Assembly: GCA_032718475.1 (NCBI GenBank)
Contig: JAUCBJ010007629.1
Coordinates: 107,047 to 171,046, forward strand
DNA from: Nemertoderma westbladi
Lineage: Eukaryota > Animalia > Xenacoelomorpha
Direction: 5' to 3'
DNA: 64,000 nucleotides
The notes beneath the pieces were generated by a model. That model made no database searches, was not told the origin of the DNA, and saw only the letters and a list, made by a program, of their open reading frames with translations. This document shows, piece after piece, positions 1 to 64,000 of this stretch (its first letter is position 1; each line of letters opens with the position of its first letter). A program made the translations under genes and the position numbers.

Positions 1-744
1 TAGGAATTTTGTCTTTTAAAGAGTATCGGTAAGTGCTACGATATCTTAATCGACTAGAATTTTAAAGGATCTGATATTTGACAGATTTTGTAAATATTAA
101 TAATTAATATTTAGGATGGGCACCAGTTTATTCCAGAACTTGTCTGGGGACGTTAACCACTGATTCTAGAATTTGTCTTTCAAGTATATCGGTGGGTGCC
201 GCGATATCTTAATCGACTAGAATTACAGATGGTCAAAGGGTTTAACAGATTTATTTGCGTTGTACGCTACTGTTAAAGGGACATCACGCTACTATATGTA
301 TTATTTAATATACGGTATGAGAGCAATATCGCACGAAGCAATGTCAGTGTGAAGAGGCAAGTCGTTTCCAAGGTCTACCCAGAGCTTGGTTTAGCCGAGA
401 CACGAGGATCTGAACTTTGCATTCCTAATACTCTGCCTACCAATAATACTTAAATATAGTAGTGGCTTTATTGTACTTTAATAAGTACGGATATGTCATC
501 TTACTGTAGTTACGTATTTGTAATGTAATACGGACAGTAAGGAAGGAGGAAAAGAATTATTTCTCGCCGTCGCACTAAATATAATATAAGTAATTACGTA
601 CGCAATAAACACGAATATATTGCACTATTCTACTAAATAATCGCTAAATAAGATTCTACTAAATTAAATAAAACGATTATAATAAAATTACATAGTAATA
701 CATACAGAAATATAAAAATAATAAAATAATATAAAATAATAGAG

Positions 745-1851
745 TCACACACCCACTCCATATGTTGTTACGTTATGGAGTCCCTGGATGTTTGAAGGAT
801 TAGGGAGGTGGTCGTGGGAAGAGAATCTTGCCTTCCACAGTTTCCGGAGCGTCCTCCATTCCCTTCCGGTAAACACAAACGACCGACTGGGTGATTGAGT
901 CGCTGCATCCCGAATACAATTCCAGGTTTCCTCTTCGTCCTGGAATAGTGACGATAGAAACATCGCTCTAAGTACACGACGGCCTTACAAAGCCAATTCC
1001 AGGAGCTATAGTGGTCCGTCGCTCCCTGCAGGAGAGGTGAGAGTCCCTGCGAGACGTCTGATGTTCCAGAGCTCCAATCGCTCTCTCTGATCTTCATGAA
1101 GGATCCACTCGCGGTGGGGAGGTCCAGATCCACGGCGTCGTCCCTGGCAATATATAATACCGACAGATCTATCCCGGGTTCAAATACTCCGATCACCCGT
1201 CCGGGTTTTAGGTTTGACTTTCTCCACTCCCTTGGCTGGTCTAATCTCAGTCGGAGTAAGATGGGGAGGCCATTCATCCTCCTTACTCAGGAAGTCGGGT
1301 TCACCTAACCGGTCTGTAGTATCTGTCAGTTCTTGAGGAGTTGCTCCTCTGGAAGCGATGTCAGTTGGATTAAACTTCTTGGGGCAATCGCTTGCGTCCT
1401 TCTGGGCTCCTCTCTGATGACTCCGAGGCGCACCCATGAGGCGGACGCTGTCCCACCACCCTTGGGGCCAGTCCGACTCCGTTTTTATCAGACTGGGCCG
1501 GAGGGTAGCCCGATGTTTCCCGGGTTCACTTTTCAATCCCCCGATCACACCGGCACAGCTCGTCATGTGTAGCCGAATAGAATGGCATTCGCCTACTGTC
1601 AACTTACTGTGGCCTGACTGTACATTGAGCCAACTCAGAGAGTCAACCGGCGGGTGGACCAGTCGATAGCGATCGAGCATCAAGGTCGCCCTTGAGCCAA
1701 ACCGACGGTCTTGTCCCAAGCGGGCTTGCGCTACCCACATGGAATATTGACCGTTTTCACCCGCCTCGCCGGCAGTATTGAGGGGAAGTCGGTTCCGCAA
1801 ACAATACTGACTAGCTCGAAAGCTAGGAACAAGTAACCACTTACCAGTCAC
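745..1851 (-). pseudogene. Eroded BEL/Pao pol remnant (RNase H C-terminal motif and integrase tail-like segment)
   Basis: CPKKFNPTDIASRGATPQEL...GEPDFLSKEDEWP matches the BEL motif seen in element C (CPTELNPADMLSRG...GPPFLPNKAEWP). EWRKSNLKPGRVI resembles the integrase tail KWRTERRDLKPGDLV. No YxDD or DDE core. Confidence 0.6.
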
Positions 1852-2649
1852 TGTACACGTGTACTCAATAGATGTTCACAATATCAAGTACACTACGGTA
1901 AACACAAAATCTGACGCATACCACGCACACACAGAGGACATAATCGGGGAAGACAAAATAGGTGACAAAATCAGAGGGGACAAAATTGTATCGACTAATA
2001 AAAAGTCGAGAGTACTTTATTTTACCGACAGGGTAAAATAACTTTGTGTGCACAAACTATGCTGGGGCGCAGTAAAATATGGTCCTACTAATAACCAGCG
2101 GCGACTGAACCAACCGGTAAGGGTTCCCATACCCACTCGCAGTGGCCATACATACACTCATGTATACCATGTACACACACAAACCACAGATTCCAGAGTA
2201 TCATTCACTCGGACCACACTACAACACCAACCCCTCCTTGCAGCCGATATTCCGGGTGCCACCTCCATTCCAATAGTAGTACCAACAGAATCATCAGGAA
2301 CCTGTCCATTCCGATGCAACACCTCCATTCCAATAGTGCTACCCTGGGAAAAGACACGTTTTGGCAACCGATCGGAGACAGTAAAGAGTCTAGTCAACTC
2401 ATACATACCAAACATAGACCTACCACATAGGCCACATAAACCACAGATCACGCCATGCCACCACCCCTACTGTGTACAGGACTGGCAGTACAGCAACAGG
2501 CCGACTAGACGGTACCACGGCACCATGTCAATTCATGGTTTGCTAGACACGAGGGCCTTCAGTAACTCCCTTGCGCTATAGATCAATTTAACGTGCCCCA
2601 GACCCTCACGAGTCCGCCGCCGCCTGTTGGAGACACCCCTATAGAGACC

Positions 2650-5600
2650 TCACCTCCTTAGGCATCTCCATTGATCTACATTGGAGCTAATATCGTCATT
2701 ATCTGAGGAGTATGGTGTTCCCTCAGTTGGGTCGTCTCCCTCACTAGTATCATCTTCCCATTCACTCACCTGGCAGACGCGATCTTGAAGCAGTCTTTCT
2801 CTGAGCGTTCTTCGGGAAGGTCCAGAAAGGTACCAACCTACTCTAGTTCTCACCGCATAGGTCTGAAGTGGTTGCGGTTGAGCAGGTCGTTTCTCCAATG
2901 TCTCCAGCGCCTCATGCGCGTTTTGACCGATTAATATTTGTACTCCAGGATAATCGGTGTCGAATCTAGGGATGTTAAGTTGTTGGGCATGATCATCTTC
3001 GTCCCAATTATAAGGTTCCACTTGGGTGGTAGCGAAGTTCTTTATTGCCACCATTTTGACTGACCTTATACTGTATTCTCCTAGTTTATCCTGTGGAGTG
3101 GACAACTCACCTATATAATAGTCGGCAGCTACAGTAGAATTCCAAACCTGCATGATCCCTGACATGTTTAGCTTGGTTCGGAACTTGGGTTGTCCAGCAA
3201 AGATGACTTCGGCTAGTTCTTTATCGATGAATGTTCCTGTGCTACCGGAGTCCAGGAGGGCGTTCACTATATAGCTCTTCTGAGGTCCGTGGACCCGTAA
3301 CTGGACTACAGGAAATTCTCGGATTCCTATATTGGAAGTTGGCGCTTTCCAAGATGGTTGTTGATCAGAAGTAGTTAAGGTAAGGTCGCTGTCTGTGTCT
3401 TTCTCATGCACGAGTGCTCGATACACTGCGGTGGTGTTTATTAGGTAACAGGATTCGTTTTGGTCGGAGAACTCGTCCGTATAGAATCCTTCCATCTCAG
3501 ATTGATCAGTGTCGTTCACATCACTGAATTGGACATGTAGTTCGGACTCACTTACCTGACTCGGGCTGTTTCGTTCGAATTCCGTGTGCAACAAGATATG
3601 ATGTTTTGCGCCGCACTTTGCACACCTTGCGTCGGAGTAACAGGTTCGCCGTTGGTGTCCTCGTCTGAGGCAATTATAACACAACCGCTTATCCCACATG
3701 ACTTCACGTCTATCCTTTAGTGATTTCCTCAGGAATTTATCACACGCATTTAAACGGTGGGGCCCGTCGCACAGCACACATTTCGGCTTGATGTTACTTA
3801 CTTTAACCTGTGCTATGTGGTGCACACTTGTTCTTTCCTCGGGCTTTCTCACCTGAATTCTTTTAGGAGACGTAGGAGGGGTTTTTTGTACCGGTTCCCT
3901 TCTGTCATTGGGTCGAGACTTGGATTTACTTACCTGATCTTTAGGCATTTTATTGACATAATAAGACCTGTCAGTGTCTTTCCCGCTGTCCTCTCCTTGA
4001 GAGGTTTGGCTTTCACCGTCGTCGGTATAACATACTGGTGTTACCCTTCTCCTAGAAACGGGTTTCTCACTTACCTTACTTTCCACTGTCTTCTCTCTGG
4101 ACTGCTTTATGAGCTGTAATTTCACCTCGCTATCCAAGAATGACATGAGATCAGCCATGGTAGGGTCTCGTTGTTGTTGTTCCATCATGTATAACACTTT
4201 CTTGTCCCAGCGTGTACCTACTCCACCCTTCGGTAAAGTAGAAGCCACTGCTCTAATAACCATAGCACTCTGATACTCATGAGACTTACCTAGCCAATCT
4301 AATTGTCTGCAGATCTCCTGAATTTCATCGGAAAACTCTATAATCCCGCTGCTAATAAACTTTCGGGGCGCTACCAACTTTGCATACAAATACCCAGCTA
4401 TGTTATTCCTATTACCATACCTGATGTTTAGTGTATCCCAAACTTGTCTTAATCCGTCTGGATGTCCAATAAACCTTAACGCCATTAACTTGGGAGGTCC
4501 TTCCAAGCACTCGATGAGGAATCTAAGTTTCTCTCCATTAGATAGTACAGAGTTCTGTATGTTATCTTTGTAATATTCATTAAAAGGTAACCATTTCATC
4601 TCATCTCCATTGAACTTGACGATCTCTCCCACCTTTACCGCTTGCCGGGCTTCGGTTCTAGCCATTTGACGCGTAAAACTTTCTTGGGCCATCGTGTTAT
4701 TTAATATCGAGTTATCGGTATATAAATTTCTCGGATTATGATCAGGTCTATAGGGAATGTCATTATCAACAGGTCTATAATTACCCTTAATAGGGTTCAC
4801 TATAGGAGTTTCTACTTCGCTAGCAGTATATATGCGTGTAGGCTCCACACCTTGCGCATGAGATACTTCAGACCTAACAGGTTGATACATTGTTACCGAG
4901 GGTGGTGGTATACCCCTTTGTGTATTTACTAATTTATCGCGTTCTAGCGCGATACTTTGCTGCACTTCTTGCAACTCTAGTCTACTTTCCCTTACTGTGC
5001 CCTTGAATTGCTGAACAGTCTCCTGCATCTGCCCGAGCAGGAGATCCATCCCCCGCCGTCTCTCGTCCACCCATTCGACCGCCGAAGCGGGAGTCGCCAA
5101 CGTTGTAGCGGGCGGACGAGGGACAACGGGCGACAAATCATGAATATTTCGCTCGGGGTCCAGGACCTGAACTGCCTCATGGGCTGTTCTACTGGGCACA
5201 GGTAGCTTAGTGCTGTGCAGAGGGAATTTAGAGGTAACTTCAGGGAGCACAGGTGTGTCTATCACCGAAGGGGTGATTTCAAGAACAGGCCTAATTATTT
5301 CAGGCTCATCTACTATAGTAGGGAGTCTTTCTATTTTAATTATTTGGTCTGTGGGTTCTGTACTACCTAAGTTGGTGTTATTTAGTTGCCTTCTAACAGC
5401 TGGAGGCAAATCAGGCAATTTCTGACGGTGGAATGTTCTTTTGCGTCTGCTAAGGTGAGATCTATTTCCTTTGCCTTCAGTATCGGTGGTATCACCTTCC
5501 TCAGATGATGTATATCCCTGTCTTTTGGGAGTAGATCGATTCATCATCTGCATATTACTAGCTGTTAACTGTTTATTTATGCAGTCTTGATTCTCCTGAA

Positions 5601-6480
5601 TGTTTTCCAATTCTAATTGGGTGGTTTCTTCAGTCGCTCTCCGTTCTGCTTTTGCCACTGCCTCTGCCGCCTTTCTTTCAGCTTCGGCCGCTTTTGCCTC
5701 TGCCGCTGCCGCTGCCGCTGCCGCTTTTGCTTCTGCCGCTGCCGCTTTTGCTTCTGCCGCTGCCGCTTTTCTTTCTGCTTCTGCAGCTACCACTGCTGCT
5801 TTCTTTCTGTCTTCTATACGTTTTTTCTTTACTTGCTCTTCTTGGACTCTAGTGATGCGGAGGAGTTCATCAAATTTAGCTTGGTTCGCAGCTAACATTT
5901 CCGCATCGATTGCGTCCAGCACCAGCTTGGTTCCTTCACTATTAGGGCTAAGCCCCTCCAACCTTCTCCTCAACTCGTCATCACCTAAAAAACGTTGATA
6001 GTCTGACAGATAGATGTCAATGGCATCTCTCTTTCGCGGCCCCTCCGCTGTCCCTTCGCTTTCTTCTTGAGAAGAAGTGGTGTCGGTTGATTCTTCATAG
6101 GTTGGCTGTTCATCATAAACCGTATCTGCCATCTTCGCTCCGCGTTCGGGCGTCCGCTCAACAGTATCCGAACTACTGGAGCTCTCGGGCCGCTGAGAAC
6201 TAGGTTCTTGGCTAGGAGGTTGCTGCTGTTTGGCAGCTGCTTCTTGATCCCGCTTAACTTGGGCCCAAGTACCGATGATAGACCTACGGCGCTTCACTAA
6301 CTTCGCAAATTGCGAAATTGCTTCTACTAACCTAGGTTCTGACACAGCTACTGTAGGGGTTGTCTTTCTTACAGTAGGAGGGGTTTCAGACCTCGGTCTG
6401 GGATTCTCTATACTCCTATCTGAGAAACAGACTGTTGTTTCTAGGAGACTATCTGACAGAGTTTGCCTTGTGTCAGTCAT
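2650..6480 (-). CDS. gag: BEL/Pao Gag-protease polyprotein, 1276 aa, uninterrupted
   Basis: Capsid-like block FNGDEMKWLPF...EKLRFL...LNIRYGN. Three BEL-type Zn knuckles (CVLCDGPHRLNAC, CYNCLRRGHQRRTC, CAKCGAKHHILLH). Aspartic protease ALLDSGS, ILIGQN, TRVGWYLSGP. Ala/Glu/Lys coiled-coil repeat near 5640-5800. Confidence 0.92.
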   Translation of the reverse strand: MTDTRQTLSDSLLETTVCFSDRSIENPRPRSETPPTVRKTTPTVAVSEPRLVEAISQFAKLVKRRRSIIGTWAQVKRDQEAAAKQQQPPSQEPSSQRPESSSSSDTVERTPERGAKMADTVYDEQPTYEESTDTTSSQEESEGTAEGPRKRDAIDIYLSDYQRFLGDDELRRRLEGLSPNSEGTKLVLDAIDAEMLAANQAKFDELLRITRVQEEQVKKKRIEDRKKAAVVAAEAERKAAAAEAKAAAAEAKAAAAAAAAEAKAAEAERKAAEAVAKAERRATEETTQLELENIQENQDCINKQLTASNMQMMNRSTPKRQGYTSSEEGDTTDTEGKGNRSHLSRRKRTFHRQKLPDLPPAVRRQLNNTNLGSTEPTDQIIKIERLPTIVDEPEIIRPVLEITPSVIDTPVLPEVTSKFPLHSTKLPVPSRTAHEAVQVLDPERNIHDLSPVVPRPPATTLATPASAVEWVDERRRGMDLLLGQMQETVQQFKGTVRESRLELQEVQQSIALERDKLVNTQRGIPPPSVTMYQPVRSEVSHAQGVEPTRIYTASEVETPIVNPIKGNYRPVDNDIPYRPDHNPRNLYTDNSILNNTMAQESFTRQMARTEARQAVKVGEIVKFNGDEMKWLPFNEYYKDNIQNSVLSNGEKLRFLIECLEGPPKLMALRFIGHPDGLRQVWDTLNIRYGNRNNIAGYLYAKLVAPRKFISSGIIEFSDEIQEICRQLDWLGKSHEYQSAMVIRAVASTLPKGGVGTRWDKKVLYMMEQQQRDPTMADLMSFLDSEVKLQLIKQSREKTVESKVSEKPVSRRRVTPVCYTDDGESQTSQGEDSGKDTDRSYYVNKMPKDQVSKSKSRPNDRREPVQKTPPTSPKRIQVRKPEERTSVHHIAQVKVSNIKPKCVLCDGPHRLNACDKFLRKSLKDRREVMWDKRLCYNCLRRGHQRRTCYSDARCAKCGAKHHILLHTEFERNSPSQVSESELHVQFSDVNDTDQSEMEGFYTDEFSDQNESCYLINTTAVYRALVHEKDTDSDLTLTTSDQQPSWKAPTSNIGIREFPVVQLRVHGPQKSYIVNALLDSGSTGTFIDKELAEVIFAGQPKFRTKLNMSGIMQVWNSTVAADYYIGELSTPQDKLGEYSIRSVKMVAIKNFATTQVEPYNWDEDDHAQQLNIPRFDTDYPGVQILIGQNAHEALETLEKRPAQPQPLQTYAVRTRVGWYLSGPSRRTLRERLLQDRVCQVSEWEDDTSEGDDPTEGTPYSSDNDDISSNVDQWRCLRR

Positions 6481-6589
6481 GTTTGTTTGTACAGTTGGAT
6501 GCCTACTGCTATATTACAGTCTAAGCAAGTCTAGTAATTCAGTATTAACTGTTAGCCTAGTAATTAATTACCGATACTGCTACTCAGTG

Positions 6590-6870
6590 TAGCGTGATAT
6601 ATATATAATATATTAGAATACCGGTATGCTTATAGTATATATAAGTATTATTACAGACTAGGTTTTTCACAAAATACCGGTATATAATTTTAGCACAAAA
6701 ATATATATAAATATATAATAGGCCTATCGTGGATACCGGTATGCAGTTTACACTTATAGTATATATAAGTATAATTATTAACTAAAATTAATTACAGAAT
6801 ACCGGTATGATTTCAACCTAAAATTTATAGAAATAAATATAATAAGCCTATTGTAAATACCGGTATGTCA
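6590..6870. repeat. Degenerate tandem repeats built on ATACCGGTAT in the family A leader
   Basis: Recurrent ataccggtat and tatagtatatataagt units; the same array occurs at 39970-40230 in copy 2. Confidence 0.6.
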
Positions 6871-7869
6871 ATTATTTTAGAATAATTGAATTTCTGAATT
6901 TTAAGGGTTACTTGGTTACTTTAACTTACTTTATTACCGTTATTTAAGCAGTAGTCCAACTGATATTGAGACCTAATTGTTGTATGGCAGGCCTACTATT
7001 TATAAATCGTTTGAGTTGATTTATAATATATATATACCCGTTGAAATGGGTTTTTGTCAATGTTTGAAATAAATGTTATTATTTCTGGGGAAGTCACTAC
7101 ACCGAAGCTGTGTGCTCTCAGTGAAGTGCTACTTGTTTGACACTAAAACAAATAATTCTAATTTATCTAAGTTACTTAATACTACAAATTACGTACAATT
7201 CGGGTTGAGATTACAATCTCTAAATAAACACAAAAATTTAATTACAAATACACAAATACAAATTTTTAGGGTAATTTTACAAGAAGTCTACAAACCAGCC
7301 TAACAAAGGGTTAGAAATCTGGTTATTACAACGGACAGGGTACTACGGTATTTGAAATAATAAGTAGTAGTAAATACACTGCGTTGTCCAGATAGGAAAA
7401 TACCACCGCCTGACGACCTATAGCCGTATCGCTATAGGTACTACGTTATGTATCACGGAGTGTTCCTACCTAGAAGTTAATAGAGCTAACGAACGTGCCT
7501 ATCAACCACTTTACAACACAAATATACTGCCCACACACTAATTACCTTCGGAAAGCACTGTACACTAAACCCTAAATTAGGTACAAGTACTTGTACAACA
7601 GATAATCAGTAGTTAAAAATACTTGAACAGTTAAAAGAACCACGGTATCTGCCGGAGTGACCAAAGCACAAAATCTCCAGTCTTTACCTACGCCGAGCAG
7701 CCCGTGTAGTACCGGGGTTAGTTTAACTATAACGGTATGTATAACAAACACAATTACTGTAGGAACAAACTTGGGGACATGAATGTTGCGAATAATCGCA
7801 TAAACTCTGAATAATAAATATTACGCAATGCGTACAAACTACTCAAACAAAATGCAGACTAAATACTGA

Positions 7870-8390
7870 CAGACTACTATCAAGCCCAAACAAACTACGG
7901 TATATGCAGACTCCGAAATGTTTAAATAGTATGCGTTCTAACCCAGTAGTACGACTTATTCTTTAGATGGGGGTTTACCTTACAGCGATGGCTGCCCCTA
8001 CTTCCTAACCGTTCTTTATCGGACATACACTCTACACACACCGAAATTTCTTCAAACCCAACAACAGCCAGACAACTATCCAGCCTACAAATTATCTAAA
8101 TAAAATTATACGCTACCCGTACAGACTACACAAACAAAGTACAGACCAAACGCTAGCCAACTACTATCAAGCCTAAATAAACCACAGGACATGCAGACTC
8201 CGAAATGGTTAAGTAGTATGCGTTCTAACCCAGTAGTACGACTTATTCTTTAGATGGGGGTTTACCTTACAGCGATGGCTGCCCCTACTTCCTAACCGTT
8301 CTTTATCGGACATACACTCTACATGCACTGTAATCCGTTCAGACCTAATCAACAGTTAGCCAACAGTCAAGCCTACAAATTATCTATACA
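7870..8390. repeat. ~290-bp tandem duplication in the leader of family A copy 1
   Basis: The block actatcaagcc...gcagactccgaaatg...ggacatacactctaca occurs at ~7875 and ~8163. It is single-copy in the other family A copies. Confidence 0.8.
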
Positions 8391-8666
8391 ATCTGAGCAG
8401 GGTTACACGCCTTCTGCTCAATACTGGCCTACAAATAAATAAAACTGGCAGAAATAAGTAAACTATACAAAAGAATGAGGGGTGATCAATCCCTATTCTC
8501 TTAAACAGCCCACCGGTATACAATACCACAATCGAATAATACTGCTGTACCTGTACTATTGTAGGTACCGGTCCGGATGATCAGGCAGTCAGGCCTACTG
8601 GTTACCGATCGACCGGTACTTTCGACTAGATTGCTTACACCGCAATCCAGAAGCAATATCTGTTAT

Positions 8667-9828
8667 TGTTTGCGCTTTTAAGACCTTTGACAGTTTAACC
8701 TGCCAAATTAGGATGTCTTTTAGATGATATATAGTCTTTAGCCTATGACGAGTATTTGATACACTACATTAGCCGAAGCCAGTCTATGCGCAATCATTCA
8801 CCCATTGGATATACCCGGGAGACTGAGTTCGGAGCTTAATGATTGATGGTGTAAGCCTACTGTATTATTCGACTGATCGTAATATATAATCTCTGACTAA
8901 TATTATTCACTTTCGGGAAATATTAACAGTTCCTTTAGGACGTGGCGCTCTAAATATGTAAACAGAGTTATGACTTAAACTAGACGCAACGAAAAGGCTA
9001 TAGATTCACGTATATGGCGCATTCTTTAGGAGATGCTTTGTTATCAGTTACACTCATACACAATGCTGCACAATGCTGCACACCAATCTGCCGACCTTCA
9101 CTAATTTTAGTCACATACAAAGAGAATAACAGACAATACATGTAGGGCCTATAAAATAGCATGAGATTCACTTCAAACCACTTAACATAGGTCGCAATCG
9201 TTTATCTGTAACCGGTCTCTCTAACCTTTAGTATATCAAGAAGGTGGGGTGTCTGACTATTGATCAGTATTCCAAATATAATCTTCCATCAACAAATATA
9301 ATGAATAACCGACAGCAAAAGCAGTAATGTTAAGTAAGATATGCATGATATGTTTAGTAAGCATTGAGATATGAATTGCATTGAGATATCAGATATACGT
9401 TCTATAATTAAGCCTACTAATGTAAGACTAAAGACTGAAACACGGAGGTGCCAAAAGCCGGTGTTCTTAGGCTCTGGGCAAAAACATAACACTGAATTCC
9501 TGAGTTTCTGTATCCACCTCCAACACAGAGACAAAAAACGCTCTGATTGGTCGACCGAACAACGAGAGAACAAAGAAACAAAGAAATGTCGACGTGGCAA
9601 TATCAGCTGTTAGCCGTCGTCATGGTAGCGACACTGTTTTCAAGAGTATCGAGCTTTTTGCGTCACGAAATTGCGGATTATGTCCTCTAAAGTACAAATA
9701 CAGAAGAAATGGCTTTTATGTCCTCTAAAACACCAGTACAGCAAGGACACGGCCTTTTATGCCTGGTAAACCAACCACAGAGTACTTTACGGGGATAATA
9801 ACCGGCTAATTATGCAAAAGCTTTTACA
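8667..9828 (-). repeat. Family A 5' LTR (1162 bp)
   Basis: Its ends match those of the TSD-flanked solo LTR at 47078-48276 (TGTT.GCGCTTTT...AAAAGCTTTTACA on plus). Confidence 0.88.
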
Positions 9829-11396
9829 AGTTTCTGTGCATCGGCTATGTCCGTTGATCCAATCTGCGCAAAGAACCGTTTCTTGAATCTGAGGTAATCG
9901 ACGGGATCTCCTTCGAAGGTGCGGATCTCCATCTTGGGCATGGAGAGGCGGTTTTCCAATGCCCGGATAATGCTGATGTTGTCCGAACTGGAGTGGTTCG
10001 GAGGGTTATAGTTATTGGCACTCTCTCCCATACTCGATGGATCAATGGTAGGTGGAGTTTTAATGATGACGCGACTATGGGTTTGTGGTGTGGATGTGAA
10101 TGGGTTGTTGGATCGGGGAGTGGCGTCCCGTTCCGAGTCCCTTTCAGGCTCGTACTTGGGTACACTCGTTGCCGTGGGGTTGGATGGGAAATACGGTTCC
10201 TCATTTTTAAGCGTAACCGGTGGGGGATGGAACACTGGTGCTTGTGCCGATAACGTAGACTGTTTGGTAGGCGGAATCTCGGGTTTCGGAAGTTTCGCCG
10301 CTGTCAGTATAAATGACTTCTCTAATTCCGGTACCGGGATTGGTTCATATTCCTGATCTATATCCCTTTCCCAGTCCTCGTAGAGTTGAATATCTCGTTC
10401 TATGAGTGCGGCTTCGTATTCCGCGAGTTTTGCAATATCCGCATTCTTTTTGTGGATGAGAATCGCTTGGGCCTCGGCGTGTTGTTTATGCATTTCTGCT
10501 TCCCATTTACGTTGTTCGATCTCCTGTTCGGCCTCTCGTCCACGTTGTTCAGCCTCCTGTTTGCGTTGTTCGGCCTGCCGTTCGGCCTCGCGTTCACGTT
10601 GTTTAGCCTCTCGTTTGCGGTGTTCCGCCTCCTGTTCGCGTTGTTCAGCCTCCTGTTCGCGTTGTTCGGCCTGCCGTTCGGCCTCTCGTCTATGTTGTTC
10701 CGCCTCCTGTTCGCGTTGTTCGGCTTGCCGTTCGGCCGCTTGTTCGGCCTCTCGCTTTTGTGTTTCGGCGGCTAATACATCTTGCTCGGCTTGCAGTTGG
10801 ATATACTCATCTTCCATCCGAGCTTTGAGGGCTAATGCCTTCCGTTCTCGCAGTTGGTCTCGGAGTGGTCCGGTCCCTTGAGAACTGCGCGCTGAGCCGG
10901 ATATCTCGCTCCTAGCGCTGGAGTGCTGATTTCTAGCGGACTCCGTTCTCTTTCGATGTACTGCTGTCCTGATGCTGGAGGATCGTACTGATTCCGCGTC
11001 TGTTCTTTCAGCCCTCTTGTAGTACTGTTCTTCATAGCCTCTCACAAGGCTGAGGGTCCTCCGGTGTTGTTTGCGGAACCCATCTAGATGTACAACGTGT
11101 TCTTCTAACTTGGGGTAGTTTTCCTGATCGGTGGAGGGAACGAGCTCTTGGTACGCCTGTATCATTCTTTCGTACCGCTGTAGGATATTTCGGATACTTT
11201 GAAGCTGAGTTTGTACCTCATTGAGGGGGGTTTTGACTCCCTTGAGTTGTTTCTCCATCCGTTGATACGCTCGGGTTACTCCGCCTTTGAGAGCCCCTAG
11301 CCGACGGGTCATGTTCTTGACGTTTGGTACCTCGTCGGCTTCCGAGTCTGTGTGGTGATCCATCTCGTCGGTATCGGATACGTTATTTGTTGTCAT
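9829..11396 (-). pseudogene. gag: BEL/Pao gag of element B, cut off by the family A LTR
   Basis: N-terminal RRLGALKGGVTR helix, AEQREQE coiled-coil repeats, and the capsid start MPKMEIRTFEGDPVDYLRF...AQKL. The ORF breaks exactly at the LTR edge (9828). Confidence 0.85.
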
Positions 11397-11584
11397 TGTA
11401 ACGCCTCGTTGATGGCTAGATACGCGATGTCGTAAAACAGTTCCTCGTAGGTATTGTACTCAGCTTGGACCACCCGAATAGTAATCCTGAATCGTCCAAC
11501 GTTCGTTCCTTGTACCTCAACTTCGACGTGCCAGATTCCTGGCTCAACTTGAATTATATCAATGGGTGTGATCGATACTTCCAT
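11393..11584 (-). CDS. Small 63-aa upstream ORF overlapping the element B gag start
   Basis: ATG start. Its TGA stop overlaps the gag ATG (ATGA at 11393-11396). Protein-like alternation of hydrophobic and polar residues. Confidence 0.35.
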   Translation of the reverse strand: MEVSITPIDIIQVEPGIWHVEVEVQGTNVGRFRITIRVVQAEYNTYEELFYDIAYLAINEALQ

Positions 11585-11790
11585 TCCCTGTTAACAACTC
11601 TCCAAATATGTGATCTGCCGACTACGAGTTGGTTAGATCGAGTTTGTTGCTTAATTAAACCACGACTTTGTCTCAACTCAAATACCAGAGTTTCCTCGTA
11701 GTGGGTGCTGGCAAGCACGTAGAGAGTTTTTGAAGAGTATTGAAGGATTCTCAACTTCCACCAGTTGAAGTTGACCGTAATTATCCTTAA

Positions 11791-12976
11791 CCCTATTAAA
11801 CCCGGGGGGGGGTCAATATGACCCCCCCGTGGTTTTTTTATTATAATTCTGAAACAAACGCAGTTGGGAATCTGAAATTTTATGACTTTTCCTAAAAATC
11901 TATTGTCTTCCTAGTAGTGAAAACCGTTTTCAAAAATATTGGGTAGTTTTCGAGTTATAGCACCATTTTTTAACCCTACTTTTGCCACTTTTTTTGAGAC
12001 GTTTTTTGAAAATTACATTTCATTAAATATGAATTCTAACATCTCTTTTATTGATTTACACCGGTTTTTTGGTGTTAGAAATTGGATGGAATTCATATAA
12101 ATTGATTTAGAAATTTCAAACTTGTTTTTTCGGCGGGTGCCAATTTTTGGTGCCAGCACCAAATTTTAAAATATGTCAATTTTGTAAATTGATTGTGTGA
12201 AACTTGTTTTTTACGCAATTGGGGTTTTTTGGGGTTCTGGTTTCGATGAAATATATACGAGTTGCACCAAGCGTATCAAACTTGTATTTTTCGGTGGTGG
12301 GTGCAAATTTTGGTGCTAGCACAAAATTTTGAAAATCCATTCAATTGATAAAATTGTTTGTGACAATTTATTTCTTGCGTTTTAGAGGTTTATGGCTATT
12401 CTGAATTGAATGGAATATATAATTTTCGATCTAGGCATCTCAAACTTGTATTTTTCGGAAGTGGGTGCAAAATGTGGTGCTAGCACCAAATTTTGAAAAC
12501 CATCAAATATATAAATTGATTGTGTCACCTTGTTTCTTGCGTTATACGGGTTTGTGAGGGTTCTGAATTCAATGGAATCAGTAAAAATTTCATGAGAGTT
12601 TTCAAACTTGTATTTTTCGCCGGTGGGTGAAAATTGTTGTGCCAGCACCAAATTTTGGAAAATAAGCAAATTGATCAGTAGATAGTATCATCTTGTTTAT
12701 TGCGTTATACGGGTTTATGAGGGTCCTGAATCCGATGGAATCAATAAAAACAGCACTGGACATCGCAAACTTGTACTTTTTGTTGATGGGTACGAAATTT
12801 GGTCCTAGCACCAAAATTTGCCAAATTACGTCGAAAAATACAAGTAGCAATGATCTGGCATATTTGAAATGTATTCCATTAGAATCAGCGCCCTAGAAAA
12901 CCTGAAAATGTGAATTTATAGCATCGCATAAGTGAATTAAAAATTTTGTGTTCTAACTGAAAAGTGCTGGTAACTT
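11791..12976 (+). mobile_element. TTAA-targeting (piggyBac-like) non-autonomous element, copy 1, 3'-truncated
   Basis: TTAA|CCCTATTAAACCCGG end and GGGGTCAATATGACCCC palindrome, with ~180-bp internal repeats. Near-identical to the copies at 25750, 56631 and 61097. Confidence 0.85.
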
Positions 12977-13160
12977 GGACAGCCCATGACTTTCTTGAGA
13001 CGCATCGTAAAGGACACTGGCCTTAAAGATGCGGATGATCTAGCAAATGTCATGGGTGATAGGGAGTTGTGGCAGTGCAATTTTGTTGACAAGCCGGCAC
13101 AGCATTCTTAAAAATGCAGCTGCAATGCAGCATGCCGATCCTAGTAGTAGTAGTAGTAGT
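12977..13160 (+). mobile_element. 3' end of an RTE-like LINE with an (AGT)n tail
   Basis: Translates as PMTFLRRIVKDTGLKDADDLANVMGDRELW, resembling the RTE ORF C-terminus. Ends in tagtagtagtagt. Confidence 0.65.
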
Positions 13161-13243
13161 ATGAACATACATCATCGTCGTAGTAAAAATAGAAAAATAA
13201 AAAAAGGCAAACTCAAACACTGCGAAAAAAGTATTTTTTAATA

Positions 13244-14589
13244 ATGTCAATTATTAAGGAATTAGATTTATTTTCTACACAGCCAATACAGACTGAATTT
13301 AAAGCAAAGCATTATGAAACAATTTACCCAGTATCTAGTCTCAGAAGCGAGTCTAGGGAAGTCACGTTTCTTGTACCAAGATCCAATGAATTCTAAACGA
13401 AACTGCAAGATGCGTTATTAATTACAAAATGTACTGTACGGTGGGATAGACTACTTGAAAACTCACATATTTTATGTTGAATTACCCCTCTGGAACTATG
13501 TGGAGTGATATTAAAATAGACCTCAATGAGAAGCAGGTTGAAAATAGCAATAACCATTATTTCTACAAGTCGTACTTATCCAATTTACTATTTACTACAT
13601 ATGAAACAAAAAATGGGCTACTGGGGGCAGGCGGCTTTCGTCAGCCTTTATCCGAACACGAAAATTAAATTAATCCTGGCGTGCATCCTATTGCCGATTG
13701 CGGATATTTGGTAAACAAATGCAATTTGTAAGTGGATTGACGATTGATTTTGATACTGAAAGTAAAATAATACAACCCGGGTATGATTTAAGAATACATT
13801 TTAGAAAAGTATCAAATTCGTTTATTTTTAAAATCACTCCAAACGCAAACACTGTGACAAATCTTCGGCTAGAATTAGATGAAGTAAAGATCCAAAACCC
13901 TAGAATGGAATCCAGTAATAGAAAGCAGCCATCTACTACTAGGATCGGCATGCTGCATTGCAGCTGCATTTTTAATGCAGCTATTTCTACAGCTAATTCT
14001 CAGCTAATTCTGCAGCCATCTAAAAGGTTTAGAGAGCTACGATATTGAATATAAATTTAAAAAAAAAGAAGTTACTACATTTACTATTCCCGCTCAAACC
14101 ACAAATTACACCCAAACAAACATATTTGATGGTAAAAAACCCAAATTGGTTATTATCGGTTTTATAACAAATAATTCATATTCGGGTGAATTAACTAGGA
14201 ATCCGTTGAAATTTGAACATTTTAACCTTAGACACGCGGAACTGATTGTAGACGGTCCTCCAGTAGGTGGTGTAATATACGAGCCTAATTTTACAGATGG
14301 AACATACATTTTTGAGTATACTCAATTAATGAAGAACATTAATACATATATTAACGGTTATGGAGGTAATAATATAGACCATGAAACCTACTTAGGTAAC
14401 TGCCCACTCATATCCTGGGACCTAACTGCCGACGGCTATGTTAGGGATCCCCAGCCATCAATATATACTAACGGACAATTAAATTTAAGATTTGCCGAAC
14501 CATTGGTTGAGACCATAAATGTAATTGTTTTTAATATTTATGATCAATCATTAAGCTTAAATAGCAGGAAAGAAATACATATCGATTAA
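13244..14589 (+). pseudogene. Polinton/adintovirus major capsid protein, disrupted
   Basis: N-terminus MSIIKELDLFSTQPIQTE, middle NHYFYKSYLSNLL, C-terminus VIIGFITNNSYSGELTRNPLKFEHFNL...WDLTAD...LNLRFAEPLVETINVIVF. Contains stops, frameshifts and an 87-bp insertion. Confidence 0.85.
13925..14022 (-). mobile_element. Tiny retrocopy of the RTE 3' tail inserted in the MCP gene with an 11-bp TSD
   Basis: GCAGCCATCTA is duplicated at 13925 and 14012. The interior contains the reverse complement of 13108-13149. Confidence 0.75.
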
Positions 14590-14591
14590 GT

Positions 14592-14987
14592 ATGTTATCT
14601 ACAGAGGACCTTGATATGTTTCCAGTGGGTGGTCACTATTTGGGGGCATTTCCGTCTAATAAATTACCTAAATTAGATAATAATAAGCGAAGAGACTACG
14701 GGTTAATAGTAAATACCGATAAAGCGCATCTACCTGGTGTTCATTGGGTGGCTATATATATACGAGATAATGAAGCTGAATTATTTAATTCATTTGGTCC
14801 AAAATATCCAAACAGATGTATTGAAAAATGGCTTGAGAAAAATTCAACAAAGTGGTGTACTACTCGCAGGCAATTTCAAGACCCTAGACGGACCATATGC
14901 GGGTTATACTGTCTTTATTACTTGGTAAATCGAATTCACACAAACTATCCAATGAGAGCGTTTACAAATAATGTGAAAAATAAATGA
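14592..14987 (+). CDS. Adenain-like maturation cysteine protease
   Basis: YLGAFPSN, IVNTD...PGVHWVAIY (catalytic His), FNSFG (usually FDSFG), Q...TICGLYCLYYL (catalytic Cys). Starts 2 nt after the MCP stop. Confidence 0.9.
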   Translation: MLSTEDLDMFPVGGHYLGAFPSNKLPKLDNNKRRDYGLIVNTDKAHLPGVHWVAIYIRDNEAELFNSFGPKYPNRCIEKWLEKNSTKWCTTRRQFQDPRRTICGLYCLYYLVNRIHTNYPMRAFTNNVKNK

Positions 14988-15089
14988 ATTAATATTATTT
15001 AAATGGCTTGTTAATTAATATAAAATAAACCAACAGGCGTTGTAATTAATCATTTAACTTTTGTTTATTTAAAAATATTATTCGATAAA

Positions 15090-15661
15090 ATGGATAATGT
15101 TATTTTTGTTGATTTTCAATATTATAAGATAGACAATAAGGAATATCCGGTAGTATTTAAAGAATTTGCTATATTCGATTCTAAATACAGTAAAACTAAT
15201 ATAAAGACGTTTTTAATTAAAGGACCTCCTGATATTAACTTATCGGCATTAGATAAAGCCCACGTAAACAATTTACGCGATATTATATCGCATTTACCCT
15301 GGGATTACGGTGACATTTCGCAAGATGACTTTAAAAAGTACATGAAGAGACATTTGAAATATAAATATAATATATATATATTCGGGTTGATGAAAGCCGC
15401 AATATTAAATACCCAACTTGATGTTTACGCTCCAAAATTGATGAACAAATTGGGAATATTTCGACTATATTAAAATTATTTAACTCCATTTCCCTTCCAC
15501 GATAAATTAACTACTGTAGAAGATAAATGTAGTTTTCACAAAGATGGTGATAGCTGCTTCAATTACTGCTCAGCGAAAAGGATTGGAGGGTATGTAACAA
15601 AGCGATTAACTGAGACAGGTGATAAACAGAAAGAAATAACTGTGGTGAATGATGTACAGTA
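15090..15661 (+). pseudogene. Polinton accessory protein, possibly of DEDD exonuclease-like fold, broken by a stop at 15473
   Basis: VIFVDFQYY...FKEFAI...LPWDYGDI...IYIFGLMK pattern, followed by a downstream Cys/His-rich segment. Confidence 0.5.
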
Positions 15662-16074
15662 GGTTTACTCAAAGCTTGTAATGTGATGGGATATAATATA
15701 ATTTTATTTTGGTGATGGTCTTGATGTTAATATAAAAATATAATAAAATATAATTTTTTTTACAACAAGTTCTCTAAAAAAGAATCAATTGCGCTAGGTT
15801 AACATACCCATTTAACAATATGATGTAGACGTAACATATACAGTAAGTATTCCCGATATCATTCTAATATAGTTGTACCGGTATCACGAAACAACCTTTA
15901 CATCGCAAACTAATAACACATACAGTAGTTGACCAGAGATATAACTTTAGTAATATTAGTCAGAAATGCAACATAATCTGTACAGGATGTAATGTTAACC
16001 TGTTGGTACCGGTACTGTTAAATTCAATAATTTAGTATAGGCCTATCCACAGCTGTCATCCACTTTATCAGTAC

Positions 16075-16860
16075 CGGTAGTGTTTTACTCTTCCAACACT
16101 GCAGTCGCAGTCTACCGGTATCAGTAATCTAGTTCAATCTGTCAATAGCATTTGTTTTTTTCCACCTATGACTGTATAAGCATACTACAGTCCGACTGTG
16201 TCTTGATAAGCATACAACAGTCAGACAGTACCTTGATATGATAAGCATACTGCAGACAGGCTGTGCCTTGATTCTGAAAATGCTTAATTACTAACCTATC
16301 GCTAGCAGTTAGAGTTGAAATTTACTGGTAGTATTCTACTCTTCCAACACTGCAGTCACGGTCTACCGGTAATTAGTAATCTAGTTCAGTCAGGAACACT
16401 GGTCACAATATGTCCAATTTACAGCTAGAATGTGTCCGCGGAAAACGCTCTGAGATTGAAATTTCTCCATAGAAAACAATGCTAAATTTAATTTGAAATC
16501 CGGCAGTGAAATTTTAACATTAGCATTCTAAAAATTATGCCATTAGGGGTAGAATCCCCATAAAATTCTGTATAAATTAATTTGAGAATTGGAATCTCAT
16601 CATTGGGATAACTATCATAATATTAAAAATAAAAAATGTACCCAGCTTCTGCTTTGAGTACTAGTGGAGTTACAACCAAAATATGTCCGGAAATATAATC
16701 GCAGCCTGTGAAGGATAAATAGTGGCTGCATGGACACTTTCTGGCTGTAAATATGTGGAAAATTTTTGACTGAGCTTCAGCCAGAAAGTGACCAGTGTTC
16801 CTAACTGTAGTTCAATAGCATTTGTTTTTTTTCCACCTATAAGCATACTGCAGTCAGGCA
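16075..16860. repeat. ~250-bp degenerate tandem duplication, second unit interrupted by a MITE
   Basis: tactcttccaacactgcagtc...agtaatctagttca at ~16086 and ~16337; caatagcatttgttttttt at ~16143 and ~16813. Confidence 0.6.
16393..16801. mobile_element. MITE with 14-bp TIRs, possibly PIF/Harbinger-like
   Basis: GGAACACTGGTCAC ... GTGACCAGTGTTCC, flanked by TCA and TAA. Confidence 0.6.
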
Positions 16861-17449
16861 AGCATACTGCAGTCATGACCTGGATTGCACGCATGAGCCT
16901 CACATGCAGGGATTAGATCCCCTACCCAAACAATACAGTACTGCAGTACTGTCACTGTTGTTGTAACAGTATAGTCAGATAGAGCATACTGATTTCCTTC
17001 GATTAGCATTGTACTACAGTACTACAGTATTAATGTAACAGTACCTGCAGTAACAAACTAACCCAATGTATGCAATATCATGAGCCAGTTACAATCAGAT
17101 GTGTGCGCAGTCAACCACACTGCTGGGATGCAGTCAACCTCGCAACCAGCCTCGCAGCCAGCCTCGCAGCTACTGCCAGCTAGGATTGCAGTCAGCCTGT
17201 GAGAGTCATGCTTATTCAAACGAGGTTAGTTTTCCCTAACTACCGATAGATCGATTGAAAAATAATAATGTTTAATTTTCACCTTCTAATTACCAATATA
17301 TTCTACACCTAAAGTCACAACACCAAACATTAACAAATAATTAACCTGTTTACTAAATATAGGGTAATAAATGTGAAATTTGCTAGGTGAACACATTAAA
17401 GTACATTTACCGGTATGAAAGCAGCAAATGACTACGGTATTATTTATTC

Positions 17450-17839
17450 TTATTTTGCAATTATTAAAAATTTCAGGTTCATATATGACTTGAAGTTGTA
17501 CATATCAAAGACAACATAAAACCCGGTATTGTTTATCAATAACCTATAGACTCCAGAGTTAATACTAAAAATATAAGTACATAAATTAGCAGATTTTAAA
17601 ATCAAATTAATACTTGTTTTATCAAATATATTATTTTTTACTTTTTGGAAATTATACTTACTACCTAATAATGTAATACGACCATTTTTAAATATTAATA
17701 ATGTGGCACCAAATATCTTATATATAAACTGATTTGGTTTGAGTATGTGTTTACCAGATAATTGATTTTTTAATTCTTTCAAATTAATCGCTGACACTTG
17801 CTGGCAACTTACATTCTTATTAACTATCTGATAGTTCAT
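17450..17839 (-). CDS. TATA-box-binding-protein-like ORF (129 aa)
   Basis: YQIVNKNVS...INLKEL...IYKIFGATLLIFKNGRITLLGSK resembles one TBP repeat (IQNIVST...LDLKTI...TALIFSSGKMVCTGAK). A second repeat appears degenerate. The start overlaps the PolB stop. Confidence 0.6.
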   Translation of the reverse strand: MNYQIVNKNVSCQQVSAINLKELKNQLSGKHILKPNQFIYKIFGATLLIFKNGRITLLGSKYNFQKVKNNIFDKTSINLILKSANLCTYIFSINSGVYRLLINNTGFYVVFDMYNFKSYMNLKFLIIAK

Positions 17840-19081
17840 TGTTTTGTTCCCGATAAATAGGTATATTTATTTTATTTAGTGGTTTTACAACCTTTGTTTG
17901 ATAGTGACCCCAGGAAAGTGAATGATTTTTATTAACCCAATAAAGTTTATCATCAAATGCGCTGAGAGCAAACTTATCTCGTGCTATAGTGTACACTTTG
18001 TGTAATTGACTCTGAAATTGATGCGTTTCCTTAGAAATTTCTTCGTTATACTTATATGCTCTTAAATAATCTTTTTGGCAAATTTTTTTATCCACGACAG
18101 CTCTTGTTATTCTTTTTGCCCGTCCTATATTCGTTTCATTCCATTCCAAAATTGAATATAACTTTGGACATAAAAATACAGCTTGTTTAATCTCTCATGA
18201 GCACAACTCATCTTTACAGTAATAGAGTCTGGATTTATTTTTATTACTATAAAGCGGGTGATCCTTGGGGTAATTAGAGGTATCTAGAATATTATTTTTA
18301 ATTAAGGCTTTTAAGAAATTACTCTGCGATGTATTATAATAACAACCTATTAATGAGTCTGTATCTGATGCTACAATTTCAATTCGGCAGTTTAATTCTT
18401 TCTCAATAGGTAGTAATCTATCGTAGTACAGCTCATACATATCAAGTTTGGCTAAATCCAAGACAGTACTACCTACATAGACTGGTTTATCTAATGTCAC
18501 GCTGTCTTTCACTAATAAGTGTCCCGATAAGGAATTGTTTTAAATCATGAAATTTTCGTGATTTATACGTTTCACCAATTGATCGCATTTCTCATTGCTA
18601 TTAGCGATACGGAAATTACATCGGTCCCGTATCTTTTCTATTGACTTACCAAATAACGAGTTATTCAGCAGCTTTGCAACAGCTGTTTCAATATAAGTTT
18701 TTGCTAGTTGTCTTTGATTAATATTAAAATCTATATAGGGTTTAAATACAAAGTCTTGATGGAAAGAATACAATTTATGGAGCTTAGTACCAATTAAACC
18801 TTGTTTTATATAAAATTTTAGCAGTTTTAAATGTACATGATAGAATTCTTTATCGAATTGTGTCAACATAAGTTTTGGTGCACACATCTTATACTTGCTA
18901 TTAGTACCTCTTTGTTTACATACATTATTAAATTGATCTTTCATATGTGGTAAAGCATTGTCTCATTTATACTTAAATGTTCTGGGGCTAAGGGTAGTTC
19001 TAATGTACGATCATGAATATCTTTGAGATATTTCAAATCGCAAATTAAGAAAAACCCAATATCCCCTTCAGTATCAAGATT
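17820..19081 (-). pseudogene. polB: Protein-primed family B DNA polymerase (C-terminal half), frameshifted
   Basis: GFFLICDLKY..IHD...LPLAPEH, PYIDFN, KLLNNSLFGKSIE (motif B), KPVYVGSTVLDLAK, SDTDSL (motif C), DTSNYPKDHPLYS, ALSAFDDK. Confidence 0.92.
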
Positions 19082-19924
19082 TGTGGCTGGCCACGAGAAA
19101 AGGGACCTTATGTCACCGGAGGTCGATTTTGAGTTATTAGGCCTACGAGATGCAGAATTTTCCAGAGATTTTAACAAAAAAAACGGTGTCTCAATATCTA
19201 TTTCTAAAAAAAAGTTATAGCGATTTATGTGAAGGTGAATCGGGTAGCAAAATTTTTATTAATAGCGGTTATAATAAGCGATTATTTAAAAAAATGGAAA
19301 ATATTAATAATATCATCAATCAATTCTTACTATATAGTTAGGCAGTTTAATGTTATTCGGCTTTTTATACAACTTTTAACACTTTGAAACTATTAATATT
19401 GTTCATGAACTATTTAAAAAAAAATTTTGCAAAATTTTCAAAAAAACATGTAGGCCTAACCAAAAAATTTTTTTTTTTAATTTAACATTTTTTCAAAAAG
19501 ATAAATTTTTTTAACAAATTTTAAAATTATTTGTATTTTGAATTCTTTATTGGGATTACAAAATTTAAGAACTAACGAATTTAAATTAAGAAAATGACAG
19601 CCATATTACATTTAAAAAATAACTGTAGGCCTACAGTACCTATTACAGTATTACAATTTCAATTTATTACAGTCCTAAATTCAGACATGAAAACCCTAAG
19701 ACAGTGTTGTATACAACACTGCAACATCTTATATTGCTTCCTGTAATTAGTTATTTCCTAGGTATATTGAATATCAGAACCAATTTGAATTTCCCTCATC
19801 GTTTTATACATTTCTAAATTGATAATCCAATTAAATTTGTTCAAAAATAGAGGGAAACTTTAAACGCGATTATCTCAGAATCAGGTTTTGCGACATAAGG
19901 TCCCTTTTCTCGTGGCCAGCCACA
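19082..19924. mobile_element. MITE with ~33-bp perfect TIRs inserted into PolB
   Basis: TGTGGCTGGCCACGAGAAAAGGGACCTTATGTC at the left end and its reverse complement at 19892-19924. Flanks read ATTT/ATAT. Confidence 0.82.
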
Positions 19925-20219
19925 TATTCTTAAAGATAATCATTGGTCCACCAATTTTATAACTAAAACGACATTATTTGTTACTGACAAATTACTGCGA
20001 TGAGATTGATCCAACTAATTAATGCATATACTAATATAATACAGCGGTCCATTTAAACACAGAAAAATTCGTTACAAAATATTAATTTGTACGTACTAGG
20101 GAGGCAACCGTCTAATGCATAACCAACCTGGCTACTGAACCAATCAAACAATGAGTGAAAATATAAGCATACCAATACGAATAAGAACCAAAGCAGGACC
20201 TTATCACCCCTGGAACTTT

Positions 20220-20350
20220 ATCGCCCCTATAAATTGCATTTTTGTTGGGAACTTATCGACCCCCAGTTCTGAGTTTTTAGGAACTTATTGCCCCTGGGTC
20301 TTTATCGCCCCCGAGTCTTTATCGCCCCTCATCCTTTATCGCCCCTGTCA
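20220..20350. repeat. Short element with repeated TTATCGCCCC motifs
   Basis: About seven ttatc(a/g)cccc-type units within ~150 bp. Confidence 0.45.
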
Positions 20351-20509
20351 TTATATACAGGATACTTTTCCCCAACTTTCTCATGCTTCCTCTAAGTTAA
20401 ATACTTTACTGTAGTTATAGTTTATATTTATTCTCAAATAGTTTCAGTTAGAGGAGGCCTACATTTAGAAATTATATTATTCATATTTTCATATTCAATT
20501 CATAGACTA

Positions 20510-20590
20510 AGCAGCAGCTTGATTTAGTGTTAACAATCTGGGCTTTCATTCTGGAGGCTCCAGGTTCGATCCCTAGACAACGCATTTTTT
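20510..20590 (+). repeat. tRNA-derived SINE-like head
   Basis: B-box GGTTCGATCC with a degenerate A-box, followed by a T run. No convincing cloverleaf. Confidence 0.35.
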
Positions 20591-22776
20591 TTACTGTTTT
20601 GGCACGGGACTTTAAATGCTGCAGACTATACAGACTATACAGACTATAGCGTCTGTTGCTTCAAGTTGAAGAATTTCTATCTGGGTTTTCTTTGGAAGAT
20701 TCTCTTCGATCTCGATGAGTTTCCTCAAAGGTTTGTCGATAATAGTTGTTGCAGTCAAATCATCACCAAGGTGACTGGTACGCACGCGGGTCTACCTTGA
20801 TTCTTCTGTAACCTCATTGATGCATTGTCCTTCATAAGGTAACATCGTGAACATAGATGGCTTCCCACACAACAAAGATACACATCCCGAAAGATACTAA
20901 AGTCCTGCTCGGGTAAATGCGTTGCACTGAGCGTCAGAATTTGAAAAAGGGTTTAAGGAATCGTCTGAACACATCACTGTGATTTCTTCCTACTGAGTGC
21001 ATGTCCTTTGCTCCAAACTGTTCAAAAAGAGCTTCATTCTCCTCCTGAATGTCCTGAATGAATTGGCTCTCCTGATATCCTCTATGACACTTATAAGAAT
21101 AGTGGTTACGTTTTTAGTCACTACTAGAGAGAATACAACGGAAGTTTATGTTAGTTTTGTGGCAGACTTGGAGGGTTTCGACGGCACTTGGCTCGACCAC
21201 GCTCTAAACCTCCTACTCATAGCCTAGGATCTAAGGTTTCTTTAATGACATACTGGCTCTTATCTAAAAATTATGCCAAATAAAAAACGATTTGGGCTAA
21301 ACTGGCTGTGAGTCCAAAATTACTCACCTTTTTGTCCCAAAACTACTACCCATAAAAATATGCAGTGATGGGATCCGAGTTGGCAAGGATCCCGACCGGG
21401 TTTGTTCTAGGTCATATATGCGTTGTTGCGTTCGTTAATGACTTAGGCTAATGATCTGAAAGGCCGTAGGCCGTTAAAGTAAACAGTTTTGCTGGTTATA
21501 TCTGTTAATAGTCTCAAATAAATACCGGTATTACAGCACAGTATAGCACAATATCAATAATGTTCGTGACGATGGTTAAAAACCGTTTGGGCTTCAATCT
21601 ACTAATAGCCAACTAAAGTCACAATTAATAATGTAACGGTTATATACAATATGGGTTACACATTGCTACCTAAGTTTGGCCTGGCCAATAATGGCTGTGT
21701 TGTGAATATCAGCAAGCCGCCCGAATGATTGTTTGTTCCCTTTGTCAAACTCAACTTCCCCTGAGACCGGCTATGTGCCAACATCTCCCTCTGTGACTGA
21801 CAATATTTATTGCTCTGTGGTGGTTGGTATCCAATATTGTGCTGACAATATTGGATGGTTAATCATGATTCGTAAATAATAAATTTTCCCATTTTCCACT
21901 GGGTGGTGTAGCAAACAATACGCTTACACTCCCTCCCATGCTATCTTCCCGGTAAGAAGATACAATCAACCTTAAGTGCACTCCAATTCCGCTGGAATCC
22001 GATTTAATATCTGATGTGGGGTGGGATATTTTCTTGGGATCAGTTTTCCAGACTGGCCCCCATGGGTTTGTTCTCACTACTCACCCTTGGTACATTCGCG
22101 TGCTAACCTGTACCAAGGTATCTGGCGTCTCTATATTTAGATAATCGCCCTTTCTCCTAACTCTAGTCCCATAGGACCCTCTCTTCACTCGCTCCCCATG
22201 CTTCCCGGAATACTTTTGGACCTGGCATTCTTCACTTCACTTCACTTGTTTCTCGCACCTCCCACAAGGTTCACCGTATTCAACCCTCATGCTTATCTCT
22301 CTACACTCCTGTCGGGTTCCCACAATGTCATTTGTGTGGCCTTACTTGAGAAATGGGATCCATTCAATGACTCATTTTTGTTTCAGTCACTTAGTTCCCA
22401 GTCCCAGGAGCTAATTGGAAAAGGTTGTATATGACTATAGTATGTATATTTGTTATCTTCCTTTCCTACTTATTGCACTTTACATTAATTGCATATTAAT
22501 TAATTGCATATTAATTAAATTTACATAGAGGATCCAGGCCTCAAGTTATCAGTTAATTTTAGTCCACTTACGGTGCCTTCCAGGCATATCAATATCGCCC
22601 GCCCTATCAATCCTAATGTTTACCTCCGGTTTCTTCTGGAAACCACCTCAGTTCCATACCCCTCTCATCGTCCTGCCTTGGGCGTTTCCTATCCTCCTCT
22701 TACCTCTTCAGGGTACTCATCCGCATTGATACCGCCTTGCCAGTCCCCGTTGATGGTTCTTTAGGGGCGGCTGTGA

Positions 22777-23571
22777 TCATTTCGCAATACTGCTTCGCTG
22801 GAGGACACATTGAGTGCTTCTCCTAGTAGCGTCCCACATGATGATCTTCCTAGCACACGGTATATGCTCCGTTAAGAAGTTCCTGATCTCCATTTGATTG
22901 TCTGGCAACCATCTATCGAGGTATTGTTGGGTGTTAGTGACCCCTCCATATGATGCCGCTGTCACTACCTCCTGGTAGGTGAATGGGAGTCTCCTCTTGG
23001 TTATCTCTAAGTGGACTTCTCAATTAATGTTGAAAAACCCCTACCTGAACTCCTGGGCTTTCATCCGTTGTCGAGTCATGACTCTGACGTCTGCCCAGTC
23101 TTTGTAGACACAAAACGTATCTTCATTGTTTGTCCAATCGCACTGTCTCTCAAAGAGCTCTCTGAATCTACACTTACTGCATCTATGGTGTAGCTGCGGG
23201 CATGCACCCATCTTTTGAGTGGAACTTTTACAATATAGACACGTTGCTCCCTTCTCGTAGCGGTACAGACAGCCCTTCTTTTGGCGGGTTAACCGCCCAC
23301 AATAGTCGCAACTGTCTATATCAGTTTGTCTTCCCAACTTGTCCTTAGCCCCGTGCTTTTGCCTGGGTCTGTGGAGTCGCTGATGTGTAAATATTTCCAC
23401 CCTTTCCTCTTTACCCATATCGATGTCCTCCTCCTCTCCTCTAGGCATTGCCTCCCCAAACACTACCCATGGTGCTGATCCTGGCTGTTTGCCCAGTCGA
23501 ATTCTATCCGTCGGGAAATCAATTCTCCAAGCACCCAGGTTCGTTTTTCTGGTGGATCCCAGTAAGCTCTC
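22777..23571 (-). pseudogene. Broken Cys-rich ORF with three degenerate CX2C knuckle-like units, cut by a family A LTR
   Basis: CDYCGRLTRQKKGC, CLYCKSSTQKMGAC and CSKCRFRELFERQC; several short ORFs in series. Confidence 0.4.
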
Positions 23572-24406
23572 TGTAAAAGCTTTTGTGGATATAACAAGTC
23601 ATTTTTCTCCGCAATATACCATGTAGGTGTTTTAGCGGACATAACAAGCCATTTTCTCCGCAATGTACCGTGTAGGTGCTTTAGCGGACATAATAAGCCA
23701 TTTTCTGCCGCAATGCGCCTAATACTCTAAAAGACTGGAACTCAGATGACGAAATCGGTCAGCTGATTTACTGTAAACGTGGAACATCTCTTTGTTCAGC
23801 TTGCTCAGCCAATCAGAGCGATTTTCATTTTATCTTGCACAGAGGCCTACGGAAAACCGCGCAAAGCATTACGGTTTTTGTTTACCTTTTCTGAGCCTTG
23901 GAACATCGGCTTAGAAATTCTTCTGTGCTTCTGTAGAAGTTTCAGACTTTGGCCAACATTAGACGGCTTTGATTATAAGAACGTAAATCTATTATCAAAC
24001 TGACCAAACTGGTCAAACTGCACTCACTCAATCCTATTCACCGCACTATTTTACTTCTGTTTACTGTCTGTTATTAATTGTTATATGTTGATGGATATGT
24101 TGTTATATTTGGAGAATACCGATAAATAATCATAAAATTGATCGTCCACATCCATTGAATGGATAGGCCCAAACTGCAGAGAAGTATATTATTACTTACT
24201 TATATCGTACCTGAGTGCAGTACTGCTGTACTTACCGTTATTATGATGTGGCAGGCTCTGCTGTTAGACCCTAACAACCTGCCTGTGGGATACATACCTG
24301 CTTATTATTACCAGCAACCGGTAGCGCATTTCTAAGTATTTACACAATATCGGTACTCAGCAAATATAACTCATCCTCAAAACAGCTCTACATATAACTG
24401 TATGCA

Positions 24407-25156
24407 ATGTCTTGTTCAACTCAGTCACGTTCTTCCTCTACTACACCTGCTACCAACAAGGAGTTAGATGGCAGCAATTCCGAAATCCTTTCTGCTATAA
24501 GCAAGCTTTCCGACGATATATCCTTCCTCAAGTCCGAGGTTGCGCCCCTGGAGAAAGTAATTAACGATATCACCAGCCTTAAGAAGGAAGTATCATCCAT
24601 CAAAAAAGACATGTCGGAACTGTCCGCCTTACTACTTTGCGTCGATCAACTTGAGATAGAAGCGGCTTTGCTTAAGTCTAGATTAGCCACATTTGATACA
24701 AAGTTCGATAACCTCGATCCGTTCTCTCGAAGGTCCAATTTCCTGATTCACGCTCTGCCAGAGAATAAAGATCACCATCTAGTTCTTCACGATCTCGGGT
24801 TGCAGCCTTCTGACATAGATATCTCTCATCGTTTCGGGGTAAAGAAGAATGACCATGGTAAATCGCGACCCGTTCTAGTCTGTCTTCTGTCCCAGGCAAA
24901 GAAAATCCATGTTATGAAAAACAAGGGTTTGGTTGCATCAAACGGCCTCTTTATTACCGAACATCTGACGAAAAGACGTGCCACTCTACTCAGTACTTTA
25001 AAGGAGCACAAACGGAATGGTCTGCTTCACTCGGCATATACATTCAATGGAACCATCATGGCTAAGGCCCAGGAGGGTGTCAAACCTGTGCCAATCCACA
25101 GCGATGTGGAAATCGGCACTCTAATTCGTGGTTCAGGTCTAAGTAAAGGCGAGTAG
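24407..25156 (+). CDS. LINE ORF1p (coiled coil, RRM, C-terminal domain)
   Basis: Heptad region, then RRSNFLIHALPE, DIDISHRFG, RPVLVCL, LFITEHLT and AYTFNGTI. Confidence 0.85.
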   Translation: MSCSTQSRSSSTTPATNKELDGSNSEILSAISKLSDDISFLKSEVAPLEKVINDITSLKKEVSSIKKDMSELSALLLCVDQLEIEAALLKSRLATFDTKFDNLDPFSRRSNFLIHALPENKDHHLVLHDLGLQPSDIDISHRFGVKKNDHGKSRPVLVCLLSQAKKIHVMKNKGLVASNGLFITEHLTKRRATLLSTLKEHKRNGLLHSAYTFNGTIMAKAQEGVKPVPIHSDVEIGTLIRGSGLSKGE

Positions 25157-25749
25157 ACTTTTGGCAAATTGGCCTATTCTATACTGGTTCTTAGTATCTT
25201 TTACGTTCTTCGTACCGCTGTTGCATCATGCTGCAGTGTACTATGTACTAGTACTACTACCGCCGCCAAATTGTCGATTTGAATAAACAGGTTCATACTT
25301 AACATACAATATATATATCTGTACATACACGTACATATACTATGTTTTGCTTATCTAGCCTTGATCAGTTAATGGAAACTATAATATATTTTTTGTCGTT
25401 TTGTGCTATATTGGAGATTTCAGATTTACTCCCTTTTCCTATCTTTTTATTGTAGGCCTACCGGTATTGGTATACAATTAATTACCCCCAGTTAAGTTTA
25501 AATTACTCCAAGTACCGTTTTGCTACATCATATATACCACCAGTCAGGCAGTACCGTTTTCTATATCGTATATACACACTTACCGGTATTAATATATAAA
25601 TGTTATTTTTGTCGAATAATGCCTTTTATACCGGTACTTTGTACCAGTATTCCGGCACAAAATATTTGACCTGCCACATGTAAAAATACAATATTGACTC
25701 TCCCGTGGGCAGTCATGTGGGGTCTGATACCTGCCTCACTGTTGCTTAA

Positions 25750-27544
25750 CCCTATTAAACCCAGGGGGGGGGGGCAATATGACCCCCCCGTGGTTTTTTT
25801 TATTATAATTCTGAAATAAACGCAGTTGGGAATCTGAAATTTTATGACTTTTCCTAAAAATCTATTGTCTTCCTAGTAGTGAAAACCGTTTTCAAAAATA
25901 TTGGGTAGTTATCGAGTCATAGCACCATTGTTTAACCCTACTTTTGGCACTTTTTTTGAGACGTTTTTTGAAAATTATATTTCATTAAATATGAATTGTA
26001 ACATCTCTATTTTTTATTTACACCGGTTTTTTGGTGTTAGCAATTGGATGGAATTCATATAAATTGATTTAGAAATTTCAAACTTGCTTTTTTCTGGGGT
26101 ACCAAATTTTGGTGCCAGCACCAAATTTTGAAATATGTCAATTTTTAAAATTGATTGTTTGAAACTTGTTTTTTACGCAATTGGGACTTTTTGGGGTTCT
26201 CGTTTCGATGAAATATATACGATTGCACCAAGCGTATTAAACTTGTATTTTTTGGTGCTGTGTGCAATTTTTGGTGCTCACTGTAATTAGGTTTTCATAC
26301 TTTCACCACGAAAAATTTGCGTCTCTGTTTGCCTAATACCTTTCATGGTATTTTGCTCGATTTAAATTCGGTGAAGAACCATTAAAATATCATGGTTAAA
26401 GTGCCATTTCAACATGAAATTTTCACGGTATAATACAATGCCTATCATACTGCCGAAGAAGCTTCCATGAATATTTCATTTGCATTGGACATGAAAATTT
26501 CATGTTGAAATAATATTTTACCATGAATATTTCATTTGCAATGGTCATGAAAATTTCATGGTGAAATAATATTTTACCATGAATATTTTATTTGCATTGG
26601 ACAAGAAAATTTCATGGTTAAATAATATTTTACCATGAATATTTCATTTGCATTGGACACGAAAATTTCATGGTAAAATAATATTTTACGAAATTTTGAA
26701 AATACATTCAATAGATAAAATTGCGTGTGACATTTTATTTCTTGCTTTTTAGAGGTTTATGGCTATTCTGAATTCAATGGAATATATAATTATCGAACTA
26801 GACATCTCAAACTAGTATTTTTCGGAAGTGGGTGCAAAAGTGGTGCTAGCACCAAATTTTGAAAACCATCAAATATATCAATTTATAGTATCATCTTGTT
26901 TCTTGCGTTATACGGGTTTATGAGGGTTCTAAATCCGATTGAATCAATAAAAACAGCACTGGACATCGCAAACTTGTACTTTTTGGTGATGGGTACGAAA
27001 TTTTGTGCTAGCACCAAAATTTGCCCAATTACGCCGAAAAATACAAGTATTAATGATCTGGCATATTAGAAATGTATTCCATTAGAATCAGCGCCCTAGA
27101 AAACATATAAATGGGAATTTATAGCATCGTATAAGTGAATTAAAAATTTTGTGTTCTAACTGAAAAGTGCTGGTTACTTGTTTTTTTCATTTTTTTCCTA
27201 CGCAGAGGACTAAACAGCCATTTATAGTAATCATATCATTTTTAAATATTTTCCAATGTGTTTTGCGCACCAAAAAACCTGTATTGAAAAAAAATTAGCC
27301 GAAAAATGTAACTTTCAAATTTTGTGAAAATTGTGCACTACTTGTAATTTTGGTGCTGCAATATTACCACCCCAGTATATTTTTTCAAGAATTTTTTTTT
27401 TCGGTCGGATCCACACTACTGATACCTACGTACAAACAAAAACTCAGGCGTTTTCGTAAAAATTTGTCGATTTTAGAGGGGGGGGGGTCAATATGACCCC
27501 CTCCCGGTATTTGTACAACATTTTACAGCCCGGTACTAATAGGG
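25750..27544 (+). mobile_element. TTAA MITE copy 2, complete, with a nested insertion
   Basis: TTAA TSD at 25746-25749 and 27545-27548; CCCTATTA...TAATAGGG termini. Confidence 0.9.
26279..26689 (+). repeat. Nested insertion beginning CACTGTAA, with four ~56-bp tandem units
   Basis: Absent from the other MITE copies. Unit catgaatatttcatttgcattggacatgaaaatttcatggtgaaataatattttac repeated four times at 26467-26689. Confidence 0.7.
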
Positions 27545-30500
27545 TTAAGCTTTGGCGTACTGTGCTACAGCCAGTTTCTTGTCGGATATGCGGTTCTTAT
27601 GTAAACCTAAAAACAACACAACGTGGGAGGATCCTTCGTGAGGATTCTCCCACACCAGGCGTAGGCGTTCCAACATTAGTATATAGAAAGTGGAGCTTAC
27701 TCGGGGCGTTTTACAACTTCCTAGGAATTATATTCTCTGAAATTAGCCACGTTTGTAGTTTTTGTTATTCTAAGAATTTTGTACGGTTTTGTTTTTTCAA
27801 TTTAGTTTCGCAACATTTCCAAATTGGCCACCAAATGTGGATTTTTGCCCCAATTTGGAAACTTCTAGCACTAAATGATTAAATTTGTGCGCGGATAAAT
27901 TTGCAAGTTTCATTAAAAAATTTCGTTTAGCCAAATTTGGCCATTTTGGCCACATTTTAATTTTACCCAAAAATTATCAAAATGGTAAATTTTTACATTG
28001 TTTTCTCGCTATCACCAAAGCAGCTTGGCCATTTCGATTGAAACTCATACCGAATACATATCCAATACAGTTGTTCATCGGGTCAAAATATTGGCCAAAA
28101 ATATTTAACAGTACGCCAATAATTTAACTTTTGGCCAATTTTGGGCCAAATTTGGATATTTTTGACAATTTTTAAATCGTTGTAACTCTGTATCTTTTAA
28201 TTAGAAGGAAACCGTTCCACTTGCGTTATATAGAGGGAAGATGGGAGTTCCATTACTGTTATTGGTATTGTGCGTTGCCTGAATATTAAGGGCCGGAAAT
28301 TGGGGCCGAAAAATGGTAATTTTGGAAGTTGACAAAATAGGTTTTGGTAGAAAGTGGTTTTCTCGGAATTGTCTGCTTATATTTTTCTTAAACTTTAACA
28401 TCACAGATGGATAAGATAGCTCTACATTTTATCCATTTAATGTTAATACAAAAAGTCTTTGCTTCTTGTAGTAAATAAGGGCCAAACTTAGGAAATCTGT
28501 ATTTTCTTGAAATTTAGCCTAAAATTAGGCACTCAAAATGCGATATATCGGCTTAAATTGCATTTTTCCGTAAATCCTTCAAATTAGTTTCTTAGAATTG
28601 CTTTGGGCACATCCGTACCAAATTTCATAAAAATCTGAGCAAGTTAAGTATTTTTGGAAGTTTGACAAATTTTGGCGAATTTTTTTTTCATTTTTTCATT
28701 TTTTTTTATTTTAGCCTCAGATTACCTCAAAATATACTATATAGGTACATTTTGGTGTGCTGAATCCGAATATGCATGCCATTTTCGATTTCAACGTTGT
28801 GTGTAGGTATGACAGACAAATAAAAAAAGTCCGTTAAATGGCCGTCTTTTTGAAAGTCTGAGCTTTAGTTTAAGAACTTCCTAGGAATTATATTTTCTAA
28901 AACTGTGCTCAATTAAAGAACGTTTTAGGGTAAGAAAAATGACGCTGGCAACTATTTATATGAGTTGGCCCAACCCACCCAATTTTACTCCAAACCGTCA
29001 AATTTTCACTGATTTTTAACGAAATTAACCAATTTTCACCACAAAATTACATATTTATAAAAAATAAAACAACTTCCTAGGAATTATTCTTTTTTTAACT
29101 TTGGTCATTTATAGAACATGATAATAGAACAAAATTGACATATTCCAAAATTTTCAAGAGTTGCACGAACCTGGTCAATTTTGTGGTCAAATCTGGCTTA
29201 CGTAGCCATACAATTTGGCAATTCCCGGCTCTTAAACTCTTATAGTTTAAAAATCGTACCGATTATAAATATATTGAGTATAGCAATTCTAAACGCATTA
29301 ATTTCCGTACGTAACAATGAAAATTTCATCGAATACGGTCGTGTTGCACCAGAGTTACAGCGATTTTTATAATTGCACATCGTATTAAAAGTTTCATTAT
29401 TGTTGTATTATTTGACCATTTTGAAATTCCCTCCATCAATCCATTTGAATATCATAACATGATGGCCTACATCAAACACATAGCCAAAGCCAACCAATGG
29501 TACAGCTCTAGCCAATAACATATAATTTGTATCCTAGCAACGGCAACACTTTTTGTAGTGTGAGGCAGGGACAAGGCGCCTTGGGCAAGAATGATGGCTG
29601 TGTAGCAGTTCACTGCAGTTACCGGTAGTGTTTGATTTTATATACCGGTCTGCCCCTCCACTGGAACGCCTGCTGCAGTACTGCAGTAGCGTACCACCGC
29701 CTGTACTTTCACAGGCCTTACTACAGTAGGCCTACCTGCCTACTACTGTACTATACATTTCACTTGTATTCTAGGCTTGTCTGCATGTTATCAGGTTTGG
29801 TACCGGTACGCTGTATGCAGGCAGCAGGCAGGCAGGTATGGTCTGACGGTTGTTGTATAATTAAATTTAGGCCTATTTCAGTATTTCATTTATTATTTGT
29901 TAATTTTTAGTGAGCCTAATACTGTGATTGTACTAGGCCTAGCATTTTTGTTTTCTCATGTTCTTTCAGTAGGCCTAACCAATCCACATTCACGCATTTG
30001 GCTAATAACCTCAGGATTTTAGTAAACTCATGAGACAATCTGCCTGCATTATAGGCCTACTGCAGTTCTAAACCTCAAGTTTGGAAGTTGTAATCCTGTA
30101 ATCCTTATATCCGAGGATCCCTATGAGGTGGGGATCACTTGCAGCTTATCCTAACGAATCGTCTCCTTCTGCACATAAATGACTGCTTAGTCTTCAACGT
30201 TGATGACACAAACTGGCGGACTGGGTGCCAGCACGTTTGCGATAACATTCTCGCATATCTCTGGACGGCCAAGGTCGAGAGAGGGTCGTACTGGAACTCT
30301 ATCATCGCGACTTCCGGCCCTTCGCCTCGTTTCTCCGACGCAATGCTGAAAGATGCAAAATTGGGCCTACTGGGCATGCTCGATTCCGGTGGGAAAACTA
30401 CCGGTAGTTCCAATCGCATTGTACGTATACGTAAGCAGGACTTCGCTAAAAGCAAACATGCATGTGAAACTAAAGATACTTCGTGGTATCGGTACGATTA

Positions 30501-31378
30501 CAGCGCATGGTTTATGGTACTTGCAACGTTTACCGGATGAAATCTTAGGCTCTAGAATCAGCGGCATGAAATACTGAAATACAAAGTGCAAAACTTTCGT
30601 GGGTCAACTGCGGTAGAGCAATTCAGTGCAACAGCAAGCGATGAGTTATTATGGGTTGCGTTCCGGAGCGAGTTGGGATCCCCAGTTTAAATTCGCGAGT
30701 GGTTCGGTGTCCATCAGTCGACCAGACACGCTTTGGTTCATTGAGTTTTTAACTTTCATGTCTTCGTTTCATCCAAACCGCATCCGGGTAGGGATACCAA
30801 ACCACCGCGTTATTTAATGCTTTTTAATTTTGTTATTGTCTATCGATTGACTTATATATAACCTGTGCCTTTATTCAGTTACTGTGTTAACATTTATGAC
30901 GTCGTATTGGTGTAAATGTATGCCCATGTATTAATTATTTGTGGTCCTACTGTATATTGCCATGAGCAGAAATTATTTTATTAATTGAACAAATTAAATT
31001 CACAATTTAGTATTGAATCTTTAATATATTATACTAAATAATAATAATATTTATTATTATGTAAATATATTAATAGTATAAACAGCTATAGCTATATACC
31101 ATAAATATATTGTTATATTTCATAATTAAAATTTGTTTAATAAATTATTTTGCATTTTGTAGAAATACTGATATATCTTTTAGCGTATTTACAAAAGCAA
31201 AGAATAAAAAAGGTGCTTTTGTGATAATTATGCAAATAAATTTTTTATTTTAATGCAAATACTTACAGTAATATTAACCAAGTATTTTGTTACACAGTAA
31301 AATTTAGTTTTCATTCTTTGATATATTTTTTTGTTGGTTTTAAATAAAATTTTAAATATTTTTGGTACTAAACAAGAT

Positions 31379-31425
31379 CCCCAATGTCCCGTCAACACCT
31401 TGGGTTGACGAGAGGGACATTGGGG
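31379..31425. other. GC-rich hairpin in an AT-rich context
   Basis: ccccaatgtccc-gtcaac / gttgac-gggacattgggg arms, preceded by AAACAAGA and followed by CTAAT. Confidence 0.6.
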
Positions 31426-34079
31426 CTAATCTCTAATAAGGAATTCTACCCCCCCCCCCCCCCCCCCCTCCTTACTTTCGGACTAACAATTAGTAAATTG
31501 TGGATTTCAGTTTCCAACAATTCCATTTAAATCGCACTCTTATATGAACAGAACTTCACAGTCTAGTCCAATATTAAAATTGTTTGTGAATTCGAATTGT
31601 TTGTGAAACTATATGTTTCATCATAATATGAATTTTTTTACAGCTTTGATATTATACTGACATCGTAGATGTTACTGAAAGATGGCACAACCGAATTTTA
31701 TTTAGTATGTATAGGCCCTAGCCAGCAAACTTGTGGTGCTGTATGTTGGTACAGTACATTAATAGTTGTTATGGGTAAAATTAATTATTGCGGAATTTCA
31801 GAACAGTAATAATATTAATAATGTTAATAACCTACTGTATTAGGTTTATGATGTTTAGGATGCATATTTGGTGTACAGAATCGATAATGGATATACTCTG
31901 TGTTCCTATTAAAGTACTGATAATGTAATAATATATATGATTATTGCTTATTTGGTTTTTTTTAATAATATAAATAAGATATTAATTATTATAAAACAAA
32001 GAATCTTAATAATGAAATTATTAAGAGTTAATTAAGCCACCGCAAACTGACGTTACAAGGCGGGAAATTTGAGACTACTACTAAGACAAACACAGTAACA
32101 TGGACTGGCAGACATGAGTGTGGTTCTATGTACTAATACAGTAATGCGATATTTGTGTAAGTATTTGGGGAGTATCAAGAGAGGTGGGAGAGGCTGATTT
32201 TCCTCTATTGCTGCTGGCTTTTCTATTCCTCCGTTTCTATACCGACCACCCCCCCCCCCCCCCCCCCCCCTCTCTGTCTACCACCCTCCCTCCCCTAGCA
32301 CCCGCACCCCTTGTTGTATAGTGAACTAGAATTATATTGGGTGATGGTTGTTTTATATTTGTTGTCCGTTTATGTAAGTTGTATTTTGGTTTGTTTATGT
32401 AGAAGTACAGTTTTCGTACATAGCCCGACTCGACTGACATTGCGCGTTGTTTTATTACTCACAGCCCCATTCCACTGGCCACTTTTTCTTGTTTGTTCAA
32501 ACTTTAAACTTACTAATAATGCATTATATTGTTTGCAAGCCAGTAACAACCAAATGTTTCTACATTATCCGACAAAATGTGGCGGATAGCCACAACAAAC
32601 CATATTCAAAATTTTCACGTTTTATTATGGTTCTTATTGGTTTGCAAACAGTACCCAGTGGCATCCAGTGTATGTTTTATTAGCCACAGTAGTATATTCA
32701 ATTACCTTCCAACCATCTTCCATATCGATCCTTCTTTGCGGTGATATAGAGAGTAACCCTGGCCCGCTCTCTGTATGGCACCATAATGTCCGCAGCCTTT
32801 TACCAAAATTAAATAACAAAATCTGCACTGACAAGTTAAAAATAATTTACGACACTATCTTAGATTTAAATATTGATATTTTTATTGTAACGGAAACATG
32901 GTTTTTAAAATGTACGGCAGCTGACCATGAAAGTGAGCTGAACAAACACTCTTATAAATACTATGACAAACCCCGCGCTGACAACTCGGGGTACGGTGGT
33001 GTCGGGTTATTTATCAGGGAGTCATTACCCCATCTCAGACGCACTGGCAGGGCCTTTAACTCGCAAGGTCTAGAATTAATATTTATTGATATTTTCATCG
33101 TAAAATTAAAAGTTCTCGTGATTGGTCTTTACACACCCACCGAACCTACTGCACAGTACTGGGATACCTTGTACGATGTTATTTGTAACATCACGACAGC
33201 GTATAAATATGATGGAATTCTTCTTTTAGGTGACTTTAATACCAACTGTTTTCACCAAACTCCTTTTCTAGTAAACAAATTCTGCTCTTTAACTGGTTTT
33301 ACCCAAGTGATAAACTCTATAACTCGATCCCAATCCCAATCTTGCATTGACTTATTATTCACTAATTTACTTCCCCTGAAAATTAAGGCGGACGCACATG
33401 CTGATATTTGTTTTGACAACAACCTTCCTATTTCTGACCACTCGCCAATTTTTATCGACTTAAACGTTGATATCAAACCGCCACCCCTTTTCATTCGTAC
33501 CGTATGGGATTATGACAAAGCGAACTGGGGAGAATTCAGACAATTCCTAAATAGCAAATGTCTTAGTAGCTACTTTGGTGCACATGCCGATGACCCTGTT
33601 GAAGGTGTTAATTTTCTCACAGAGACTTTACTTGAAGGTACGAATAGATTTATTCCCAGCCACAAAATAAAAACCAGATCCAGCGACCCTAAGTGGATAA
33701 ATAATGAGTTGCGCTCACTGTTCAGGCGCAGGGAAAGGCTACACAAACGAGCCAAAGGGACACCCAACAACTCAAATCAATGGGTCAATTTCAGAAAATA
33801 TCGAAATTTTGTCACTCAAAAAGTTCGCTTAGCTAAGGCTTCATATTCTAGTGAATTGTATTTATCAACCAAAAGTTCCAGCAACTTAGACTCTAAGAAA
33901 TGGTTTTCAATAGTAAAGTCGGTACTGGGGAAAAACAAATTATCATCCATCCCGTTCTTATTTGATGGTGATACAGCGGTGTATGAAGCCTTTGACAAAG
34001 CCCAAGTTCTAAATAACAGATTTGTCATTAATTCCACTTTACCAGGTTTATTACCGACGACCCCAGTACAATCCACACC

Positions 34080-35140
34080 TCAGACAGCACCACCGCTAGT
34101 ACATCCCACACACCAGCCTGTACCACCGGTGGTACTTTCTGTAGTACCTCCAGTGCTTCACCACATACCCCCGACTGTACCACTGGTAGTACATCCCACA
34201 CCTCCGATTGTACCTCCAGCAGTGCACCCCATACCCCAGACTGTACCACCGGTTGTACATCCCACACCTCCGATTGTACCTCCAGCAGTGCACCCCATAC
34301 CCCAGACTGTACCACCGGTAGTACATCCCACACCTCCGATTGTACCTCCAGCAGTGCACCCCATACCCCAGACTGTACCACCGGTAGTACATCCCACACC
34401 TCCGATTGTACCTCCAGCAGTGCACCCCATACCCCAGACTGTACCACCGGTGGTACATCCCACACCTCCGATTGTACCTCCAGCAGTGCACCCCATACCC
34501 CAGACTGTACCACCGGTAGTACATCCCACACCTCCGACTGTACCTCCAGCAGTGCACCCCATACCCCAGACTGTACCACCGGTGGTACATACCACACCTC
34601 CGATTGTACTTCCAGCAGTGCACCCCATACCCCAGACTGTACCACCGGTAGTACATTCCACACCTCCGACTGTACCTCCAGCAGTGCACCCCATACCCCA
34701 GACTGTACCACCGGTAGTACATCCCACACCTCCGATTGTACCTCCAGCAGTGCACCCCATATCCCTGACTGTACCACCGGTAGTACATCCCACACCTCCG
34801 ATTGTACCTCCAGCAGTGCACCCCATACCTCAGACTGTACCACCGGTAGTACATCCCACACCTCCGACTGTACCTCCAGCAGTGCACCCCATACCCCAGA
34901 CTGTACCACCGGTAGTACATCCCACACCTCCGACTGTACCTCCAGCAGTGCACCCCATATCCCTGACTGTACCACCGGTAGTACATCCCACACCTCCGAT
35001 TGTACCTCCAGCAGTGCACCCCATACCTCAGACTGTACCATCGGTGCTACATCCTGTAGTGCCCCCAGTGCTTTATCCCATACCACAGACTGTACCATCG
35101 GTGGTATATCCCGTGGAGCCTGCAGCGGTACATCCCATAC
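34080..35140 (+). repeat. 60-bp coding minisatellite (two 30-bp subunits) inside LINE ORF2
   Basis: About 14 homogeneous units encoding PPIVPPAVHPIPQTVPPVVHPT-like repeats, with degenerate flanking units. Confidence 0.95.
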
Positions 35141-36573
35141 CACAATCTTTACCCCCGACCTCACTACACCCCAACCCCTCTACTCTTCAGGGCTTCCCTG
35201 AAGAGGCAGTCCTAGAGCACATACAGATTTCAGAAGAGGACGTACGTGCAGGTACTGTATTTCATCCTTAAAAACGAATGGATCTCCTGGTATCGATGGA
35301 ATAAGTAACAGAGTTATTAAATCATTATCCGGCTCTTTAATAGTCGGTCTAACTATTTTATTTAACGCGTTACTTAACATTTCTATTTTTCCACAATCTG
35401 GAAGTATTCTAATATTACTCCAATTTTTAAAAAGGGAGAATTTTATAATTCTGGCAACTATTGCCCAATTTCTTTATTAAATAACCTTTCTAAGCTTTTT
35501 GAAACTGTTGTCAGAAAGCATATCTGGAATTTCCTATGGCATAAAATATCGAAACGACAATCAGGATTTATTCCCGGCGATAGTTGCCAAAACCAACTTC
35601 TCTTCCTATAGGACTCCTGGTGCCAGGCCTGGGACGAAGGCAACGTCACACAAGTAATATTCTGTGATGTCACAAAAGCCTTTGACAGGGTATGGCACGC
35701 AGGTCTCCTTGAAAAATTATATAGAATGGGAAACCGCGGTCGCTTATTGGCATGGTTCCAATGTTATTTATCAGGGCGTTGGCAGCGTGTAGTACTAGAT
35801 GGGACATGCTCACTGTTTCTGGCGGTGCTCGCTGGCGTACCCCAGGAAAGTCTGCTCGGTCCATCTTATTTTTTATTTACATAAATGACCTTGTTGATGT
35901 ATTGTCGGCAAACTGTTCACTGTTTGCTGACGATACATCTCTTTCATCTAGAATCATTCATCCTGTTGTGCGCGTTCACTTTCTTAACCACGACTTCATG
36001 AACTACACACTTGGGCTACTAAATGGCTCGTAACTTTTAACCCAGAGAAAACCATTGTAATGACTATGTGTGGTTCCATCCCCTACCAGACAGTGTCACT
36101 ACATCTAAATGGCAAGGCCCTTCCGTGTGGTGAGACTCACAAACACCTGGGACTGGTATTTTCTTCCAATTTCAAGTTCAATGACCATGTCCTAGAACTA
36201 ATTAACTCAGTTTTGAGAAATCTATTGGTTCTGCGGAAAACTAAATACGTCCTATCCAAAGATGCAATACTAAAAATATACAAAACATTTATACGTCCTA
36301 AACTGGAATACGGCTGTGCGGTCTGGAACAACATATCTCAAGAAATGTCTGAACTACTTGACAATTTTGAACTTGAAATTCTAAGAATTGCCACTGGTGC
36401 TCCATCTCGCACTTCACATAGCAAGTTATATACCGAATGCAACATACAGAGTCTCTCTTCCAGGCGCTCAGCCATCTGCTTAATAACTTTTTATAAAATT
36501 ATTAACAAGTTAACTCCGGAGTACTTATTTTCCAGAATCCCAATTACAGTAGGGCAAAACCCATCACATAGTT

Positions 36574-36701
36574 CAAGCAAAGCAAACAGTCGGCCGAAGC
36601 CAGAGGCGACCCAAAGGCTCCTCTTTCGATAGCTGCTACCCGAGGGTAGGGGTGGGCGCTACTCCTATCCCAAGATTTGCTCCCAGTTATTTAACTGGTA
36701 T
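36574..36701 (-). mobile_element. Short retroposon (SINE 3' end) inserted in ORF2 with an 11-bp TSD
   Basis: ATCACATAGTT is duplicated at 36563 and 36702. Removing the insert restores GQNPSHSYPLRN. The minus strand ends in a (TTTGC)n-like tail. Confidence 0.8.
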
Positions 36702-39700
36702 ATCACATAGTTACCCTCTCAGAAACAGCGCCAACATTTCCCAAATATCGTACCGTAAAGACCTTTATGGCAAATCTTTCTTTCCAAACACTATAAAAAA
36801 ATGGAACGATCTCCCCTTTTTCAACTCGTTCACTCCCTCTCCCGACGTTTAAATCCCGACTCATTTCAAATAATGTTATCAAACCATTTTACTGTGTTGG
36901 AACCCGCAAATTTAAAATCATTGTCTGCCAGTTGCGACTGCGGTGTAGTGAATTATCTGCAGACATGGTATCCAGGCACCTTCAGGACTCACCTGAGTGC
37001 ACCTCATGCGGTTCTGCCACAGAAAACGCCTTTCACTTTTTTATAACTTGTCCGAGTTACTCTGGTGCCCACTGTACACTGAAGGTTGGGTTGGAAGCTC
37101 TGGGGGCTTCACTGTCATTAAACTCTGTATTAGAGGGACAAGGTATATCTGCGACCGATTACAACAAATATTTCTCCCTTCTAAACACCTTTATTGTCTC
37201 TACTCAGCGTTTTCGGCTACTTTCACAATAAAACAAAACCATTAGCCCAAAATATTTACTTTATTTACTTACTTGCTTGCATATATACCTTTTCCCTTCA
37301 ACTGTCTTTGTTAGCTAATTAAATAGACTAATTAAACTAATTCAGTTGGTAATGTAAATTAAATTTCACTGTATGTTGCTACATTATATTATTATTATTT
37401 TTTATGTTTATTGATGTGCCTTCTATTTTGTGGCTTGGTTGTGAGTCAGCGCGCATGTCGGTCTAGTATATTTTTATTTTATAAAGTTTATTGTTTACCA
37501 TATATTTACAACTGTCACTCCTAGCAACTCTAATCTGATATAATACCTAAGCTGGATATAGGGCCTTATCTGTCCGAATTGTTATTGTTATTGTCAATTG
37601 TCATAATGTGACACTGTTAAGCTTAATTCAATATAGAGTCCTACCGCTAGAGAAAAAAAAAAAAAGTTTCAGACTTGGCCAACATTAGACGGCTTTGATT
37701 ATAAGAACGTAAATCTATTATCAAACTGACCAAACTGGTCAAACTGCACTCACTCAATCCTATTCACCGCACTATTTTACTTCTGTTTACTGTCTGTTTT
37801 TAATTGTTATATGTTGATGGATATGCTGTTATATTTGGAGAATACCGATAAATAATCATAAAACCCCCAATCTTCTTGATTACTGAAGGTAAGAGGGACC
37901 AGTTACCTGTAGCAATTGCGACTTACATTATAGTGGTTTTAGTGTGAATTAAATGCTATTTCATAATCCCTACATGTGTCAGTTGCTATCCTCCTTATAT
38001 ATGATCAAATTCAGCGACGGTTGGCAGATCAGTGTGAAGTATTGTGAAGTCGTGTGCAGTAGTGTGACAGATAATAAAGCATCTCCTAAAGAATGCACTA
38101 TTTACGAAAATCAGTAGCCATCTAGTTGTGTTTAGTATAAGTCATAACTCTGTTTATATACTTAAAGCGCCACGTCCTAAAGGAACTGTTAATATTTCCC
38201 CAAAAGTGAATAATATTGTCAGAGATTATATAGTAACGATCAATCGAATAATACAGTAGGTCTGCAACGCAATAAATTTCAAAGCACCCGAATCCAGTCT
38301 CCCTTAACTGTGGGTGAATGATCGTGCATAGACTGGCTTCGGCTAAGGTTACTTCATGTGCATTGAATAATTGTTATAGGCTAAAGTCGATTTATAAACA
38401 AGAGGACACCTAAAATTGGCAGGTTAAACTGCTAAAGGTCTGAAAGTGCGATTAATAATATATTTTTAGTTTCTTTATTGCACCGTAGGCAATAAAGTCG
38501 AAGGTACCGTTCGAATGGTAAGCTGTAGGCCCAACTGCCCAACTACCCGAACCGGTACTTACAGGTACAGGTATTATTCGATTTTGATAATTATATACCG
38601 GTAGGTCTTGATATTTAATCAGGGACAGCCGCCCTGGTTTTTTATTGTGATTTTACTTATTTCTGTCAGTTTTATATATCTGCAAGTGTAATATTGAGCA
38701 GAAAGCGTGTAAGCCCGCTCAAATTGTACAGATAATCTGTAGGCTAGATTGTTGTTTGACTGTTGTTAAGTCTGAAGAGATTGCAGTGTGTCTAGAGTGT
38801 AATTCCGATAAAGTACTAGTTAGGAAGGTGGGGGCATCCAGTGCTGTAAGGTAAATCCCCCCTGAAAGAATAAGTCGTACTACTCGGTTAGAACGCATAC
38901 TAACTAACCATTTCGGAGTCTGCATAAACTGTAGTTTATTTAGGCTTGATAGTAGTCTGCCAGCTTTTGGTCTGTAATTTGTTTGTGTAGTCTGCACGGG
39001 TAGCGTAATATTTATTATTCAGAGTATATGCGAGTATTCGCAACCTACATAACTCCCCAAATTTATTCCTACAGTAATTGTGCTTGTTATACATACTGTT
39101 ATAGTTAAATTAACCCCGGTACTACATCAGGGCTGCTTGGCATAGGTAAAGACTGGTGATTGTATGCTCTAGTCACTCCAGCAGATACTGTGGTTCTTTT
39201 AGCTGTACAAGTATATTTAACTGCTGGTTATTTGTTGTATAAGTACTTGTACCTAATTTAGGATTTAGTGTACAGTACTTTCCGAAGATAATTGGTGTGT
39301 AGGCGGTATATTTGTGTTGTAAAGTGGTTAATAGGCACATTAGCTCTGGTTGGCTGCGGTAATTAACTTCTAGGTAAGGACACTCCGGGTACATAACGTA
39401 GTACTTATAGAGCTGAAGAGCTAAAGACTATAAGTCGTCAGATGGTGGTATTTTCTTATCTGGACAACGCAATTTATTTACTATTGCTTAATTATTTTCA
39501 AATACTGTAGTTTCCTGTCCGCTTGTAAGAACCAGAAATTCTAACTCCTTGTTAGACTGGTTTGTAGATTTCCTGTAAAATTACCCTGAAATTTGTATGT
39601 GTAATTTTTGGTGTTTATTTAGAGATTGTAATCTCACACAGTAATTGTATGTAATTTGTAGTAATAAGTAACTTAGTAAAGTAGAATTATTTGTTTTAGT

Positions 39701-41099
39701 GTCTAACAAGTAGCACTTCACTGAGAGCGTTCAGCTTCTGTGTAGTGACTCCTTACCAGAAATAATAACATTTATTTCAAACATTGACAAAAACCCTTGT
39801 ACGGGTACATAATATATTATAAATCAACTCAAACCGATTTATAAAATAGTAGGCCTGTTATACATCAACTAGGTCTTAATATCAGTTGGACTACTGCTTA
39901 ATAACAGTAATAAAGTAAAGGAAAGCAACCCTAAAATTCAGAAATTCAGTTATTCTAAAATAATTGACATTACCGGTATTTATAGTAGGCTTATTATATT
40001 TATTTCTATAAATTTGGCTGAGATTATATACCGGTATTCTGTAATTAATCCTAGTTTATAATCATACTTATATATACTATAAGTGTATGCTGTATACCGG
40101 TATTTACGGTAGGCTTATAATATATATTTATATAAATTTATGCTGAAATTATATACCGGTATTCTGTGACAAATCCTAGTCTGTAATAATACTTATATAT
40201 ATACTATAAGTGTATACCGGTATTCTAATATATTATATATATATCGCGTTACATTGAGTAACGATATCGGTAATTAATTACTAGGCTTACAGTTGATACT
40301 GAATTACTAGACTTGCTTTAACTGTCGTTTATAGTAGTAGGCATTCAACTGTACAATCAAACATGACTGACACAAAGCAAACTCTGTCGGATAGTCTCCT
40401 AGAAAGAACAGTCTGCGACTCCGACAGGAGTGCCGAACATCTGAGACCGAAGTCCAAGTCCCCTCCTACTGTAAGTAAGGTCATCCCTTCAGTAGTAGTA
40501 TCAGACCCTAGGCTAGTCAAGCACCGCATTTCGTATTTGTTGTATGAATGAAGATTTTATATTTACATATTATTTGCAATAAGTTGTATGCAATAAGGCT
40601 AAGCAGTGATAAGTTTTTATATTTTAGGCCCCACTTTAATTTAGATATATTTTAGTTTATATTTCTATTGGTGAAAACAGTCTTACTTACTGTTTTCATG
40701 GAGCGGTGTGGAAATATTTCACTGTAAGTAGTTATTTGTATTCAGTATTCAGTATTTAGTATTATTCAGTATTCAGTAAAAACGTTTAAAATCTGATATA
40801 TGACTATAGTTTTCCACCTGGTCCAGTAGCTTGGTAGGTTAGCGCATGTTGTATATGGGACAGGTTGAGGGTTCAAATCTAGGTTGGTAAATATATTTTT
40901 TGTGCAAACTTTATTTCCGTTTCATTTAAATTTAAATAAGCCAATAATGGAGCGTTTACAATCCGCTTATCATCAGATTAGTTGGGCCAATCATCAGTGT
41001 TTAATAATTTATTGGTCCAATGTGAGCCCATGGAATGTAGTAGAAGGTTCTAGTGCAATTAGAAGCTCAAGTTTTCTATATAAGGTGCTGTTTGCCCTT

Positions 41100-41210
41100 C
41101 AGTTATCAGTGTATTAATTAGTGCATTCCTTAGTATCAGTGTATTCCTTAGTGTCAGTGTATTCCTTAGTATTATGTATTCCTTAGTATCAGTGTATTAA
41201 TTAGTTTGTC
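41100..41210. repeat. 18-bp minisatellite (tagtatcagtgtattcct) with an inverted remnant at ~42170-42205
   Basis: Direct inspection of the tandem units and their reverse complement. Confidence 0.6.
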
Positions 41211-42785
41211 AAGTAAATTTGTTCATTGCTTAAAACTATTTGATTACGTTAAATATACTAAAAACTATACTATGTAGTTTTTGATAGTATCTATCTCGAT
41301 CGGCCGACATTGGATGATGGTGCCTAAACCTTTAGGACACAGCTACGCAAGGGGGAGGAAATGTCCACATTGCGTAAGGAACCTGCATCATTTAGCCCAC
41401 GCCCTTTAGAACATGACCAATCAGCCTGAGGAGTATGCCCTTGCCAGAGGTAAGACTTTGTTCGACACCTTTGCCCTCTGTAAGACCTTAGATCAGGGTG
41501 AAGTGTGACGACGTCCTGGGACGCCATAAATTTTATGAATCAAATATCTTGAAACCAGACAGAAACCTGCGGTAACCTTGCATCACTTACAGGTGCTAAC
41601 CAGGTTGGTACTGACCAGGTGCAAACCAGGTCAGCTGAGCAGTGCTGTTTTCGGGACGTTTAGGGTAAGCTAGGTGCAAACACTTCATAATTTGGTTACT
41701 CTACCATACTAGAAATTCAGTACTGGTTAGTGCTGTAGGCTTTTCTGCTAACTGCTCTGCCTGAGTTCGACATATTTACTCAGGCAGGAGGGCAGCATTC
41801 TGCTACCAGCACGCATTTGGCTAAAGGACCGTTACTAACATCTACTGCGCCCTTGCCACGTACTGCTAGGTATTTGTTGCATATCGCCAAAGCAATAAAG
41901 TTTCTAGAATAAATAACGTACCAGAACAACTAGTGGCACGGTAGCAAACTAACAACCTATTTCTCTATTTCACAATCAGAATCTGGTATCTGAGCCAATC
42001 GAGGGCGTATATTATTATACTAACACCTTAATTGCCCAATCGAGTTGTGAATATAGGAGGAGAGAGCCCTTTTGGAAGACACTTTGTAAGTATTGCGCCC
42101 ACTGAGCGTGACTAGCTTATTCAATAGCAACCGCCCGATATTTTGATTTGAAAGTCACCAAAACCTAGTTACTAAGGAATACACTAATACTAAGAAATAC
42201 ACTGATGTGACCAAAACTTTGCCTTGCAAACACACACACACACACGCGTCTTAGAATATTTTTCATACGTTATTCACACCTGTTAGTTATTTTGACTGTT
42301 TTTTCTGTTGGCAGTATTGATTACGCTAGTGCTGTAACCCGATGGCTCGTATTATACCCATATAAATCACACCGCGGCAAGTCTACAGTAGTTTAGGTAC
42401 ATTAACGGTCAGAAGGTAGTTAGGATTCACTGCGCGGGATTGTTTTCTCGCGAGTTTGGTCCATTTCCGTAGACTGTATGTCTGCCTCACCGGTTAAGGG
42501 ACGAACACCCTGTTTGTCAAGTTAGCCCAGGCATTTGATTCGCCCATACTGGAAGACATCAGGCACCAATCTCCCAATAATTTGTGTACTTTAGTATTTA
42601 GTAGCTACGCTGACCGTTGCATTCTATAGATTGGGCTTCCCTAGCTACAAATATGAGTACGGTTGGCTTAACACTCAGTCTGTTTAGTCTCACAGAAAAG
42701 GATCAGTTCGCTAGGCGGTCAAATGATGATTGTGAGAGTTTTTTAATGTAACAAAAAAGGGGGTAAAAGCAATTATCTAACCTGT

Positions 42786-43295
42786 GAGAAAAACACTTCC
42801 TGTACGAGCCCACACTTTATACAGTGTAATAACAGTTTTATTGTAATTATATGTTACACACAGTTATTAATTAGAGACAATCACAGAATGCAAATATTAA
42901 CGAGTGGGAGACACTCGTCAGAAATAGTGTTTCCACCACGGCTATTTCTCTATCCCCGCTCTCTGGGGGGAAAGAGTCAACACTGGGGCCATAATGGAAA
43001 AACTACTTTGTCTTATCAATTATCATCTCTGCCATTCCATGTGGCGCGTGCGGTGGCATTCTGTGATTGGCTCGCTCCTTCCTACATTACAAACCCATCA
43101 CCATTAACCAAATAATAACATCCCTAGTACTAGTTGGGAGATTGCCAAGATGCCCTTACTTCGATTTCCTACTTATATTATTAATATTGAATCTAAAGTC
43201 GTTATATTGAATGGGGCGAGCCTTAAGGTCCTTTACAACGTTTTGAGAGAGGATAAAACTACTTTGTTATATATATCATCATTTCTTTCGTTACA
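42786..43295 (-). repeat. 3' LTR of element C (distal end truncated)
   Basis: Matches 53858-54367 and starts TGTAACG on minus just after the PPT. Confidence 0.92.
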
Positions 43296-43755
43296 AACTC
43301 CCCCCAAAGTTAAGCTTGCTAAACTTTCAACAACAAAAAAAACAAAGAAATGATTTTGTACCAAAACTATAAAACCACCTCATGTTAGGATCAATTAAAT
43401 TTAGCAATGATTACATTAGATATACCACACCACACTATATATATTTTGTTTATTTTCATGGCTTCCAGCCAGTCAACTATTTGCCAACAAGGATGGTAAA
43501 CTTCCATGAACATTTCTTGGGGCCCATGTCGCCTACTGGTTTCATTTCGCTCACGCAAAATGATAAAAACTTTTACAAAATTCAACGACCAAAGGCTAAA
43601 GGCTTGCAGCAGTAGGACAAAACTCAGTCCAAAATAACAACTAAAATTAACAAAGGGATTAAGTAAAGAGCTGACAACTCATCGCTGTTATCACTATTGG
43701 TGTCATTTAAATTCCGTATGAGTCCGCTTTCGTCAAGGTATCCTTGGCAACTTGG

Positions 43756-44218
43756 TCATACTCCCGCGTACCCGCTAGTCTCCACCATATATCTCTGGGG
43801 ACCGACGTCGGCCCGTACAGCCACCAGGGTTATAATCGTCAAACGGCCGTATACCCGAGTACAGGGAGCGAGGGTGTACATATTCGCAAACTTCCAATAG
43901 AACGTGGACTCCATAGGATTCCTGGTAATCCGCCGCCTCATCCCGCGCGTATTCCACGAGCATTAAATAGTCTGTTAGTAACCCAGCGACCGAGGCACCA
44001 ACACCTTCCTCTAGGTGGAACAGACGGGTTATCGACTGCACATCCGTTTCGTGGAGTTTCGATTGGATGAATTTCTCGACGGCCAGAATGACTCCATCGG
44101 TTCCCCGTAACGCCACGATAGTGCCGTTATTCTCCACCGCTTTCTGAGCGTACTCCACTTGGAAAACTTTACCATCCAGAGAGAACTGCGACGCAGAAAG
44201 ATCGTAATCTGATCCCAT
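43756..44218 (-). pseudogene. PSMA3: Captured 20S proteasome subunit alpha type-3 (alpha-7)-like sequence, intronless, frameshifted near codon 127 and lacking the C-terminal third
   Basis: YDLSASQFSLDGKVFQVEYAQKAVEN (alpha N-terminal signature), DGVILAVEK, SKL, VAGLL, ARDEA, LYSGIRPF. It continues in another frame as GPQRYMVETSG. Confidence 0.9.
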
Positions 44219-44930
44219 TAACTCATATCATATCGTAATATAACTGGTACATAAAATCTTTACTTAATCAAAGTTAATAATTTAATTTACTAATTTACAG
44301 TAAAAGTTAAAGACCTACTAATCTACAATTATTATACACCACGTATCGGTACATTTAGTGATTAAATTAAATTTCTCGAAATATTTAAGTTAATTTTAAT
44401 TTATTTATGTTACTTTTTTACACACAAATATATAAACTCATTCACAAACATAATATCCAGATCACGGATGGGAGACTTTAAGAGCCCGCTCCCCCCATGT
44501 TCCTAGGACCTCCGTTAATTTATGGTTAATTTAACCGTTTAAAATCCCCAGGGACATCTCCCTACTGTTTTGGGAAATTAAATAAGGTTCCTCCGTGTTT
44601 CAACGGAGCCATATGAATGGGTCTTATTCATACCTGCCCATAATGGGATAGTTCTGTCTGTCGTTATTGACAAAACACTTAGTTTAATTTAATTAATTAA
44701 TTCATTCATCATACATTCATAATCATAAATTATTCAAATGTTATTAATATTATTTAATATCACCACTATTTAGGCCTATTATATTAATTTCGCATCACAT
44801 CACTCAAACTCACATTCATTCTAATTTAATAATTATTTTATTTCAAAAAATATGAAATCGAGAAACATAATTTAAAAACTATTGATCTACATACTAAATC
44901 ATATACCCTCCCCCCTTATGTTACGAGATT

Positions 44931-47077
44931 TTAAATACCTTGCTCAAGCAAGCAACATTTGTTTACTGGTCTTTTCACTGTCTTTTTACCACTGTTTACA
45001 GTTTTTAATTCGACGGTCCGGACATGGCCGTCCGACCCTGCGAAAGTATTTATGACCCTCGCTAATTCCCAGTCGTATTTAGATAAAGTATCTTCTGTCA
45101 CCAGTACGAGATCGCCTGGTTTCAAGTCACGGCGTTCTGTGCGCCATTTTTGTCTAAAGTGGAGGGTTGGGAGATATTCCAAGATCCATTGTTTCCAGAA
45201 TATTCGACTAATCTCTTGGAGAACCTTCCACTGCTTCCTGCTATACAAATCATTCTTGTCAAACAGATTTCGGTTTATTATCTGAACTGGTTTACCCATC
45301 ATCAAGTGGCTGGGTGTAAGCACTTCGTAAGAAGAAGGATCGTCGGTTGTCACGCTAAGTGGACGTGAGTTCATAACGTTTTCTGCCTCAGCAAAAACTG
45401 TACGCATTTCATCTTCATCTATACATCTGTTTCTAGTCGAAACCTCAATAATACGTTTACAACTGCTTACCAGTCGTTCCCAAACGCCTGAAGAGTGTAT
45501 GGATGTGATAAGGGGTATGGAAGTGCCACTCAATCTCCTTGCTGTTTGCCATAGCTCTAACTTCTGATGATCTGACAGCCTGATATAACTTTTTTAATTC
45601 CTGGCTGGCACCAACGAAGTTTGTACCATTATCGGAACTTATTATCTTTATTCCACCGAACCTAGAACTAAATTGACGGAGCGCGTTTATGAATGCGCTA
45701 GCGCTAGCATCTTTAATTAACTCAAGGGCTAAAGCTCTTGTGGTATAACACACGAAGATGCCTCCCCATCTCTTCTCGTACCTCCTCCCTACTTTAACAT
45801 TTATGGGACCAAACAAATCTACACCCGCATTGGTAAACGCTGGTTGGAATGCAGTTACTCGTCCAGGCGGTAGCGGCGACATTATTTGTTGAACTCGTTC
45901 TCTTTTGATACCCCGGCAAGTCACACATTTTGCCACATAACCTTTAATACGATGTCGCACTGCAGGTATCCAATATTTTTGACGTATTCGCGATATCGTA
46001 GCCTCCACACCACCATGTAACACCGTACGATGTGCTCCCGCTATGATTTTACCAACTATAATTGAATCCTTAGGTATTATTATGGGACTTTTTGACACTA
46101 TCCCGCTGGGCGCATTTAATAGACGCGATCCTAAACAAATTAAACCGTCCCTCATAATGGGACTGAATGTTCGTAGGTTACTGTCATGGCGTATTGTCTT
46201 TCCTGCCGTTAACAAGTTCACATCGGATTTGAAACCCTCTCTCTGGGCATGCTGCAATATTGCCCACTCTGCCCCCTTAATATCAATCACAGGCTTTGTT
46301 GAACGATTCATACGGAAACGCACCAGTGCTCGTAGGTATGCTACGTGTTTGCAAGTTTGATACCAAGTGTCATCATAACAAAGGACTTGTTCAGTAGGGG
46401 TAACAACATCAGTTAAAGTGTTTACCACACCTTTCTTTAATTCAATCACATCAGGGATATTGGAATTTGTGGGAAATGTTGGCCATTCGGCTTTGTTAGG
46501 TAAGAAAGGCGGACCATGTTGCCATAAATTCTTGTCTTTCTTGAAATGAACTCCACTAACTCCTCTGGACAACATATCTGCCGGGTTTAACTCTGTAGGG
46601 CAGTAATGCCAACTATCCAACTTAGTCGTTTCTTTAATTTCTGCTGCACGGTTGGCAACAAAGGTTTTAAACCTGCGTGATTCATTTTGAATATAATGGA
46701 TGACAGTTGTAGAAACCGTCCAATAATGAGCAGGTCCAGGCATTCGTAATGCGAGTTTAATTTGTCATAGTATTCGAGTCCCTAAAAGTGCTGCCATAAG
46801 CTCCAAACGTGGTGTACGAACTATTTTCAAAGGAGTAGCCCTAGCTTTACTATAAGCCAGTCTTGTATCTCGTCTTCCTTCAGTCTGGGCAATATATATA
46901 GCAGCGCCATAACCTTCATCTGAAGCGTCGCTAAACACATGTGCCTCAATCGCTGTCATAACTCCATCAGAGAAATATGGCCTGGGGATACTTACACGCT
47001 CCAGCTGTCGCAAACTATTTATCCACGCCTCCCATCGGGTTTGGATATACTCTGGAAGGTGTTCTTCCCAACCTACC
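44931..47077 (-). pseudogene. pol: Element C RNase H and integrase, frameshifted
   Basis: HVFSDAS..GYGA, PRLELMAA, NPADMLSRG, HHCC (AHRTVLHGG...CVTC), GVDLFGP, SDNGTNF, GVWERLV, NSRPL, DGHVRTV. Confidence 0.93.
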
Positions 47078-48276
47078 TGTTCGCGCTTTTAGACCTTTAG
47101 CAGTTTAACCCGCTAATTTTAAGTGTCTTTTAGTTTATAAATCGACTTTAGCCTATGACAAGTATTTGTTACAAATAAACACTACATTAGCCGAAGCCAG
47201 CCGATGCGCGATCATTCACCCGCTGGATATACCCGGAGGCTGGATTCGGATGCTTTGACCTTATTGCGGTGTAAGCCTACTGTATTATTCGATTGATTGT
47301 TAATATAATCTCTGACAAATATTATTCACTTTCGGGAAATATTAACAGTTCCTTTAGGACGTGGCACTCTAAATATGTAAACAGAGTTATGACTTATTCT
47401 AATCACAACGGTACGGCTTATAATTCACGTATAAGGCGCATTCTTTAGGAGATGCTTAGTTATCAGTCACTCTTGCACACTACCGATACCGCACAACTGC
47501 ACACTGATCTGCCGACAGTCACTGAATTTGACCATACATAAAGAGAACAGCAATTGACTCCTGTAGTGCCTATCAAATAGCATTAGATTCACTACAAACC
47601 ACAATAATGTAAGTCGCAATTGCTATATGTAACCGGTCTCTCTAACCTTTAGTGTATCAAGAAGATTGGGGTTTTATGATTATTTATCGATATTCTCCGA
47701 ATATAACAATATTCCATCAACTGATACAATTAATAACCGACAGTAAATAGCAGTAAAATAATGCGGTGTAAGTAAGTTAAGATATGCACTGTTTTGTATG
47801 GTATGATAAGTGAGTTGAGTTTTGAGTTGATAACAGTTATACGTTTCTATAATCAAAGCCTACTAATGTTTTGCTAAAGTCTGAAAACAGAATAATTCCA
47901 CAGCCGATGTTCTGGCATAGGAAAAAACCAACACACACTGAACCCTGTGGGCCATTGCAGGTATCTTTCAACACAAGAGAAACAGCTCTCATTGGCAGAG
48001 CTCCATATTCCACAGATTCCATGAATGTCTAAATGCCGAACTATTCGGGTTTTTGCAGTCCTTAGCCAACACACCGGATGAATCACTCTGCTTGGTTGAC
48101 CGTTGCTCTGGTTGGTTGATCGAACAGAACAAAGAGGCCATACGTACAGCAAATCAGCCAATCAGCCGGTAGCTTGCATCCTTTGAGTTAGGGAGTTTTT
48201 TAGAGTATTTGAGCGCCTTGGGGGAATCTGGATTGCGAAGCAAAAGGGCCAGTTATATCCCACAAAAGCTTTTACA
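47078..48276 (-). mobile_element. Family A solo LTR (1199 bp) with 5-bp TSD CTACC
   Basis: TG...CA termini, CTACC at 47073-47077 and 48277-48281. Removing it restores ILQVGWEEHLP in the element C pol. Confidence 0.93.
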
Positions 48277-49726
48277 CTACCTGCAGAATGTAAACTTCTC
48301 TCAGAATCTGCCTACCAACCAGCGTAATGGGTGCAAGCAGGCCAAGTGGGTCATATATCCTCGCAATGAAGGATAAATAAGAATGTTTGGTATGTAAAAT
48401 AGTGTCAGTAGGTTCCAAGACATATTCAAAGGTATCAAGTGGCCGATTCCACAATATACCTAAAGCCCTGGATTCTCCACTGTCCGACATACCTTTAAGA
48501 ATGGGTTCCCTAGACTCAGCAATGCCACTGGGAAGGTCGCGGTTTTCATTTTGACCTTTTGACAGATCCTCTGATCCAATTGGACTCACAATTTGATCAG
48601 ACATAACCTTCATGAAGGTTTCAGAATTTGATATGAACTTATGTAATTTGAAACCACCCTTCTGAAGGCAATCTCTCGCTCCTTTAGCCATAATTATAAT
48701 TTCAGTTTCCGTATTCTTAGAAGCCATGCCATCATCGACATAAAAATCATTGGTAATCATGTCCCTCACCTCTGCCGTACAAGTATCGGCCTGATCAATG
48801 GGAACTTGTCTCATCGACATTGTAGTGGTGCAAGATGAATCTTTAGCCCCAAACATGTGCACCAGCATTTTAAAAACAGTTACTGGTACCTTTTCATCAA
48901 GGTTGTCTTCCTCACACCAGAGGAAACGAAGGCTCTCTGTATCTTCTGGATACACCTTCACCTGGTGGAACATTGCTTCCACGTCACACGTGAAAGAAAA
49001 AATCCCACTCCTAAATCTCAATAAAACATCAAGACCAGTATTGAAAATATTTGGCCCTTCAACTAAATAATCATTAAGACTCCAGCCTAAATAGGTCGCT
49101 GCCGCATCATTAACCAGGCGTATCTTTCCCTTCCGCTCTTCCCATACTACATGTAGAGGAAGATAATAAGTTCTAGGAGTTTCTGGTGTTCCCACTGGAA
49201 CCCTTACCGCCCATCCTTTATCCAGATACTTTTCAATGACAGCCTGAATAGCTGCGTGTTGTCCCGGTATTTTATGAACCTTTTGCTTAAGTTTCCTTAA
49301 TCGATTTTCTACCATCGTTCTATTGTTTATTAAAGGTTCCCCGGGATTTTTCCATAACATTTTAGTTTGATAATGACCATCGACAAAACGAATTGAATCT
49401 TTTATAGTCTGTAAAGCTCTATTATCCTCTGGAGAGTTTGCCAAAGTTGAATCGCAAAGCCCCTCACAATCTTGGTTGAAAAGGAATTCCAGATCTCGTT
49501 CGGTTCCAACATAATTAACTGACCCAGTCTTTACTTTATGGTAACATAGCTTGCTGTGAGAATCCACATGATTCGTTACTGCAGCTGCATTGGCTTCTTC
49601 TTTTGACAGGGTACATTTTGGCTGAATTATTGGATCCGTTTGAGTAACAGAATTTATAGGACCCATTACTACCCATCCAAATGGTGTTCGTTCTGCTTTC
49701 CAGTTCACTTCCCCATCTTTCCTCAA
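48277..49726 (-). pseudogene. pol: Element C reverse transcriptase
   Basis: YYLPLH, KIRLVNDAA, SLNDYLVEGP, DVEAMFHQV, FGAKDS, FYVDDG, IYDPLGLLAP. Confidence 0.93.
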
Positions 49727-52700
49727 ATACTCGATGGGCTAATAAATTATCTACCCCGATTAGTACAGTAACTTTAGGGATATCTACAGGTGGATGTTCA
49801 AACAATATATTTTGTAAGTGCGAGTATTGTCGAACTTCTGTTTCATTAGGACTCGACCCAATAACTCCCAGATTTGGAATTACTGTTGCATTAGATAATT
49901 TCATCGAAAAACGATTTCCTTTATGTACTGAGTTAAATTGACAGCTCACCATGGTAGCAGTTGTGTTTGTATGTTTGTTTCTCAAAGTTGCTAAATCTAA
50001 ATTATATTTTTCTCCCTTAAGATTTAATCTATCACTCACTTCCTTATCAATTAGGGTCAAGGTAGATCCAAGGTCTAAAAGGGCATATGTACTTACCCCA
50101 TTGTTACCCGAACTGACATTGATGGGGACTATTTTTAAATAAACCTTTCTCAGATTTACAGTCATACAAATCAAAGAGTGAGCTGTCAAGTTATTTATTT
50201 TAGCCAGGGAATTATCCACCTTGGAAATATTATCTACATTTTGAATTCTTTCCTGTTCGGGTTTAATACTAAAGGCATCAATTCTTTGCCTCTGATACTC
50301 TATGGGGCCACAATCCTGGGCATTGTCTCTAAAATCACTAGACCCACTCCTGCGGTATCCAGCTGCTGGGGACCTAGATAGACTGTGATTTGGAGTCCAC
50401 CTTCTAGAATTCCACCAGTTGAAACAATTTCGGCCAATATGTCCAGTGGAGAGGCAAAAACGGAACAATCTGTTCTCCCTTATGTAATCCCATTGCTCAT
50501 TCTCTGGTGCACTCCGCCACTGATCACACTCAACCGTCGTATGAAAGTTATTGTTTGGATGAAGACGACATCGTGAGTTTAAATCACATGTATTCAAATG
50601 CGATCTCTGGTTAGAATGTTCCGTACGAGATTTCGATGGTAATTGTTCAATACTAAATGTGACTTGTCTTTTAATAGAAGGTTTAGCGGCATTACTAAAC
50701 CCACCGGATGCTACAAACACATTGGATTTCACAGAGTTTCCTTTTGATTCAAAAGCTCTCCTTGGAATATCTTCTCGGGATCTCCGATAATTTTCCTCCC
50801 TTTTGTCCACTGGTTTTACTCGATTAGTGCGAAAACGTTCCTCACTGTATATAGGATCATTCATAATCTCAGCTTGATCTTCCAAACAACTCAGTTCAAA
50901 CAACTGCAGTTCCCGGTTATACCTACTCCTAATTGTCGCTGCAGTTTTCCTCCATTTTCCCCTGGCCCAATAAGGGAGAACCTCTACTAGCTGTCGCATA
51001 TTATTATGTGAATTAAGTTCATGCGGCATGCTTAATTCAGTAAGGGCCACCAATGCTTTATTCACTTTATCAGAAAAATCTCTAAAATTATCTTTTGTTT
51101 TAATTTCGTTATTATCAACAAGTCTATCGATAGTAACCTGGACAATCAATCCCGGATTTCCATAACGCTTTTCTAAAGCGCTCCATGCTAAAGAAAATCC
51201 GTCCGTCAGCCCAGCATAATGTCGAACGACTTGATGCGCCTTACCTTTAGTATAAGCCAAAAGATAATTCATCTTTCTGACCATGAAAATATTTTTATTT
51301 AATATTTCCTCGGTGTAAAGATGCCGAAACTGTATATATTCTTCCGGCTCTTCACCGTCAAAGGTAAAGGGTTCTATATTTGGAAGCTCCAGTTTCATTT
51401 TAAGGGCTTCCACTACAGCGTCAATTAGATTATGGCTTGGTTCATTTAAACTGACTACCGGTACATCATTTGGCCTACCTCTACCACCATTATTTAAGTT
51501 ATCCCCGGATCCTTCTCCAGGATCCCCCCAACCAGATCCTCCATTGCCTCCGGGTTGTCCAGCGTTTCCTACATAGACCCGCGTTTCATTTTCATCTATA
51601 ACTCCAGCTCCAGGAGGTTTACTAACCCTAGGCCCATTAGGCCTACATCCCCCCAAGGTTGGATATTTTAACCCTTCGAAACTTTGACCGGTAATAGGCC
51701 TACTTATATTACTTACATTTAATGGTACTGAAAAGCCTGCCTGTTGGTCTACTGATGGCCTACCTGACATACCTGTATGTTGACTACCAGTAGGCCTATA
51801 TATTGCAGTATTCGCGGTACCGGTAGCATTGCTAGGCCTACCGCCTACATTTATCTTCCTATCCAGGCCTACACCAACCGGTACTTCATAACTGGTTCCC
51901 AAATGCCTACTGCTACTACTGTATTGGGGTACATACCTGCCCAATGGAATAAAAGTATCTGCTAAAGGGTTTCTTCCTAACGGTACCGGTACCTTACTTG
52001 ACTTAGCGCTTACCGGTACTGCTAGCCCCAGCTCTAATTTAGGCCTACTGCTTTCACCTTGGCCTACCACCGGTACGGGTGCAGTTATTGGTAATACATT
52101 TTGCGCAGGCCTACTTGTATCGTGATGTGCTACCGGTACCAGTACTTTACCCGAAAATCGATTTAAACACTGAGAATCATATTGCTCAGCCTCAGATGAT
52201 TGGGTTACCGGTACAGGTTCCTCACATTCACTAACTGCATCATCATATGTACTCAGGCCTACAGGGTGACGGCTATGGTCATCTACAGTATAATACTGTA
52301 CATTTTCATAATTCCTATCGATACCTGATTTCTGATTAGGCCTATTTATTGTACTCTTTGGTTGCAATACAAAACCGTCACTGGAATTAGATCTTGGCCT
52401 AGCATTACTAGCACCCCTATCACAACCTTGCAGTTGGTTCTGTGTTTTGATTGGTTGATAAATATCTGCATTATGTAAAATATTTTCAATTTCACCCGCC
52501 CCTTTATTTGGTGTAGTAAATGTCCTTGGAATAAATCCTACTGTACCTGGGGGATTTGTTAGTTTGTGGTACATTGGCGTTTCACGGGTCAAGACACTGT
52601 CAATCTCTGGGATGCGGTTTACATAGGTTAATGTGTCCATAGTAACCATTTCCCTCGGTTGGGTTTGTTTGCCACTACTAGTCTCGGATTGCAATTGGGA

Positions 52701-53772
52701 TATATAATTTTCAGCCTCTATTAATTTAATTTCTCTGGCTATTTTGTCACACTCATCTTGTTCCTCACGCTCTCGTCTACGTTCCTTACGTTCCCATTCT
52801 ATTTTGTTTTCCCGATCTTTAAGGGCCTTTATTTTATCCTCTCTCTCTACCTGCTGCCTATACCTAATTATCTCTGAGGAACGGGTAGATCCCGCAGCAG
52901 ACCTAAGCTTACTTCCCCCCAGATAATCCCCTTGGTTACTCACATCAATTTGTGATACCGAATCTTCTGGGTTCAAGAGAGGAATTTTGCCTTCGGCCAT
53001 TGCTAGGGGTTGTATCCCTTCCTCGTTTCCTACTAGGGCATTTTGGCTTTCCCCGACAGCGCTTGGAGAGGTACTTCTGCGGATCTCCTCCAGGTGGGTT
53101 TTAACCCTTGCTTGGATTTCCTGCGACCGCGATACCTCTCCACACGCAACTAAATGCCTACAGTACCTATTAATAAAGTCATAATCCTCACCATTTTGCG
53201 CCGAGTCACTAGGAGTTACCATAGTTTGAATTCCAAATAACCTTCGTTCAGGCCTCTTGAATCTTTGATGGACTTCTATTGGTTCCATAGTCTCCTCTAG
53301 CAGCACGTTGCCTCTGCGGGATGTCTTTGGTCGCACATCTGGATCTGATGACATCCGCCCCTCCAGACTCTGTTGAAACGTCAAAGTTCCTTGTTGAACC
53401 GTTGTTACCCCCTGCCCCAATGAAGGGTTTAAGTCTTGGGGCGCAATGGGTACAGTAGATTTATACCCAGGTTTCGCAGCATTCGCCCCCCCCAAATTCC
53501 GAGATTACATTGCTTCTTCCCTGTATCCCGATTAATGATGGTCTCGGTTTCTGTTTTAGACTTTCAATTCTCCTTATGGGTTCACTTCTGGGTGGTGGGG
53601 GTGTACGGGCAATTTCTCGCCCTTTAGCAATCCGTCCATCGTTGTCTAAGACTTTCCGAGATTGTCCCAAAAGAAATTCTCCCTCGTTTCCGATAGGTGG
53701 CGCTCCGTGAGAAAACTTTCCCGTTCCATTCGCCTCACTCATCGTGCGAATATTATTTCCTCCAGATTTCAA
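49536..53772 (-). pseudogene. gag: Element C Gag-protease (frameshifts near 53490 and 49715; protease DSG changed to DLG)
   Basis: LPNIEPFTFDGE...LEKRYGN capsid block, degenerate Zn knuckles, YALLDLGS and VLIGVDN. Confidence 0.88.
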
Positions 53773-53822
53773 CTCTTTTATTCTCTGTCACTTCTCCAAG
53801 CAGGTGAATTACTTCTGACTTC

Positions 53823-54367
53823 TGTTGTGGAGAATCTTCCTAGCCACTTTTTACTTGGAGAAAAACACTTCCTGTACGAGCCCACACTTTATACAGTGTA
53901 ATAACAGTTTTTTTGTAATTATATGTTACACACAGTTATTAATTAGAGACAATCACAGAATGCAAATATTAACGAGTGGGAGACACTCATCAGAAATAGT
54001 GTTTCCACCACGGCTATTTCTCTATCCCCGCTCTCTGGGGGGAAAGAGTCAACACTGGGGCCATAATGGAAAAACTACTTTGTCTTATCAATTATCATCT
54101 CTGCCATTCCATGTGGCGCGGGCGGTGGCATTCTGTGATTGGCTCGCTCCTTCCTACATTACAAACCCATCACCATTAACCAAATAATAACATCCCTAGT
54201 ACTAGTTGGGAGATTGCCAAGATGCCCTTACTTCGATTTCCTACTTATATTATTAATATTGAATCTAAAGTCGTTATATTGAATGGGGCGAGCCTTAAGG
54301 TCCTTTACAACGTTTTGAGAGAGTATAAAACTACTTTGTTATATATATCATCATTTCTTTCGTTACA
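53823..54367 (-). repeat. 5' LTR of element C
   Basis: TGTAACG start on minus; identity to the 3' LTR from 53858. The end at ...CAACA (53823) is inferred. Confidence 0.85.
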
Positions 54368-57300
54368 ATGATATAAACGTTTTAGGGATTTTATGGGTTT
54401 TAGATTGTGAGGACATTAATCCAGACACTCCCAAAATTCAAGCATATCGATATACGAGGGCGCTCTTTGGCTTAACCTCATCACCCGGGATTTTAGGAAT
54501 AATAATAAAAGAACACTTAAAATCAGAAAGTGTTATTGCATCACCAGTTGGTTTGATTGCAATAAAGAAATTAGCTGATCTAGTTGTAGATGATTTATGC
54601 ACAGGAGTACACACAGTCACGGAAGGCATCCAATTGCAAAAATAATGCACTGAAATATTAGACCGTGCTCACCTTAAAATTCGTCGTTGGAAGACTAACA
54701 ATGTCGAACTTCAGCGTTTATTTGATCAAGCAACACAAGTCGAATCGATCACAACTACTGACAAAACAATCAAATAAACCTATATAAATTGTTGAGGATA
54801 CACAAACATATACTAAGTCTACACTAGGTCTGTCACTAAACCAAACAAATAATACAACCAGGGGGGTATTAGGCCAAGTATGGCATTTAGAAGATGATAC
54901 ATTTGGTTATGACGTCACATCTGTGTACAAATATGTTAAACAATTAAAGGTCACTAAACGTGCTGTATTACAATTAGGCGCAAGAATATATAATCCCACA
55001 TTTATTTTTTCTCCTTTTACAGCCCCCATTAAAGAGATATTTCAGAAACTGTGTTCTGATAAATCAGACTGGGATTCACCATTGTGTCCAGAATTGTTAC
55101 CTCTATGGCATTCATGGGTTAACAATTTATATGCGTTAAATAACATAAGCTTCCCAAGATACTATTTCAATCTTGGAAAAACAATAAAGACATTACAATT
55201 ACACGTTCGTGGGGACTTATTTACCTGAGAGCCGTTTACACAGATAACACCATAACAGTTACTCTAGTTACCAGTAAAACTAAAGTTACGCCACTGTCAA
55301 AACCATCTGCACCGCATTCTAAACCATCCACACCGAGACTAGAGTTACTTGGAACTTACATACTGAGTGACTTAGCACACTCAGTTTACACTACACTGAA
55401 GTTAATCGATTACGATTGCCAGGTCCTTTTATGGACAGATGCAAAGGATGTACTCTACTGGATTTTGAACAAACACAAAGTTTACAAACAATTTGTTCAG
55501 AACCGCTTGACAGCTATTAGATCCCATACGGATAGCATCCACGCAACTTGGTGATTTTGTCCAGGTCAATCTAACCCTGCAGACATACCCACACGAGGAA
55601 TGTCAATCAAATAGTTGTCGAAAGCTACACTCTGGTTCAATGGACCACAATTTCTCTCACAGGAGGTAGAAACATGGCCAATTAATATTACAATAAAACA
55701 AAGTGATGTAAGCAGTGATTGCTTAAAAGAAATATGACAAGCAATTCGTACATCACACACTTTAACAACAGTTGTTTCAGTTAGTCCACCCTCATTACTC
55801 AATGTGTATGATTACACAAAATACAGCTCAAAGTTAACTGTAATCCGTATATTAGGTTGGATTCTGCGCTTTATTAAAACCGGTAAATCAAAAGTAAAGA
55901 GGCAGCAATTAAAAATGGAGTGTATATTAGAATGTAGGGAATTAAACATCGCTCACCAAACCATGTTGAAAGTATGCCAACAAACCCACTACTTTACCGA
56001 ACTTAACTACCTTCATCACTCACAGGGAAATAAATGCCCTAATATAGTGAAACAGCTGAATTTGTTTATTGATTCAGAAGGTTTACTCCGTGCGTAGGGA
56101 CGAATGACAAGTCCAGTAGTACCTTGGCATACAAAAAAAACCCTATATTACTTCCCCCTACTGATCATTATACTAAGCTGTTAATACGCAGTGCACACAA
56201 AGATGTCAATCATTCAAGGGTGAGAAGTACACTCGCACAAATACCCGAACAATTCTGGATTCCTCGCGCATGTCAAATTATTAAAACAACAATACACAAT
56301 TGTTCAATTTGCAAGAGAATACAAGGGAACCCATACACATCACCCCCCATTAGCCCCTTGCCTATAGAAAGAACAGCAGAACTACCAGCATTTAGTCACG
56401 TAGGAATTGATTTCTGTGGACCTCTGAAAGTAGTCCGCACTTTGTCAGACCCCGAAGGATCTACTATGAAAGTCTATGTGTGCTTATTTACATGTACTGT
56501 AGTTAGAGCAGTACACTTAGAAACTGTAACCAGTTTACAAGTAAAATCATTTCTTCTCGCATTTAACAGATTCATAAGTCGGCGAGGAGTTCCTTCACAT
56601 ATCTTTAGTGATAAACGCTAGTACATTTAACCCTATTAAACCTGGGGGGGGGGGGGGTCAATATGACCCCTCCCGTGGTTTTTTTATTATAATTTTGAAA
56701 CAAACGCAGTTGGGAATCTGAAATTTTATGACTTTTCCTAAAAATCTATTGTCTTCCTAGTAGTGAAAACCGTTTTCAAAAATATTGGGTACTTTTCGAG
56801 TTATAGCGCCATTTTTTAACCCTACTTTTGGCACTTTTTTGAGACGTTTTTTGAAAATTACATTTCATTAAATATGAATTGTAACATCTCTATTTTTTAT
56901 TTACACGGGTTTTTTGGTGTTAGAAATTTGATGGAATTCATATAAATTGATTTAGAAATTTTAAACTTGTTTTTTTCGGTGGGTGCCAAATTTTGGTGCC
57001 AGCACCAAATTTTGAAATAAGTCAATTTTGTAAATTGATCGTTTGAAACTTGTTTTTTACGCAATTTGGTTTTTTTGGGTTTCTGGATTAGAAGAAATAT
57101 ATACGAGTTGCACCAAGCGTATCAAACTTGTATTTTTCGGTGCTGTGTGCATATTTTGGTGCTAGCACGAAACTTTGAAAATCCATTCAATAGATAAAAT
57201 TGCTTGTGAGAATTTATTTCTTGCGTTTTAGAGGTTTATGGCTGTTCTGAATTCAATGGAAAATATAATTATCGAACTAGACATCTCAAACTTGTATTTT

Positions 57301-58797
57301 TCGGATGTGGGTGCAAAATATGGTGCTAGCACCAAATTTTGAAAACCATCAAATATATCAATTGATTGTGTCACCTTGTTTCTTGCGTTATACGGGTTTG
57401 TGATGGTTCTGAATTCAATGGAATCAGTAAAAATTTCATAAGAGTTGTCAAACTTGTATTTTTCGCCGGTGGGTGAAAATTGTTGTGCCAGCACCAAATT
57501 TTGGAAAATATGCAAATTGATAAGTAGATAGTATCACCTTGTTTCTTGCGTTATACGGGTTTATGAGGGTCCTGAATCCGATGGAATCAATAAAAACTGC
57601 ACTGGACATCGCAAACTTGTACTTTTTGGTGATGGGTACGAAATTTGGTGCTAGCACCAAAATTTGCCAAATTACGCCGAAAAATACAAGTAGCAATGAT
57701 CTAGCATATTAGAAATGTATTCCATTAGAATCAGCGCCCTCGAAAACCTGAAAATGTGAATTTATAGCATCGTATAAGTGAATTAAAAATTTTGTGTTCT
57801 AACTGAAAAGTGCTGGTTACTTGTTTTTTTCATTTTTTTCCTACGCAGAGAGGACTAAACAGCCATTTATAGTAATCATATAATTTTTGAATATTTTACA
57901 CCCCAGAAAACCTGTATTGAAAAATAATTAGCCGAAAATGTAACTTTCAAATTTGGTGAAAATTGTGCACTACTTGTAATTTTGGTGCTGCAATATAACC
58001 ACCCCAGTAAATTTTTTCGAAAATTTTTTTTTTCGGTCGGATCCAGACAAGTGATACCTACGTACAAACAAAAAATCAGACGTTTTCGTAAATATTTGTA
58101 GATTTTAGAGGGGGGGGGGGGGGGGTCAATATGACCCCCTCCCGGTATTTGTACAACATTTTATAGCCCAGTACTAATAGGGTTAAACGTTCTTCTCAAG
58201 ATTTCGATATATATAGAAAATTCTTACATAGTGATTTGGTAAAGAAGACTTTCGGAGACTTATCCATCACATGGCATTTCAATATTGAGAGATATCCTGC
58301 AGCTTACGGGTTCATTGAGAGATGTGTAGGTATCATAAAGGGAAATTTGAGAAAAATGATAGGAAGAGCTGTGTTGACAGATGAAGAGTTTCAAACAGTA
58401 CTAACTTCGTGCAAAGCTTCTGTAAACAGCCGTCCACTAACGTACATTTCGTCAGATAGCAATGATACTATCGATATTCTAACACCTAGCCATTTTCTTG
58501 TTGGGCGAAGAGTATGTGCACTTCCAGCACCAAACGTAAGATCGCTCAATTTAGAATTAACCAAGTCAAACCTCATTAACAGAACTCGCTATCAGGAAAT
58601 AGCCTCCAACTTTTTCTGGAGAAGTTGGAGAGTTCCGCGAGTTGGGGAGTTCCTTTACTTCCATCAGTAGGATATGTCTGTTTCCTATATGATCCAAAAT
58701 TACCTCGATTTTTATGGAAGTTATGCCAAGTCATAGAACTGGTCAAGAGTAGGGATGGCCTGGCCATATAAGGTCGGCAAAAATAAAAATAGCCAAT
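54368..58797 (+). pseudogene. pol: Decayed BEL/Pao pol (element D: RT-RH-IN), bounded by element C and a family A LTR and split by a MITE
   Basis: RALFGLTSSP, VVDDL, RIYNP, PRLELLG, NPADIPTRG, HVGIDFCGP, RAVHLE, FISRRG, NSRPLTY, LTPSHFL; many stops. Confidence 0.9.
56631..58182 (+). mobile_element. TTAA MITE copy 3, inserted into the element D integrase
   Basis: TTAA TSD on both sides. Removing it rejoins ...ASTFK|RSSQD. Confidence 0.92.
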
Positions 58798-61700
58798 TGT
58801 AAAAGCTTTTGTGGATATAATCAGTCCTTTTGCCTGCAAAGTACCGTGTAGGTGTTTTAGCGGACATAAAAAGCCGTTTTTGGCTGTATGTGTACTTTAG
58901 CGGACATAAAAAGGCGTTTTTTCTGTATGTGTACTTTGGCGGACATAACAAGCCACTTATGCCGCAATGCGTCAAAATCATCTTAGCACAGTATAGTCCT
59001 GATGACTCAGATGACGACATCTACCAGCTGGTTTGCTGACATGGAAACGGCCATTGGCCCTATGGGTTCTTTGTTCGGCTCAGCAGCCAATCAGGGCGAT
59101 TTTCATTTTATGTGGAAGGTAACTCCGCAAATCTTGCTGGGCGAGTTCAGTGTTGGTTTTTTCCATCTTCCTGAGCCTAGAACATCGGCTTTGGAATTCT
59201 TCTGAGTTTCAGACTTTTAGCCAGCATTAGACTGCTTGATTATAGGATTGTATATCTGTTACCACAACACTCAACAGTACATACTTAGCATATCACTGCT
59301 CACATACTCTTATCAAACTTATCATACTGCATTATTTTACTGTCGGTTATTAATTGTCATATATGTTGATGGATATATTGTTATATTTGGAGAACACCGA
59401 TAAAGAATCATAATAACCCCAATTTCCTTGATTACTGAAGGTTAGAGGACAGGTTACCTGTAGCAATTGCGACTTACATTATAGTGGTTTTGTGTGAATT
59501 AAATGCTATTTCATAGCCACTACATGTTTCAGTTGCTATTCTCCGTATATATGATCAAATTAAGTGACAGTCGGCAGATTAGTGTGCAGTGGTGTGTGGT
59601 ATTGTGCAGGAGTGTGACTGATAACAAAGCATATCCTAAAGAATGCGCCTTATACAAAAATCATTAGCCATCTCGTTGTGTTTAGTGTAAGTCATAACTC
59701 TGTTTATATACTTATATTGCCACGTCCTAAAGGAACTGTTAATACTTTCCAAAAGTGGATAATATTTGTCAGAGATATTATAGTAACTCGTAATCGAATA
59801 ATACCGTAGGTCTACACCGCAATAAAAATCAAAGCATCCGAATCCAGTCTCCCTTAACAGTGGGTGAATGGTCGCGCATAGATTGGTTTCGGCTAATGTT
59901 ACTTTATGTGTACTAAGTAGTTTTGTAGGCTAAAGTCCATTCGTAAATTAAAAGACACCTAAAATTGGCAGGTTAAACTGCTAAGAGTCTAAAAGCGCGA
60001 ACAGTAACAGTTATATTTTCTTTATTGCAACGTAGACAATAAAGCGAATGTACCGGTCGACCGGTAACCTGTAGGCCTAACTACCTAACCACCGGAACCG
60101 GTACTTACAGCAGTACAGGTAGATCAGTATTATTCAATTTGATAATTATATACCGGTAGGTCTTGATACTTAATCAGGGACTGCAGCCCTGGTTTTTTAT
60201 TGAGATTTTACTTATTTCTGTCAGTTTTATTTATCTGTAGGTTAATATTGAGCAGAAGACGTGTAAGCCTGCTCAGATTGTACAAGTAATTTGTAGGCTG
60301 AATTGTTGTCTGACTGTTGTCAGGTTTGAAGAGATTGCAGTGTGTGTAGAGTGTATGTCCGATAAAGTACTAGTTAGGAACGTGGGGGCATCCAGTGTTG
60401 TAAGGTAAATCCCCTGCGAAAGAATAAGTCGTACTACTCGGTTAGAACGCATACTAACTAACCATTTCGGAGTCTGCATATACTGTAGTTTATTTAGGCT
60501 TGATAGTAGTCTGCCAGCGTTTAGTTTGTATTTTGTTTGTGTAGTCTGTATGGGTAGCGTAATATTTATTATTCAGAGTTTATGCGATTATTCGCAACAT
60601 ACAAAACCTAAGTTTATTCCTACAGTAATTGTGCTTGTTATACATACCGTTATAGTTAAATTAACCACGGTACTACATTAGGGCTGCTTGGCGTGGGTAA
60701 AGACTAGTGATTTTTTGCCCTAGTCACTTCGGCAGATGCCGTGGTTCTTTTAACTGTTCAAGTATATTTAACTGCTAGTTATTTGTTATAAGTACTTGTA
60801 CCTAATTAAGGGTTTAGTGTACAGTGCTTTCCGAAAGTAATTTAGTTTGTAGGCAGTATATTTGTGTTGTAAAGTGGTTAATAGGCATGTTAGCTATAGT
60901 AAGCTGCAATAATTAACTTCTAGGTAGGGACACTCCGGGTACATAACGTAGTACTTATAGAGCTGTAAAGCTATAGACTATAAGTCGTCAGACGGTGGTA
61001 TTTTCTTATCTGGACAACACAATATATTTACTACTGCTTTATTATCTTCAAATACAGTAGTACAATACAAATACAGTAGTAATACAAATACATTAACCCT
61101 ATTAAACCCGGGGGGGGGGGGGTCAATATGACCCTTCCCGTGGTTTTTTTATTATAATTCTGAAACAAACGCAGTTGGGAATCTGAAATTTTATGACTTT
61201 TCCTAAAAATCTATTGTCTTCCTAGTAGTGAAAACCGTTTTCAAAAATATTGGGTACTTTTCGAGTTATAGCGCCATTTTTTAACCCTACTTTTGGCACT
61301 TTTTTTGAGACGTTTTTTGAAAATTACATTTCATTAAATATGAATTGTAACATCTCTATTTTTTATTTACACGGTTTTTTTGGTGTTAGAAATTTGATGG
61401 AATTCATATAAATTGATTTAGAAATTTTAAACTTGTTTTTTTCGGTGGGTGCCAAATTTTGGTGCCAGCACCAAATTTTGAAATAAGTCAATTTTGTAAA
61501 TTGATCGTTTGAAACTTGTTTTTTACGCAATTGGGGTTTTTTGGGTTTCTGGATTCGAAGAAATATATACGAGTTGCACCAAGCGTATCAAACTTGTATT
61601 TTTCGGTGCTGTGTGCATATTTTGGTGCTAGCACGAAATTTTGAAAATCCATTCAATAGATAAAATTGCTTGTGAGAATTTATTTCTTGCGTTTTAGAGG

Positions 61701-62770
61701 TTTATGGCTGTTCTGAATTCAATGGAAAATATAGTTATCGAACTAGACATCTCAAACTTGTATTTTTCGGATGTGGGTGCAAAATGTGGTGCTAGCACCA
61801 AATTTTGAAAACCATCAAATATATCAATTGATTGTGTCACCTTGTTTCTTGCGTTATACGGGTTTGTGATGGTTCTGAATTCAATAGAATCAGTAAAAAT
61901 TTTATAAGAGTTGTCAAACTTGTATTTTTCGCCGGTGGGTGAAAATTGTTGTGCCAGCACCAAATTTTGGGAAAATATGCAAATTGATAAGTAGATAGTA
62001 TCACCTTGTTTCTTGCGTTATACGGGTTTATGAGGGTCCTGAATCCGATGGAATCAATAAAAACTGCACTGGACATCGCAAACTTGTACTTTTTGGTGAT
62101 GGGTACGAAATTTGGTGCTAGCACCAAAATTTCCCAAATTACGCCGAAAAATACAAGTAGCAATGATCTAGCATATTAGAAATGTATTCCATTAGAATCA
62201 GCGCCCTCGAAAACCTGAAAAGGTGAATTTATAGCATCGTATAAGTGAATTAAAAATTTTGAGTTCTAACTGAAAAGTGCTGGTTACTTGTTTTTTTCAT
62301 TTTTTTCCTATGCAGAGAGGACTAAACAGCCATTTATAGTAATCATATCATTTTTTAATATTTTCCAATGTATTTTACACCCCAGAAAACCTGTATTGAA
62401 AAATAATTAGCTGAAAATGTAACTTTCAAATTTGGTGAAAATTGTGCACTACTTGTAATTTTGGTGCTGCAATATAACCACCCCAGTACATTTTTTCAAA
62501 ATTTTTTTTTTTCGGTCGGATCCAGACAAGTGATACCTACGTACAAACAAAAAATCAGACGTTTTCGTAAATATTTGTAGATTTTAGAGGGGGGGGTCAA
62601 TATGACCCCCTCCCGGTATTTGTACAACATTTTATAGCCCGGTACTAATAGGGTTAAACGGGTATAAATATATTATAAATCAACTCGAACAGATTTATAA
62701 ATTATTAGGCCTGTCATCCATCAATTAGGTCTTAATATCAGTTGGACCACTGCTTAAACAACAGTAACTA
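58798..62770 (+). mobile_element. BEL/Pao family A copy 3: LTR 58798-60003 and partial leader
   Basis: TGTAAAAGCTTTTG...AAAAGCGCGAACA. The leader is homologous to 38454-39900 and is interrupted by MITE copy 4. Confidence 0.88.
61097..62653 (+). mobile_element. TTAA MITE copy 4
   Basis: TTAA at both ends; nearly identical to copy 3. Confidence 0.92.
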
Positions 62771-63828
62771 GCGAACCGTTCTATAGACTGGTTCAAGTCC
62801 TACCTGTCAGACAGAGGTCAAACTGTAGTCATTAGCAAATCGCTGTCTACTGTACAAGAGATCACCTGTGGTGTACCGCAAGGTAGTATATTAGGTCCTC
62901 TGCTTTTTGTATGCTATGTAAATGATATGATAAGTAGTATAGATCCCGATTTTAAACTCATTTTATATGCCGACGACAGTGCTCTTATTTTCTCTCATAA
63001 AGATCCTATCCATATTTCCCAAAAGTTAAGTGCAGTTCTAGAATCCTGTAATGAGTGGTTGGTTGATAATAAGCTATCCATTCACTACGGTAAAACTGAA
63101 AGTATTTTGTTTGGTTCCAAAAGAAAGTTAAAGAAGGTAACTAAGTTTGAAGTCACTAGTAATGGACATAAAATTGAAAATAAAAAGGAAGTTAAATATT
63201 TAGGCGCCACATTGGATAACTGCTTATCAGGAGAAAGTACAGTGAAAAATATTTTCTCGAAAGTTAACAGTAGGCTTAGGTTTCTATACAGAAATAAAAA
63301 TAGTTTAAACACCGACTCCCGCAAGTTACTTTGCTCTTCTTTAATACAGTGTCACATGGACTATGCGTGCTCTTCTTGGTATGAAGGCTTAACCAAACAG
63401 CTTAAATGTAAATTACAAGTAGCTCAGAATAAAGTAGTACGATTTATTAAAGACTACAAACCTAGGCACCACCTAACTCCAGATGACTTTTCTGAATCTG
63501 GACTACTTAACTTAGATAGTAGAGTTAAGCAGCTACGCCTTAACCATGTGCATAAAGTGTATAATGGTAAATGTCCCAATTACCTAAAACAAAAATTCAA
63601 CAGAGTACGCGATACACACTCTTACAGTACCAGAGCTAGTGCTTCAAACTTCTACCTCCCGAATTGTAAATCCTTTGAATCTGATACTTTCTTTCTTAAC
63701 GGCATAAAAAATTGGTTTCTATACAGAAATAAAAATAGTTTGAACACCGACTCCCGCAAGTTACTTTGCTCTTCTTTAATACAGTTTCACATGGACTATG
63801 CGTGCTCTTCTTGGTATGAAGGCTTAAC
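62771..63828 (+). pseudogene. 5'-truncated LINE RT fragment (L2/Crack/Daphne-like)
   Basis: WFKSYLSDR, GVPQGSILGPLLF, YVND, LYADDS, KYLG, DYACSSW. Segment 63279-63393 is duplicated at 63714-63828. Confidence 0.88.
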
Positions 63829-64000
63829 TAGGGCAAATCTGGTCCTGTAACTAGGACCCCTTTCGTTCTGGGATAAGGACGCCCTTGGTCCTGGATTAAG
63901 GACCCATATACTTGGCTGCAGGGGTATATGGCCTAACCAGGCAGATGGTGATCTACCAATGGCTGGTTAGGAGTAGAGTGTTCTAATGTCCACTCTGAGG

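What the first reader, a model, noticed from the sequence alone, without database searches (positions are those of the whole stretch)
43296..44930. BEL/Pao retrotransposon carrying a proteasome alpha-7 (PSMA3-like) gene in the env/accessory slot
Seen: between the integrase stop (44931) and the PPT/3' LTR (43295) of a young element (about 4 LTR differences in ~510 bp) lies an intronless, same-strand ORF with its own ATG (44218). It reads MGSDYDLSASQFSLDGKVFQVEYAQKAVEN...LYSGIRPF. Established: this is the 20S proteasome alpha-subunit signature, with alpha-7/PSMA3-specific motifs (YDLSAS, LYSxxRPF). Alpha subunits form the gate, and alpha-7 binds substrates and viral proteins. Inference: the protein looks far more diverged from canonical PSMA3 than the LTRs are from each other, yet it stays stop-free for ~126 codons. 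The capture therefore probably predates this insertion and may have been carried as cargo. A truncated alpha subunit with the gate Pro altered (SPDG to SLDG) could act as a decoy or dominant-negative that protects Gag/Pol from degradation. I know of no described retrotransposon-borne proteasome subunit.
Basis: partly seen in the sequence, partly recalled or inferred. Interest (0 to 1): 0.88.

Follow-up and report, generated by a model that had tools for sequence, protein, structure and literature searches.

The report
Jumping gene carrying a proteasome fragment
A family of animal retrotransposons carries the front half of its host's proteasome alpha-7 gene and likely makes a separate RNA from it; the piece was likely once kept for its protein and is now likely decaying, so the proposed decoy role is unsupported.

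Summary
A 147-codon alpha-7 (PSMA3)-type ORF lies between integrase and PPT/3' LTR of a BEL/Pao element whose LTRs differ at 4 of 511 sites. It is family-wide: in three DNA runs, high-depth contigs carry it, two join it to integrase, and cargo depth matches integrase depth. The likely donor is an intronless, itself divergent host alpha-7 gene, 87% identical; most of the distance from canonical PSMA3 is the host's own. One RNA-like run covers only 44314 to a poly(A) site in the 3' LTR, which suggests a separate spliced RNA. Donor versus cargo gives dN/dS 0.16-0.20 (9 N, 16 S), lower than expected if the cargo were neutral (p 0.012-0.045). Window copy versus family gives 0.65-0.77, not different from 1. 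The cargo has lost its native start, five codons and half the fold; the gate Pro-to-Leu change is a CpG transition. Best reading: a captured accessory gene, once constrained, now eroding. The decoy idea is untested and unsupported. Host-gene capture in this slot is known; a proteasome subunit was not found in my searches.

The parts
53858..54367 (-). 5' LTR
   Evidence: 99.2% to 3' LTR over 511 nt; its copy of the poly(A) hexamer differs at one site
49536..53354 (-). gag-protease ORF, 1272 aa
   Evidence: PF03564 E 5e-15; weak PF13650
48272..49738 (-). RT part of pol, in another frame than gag, ends at an insertion
   Evidence: (PF05380)
47085..48270 (.). ~1.2 kb insertion in pol; part is ~79% alike to three other repeats in the window
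   Evidence: edges approximate
44931..47088 (-). Pao RNase H region and integrase with C-terminal DUF5641; broken by a stop near 46767 and a frame change near 45500
44906..44917 (-). G-rich purine tract directly after the integrase stop; possibly the original PPT (inference)
44314..44316 (-). AG acceptor where the RNA-like contig of run X4 leaves the element sequence
   Evidence: loose end at 44303, no cover from 44317 on; the DNA shows AG there
44224..44252 (-). three upstream ATGs (44252, 44231, 44226) with short frames; 44226 matches the donor's start and is followed by a stop
   Evidence: no listed difference here in the high-depth contig of X1
43775..44218 (-). captured alpha-7 (PSMA3) ORF, 147 codons: 126 homologous, five-codon in-frame gap near codon 110, ~20 unrelated codons
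43768..43840 (-). out-of-frame remnant of the next alpha-7 strands (donor residues ~133-156)
43298..43305 (-). PPT
   Evidence: sequence
42786..43295 (-). 3' LTR; poly(A) hexamer at 42842, poly(A) junction at 42803 in run X4

Best explanation
A BEL/Pao family carries a truncated copy of a host proteasome alpha-7 gene behind its integrase, likely captured long before this insertion, likely expressed as its own spliced RNA, likely kept for its protein for part of that time, and now likely a decaying passenger. Steps. Shown: the cargo sits in the ORF3 slot, is shared by most copies, and is 87% identical to a host gene. Inferred: capture by RT template switching onto host RNA (a DNA-level capture is not excluded, because the donor has no intron here). 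Inferred from contigs of one run: an RNA from the acceptor at 44314 to the LTR poly(A) site, with ~47 nt of unknown origin in front. Inferred from dN/dS: constraint on the path between donor and cargo, read as a period in which a fuller alpha-7 copy served the element. Shown: before the present copies split, the native start, five codons and the C-terminal half were lost. Inferred: the remaining 147-aa product does not fold as an alpha subunit and is no longer selected.
For: Family-wide: X3 record 24 (44019-45600) and X2 record 16 (44134-45600) bridge ORF and integrase; cargo and integrase contig depths are alike (558/451, 199/165, 158/172); several different LTR-flank loose ends. Donor: 42, 38, 39 differences in 331 nt, no gap, in X1-X3; same letters at depth ~4500 in X4. 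RNA: X4 covers 42803-44303 only, with a 23-T end at 42803. Past constraint: 9 N / 16 S over codons 11-100, dN 0.046-0.049, dS 0.24-0.29; p 0.012-0.045 against a neutral cargo with equal synonymous change on both branches. Present decay: window vs family 11 N / 6 S, ratio 0.65-0.77, p 0.27-0.39; 3 of 3 family-private changes are non-synonymous, two at columns conserved in 113 and 106 of 116 animals; 7 of 17 are CpG losses in the window copy; substitution density in the ORF (17/444) is not below the 3' non-coding part (10/450).
Against: The pairwise ratio cannot place the constraint: it may all predate capture. Numbers are small (25 and 17 changes); a ratio of 0.7 on 17 changes does not exclude moderate selection. 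The ORF is open in all three versions seen, and 0 of 8 indel events between window and X1 contigs fall in it (p 0.075). The RNA reading rests on contigs of one run that the tool labels 'DNA?'; contigs cannot show start, strand or level. The low-confidence folds (mean pLDDT 40 and 46) have no full-length control.
Confidence: 0.45

Rival explanations
1. Neutral passenger from the start. The donor was a working alpha-7 copy that had already diverged from today's host gene (a lost paralog or retrogene, or the gene of a related species from which the element came); all constraint predates capture.
For: At most 9 amino-acid changes, three small lesions and a large loss on the stem fit a short neutral spell (884 of 5000 simulations stay open even after 37 changes). 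The four changes that can be placed on the cargo side include an invariant Pro (116 of 116) and two CpG losses. Partial, transcribed, re-amplified captures are the expected product of LTR-mediated retroposition (PMC5131818, abstract and Discussion).
Against: Only one donor-like sequence was laid at 80% or more in four runs; a second donor or a transfer must be assumed.
Confidence: 0.28
2. Living accessory protein: the 147-aa half subunit is translated from its own RNA and binds alpha-ring intermediates or assembly chaperones, dampening proteasome supply and sparing Gag/Pol.
For: Own RNA-like contig; open frame in window, X1 and X4 versions; the one internal gap is in frame; no indel in the ORF against 8 beside it; low stem dN/dS.
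Against: No constraint among recent copies; three upstream ATGs; only profile positions 2-103 of 189 are kept; no confident fold (no control); gate Pro change is a CpG transition.
Confidence: 0.17
3. The piece works as RNA: likeness to an essential host gene blunts silencing of the element, or yields small RNAs that touch the host gene.
For: Such cross-talk is described for captured fragments in maize (10.1101/777037, abstract).
Against: Longest identical run between donor and high-depth cargo is 19 nt; the low dN/dS is a protein signal; CpG losses in the window copy suggest it was methylated.
Confidence: 0.07
4. Later retrocopy insertion into this one copy, or an assembly artefact.
For: The window copy is broken and has no target-site duplication.
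Against: Independent contigs of two studies bridge cargo and integrase, ~3% diverged from the window, at integrase-like depth.
Confidence: 0.02

Closest known systems
LTR-mediated retroposition in animals (Tan et al. 2016, PMC5131818; abstract and Discussion read)
   Same: Partial host coding sequence inside an LTR element, sense strand, transcribed, re-amplified.
   Different: There the retrocopy usually interrupts the element; here it sits behind a full gag-pol layout, is in most copies, and appears to have its own RNA. Microsimilarity at the junctions could not be tested.
ORF3 cargoes of bdelloid LTR retrotransposons: GDSL esterase, DEDDy exonuclease (PMC5408684; passages read)
   Same: Non-env extra ORF after pol; the paper says ORF3s are typically separate units from spliced messages.
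   Different: Those keep their catalytic residues and lie in other lineages; 'proteasome' occurs 0 times in the text. This cargo is half a structural subunit.
Crocodilian ERV captures of KIT-ligand and nectin3 (PMC4299795; passages read)
   Same: Host mRNA in the env region, multi-copy, purifying selection against the host gene.
   Different: Near full-length ORFs in retroviruses; here truncated, in a BEL/Pao element, with no constraint among recent copies.
Orchid Gypsy AlkB m6A demethylase (PMC9289625; passages read)
   Same: Host domain gained by an LTR element, with a counter-defence idea.
   Different: Activity was shown in vitro; nothing like it is shown here.
hAT-amplified histone H3 in fungi (PMC6710886; abstract read)
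   Same: Housekeeping gene captured, amplified and then inactivated.
   Different: DNA transposon, RIP-driven decay.
BEL/Pao elements (PMC3118150; passages read)
   Same: gag-pol order, size, LTR length; a few members carry env.
   Different: No proteasome cargo mentioned (0 occurrences of 'proteasome').

Membership tests
BEL/Pao LTR retrotransposon | Gag (DUF1759), protease, RT, Pao RNase H region (PF05380), integrase with DUF5641, in this order | tested here: met
   the copy is broken
BEL/Pao LTR retrotransposon | Paired LTRs beginning TG, PPT before the 3' LTR | tested here: met
BEL/Pao LTR retrotransposon | Target-site duplication | tested here: not met
   no 4-6 nt match at the plausible edges; bears on this copy's history, not on its class
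20S proteasome alpha-7 (PSMA3) subunit | Alpha N-terminal signature and alpha-7 as best match | tested here: met
20S proteasome alpha-7 (PSMA3) subunit | Complete subunit domain (~250 aa) | tested here: not met
   PF00227 positions 2-103 of 189 only; middle part absent, C-terminal remnant not significant (42 of 510 tiles as high)
20S proteasome alpha-7 (PSMA3) subunit | Invariant gate-region Pro | tested here: not met
   Pro in 116 of 116 animal proteins and in the donor, Leu in window and family
20S proteasome alpha-7 (PSMA3) subunit | Folds and joins the alpha ring | tested here: inconclusive
   mean pLDDT 39.6 and 45.9, no full-length control; binding not testable
Functional ORF3 accessory gene of LTR elements | Shared by the family in the slot after pol | tested here: met
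Functional ORF3 accessory gene of LTR elements | Separate spliced, polyadenylated RNA | tested here: inconclusive
   contigs of one run fit it; upstream piece not found in the window; no raw reads
Functional ORF3 accessory gene of LTR elements | Purifying selection within the family | tested here: inconclusive
   stem 0.16-0.20, recent copies 0.65-0.77 on 17 changes
LTR-mediated retrocopy | Loss of donor introns | tested here: inconclusive
   donor has no intron in the matched stretch; its DNA and RNA-like contigs show the same loose ends
LTR-mediated retrocopy | Microsimilarity at the switch points | not testable with these tools
   needs the full donor RNA and a cargo-free relative

The most novel reading that the evidence does not exclude
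This BEL/Pao family has turned half of the host's proteasome alpha-7 subunit into a third gene with its own spliced RNA, whose product interferes with proteasome assembly to protect the element's proteins: a retrotransposon-borne anti-proteasome factor.
Probability: 0.17. Interest if true: 0.85.

Novelty: new variant of a known kind. Interest (0 to 1): 0.52.

Why it matters
Host genes fixed in the slot after pol point to the host pathways that limit a retrotransposon. A proteasome core subunit there, family-wide, apparently transcribed on its own and with low dN/dS against its donor, was not found in nine literature searches (open-access library only). Even as a remnant it is a testable case of capture, constraint and decay. 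If the short protein is made and binds the proteasome, it would be a new kind of transposon counter-defence.

Tried and rejected
No whole genome is held, so copies could not be counted or compared one by one. No RNA holder was listed; X4 is read as RNA from its pattern only. Protein searches found no close relative of the cargo or its donor (best 56-57%) and no fusion with element domains among the 120 best of 517 longer hits (weak). None of 80 metagenome loci with an alpha-subunit match had BEL pol nearby. The upstream piece of the X4 contig has no match in the window at up to 4 mismatches in 18 nt. A remnant of the last alpha-7 helix and acidic tail looked plausible by eye but is not significant. 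Likeness of the donor's 5' UTR to the cargo's upstream DNA is borderline (128 of 2000 shuffles, 50 of 1098 tiles): not used. Depth is not used as copy number: cargo/flank is 4.5-7.7, cargo/donor 7-40, inconsistent between runs. Earlier findings of the scan: nothing. The ESM Atlas did not answer; the representative-protein search had not finished. No complex prediction was sent. PMC12460157 (passages) holds no element-borne proteasome subunit; it is cited only to show that trans-splicing exists in some animals. bioRxiv supplements were not seen.

Full report
Observation. The element lies on the - strand between LTRs at 54367-53858 and 43295-42786, which differ at 4 of 511 sites. Gag (PF03564), the Pao region (PF05380), integrase (PF17921, PF00665) and DUF5641 follow in BEL/Pao order, and the named integrase relatives with PF05380/PF18701 are animal proteins, 27-47% identical. 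Between the integrase stop (44931) and the PPT lies an ORF of 147 codons, 44218-43775, with the proteasome alpha signature and alpha-7/PSMA3 as best match (E 3e-31). This copy's pol is broken at several places and holds a ~1.2 kb insertion; no target-site duplication was found.

The ORF is a cut-down piece. Homology ends at codon ~126. A profile of animal PSMA3 finds the next strands in another frame (9.6 bits, 1 of 510 tiles as high); the middle of the protein is absent and a C-terminal remnant is not significant. Five codons are missing near codon 110. The codon matching the donor's start is followed by a stop, and three ATGs precede the ORF's ATG. AlphaFold gave no confident model, alone or with 47 relatives (pLDDT 39.6, 45.9); there is no full-length control, so this is weak.

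The cargo belongs to the family. No genome was held, so I laid contigs of 4 of the 6 listed runs. In X1-X3, contigs about 3% different from the window carry the cargo; X3 record 24 (44019-45600) and X2 record 16 (44134-45600) bridge ORF and integrase. Cargo and integrase contigs have like depth (558/451, 199/165, 158/172), several times that of the flank contig, and different sequences adjoin the LTR start. Depth is not a copy number, but the match suggests that most copies with this integrase have the cargo. The X1 contig has no gap in the ORF and no listed difference in the upstream ATGs, so the start loss, the five-codon gap, the truncation and the Pro-to-Leu change are older than the split of these copies.

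The donor. A second sequence matches 43889-44219 without a gap at 87% (42, 38, 39 differences in X1-X3) and has the same letters as contigs of depth ~4500 in X4. Its loose ends are the same in X1 and X4, so it has no intron here. I read it as the host gene that gave the cargo or its nearest living relative (inference). It is divergent itself: median 62% identity to 116 animal PSMA3 proteins over codons 11-100, against 58% for the cargo and 80% among the animals (4 shorter hits of the 120 were left out). Whether it is the canonical alpha-7 or a paralog is open.

Expression. X4 is labelled 'DNA?' but behaves like RNA: no cover of flank or integrase, cover from 42803 to 44303, a 23-T end at 42803, 39 nt behind a poly(A) hexamer. 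Its element contig leaves the DNA at an AG (44316-44315) and has ~47 nt in front, the visible part of which is not in the window. This fits a spliced RNA for the cargo alone; the front piece may be a host exon, a spliced leader (trans-splicing occurs in some animals; PMC12460157, passages) or a DNA rearrangement in one copy. It is one run, contigs only.

Selection. One search listed 40 of 42 rows; 32 of the donor's 42 differences in X1 are listed, the rest lie mostly near contig ends, so I used codons 11-100 and left out one X4-only donor variant. Differences that separate the donor from both element versions are 9 N and 16 S: dN/dS 0.16-0.20, p 4e-5 to 3e-4 against 1. As the host branch is constrained anyway, the fair null is about 0.5; the count is still low (p 0.012-0.045). 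Window against X1 family contig, all 17 differences in the ORF: 11 N, 6 S, ratio 0.65-0.77, p 0.27-0.39. Window-private changes are 4 N / 3 S, family-private 3 N / 0 S. The two X4-private changes are printed as 0 N / 2 S, but one shares a codon with another change and is non-synonymous in context, so 1 N / 1 S. Seven of 17 differences are CpG losses in the window copy, and the gate Pro-to-Leu change is a CpG transition. An open frame after 17 random changes occurs in 2228 of 5000 trials; 0 of 8 indel events in the ORF has p 0.075. With dS 0.24-0.29 against 0.008 between LTRs, the split from the donor is far older than the LTR pair.

Mechanism. Most likely (0.45): host alpha-7 sequence was captured behind integrase, probably by template switching as in the model of Tan et al. 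(PMC5131818), gained or brought an acceptor, was constrained as protein for a time, then lost its start and half its fold, and now rides along in a separately processed RNA. Next (0.28): it never served the element, and the constraint belongs to a donor that had diverged before capture. An RNA-level role (0.07) is limited by identical runs of at most 19 nt. A one-copy insertion or artefact (0.02) is contradicted.

Known and new. It works like ORF3 capture in bdelloid LTR elements (PMC5408684, passages), host-mRNA capture in crocodilian ERVs (PMC4299795, passages) and the orchid Gypsy AlkB (PMC9289625, passages). It is a member of BEL/Pao by domains and LTRs; it is not a complete alpha-7 subunit; membership among functional ORF3 genes is undecided. 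Nine searches of the open library (listings and starts of abstracts, with passages, sections or abstracts of eight papers) showed no retrotransposon-borne proteasome subunit. That BEL/Pao equals Belpaoviridae is from the start of an abstract (PMC12440569). Verdict: real, family-wide, new cargo of a known kind; function now doubtful; interest 0.52.

Noticed in passing
window 13674-18962: Decayed Polinton- or adintovirus-like stretch (label recalled): adenovirus-type protease match at 14565-14984 + (PF00770, E 5e-4, below cut-off) and a TBP-like ORF at 17453-17866 - (PF00352, E 1.2e-4, just below cut-off); 5 other ORFs there had no Pfam match.
   Followed up: partly
host donor gene, laid on 43889-44219: The host alpha-7-like gene is intronless over about 120 codons and long-branched (median 62% to animal PSMA3); it may itself be a retrogene or a special paralog. 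Its contig depth varies oddly between DNA runs (15.3, 5.0, 21.9 against flank 123.6, 25.9, 24.7).
   Followed up: partly
window 44906-44917 and 44307-44891: Second PPT-like tract after the integrase stop, followed by ~590 AT-rich nt with weak 21-24 nt repeats at its ends; could be an old LTR or small insertion, or chance.
   Followed up: partly
window 43824-43856: Unexplained joint in a contig of run X4 (table 5c).
   Followed up: no
window 54788-58667 and 771-11459: Further broken BEL/Pao-like pieces: pol at 54866-58628 + and a DUF1759 gag ORF at 2653-6513 -; no alpha-subunit match elsewhere in the window.
   Followed up: partly
window 32590-36629: LINE-like endonuclease ORF (PF03372) interrupted by a 33/66-nt tandem array at 34012-35169.
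   Followed up: no
window 42786 and 54367: No target-site duplication; the two flanks may come from different insertions. The 3' junction is confirmed by contigs of X1-X3.
   Followed up: partly
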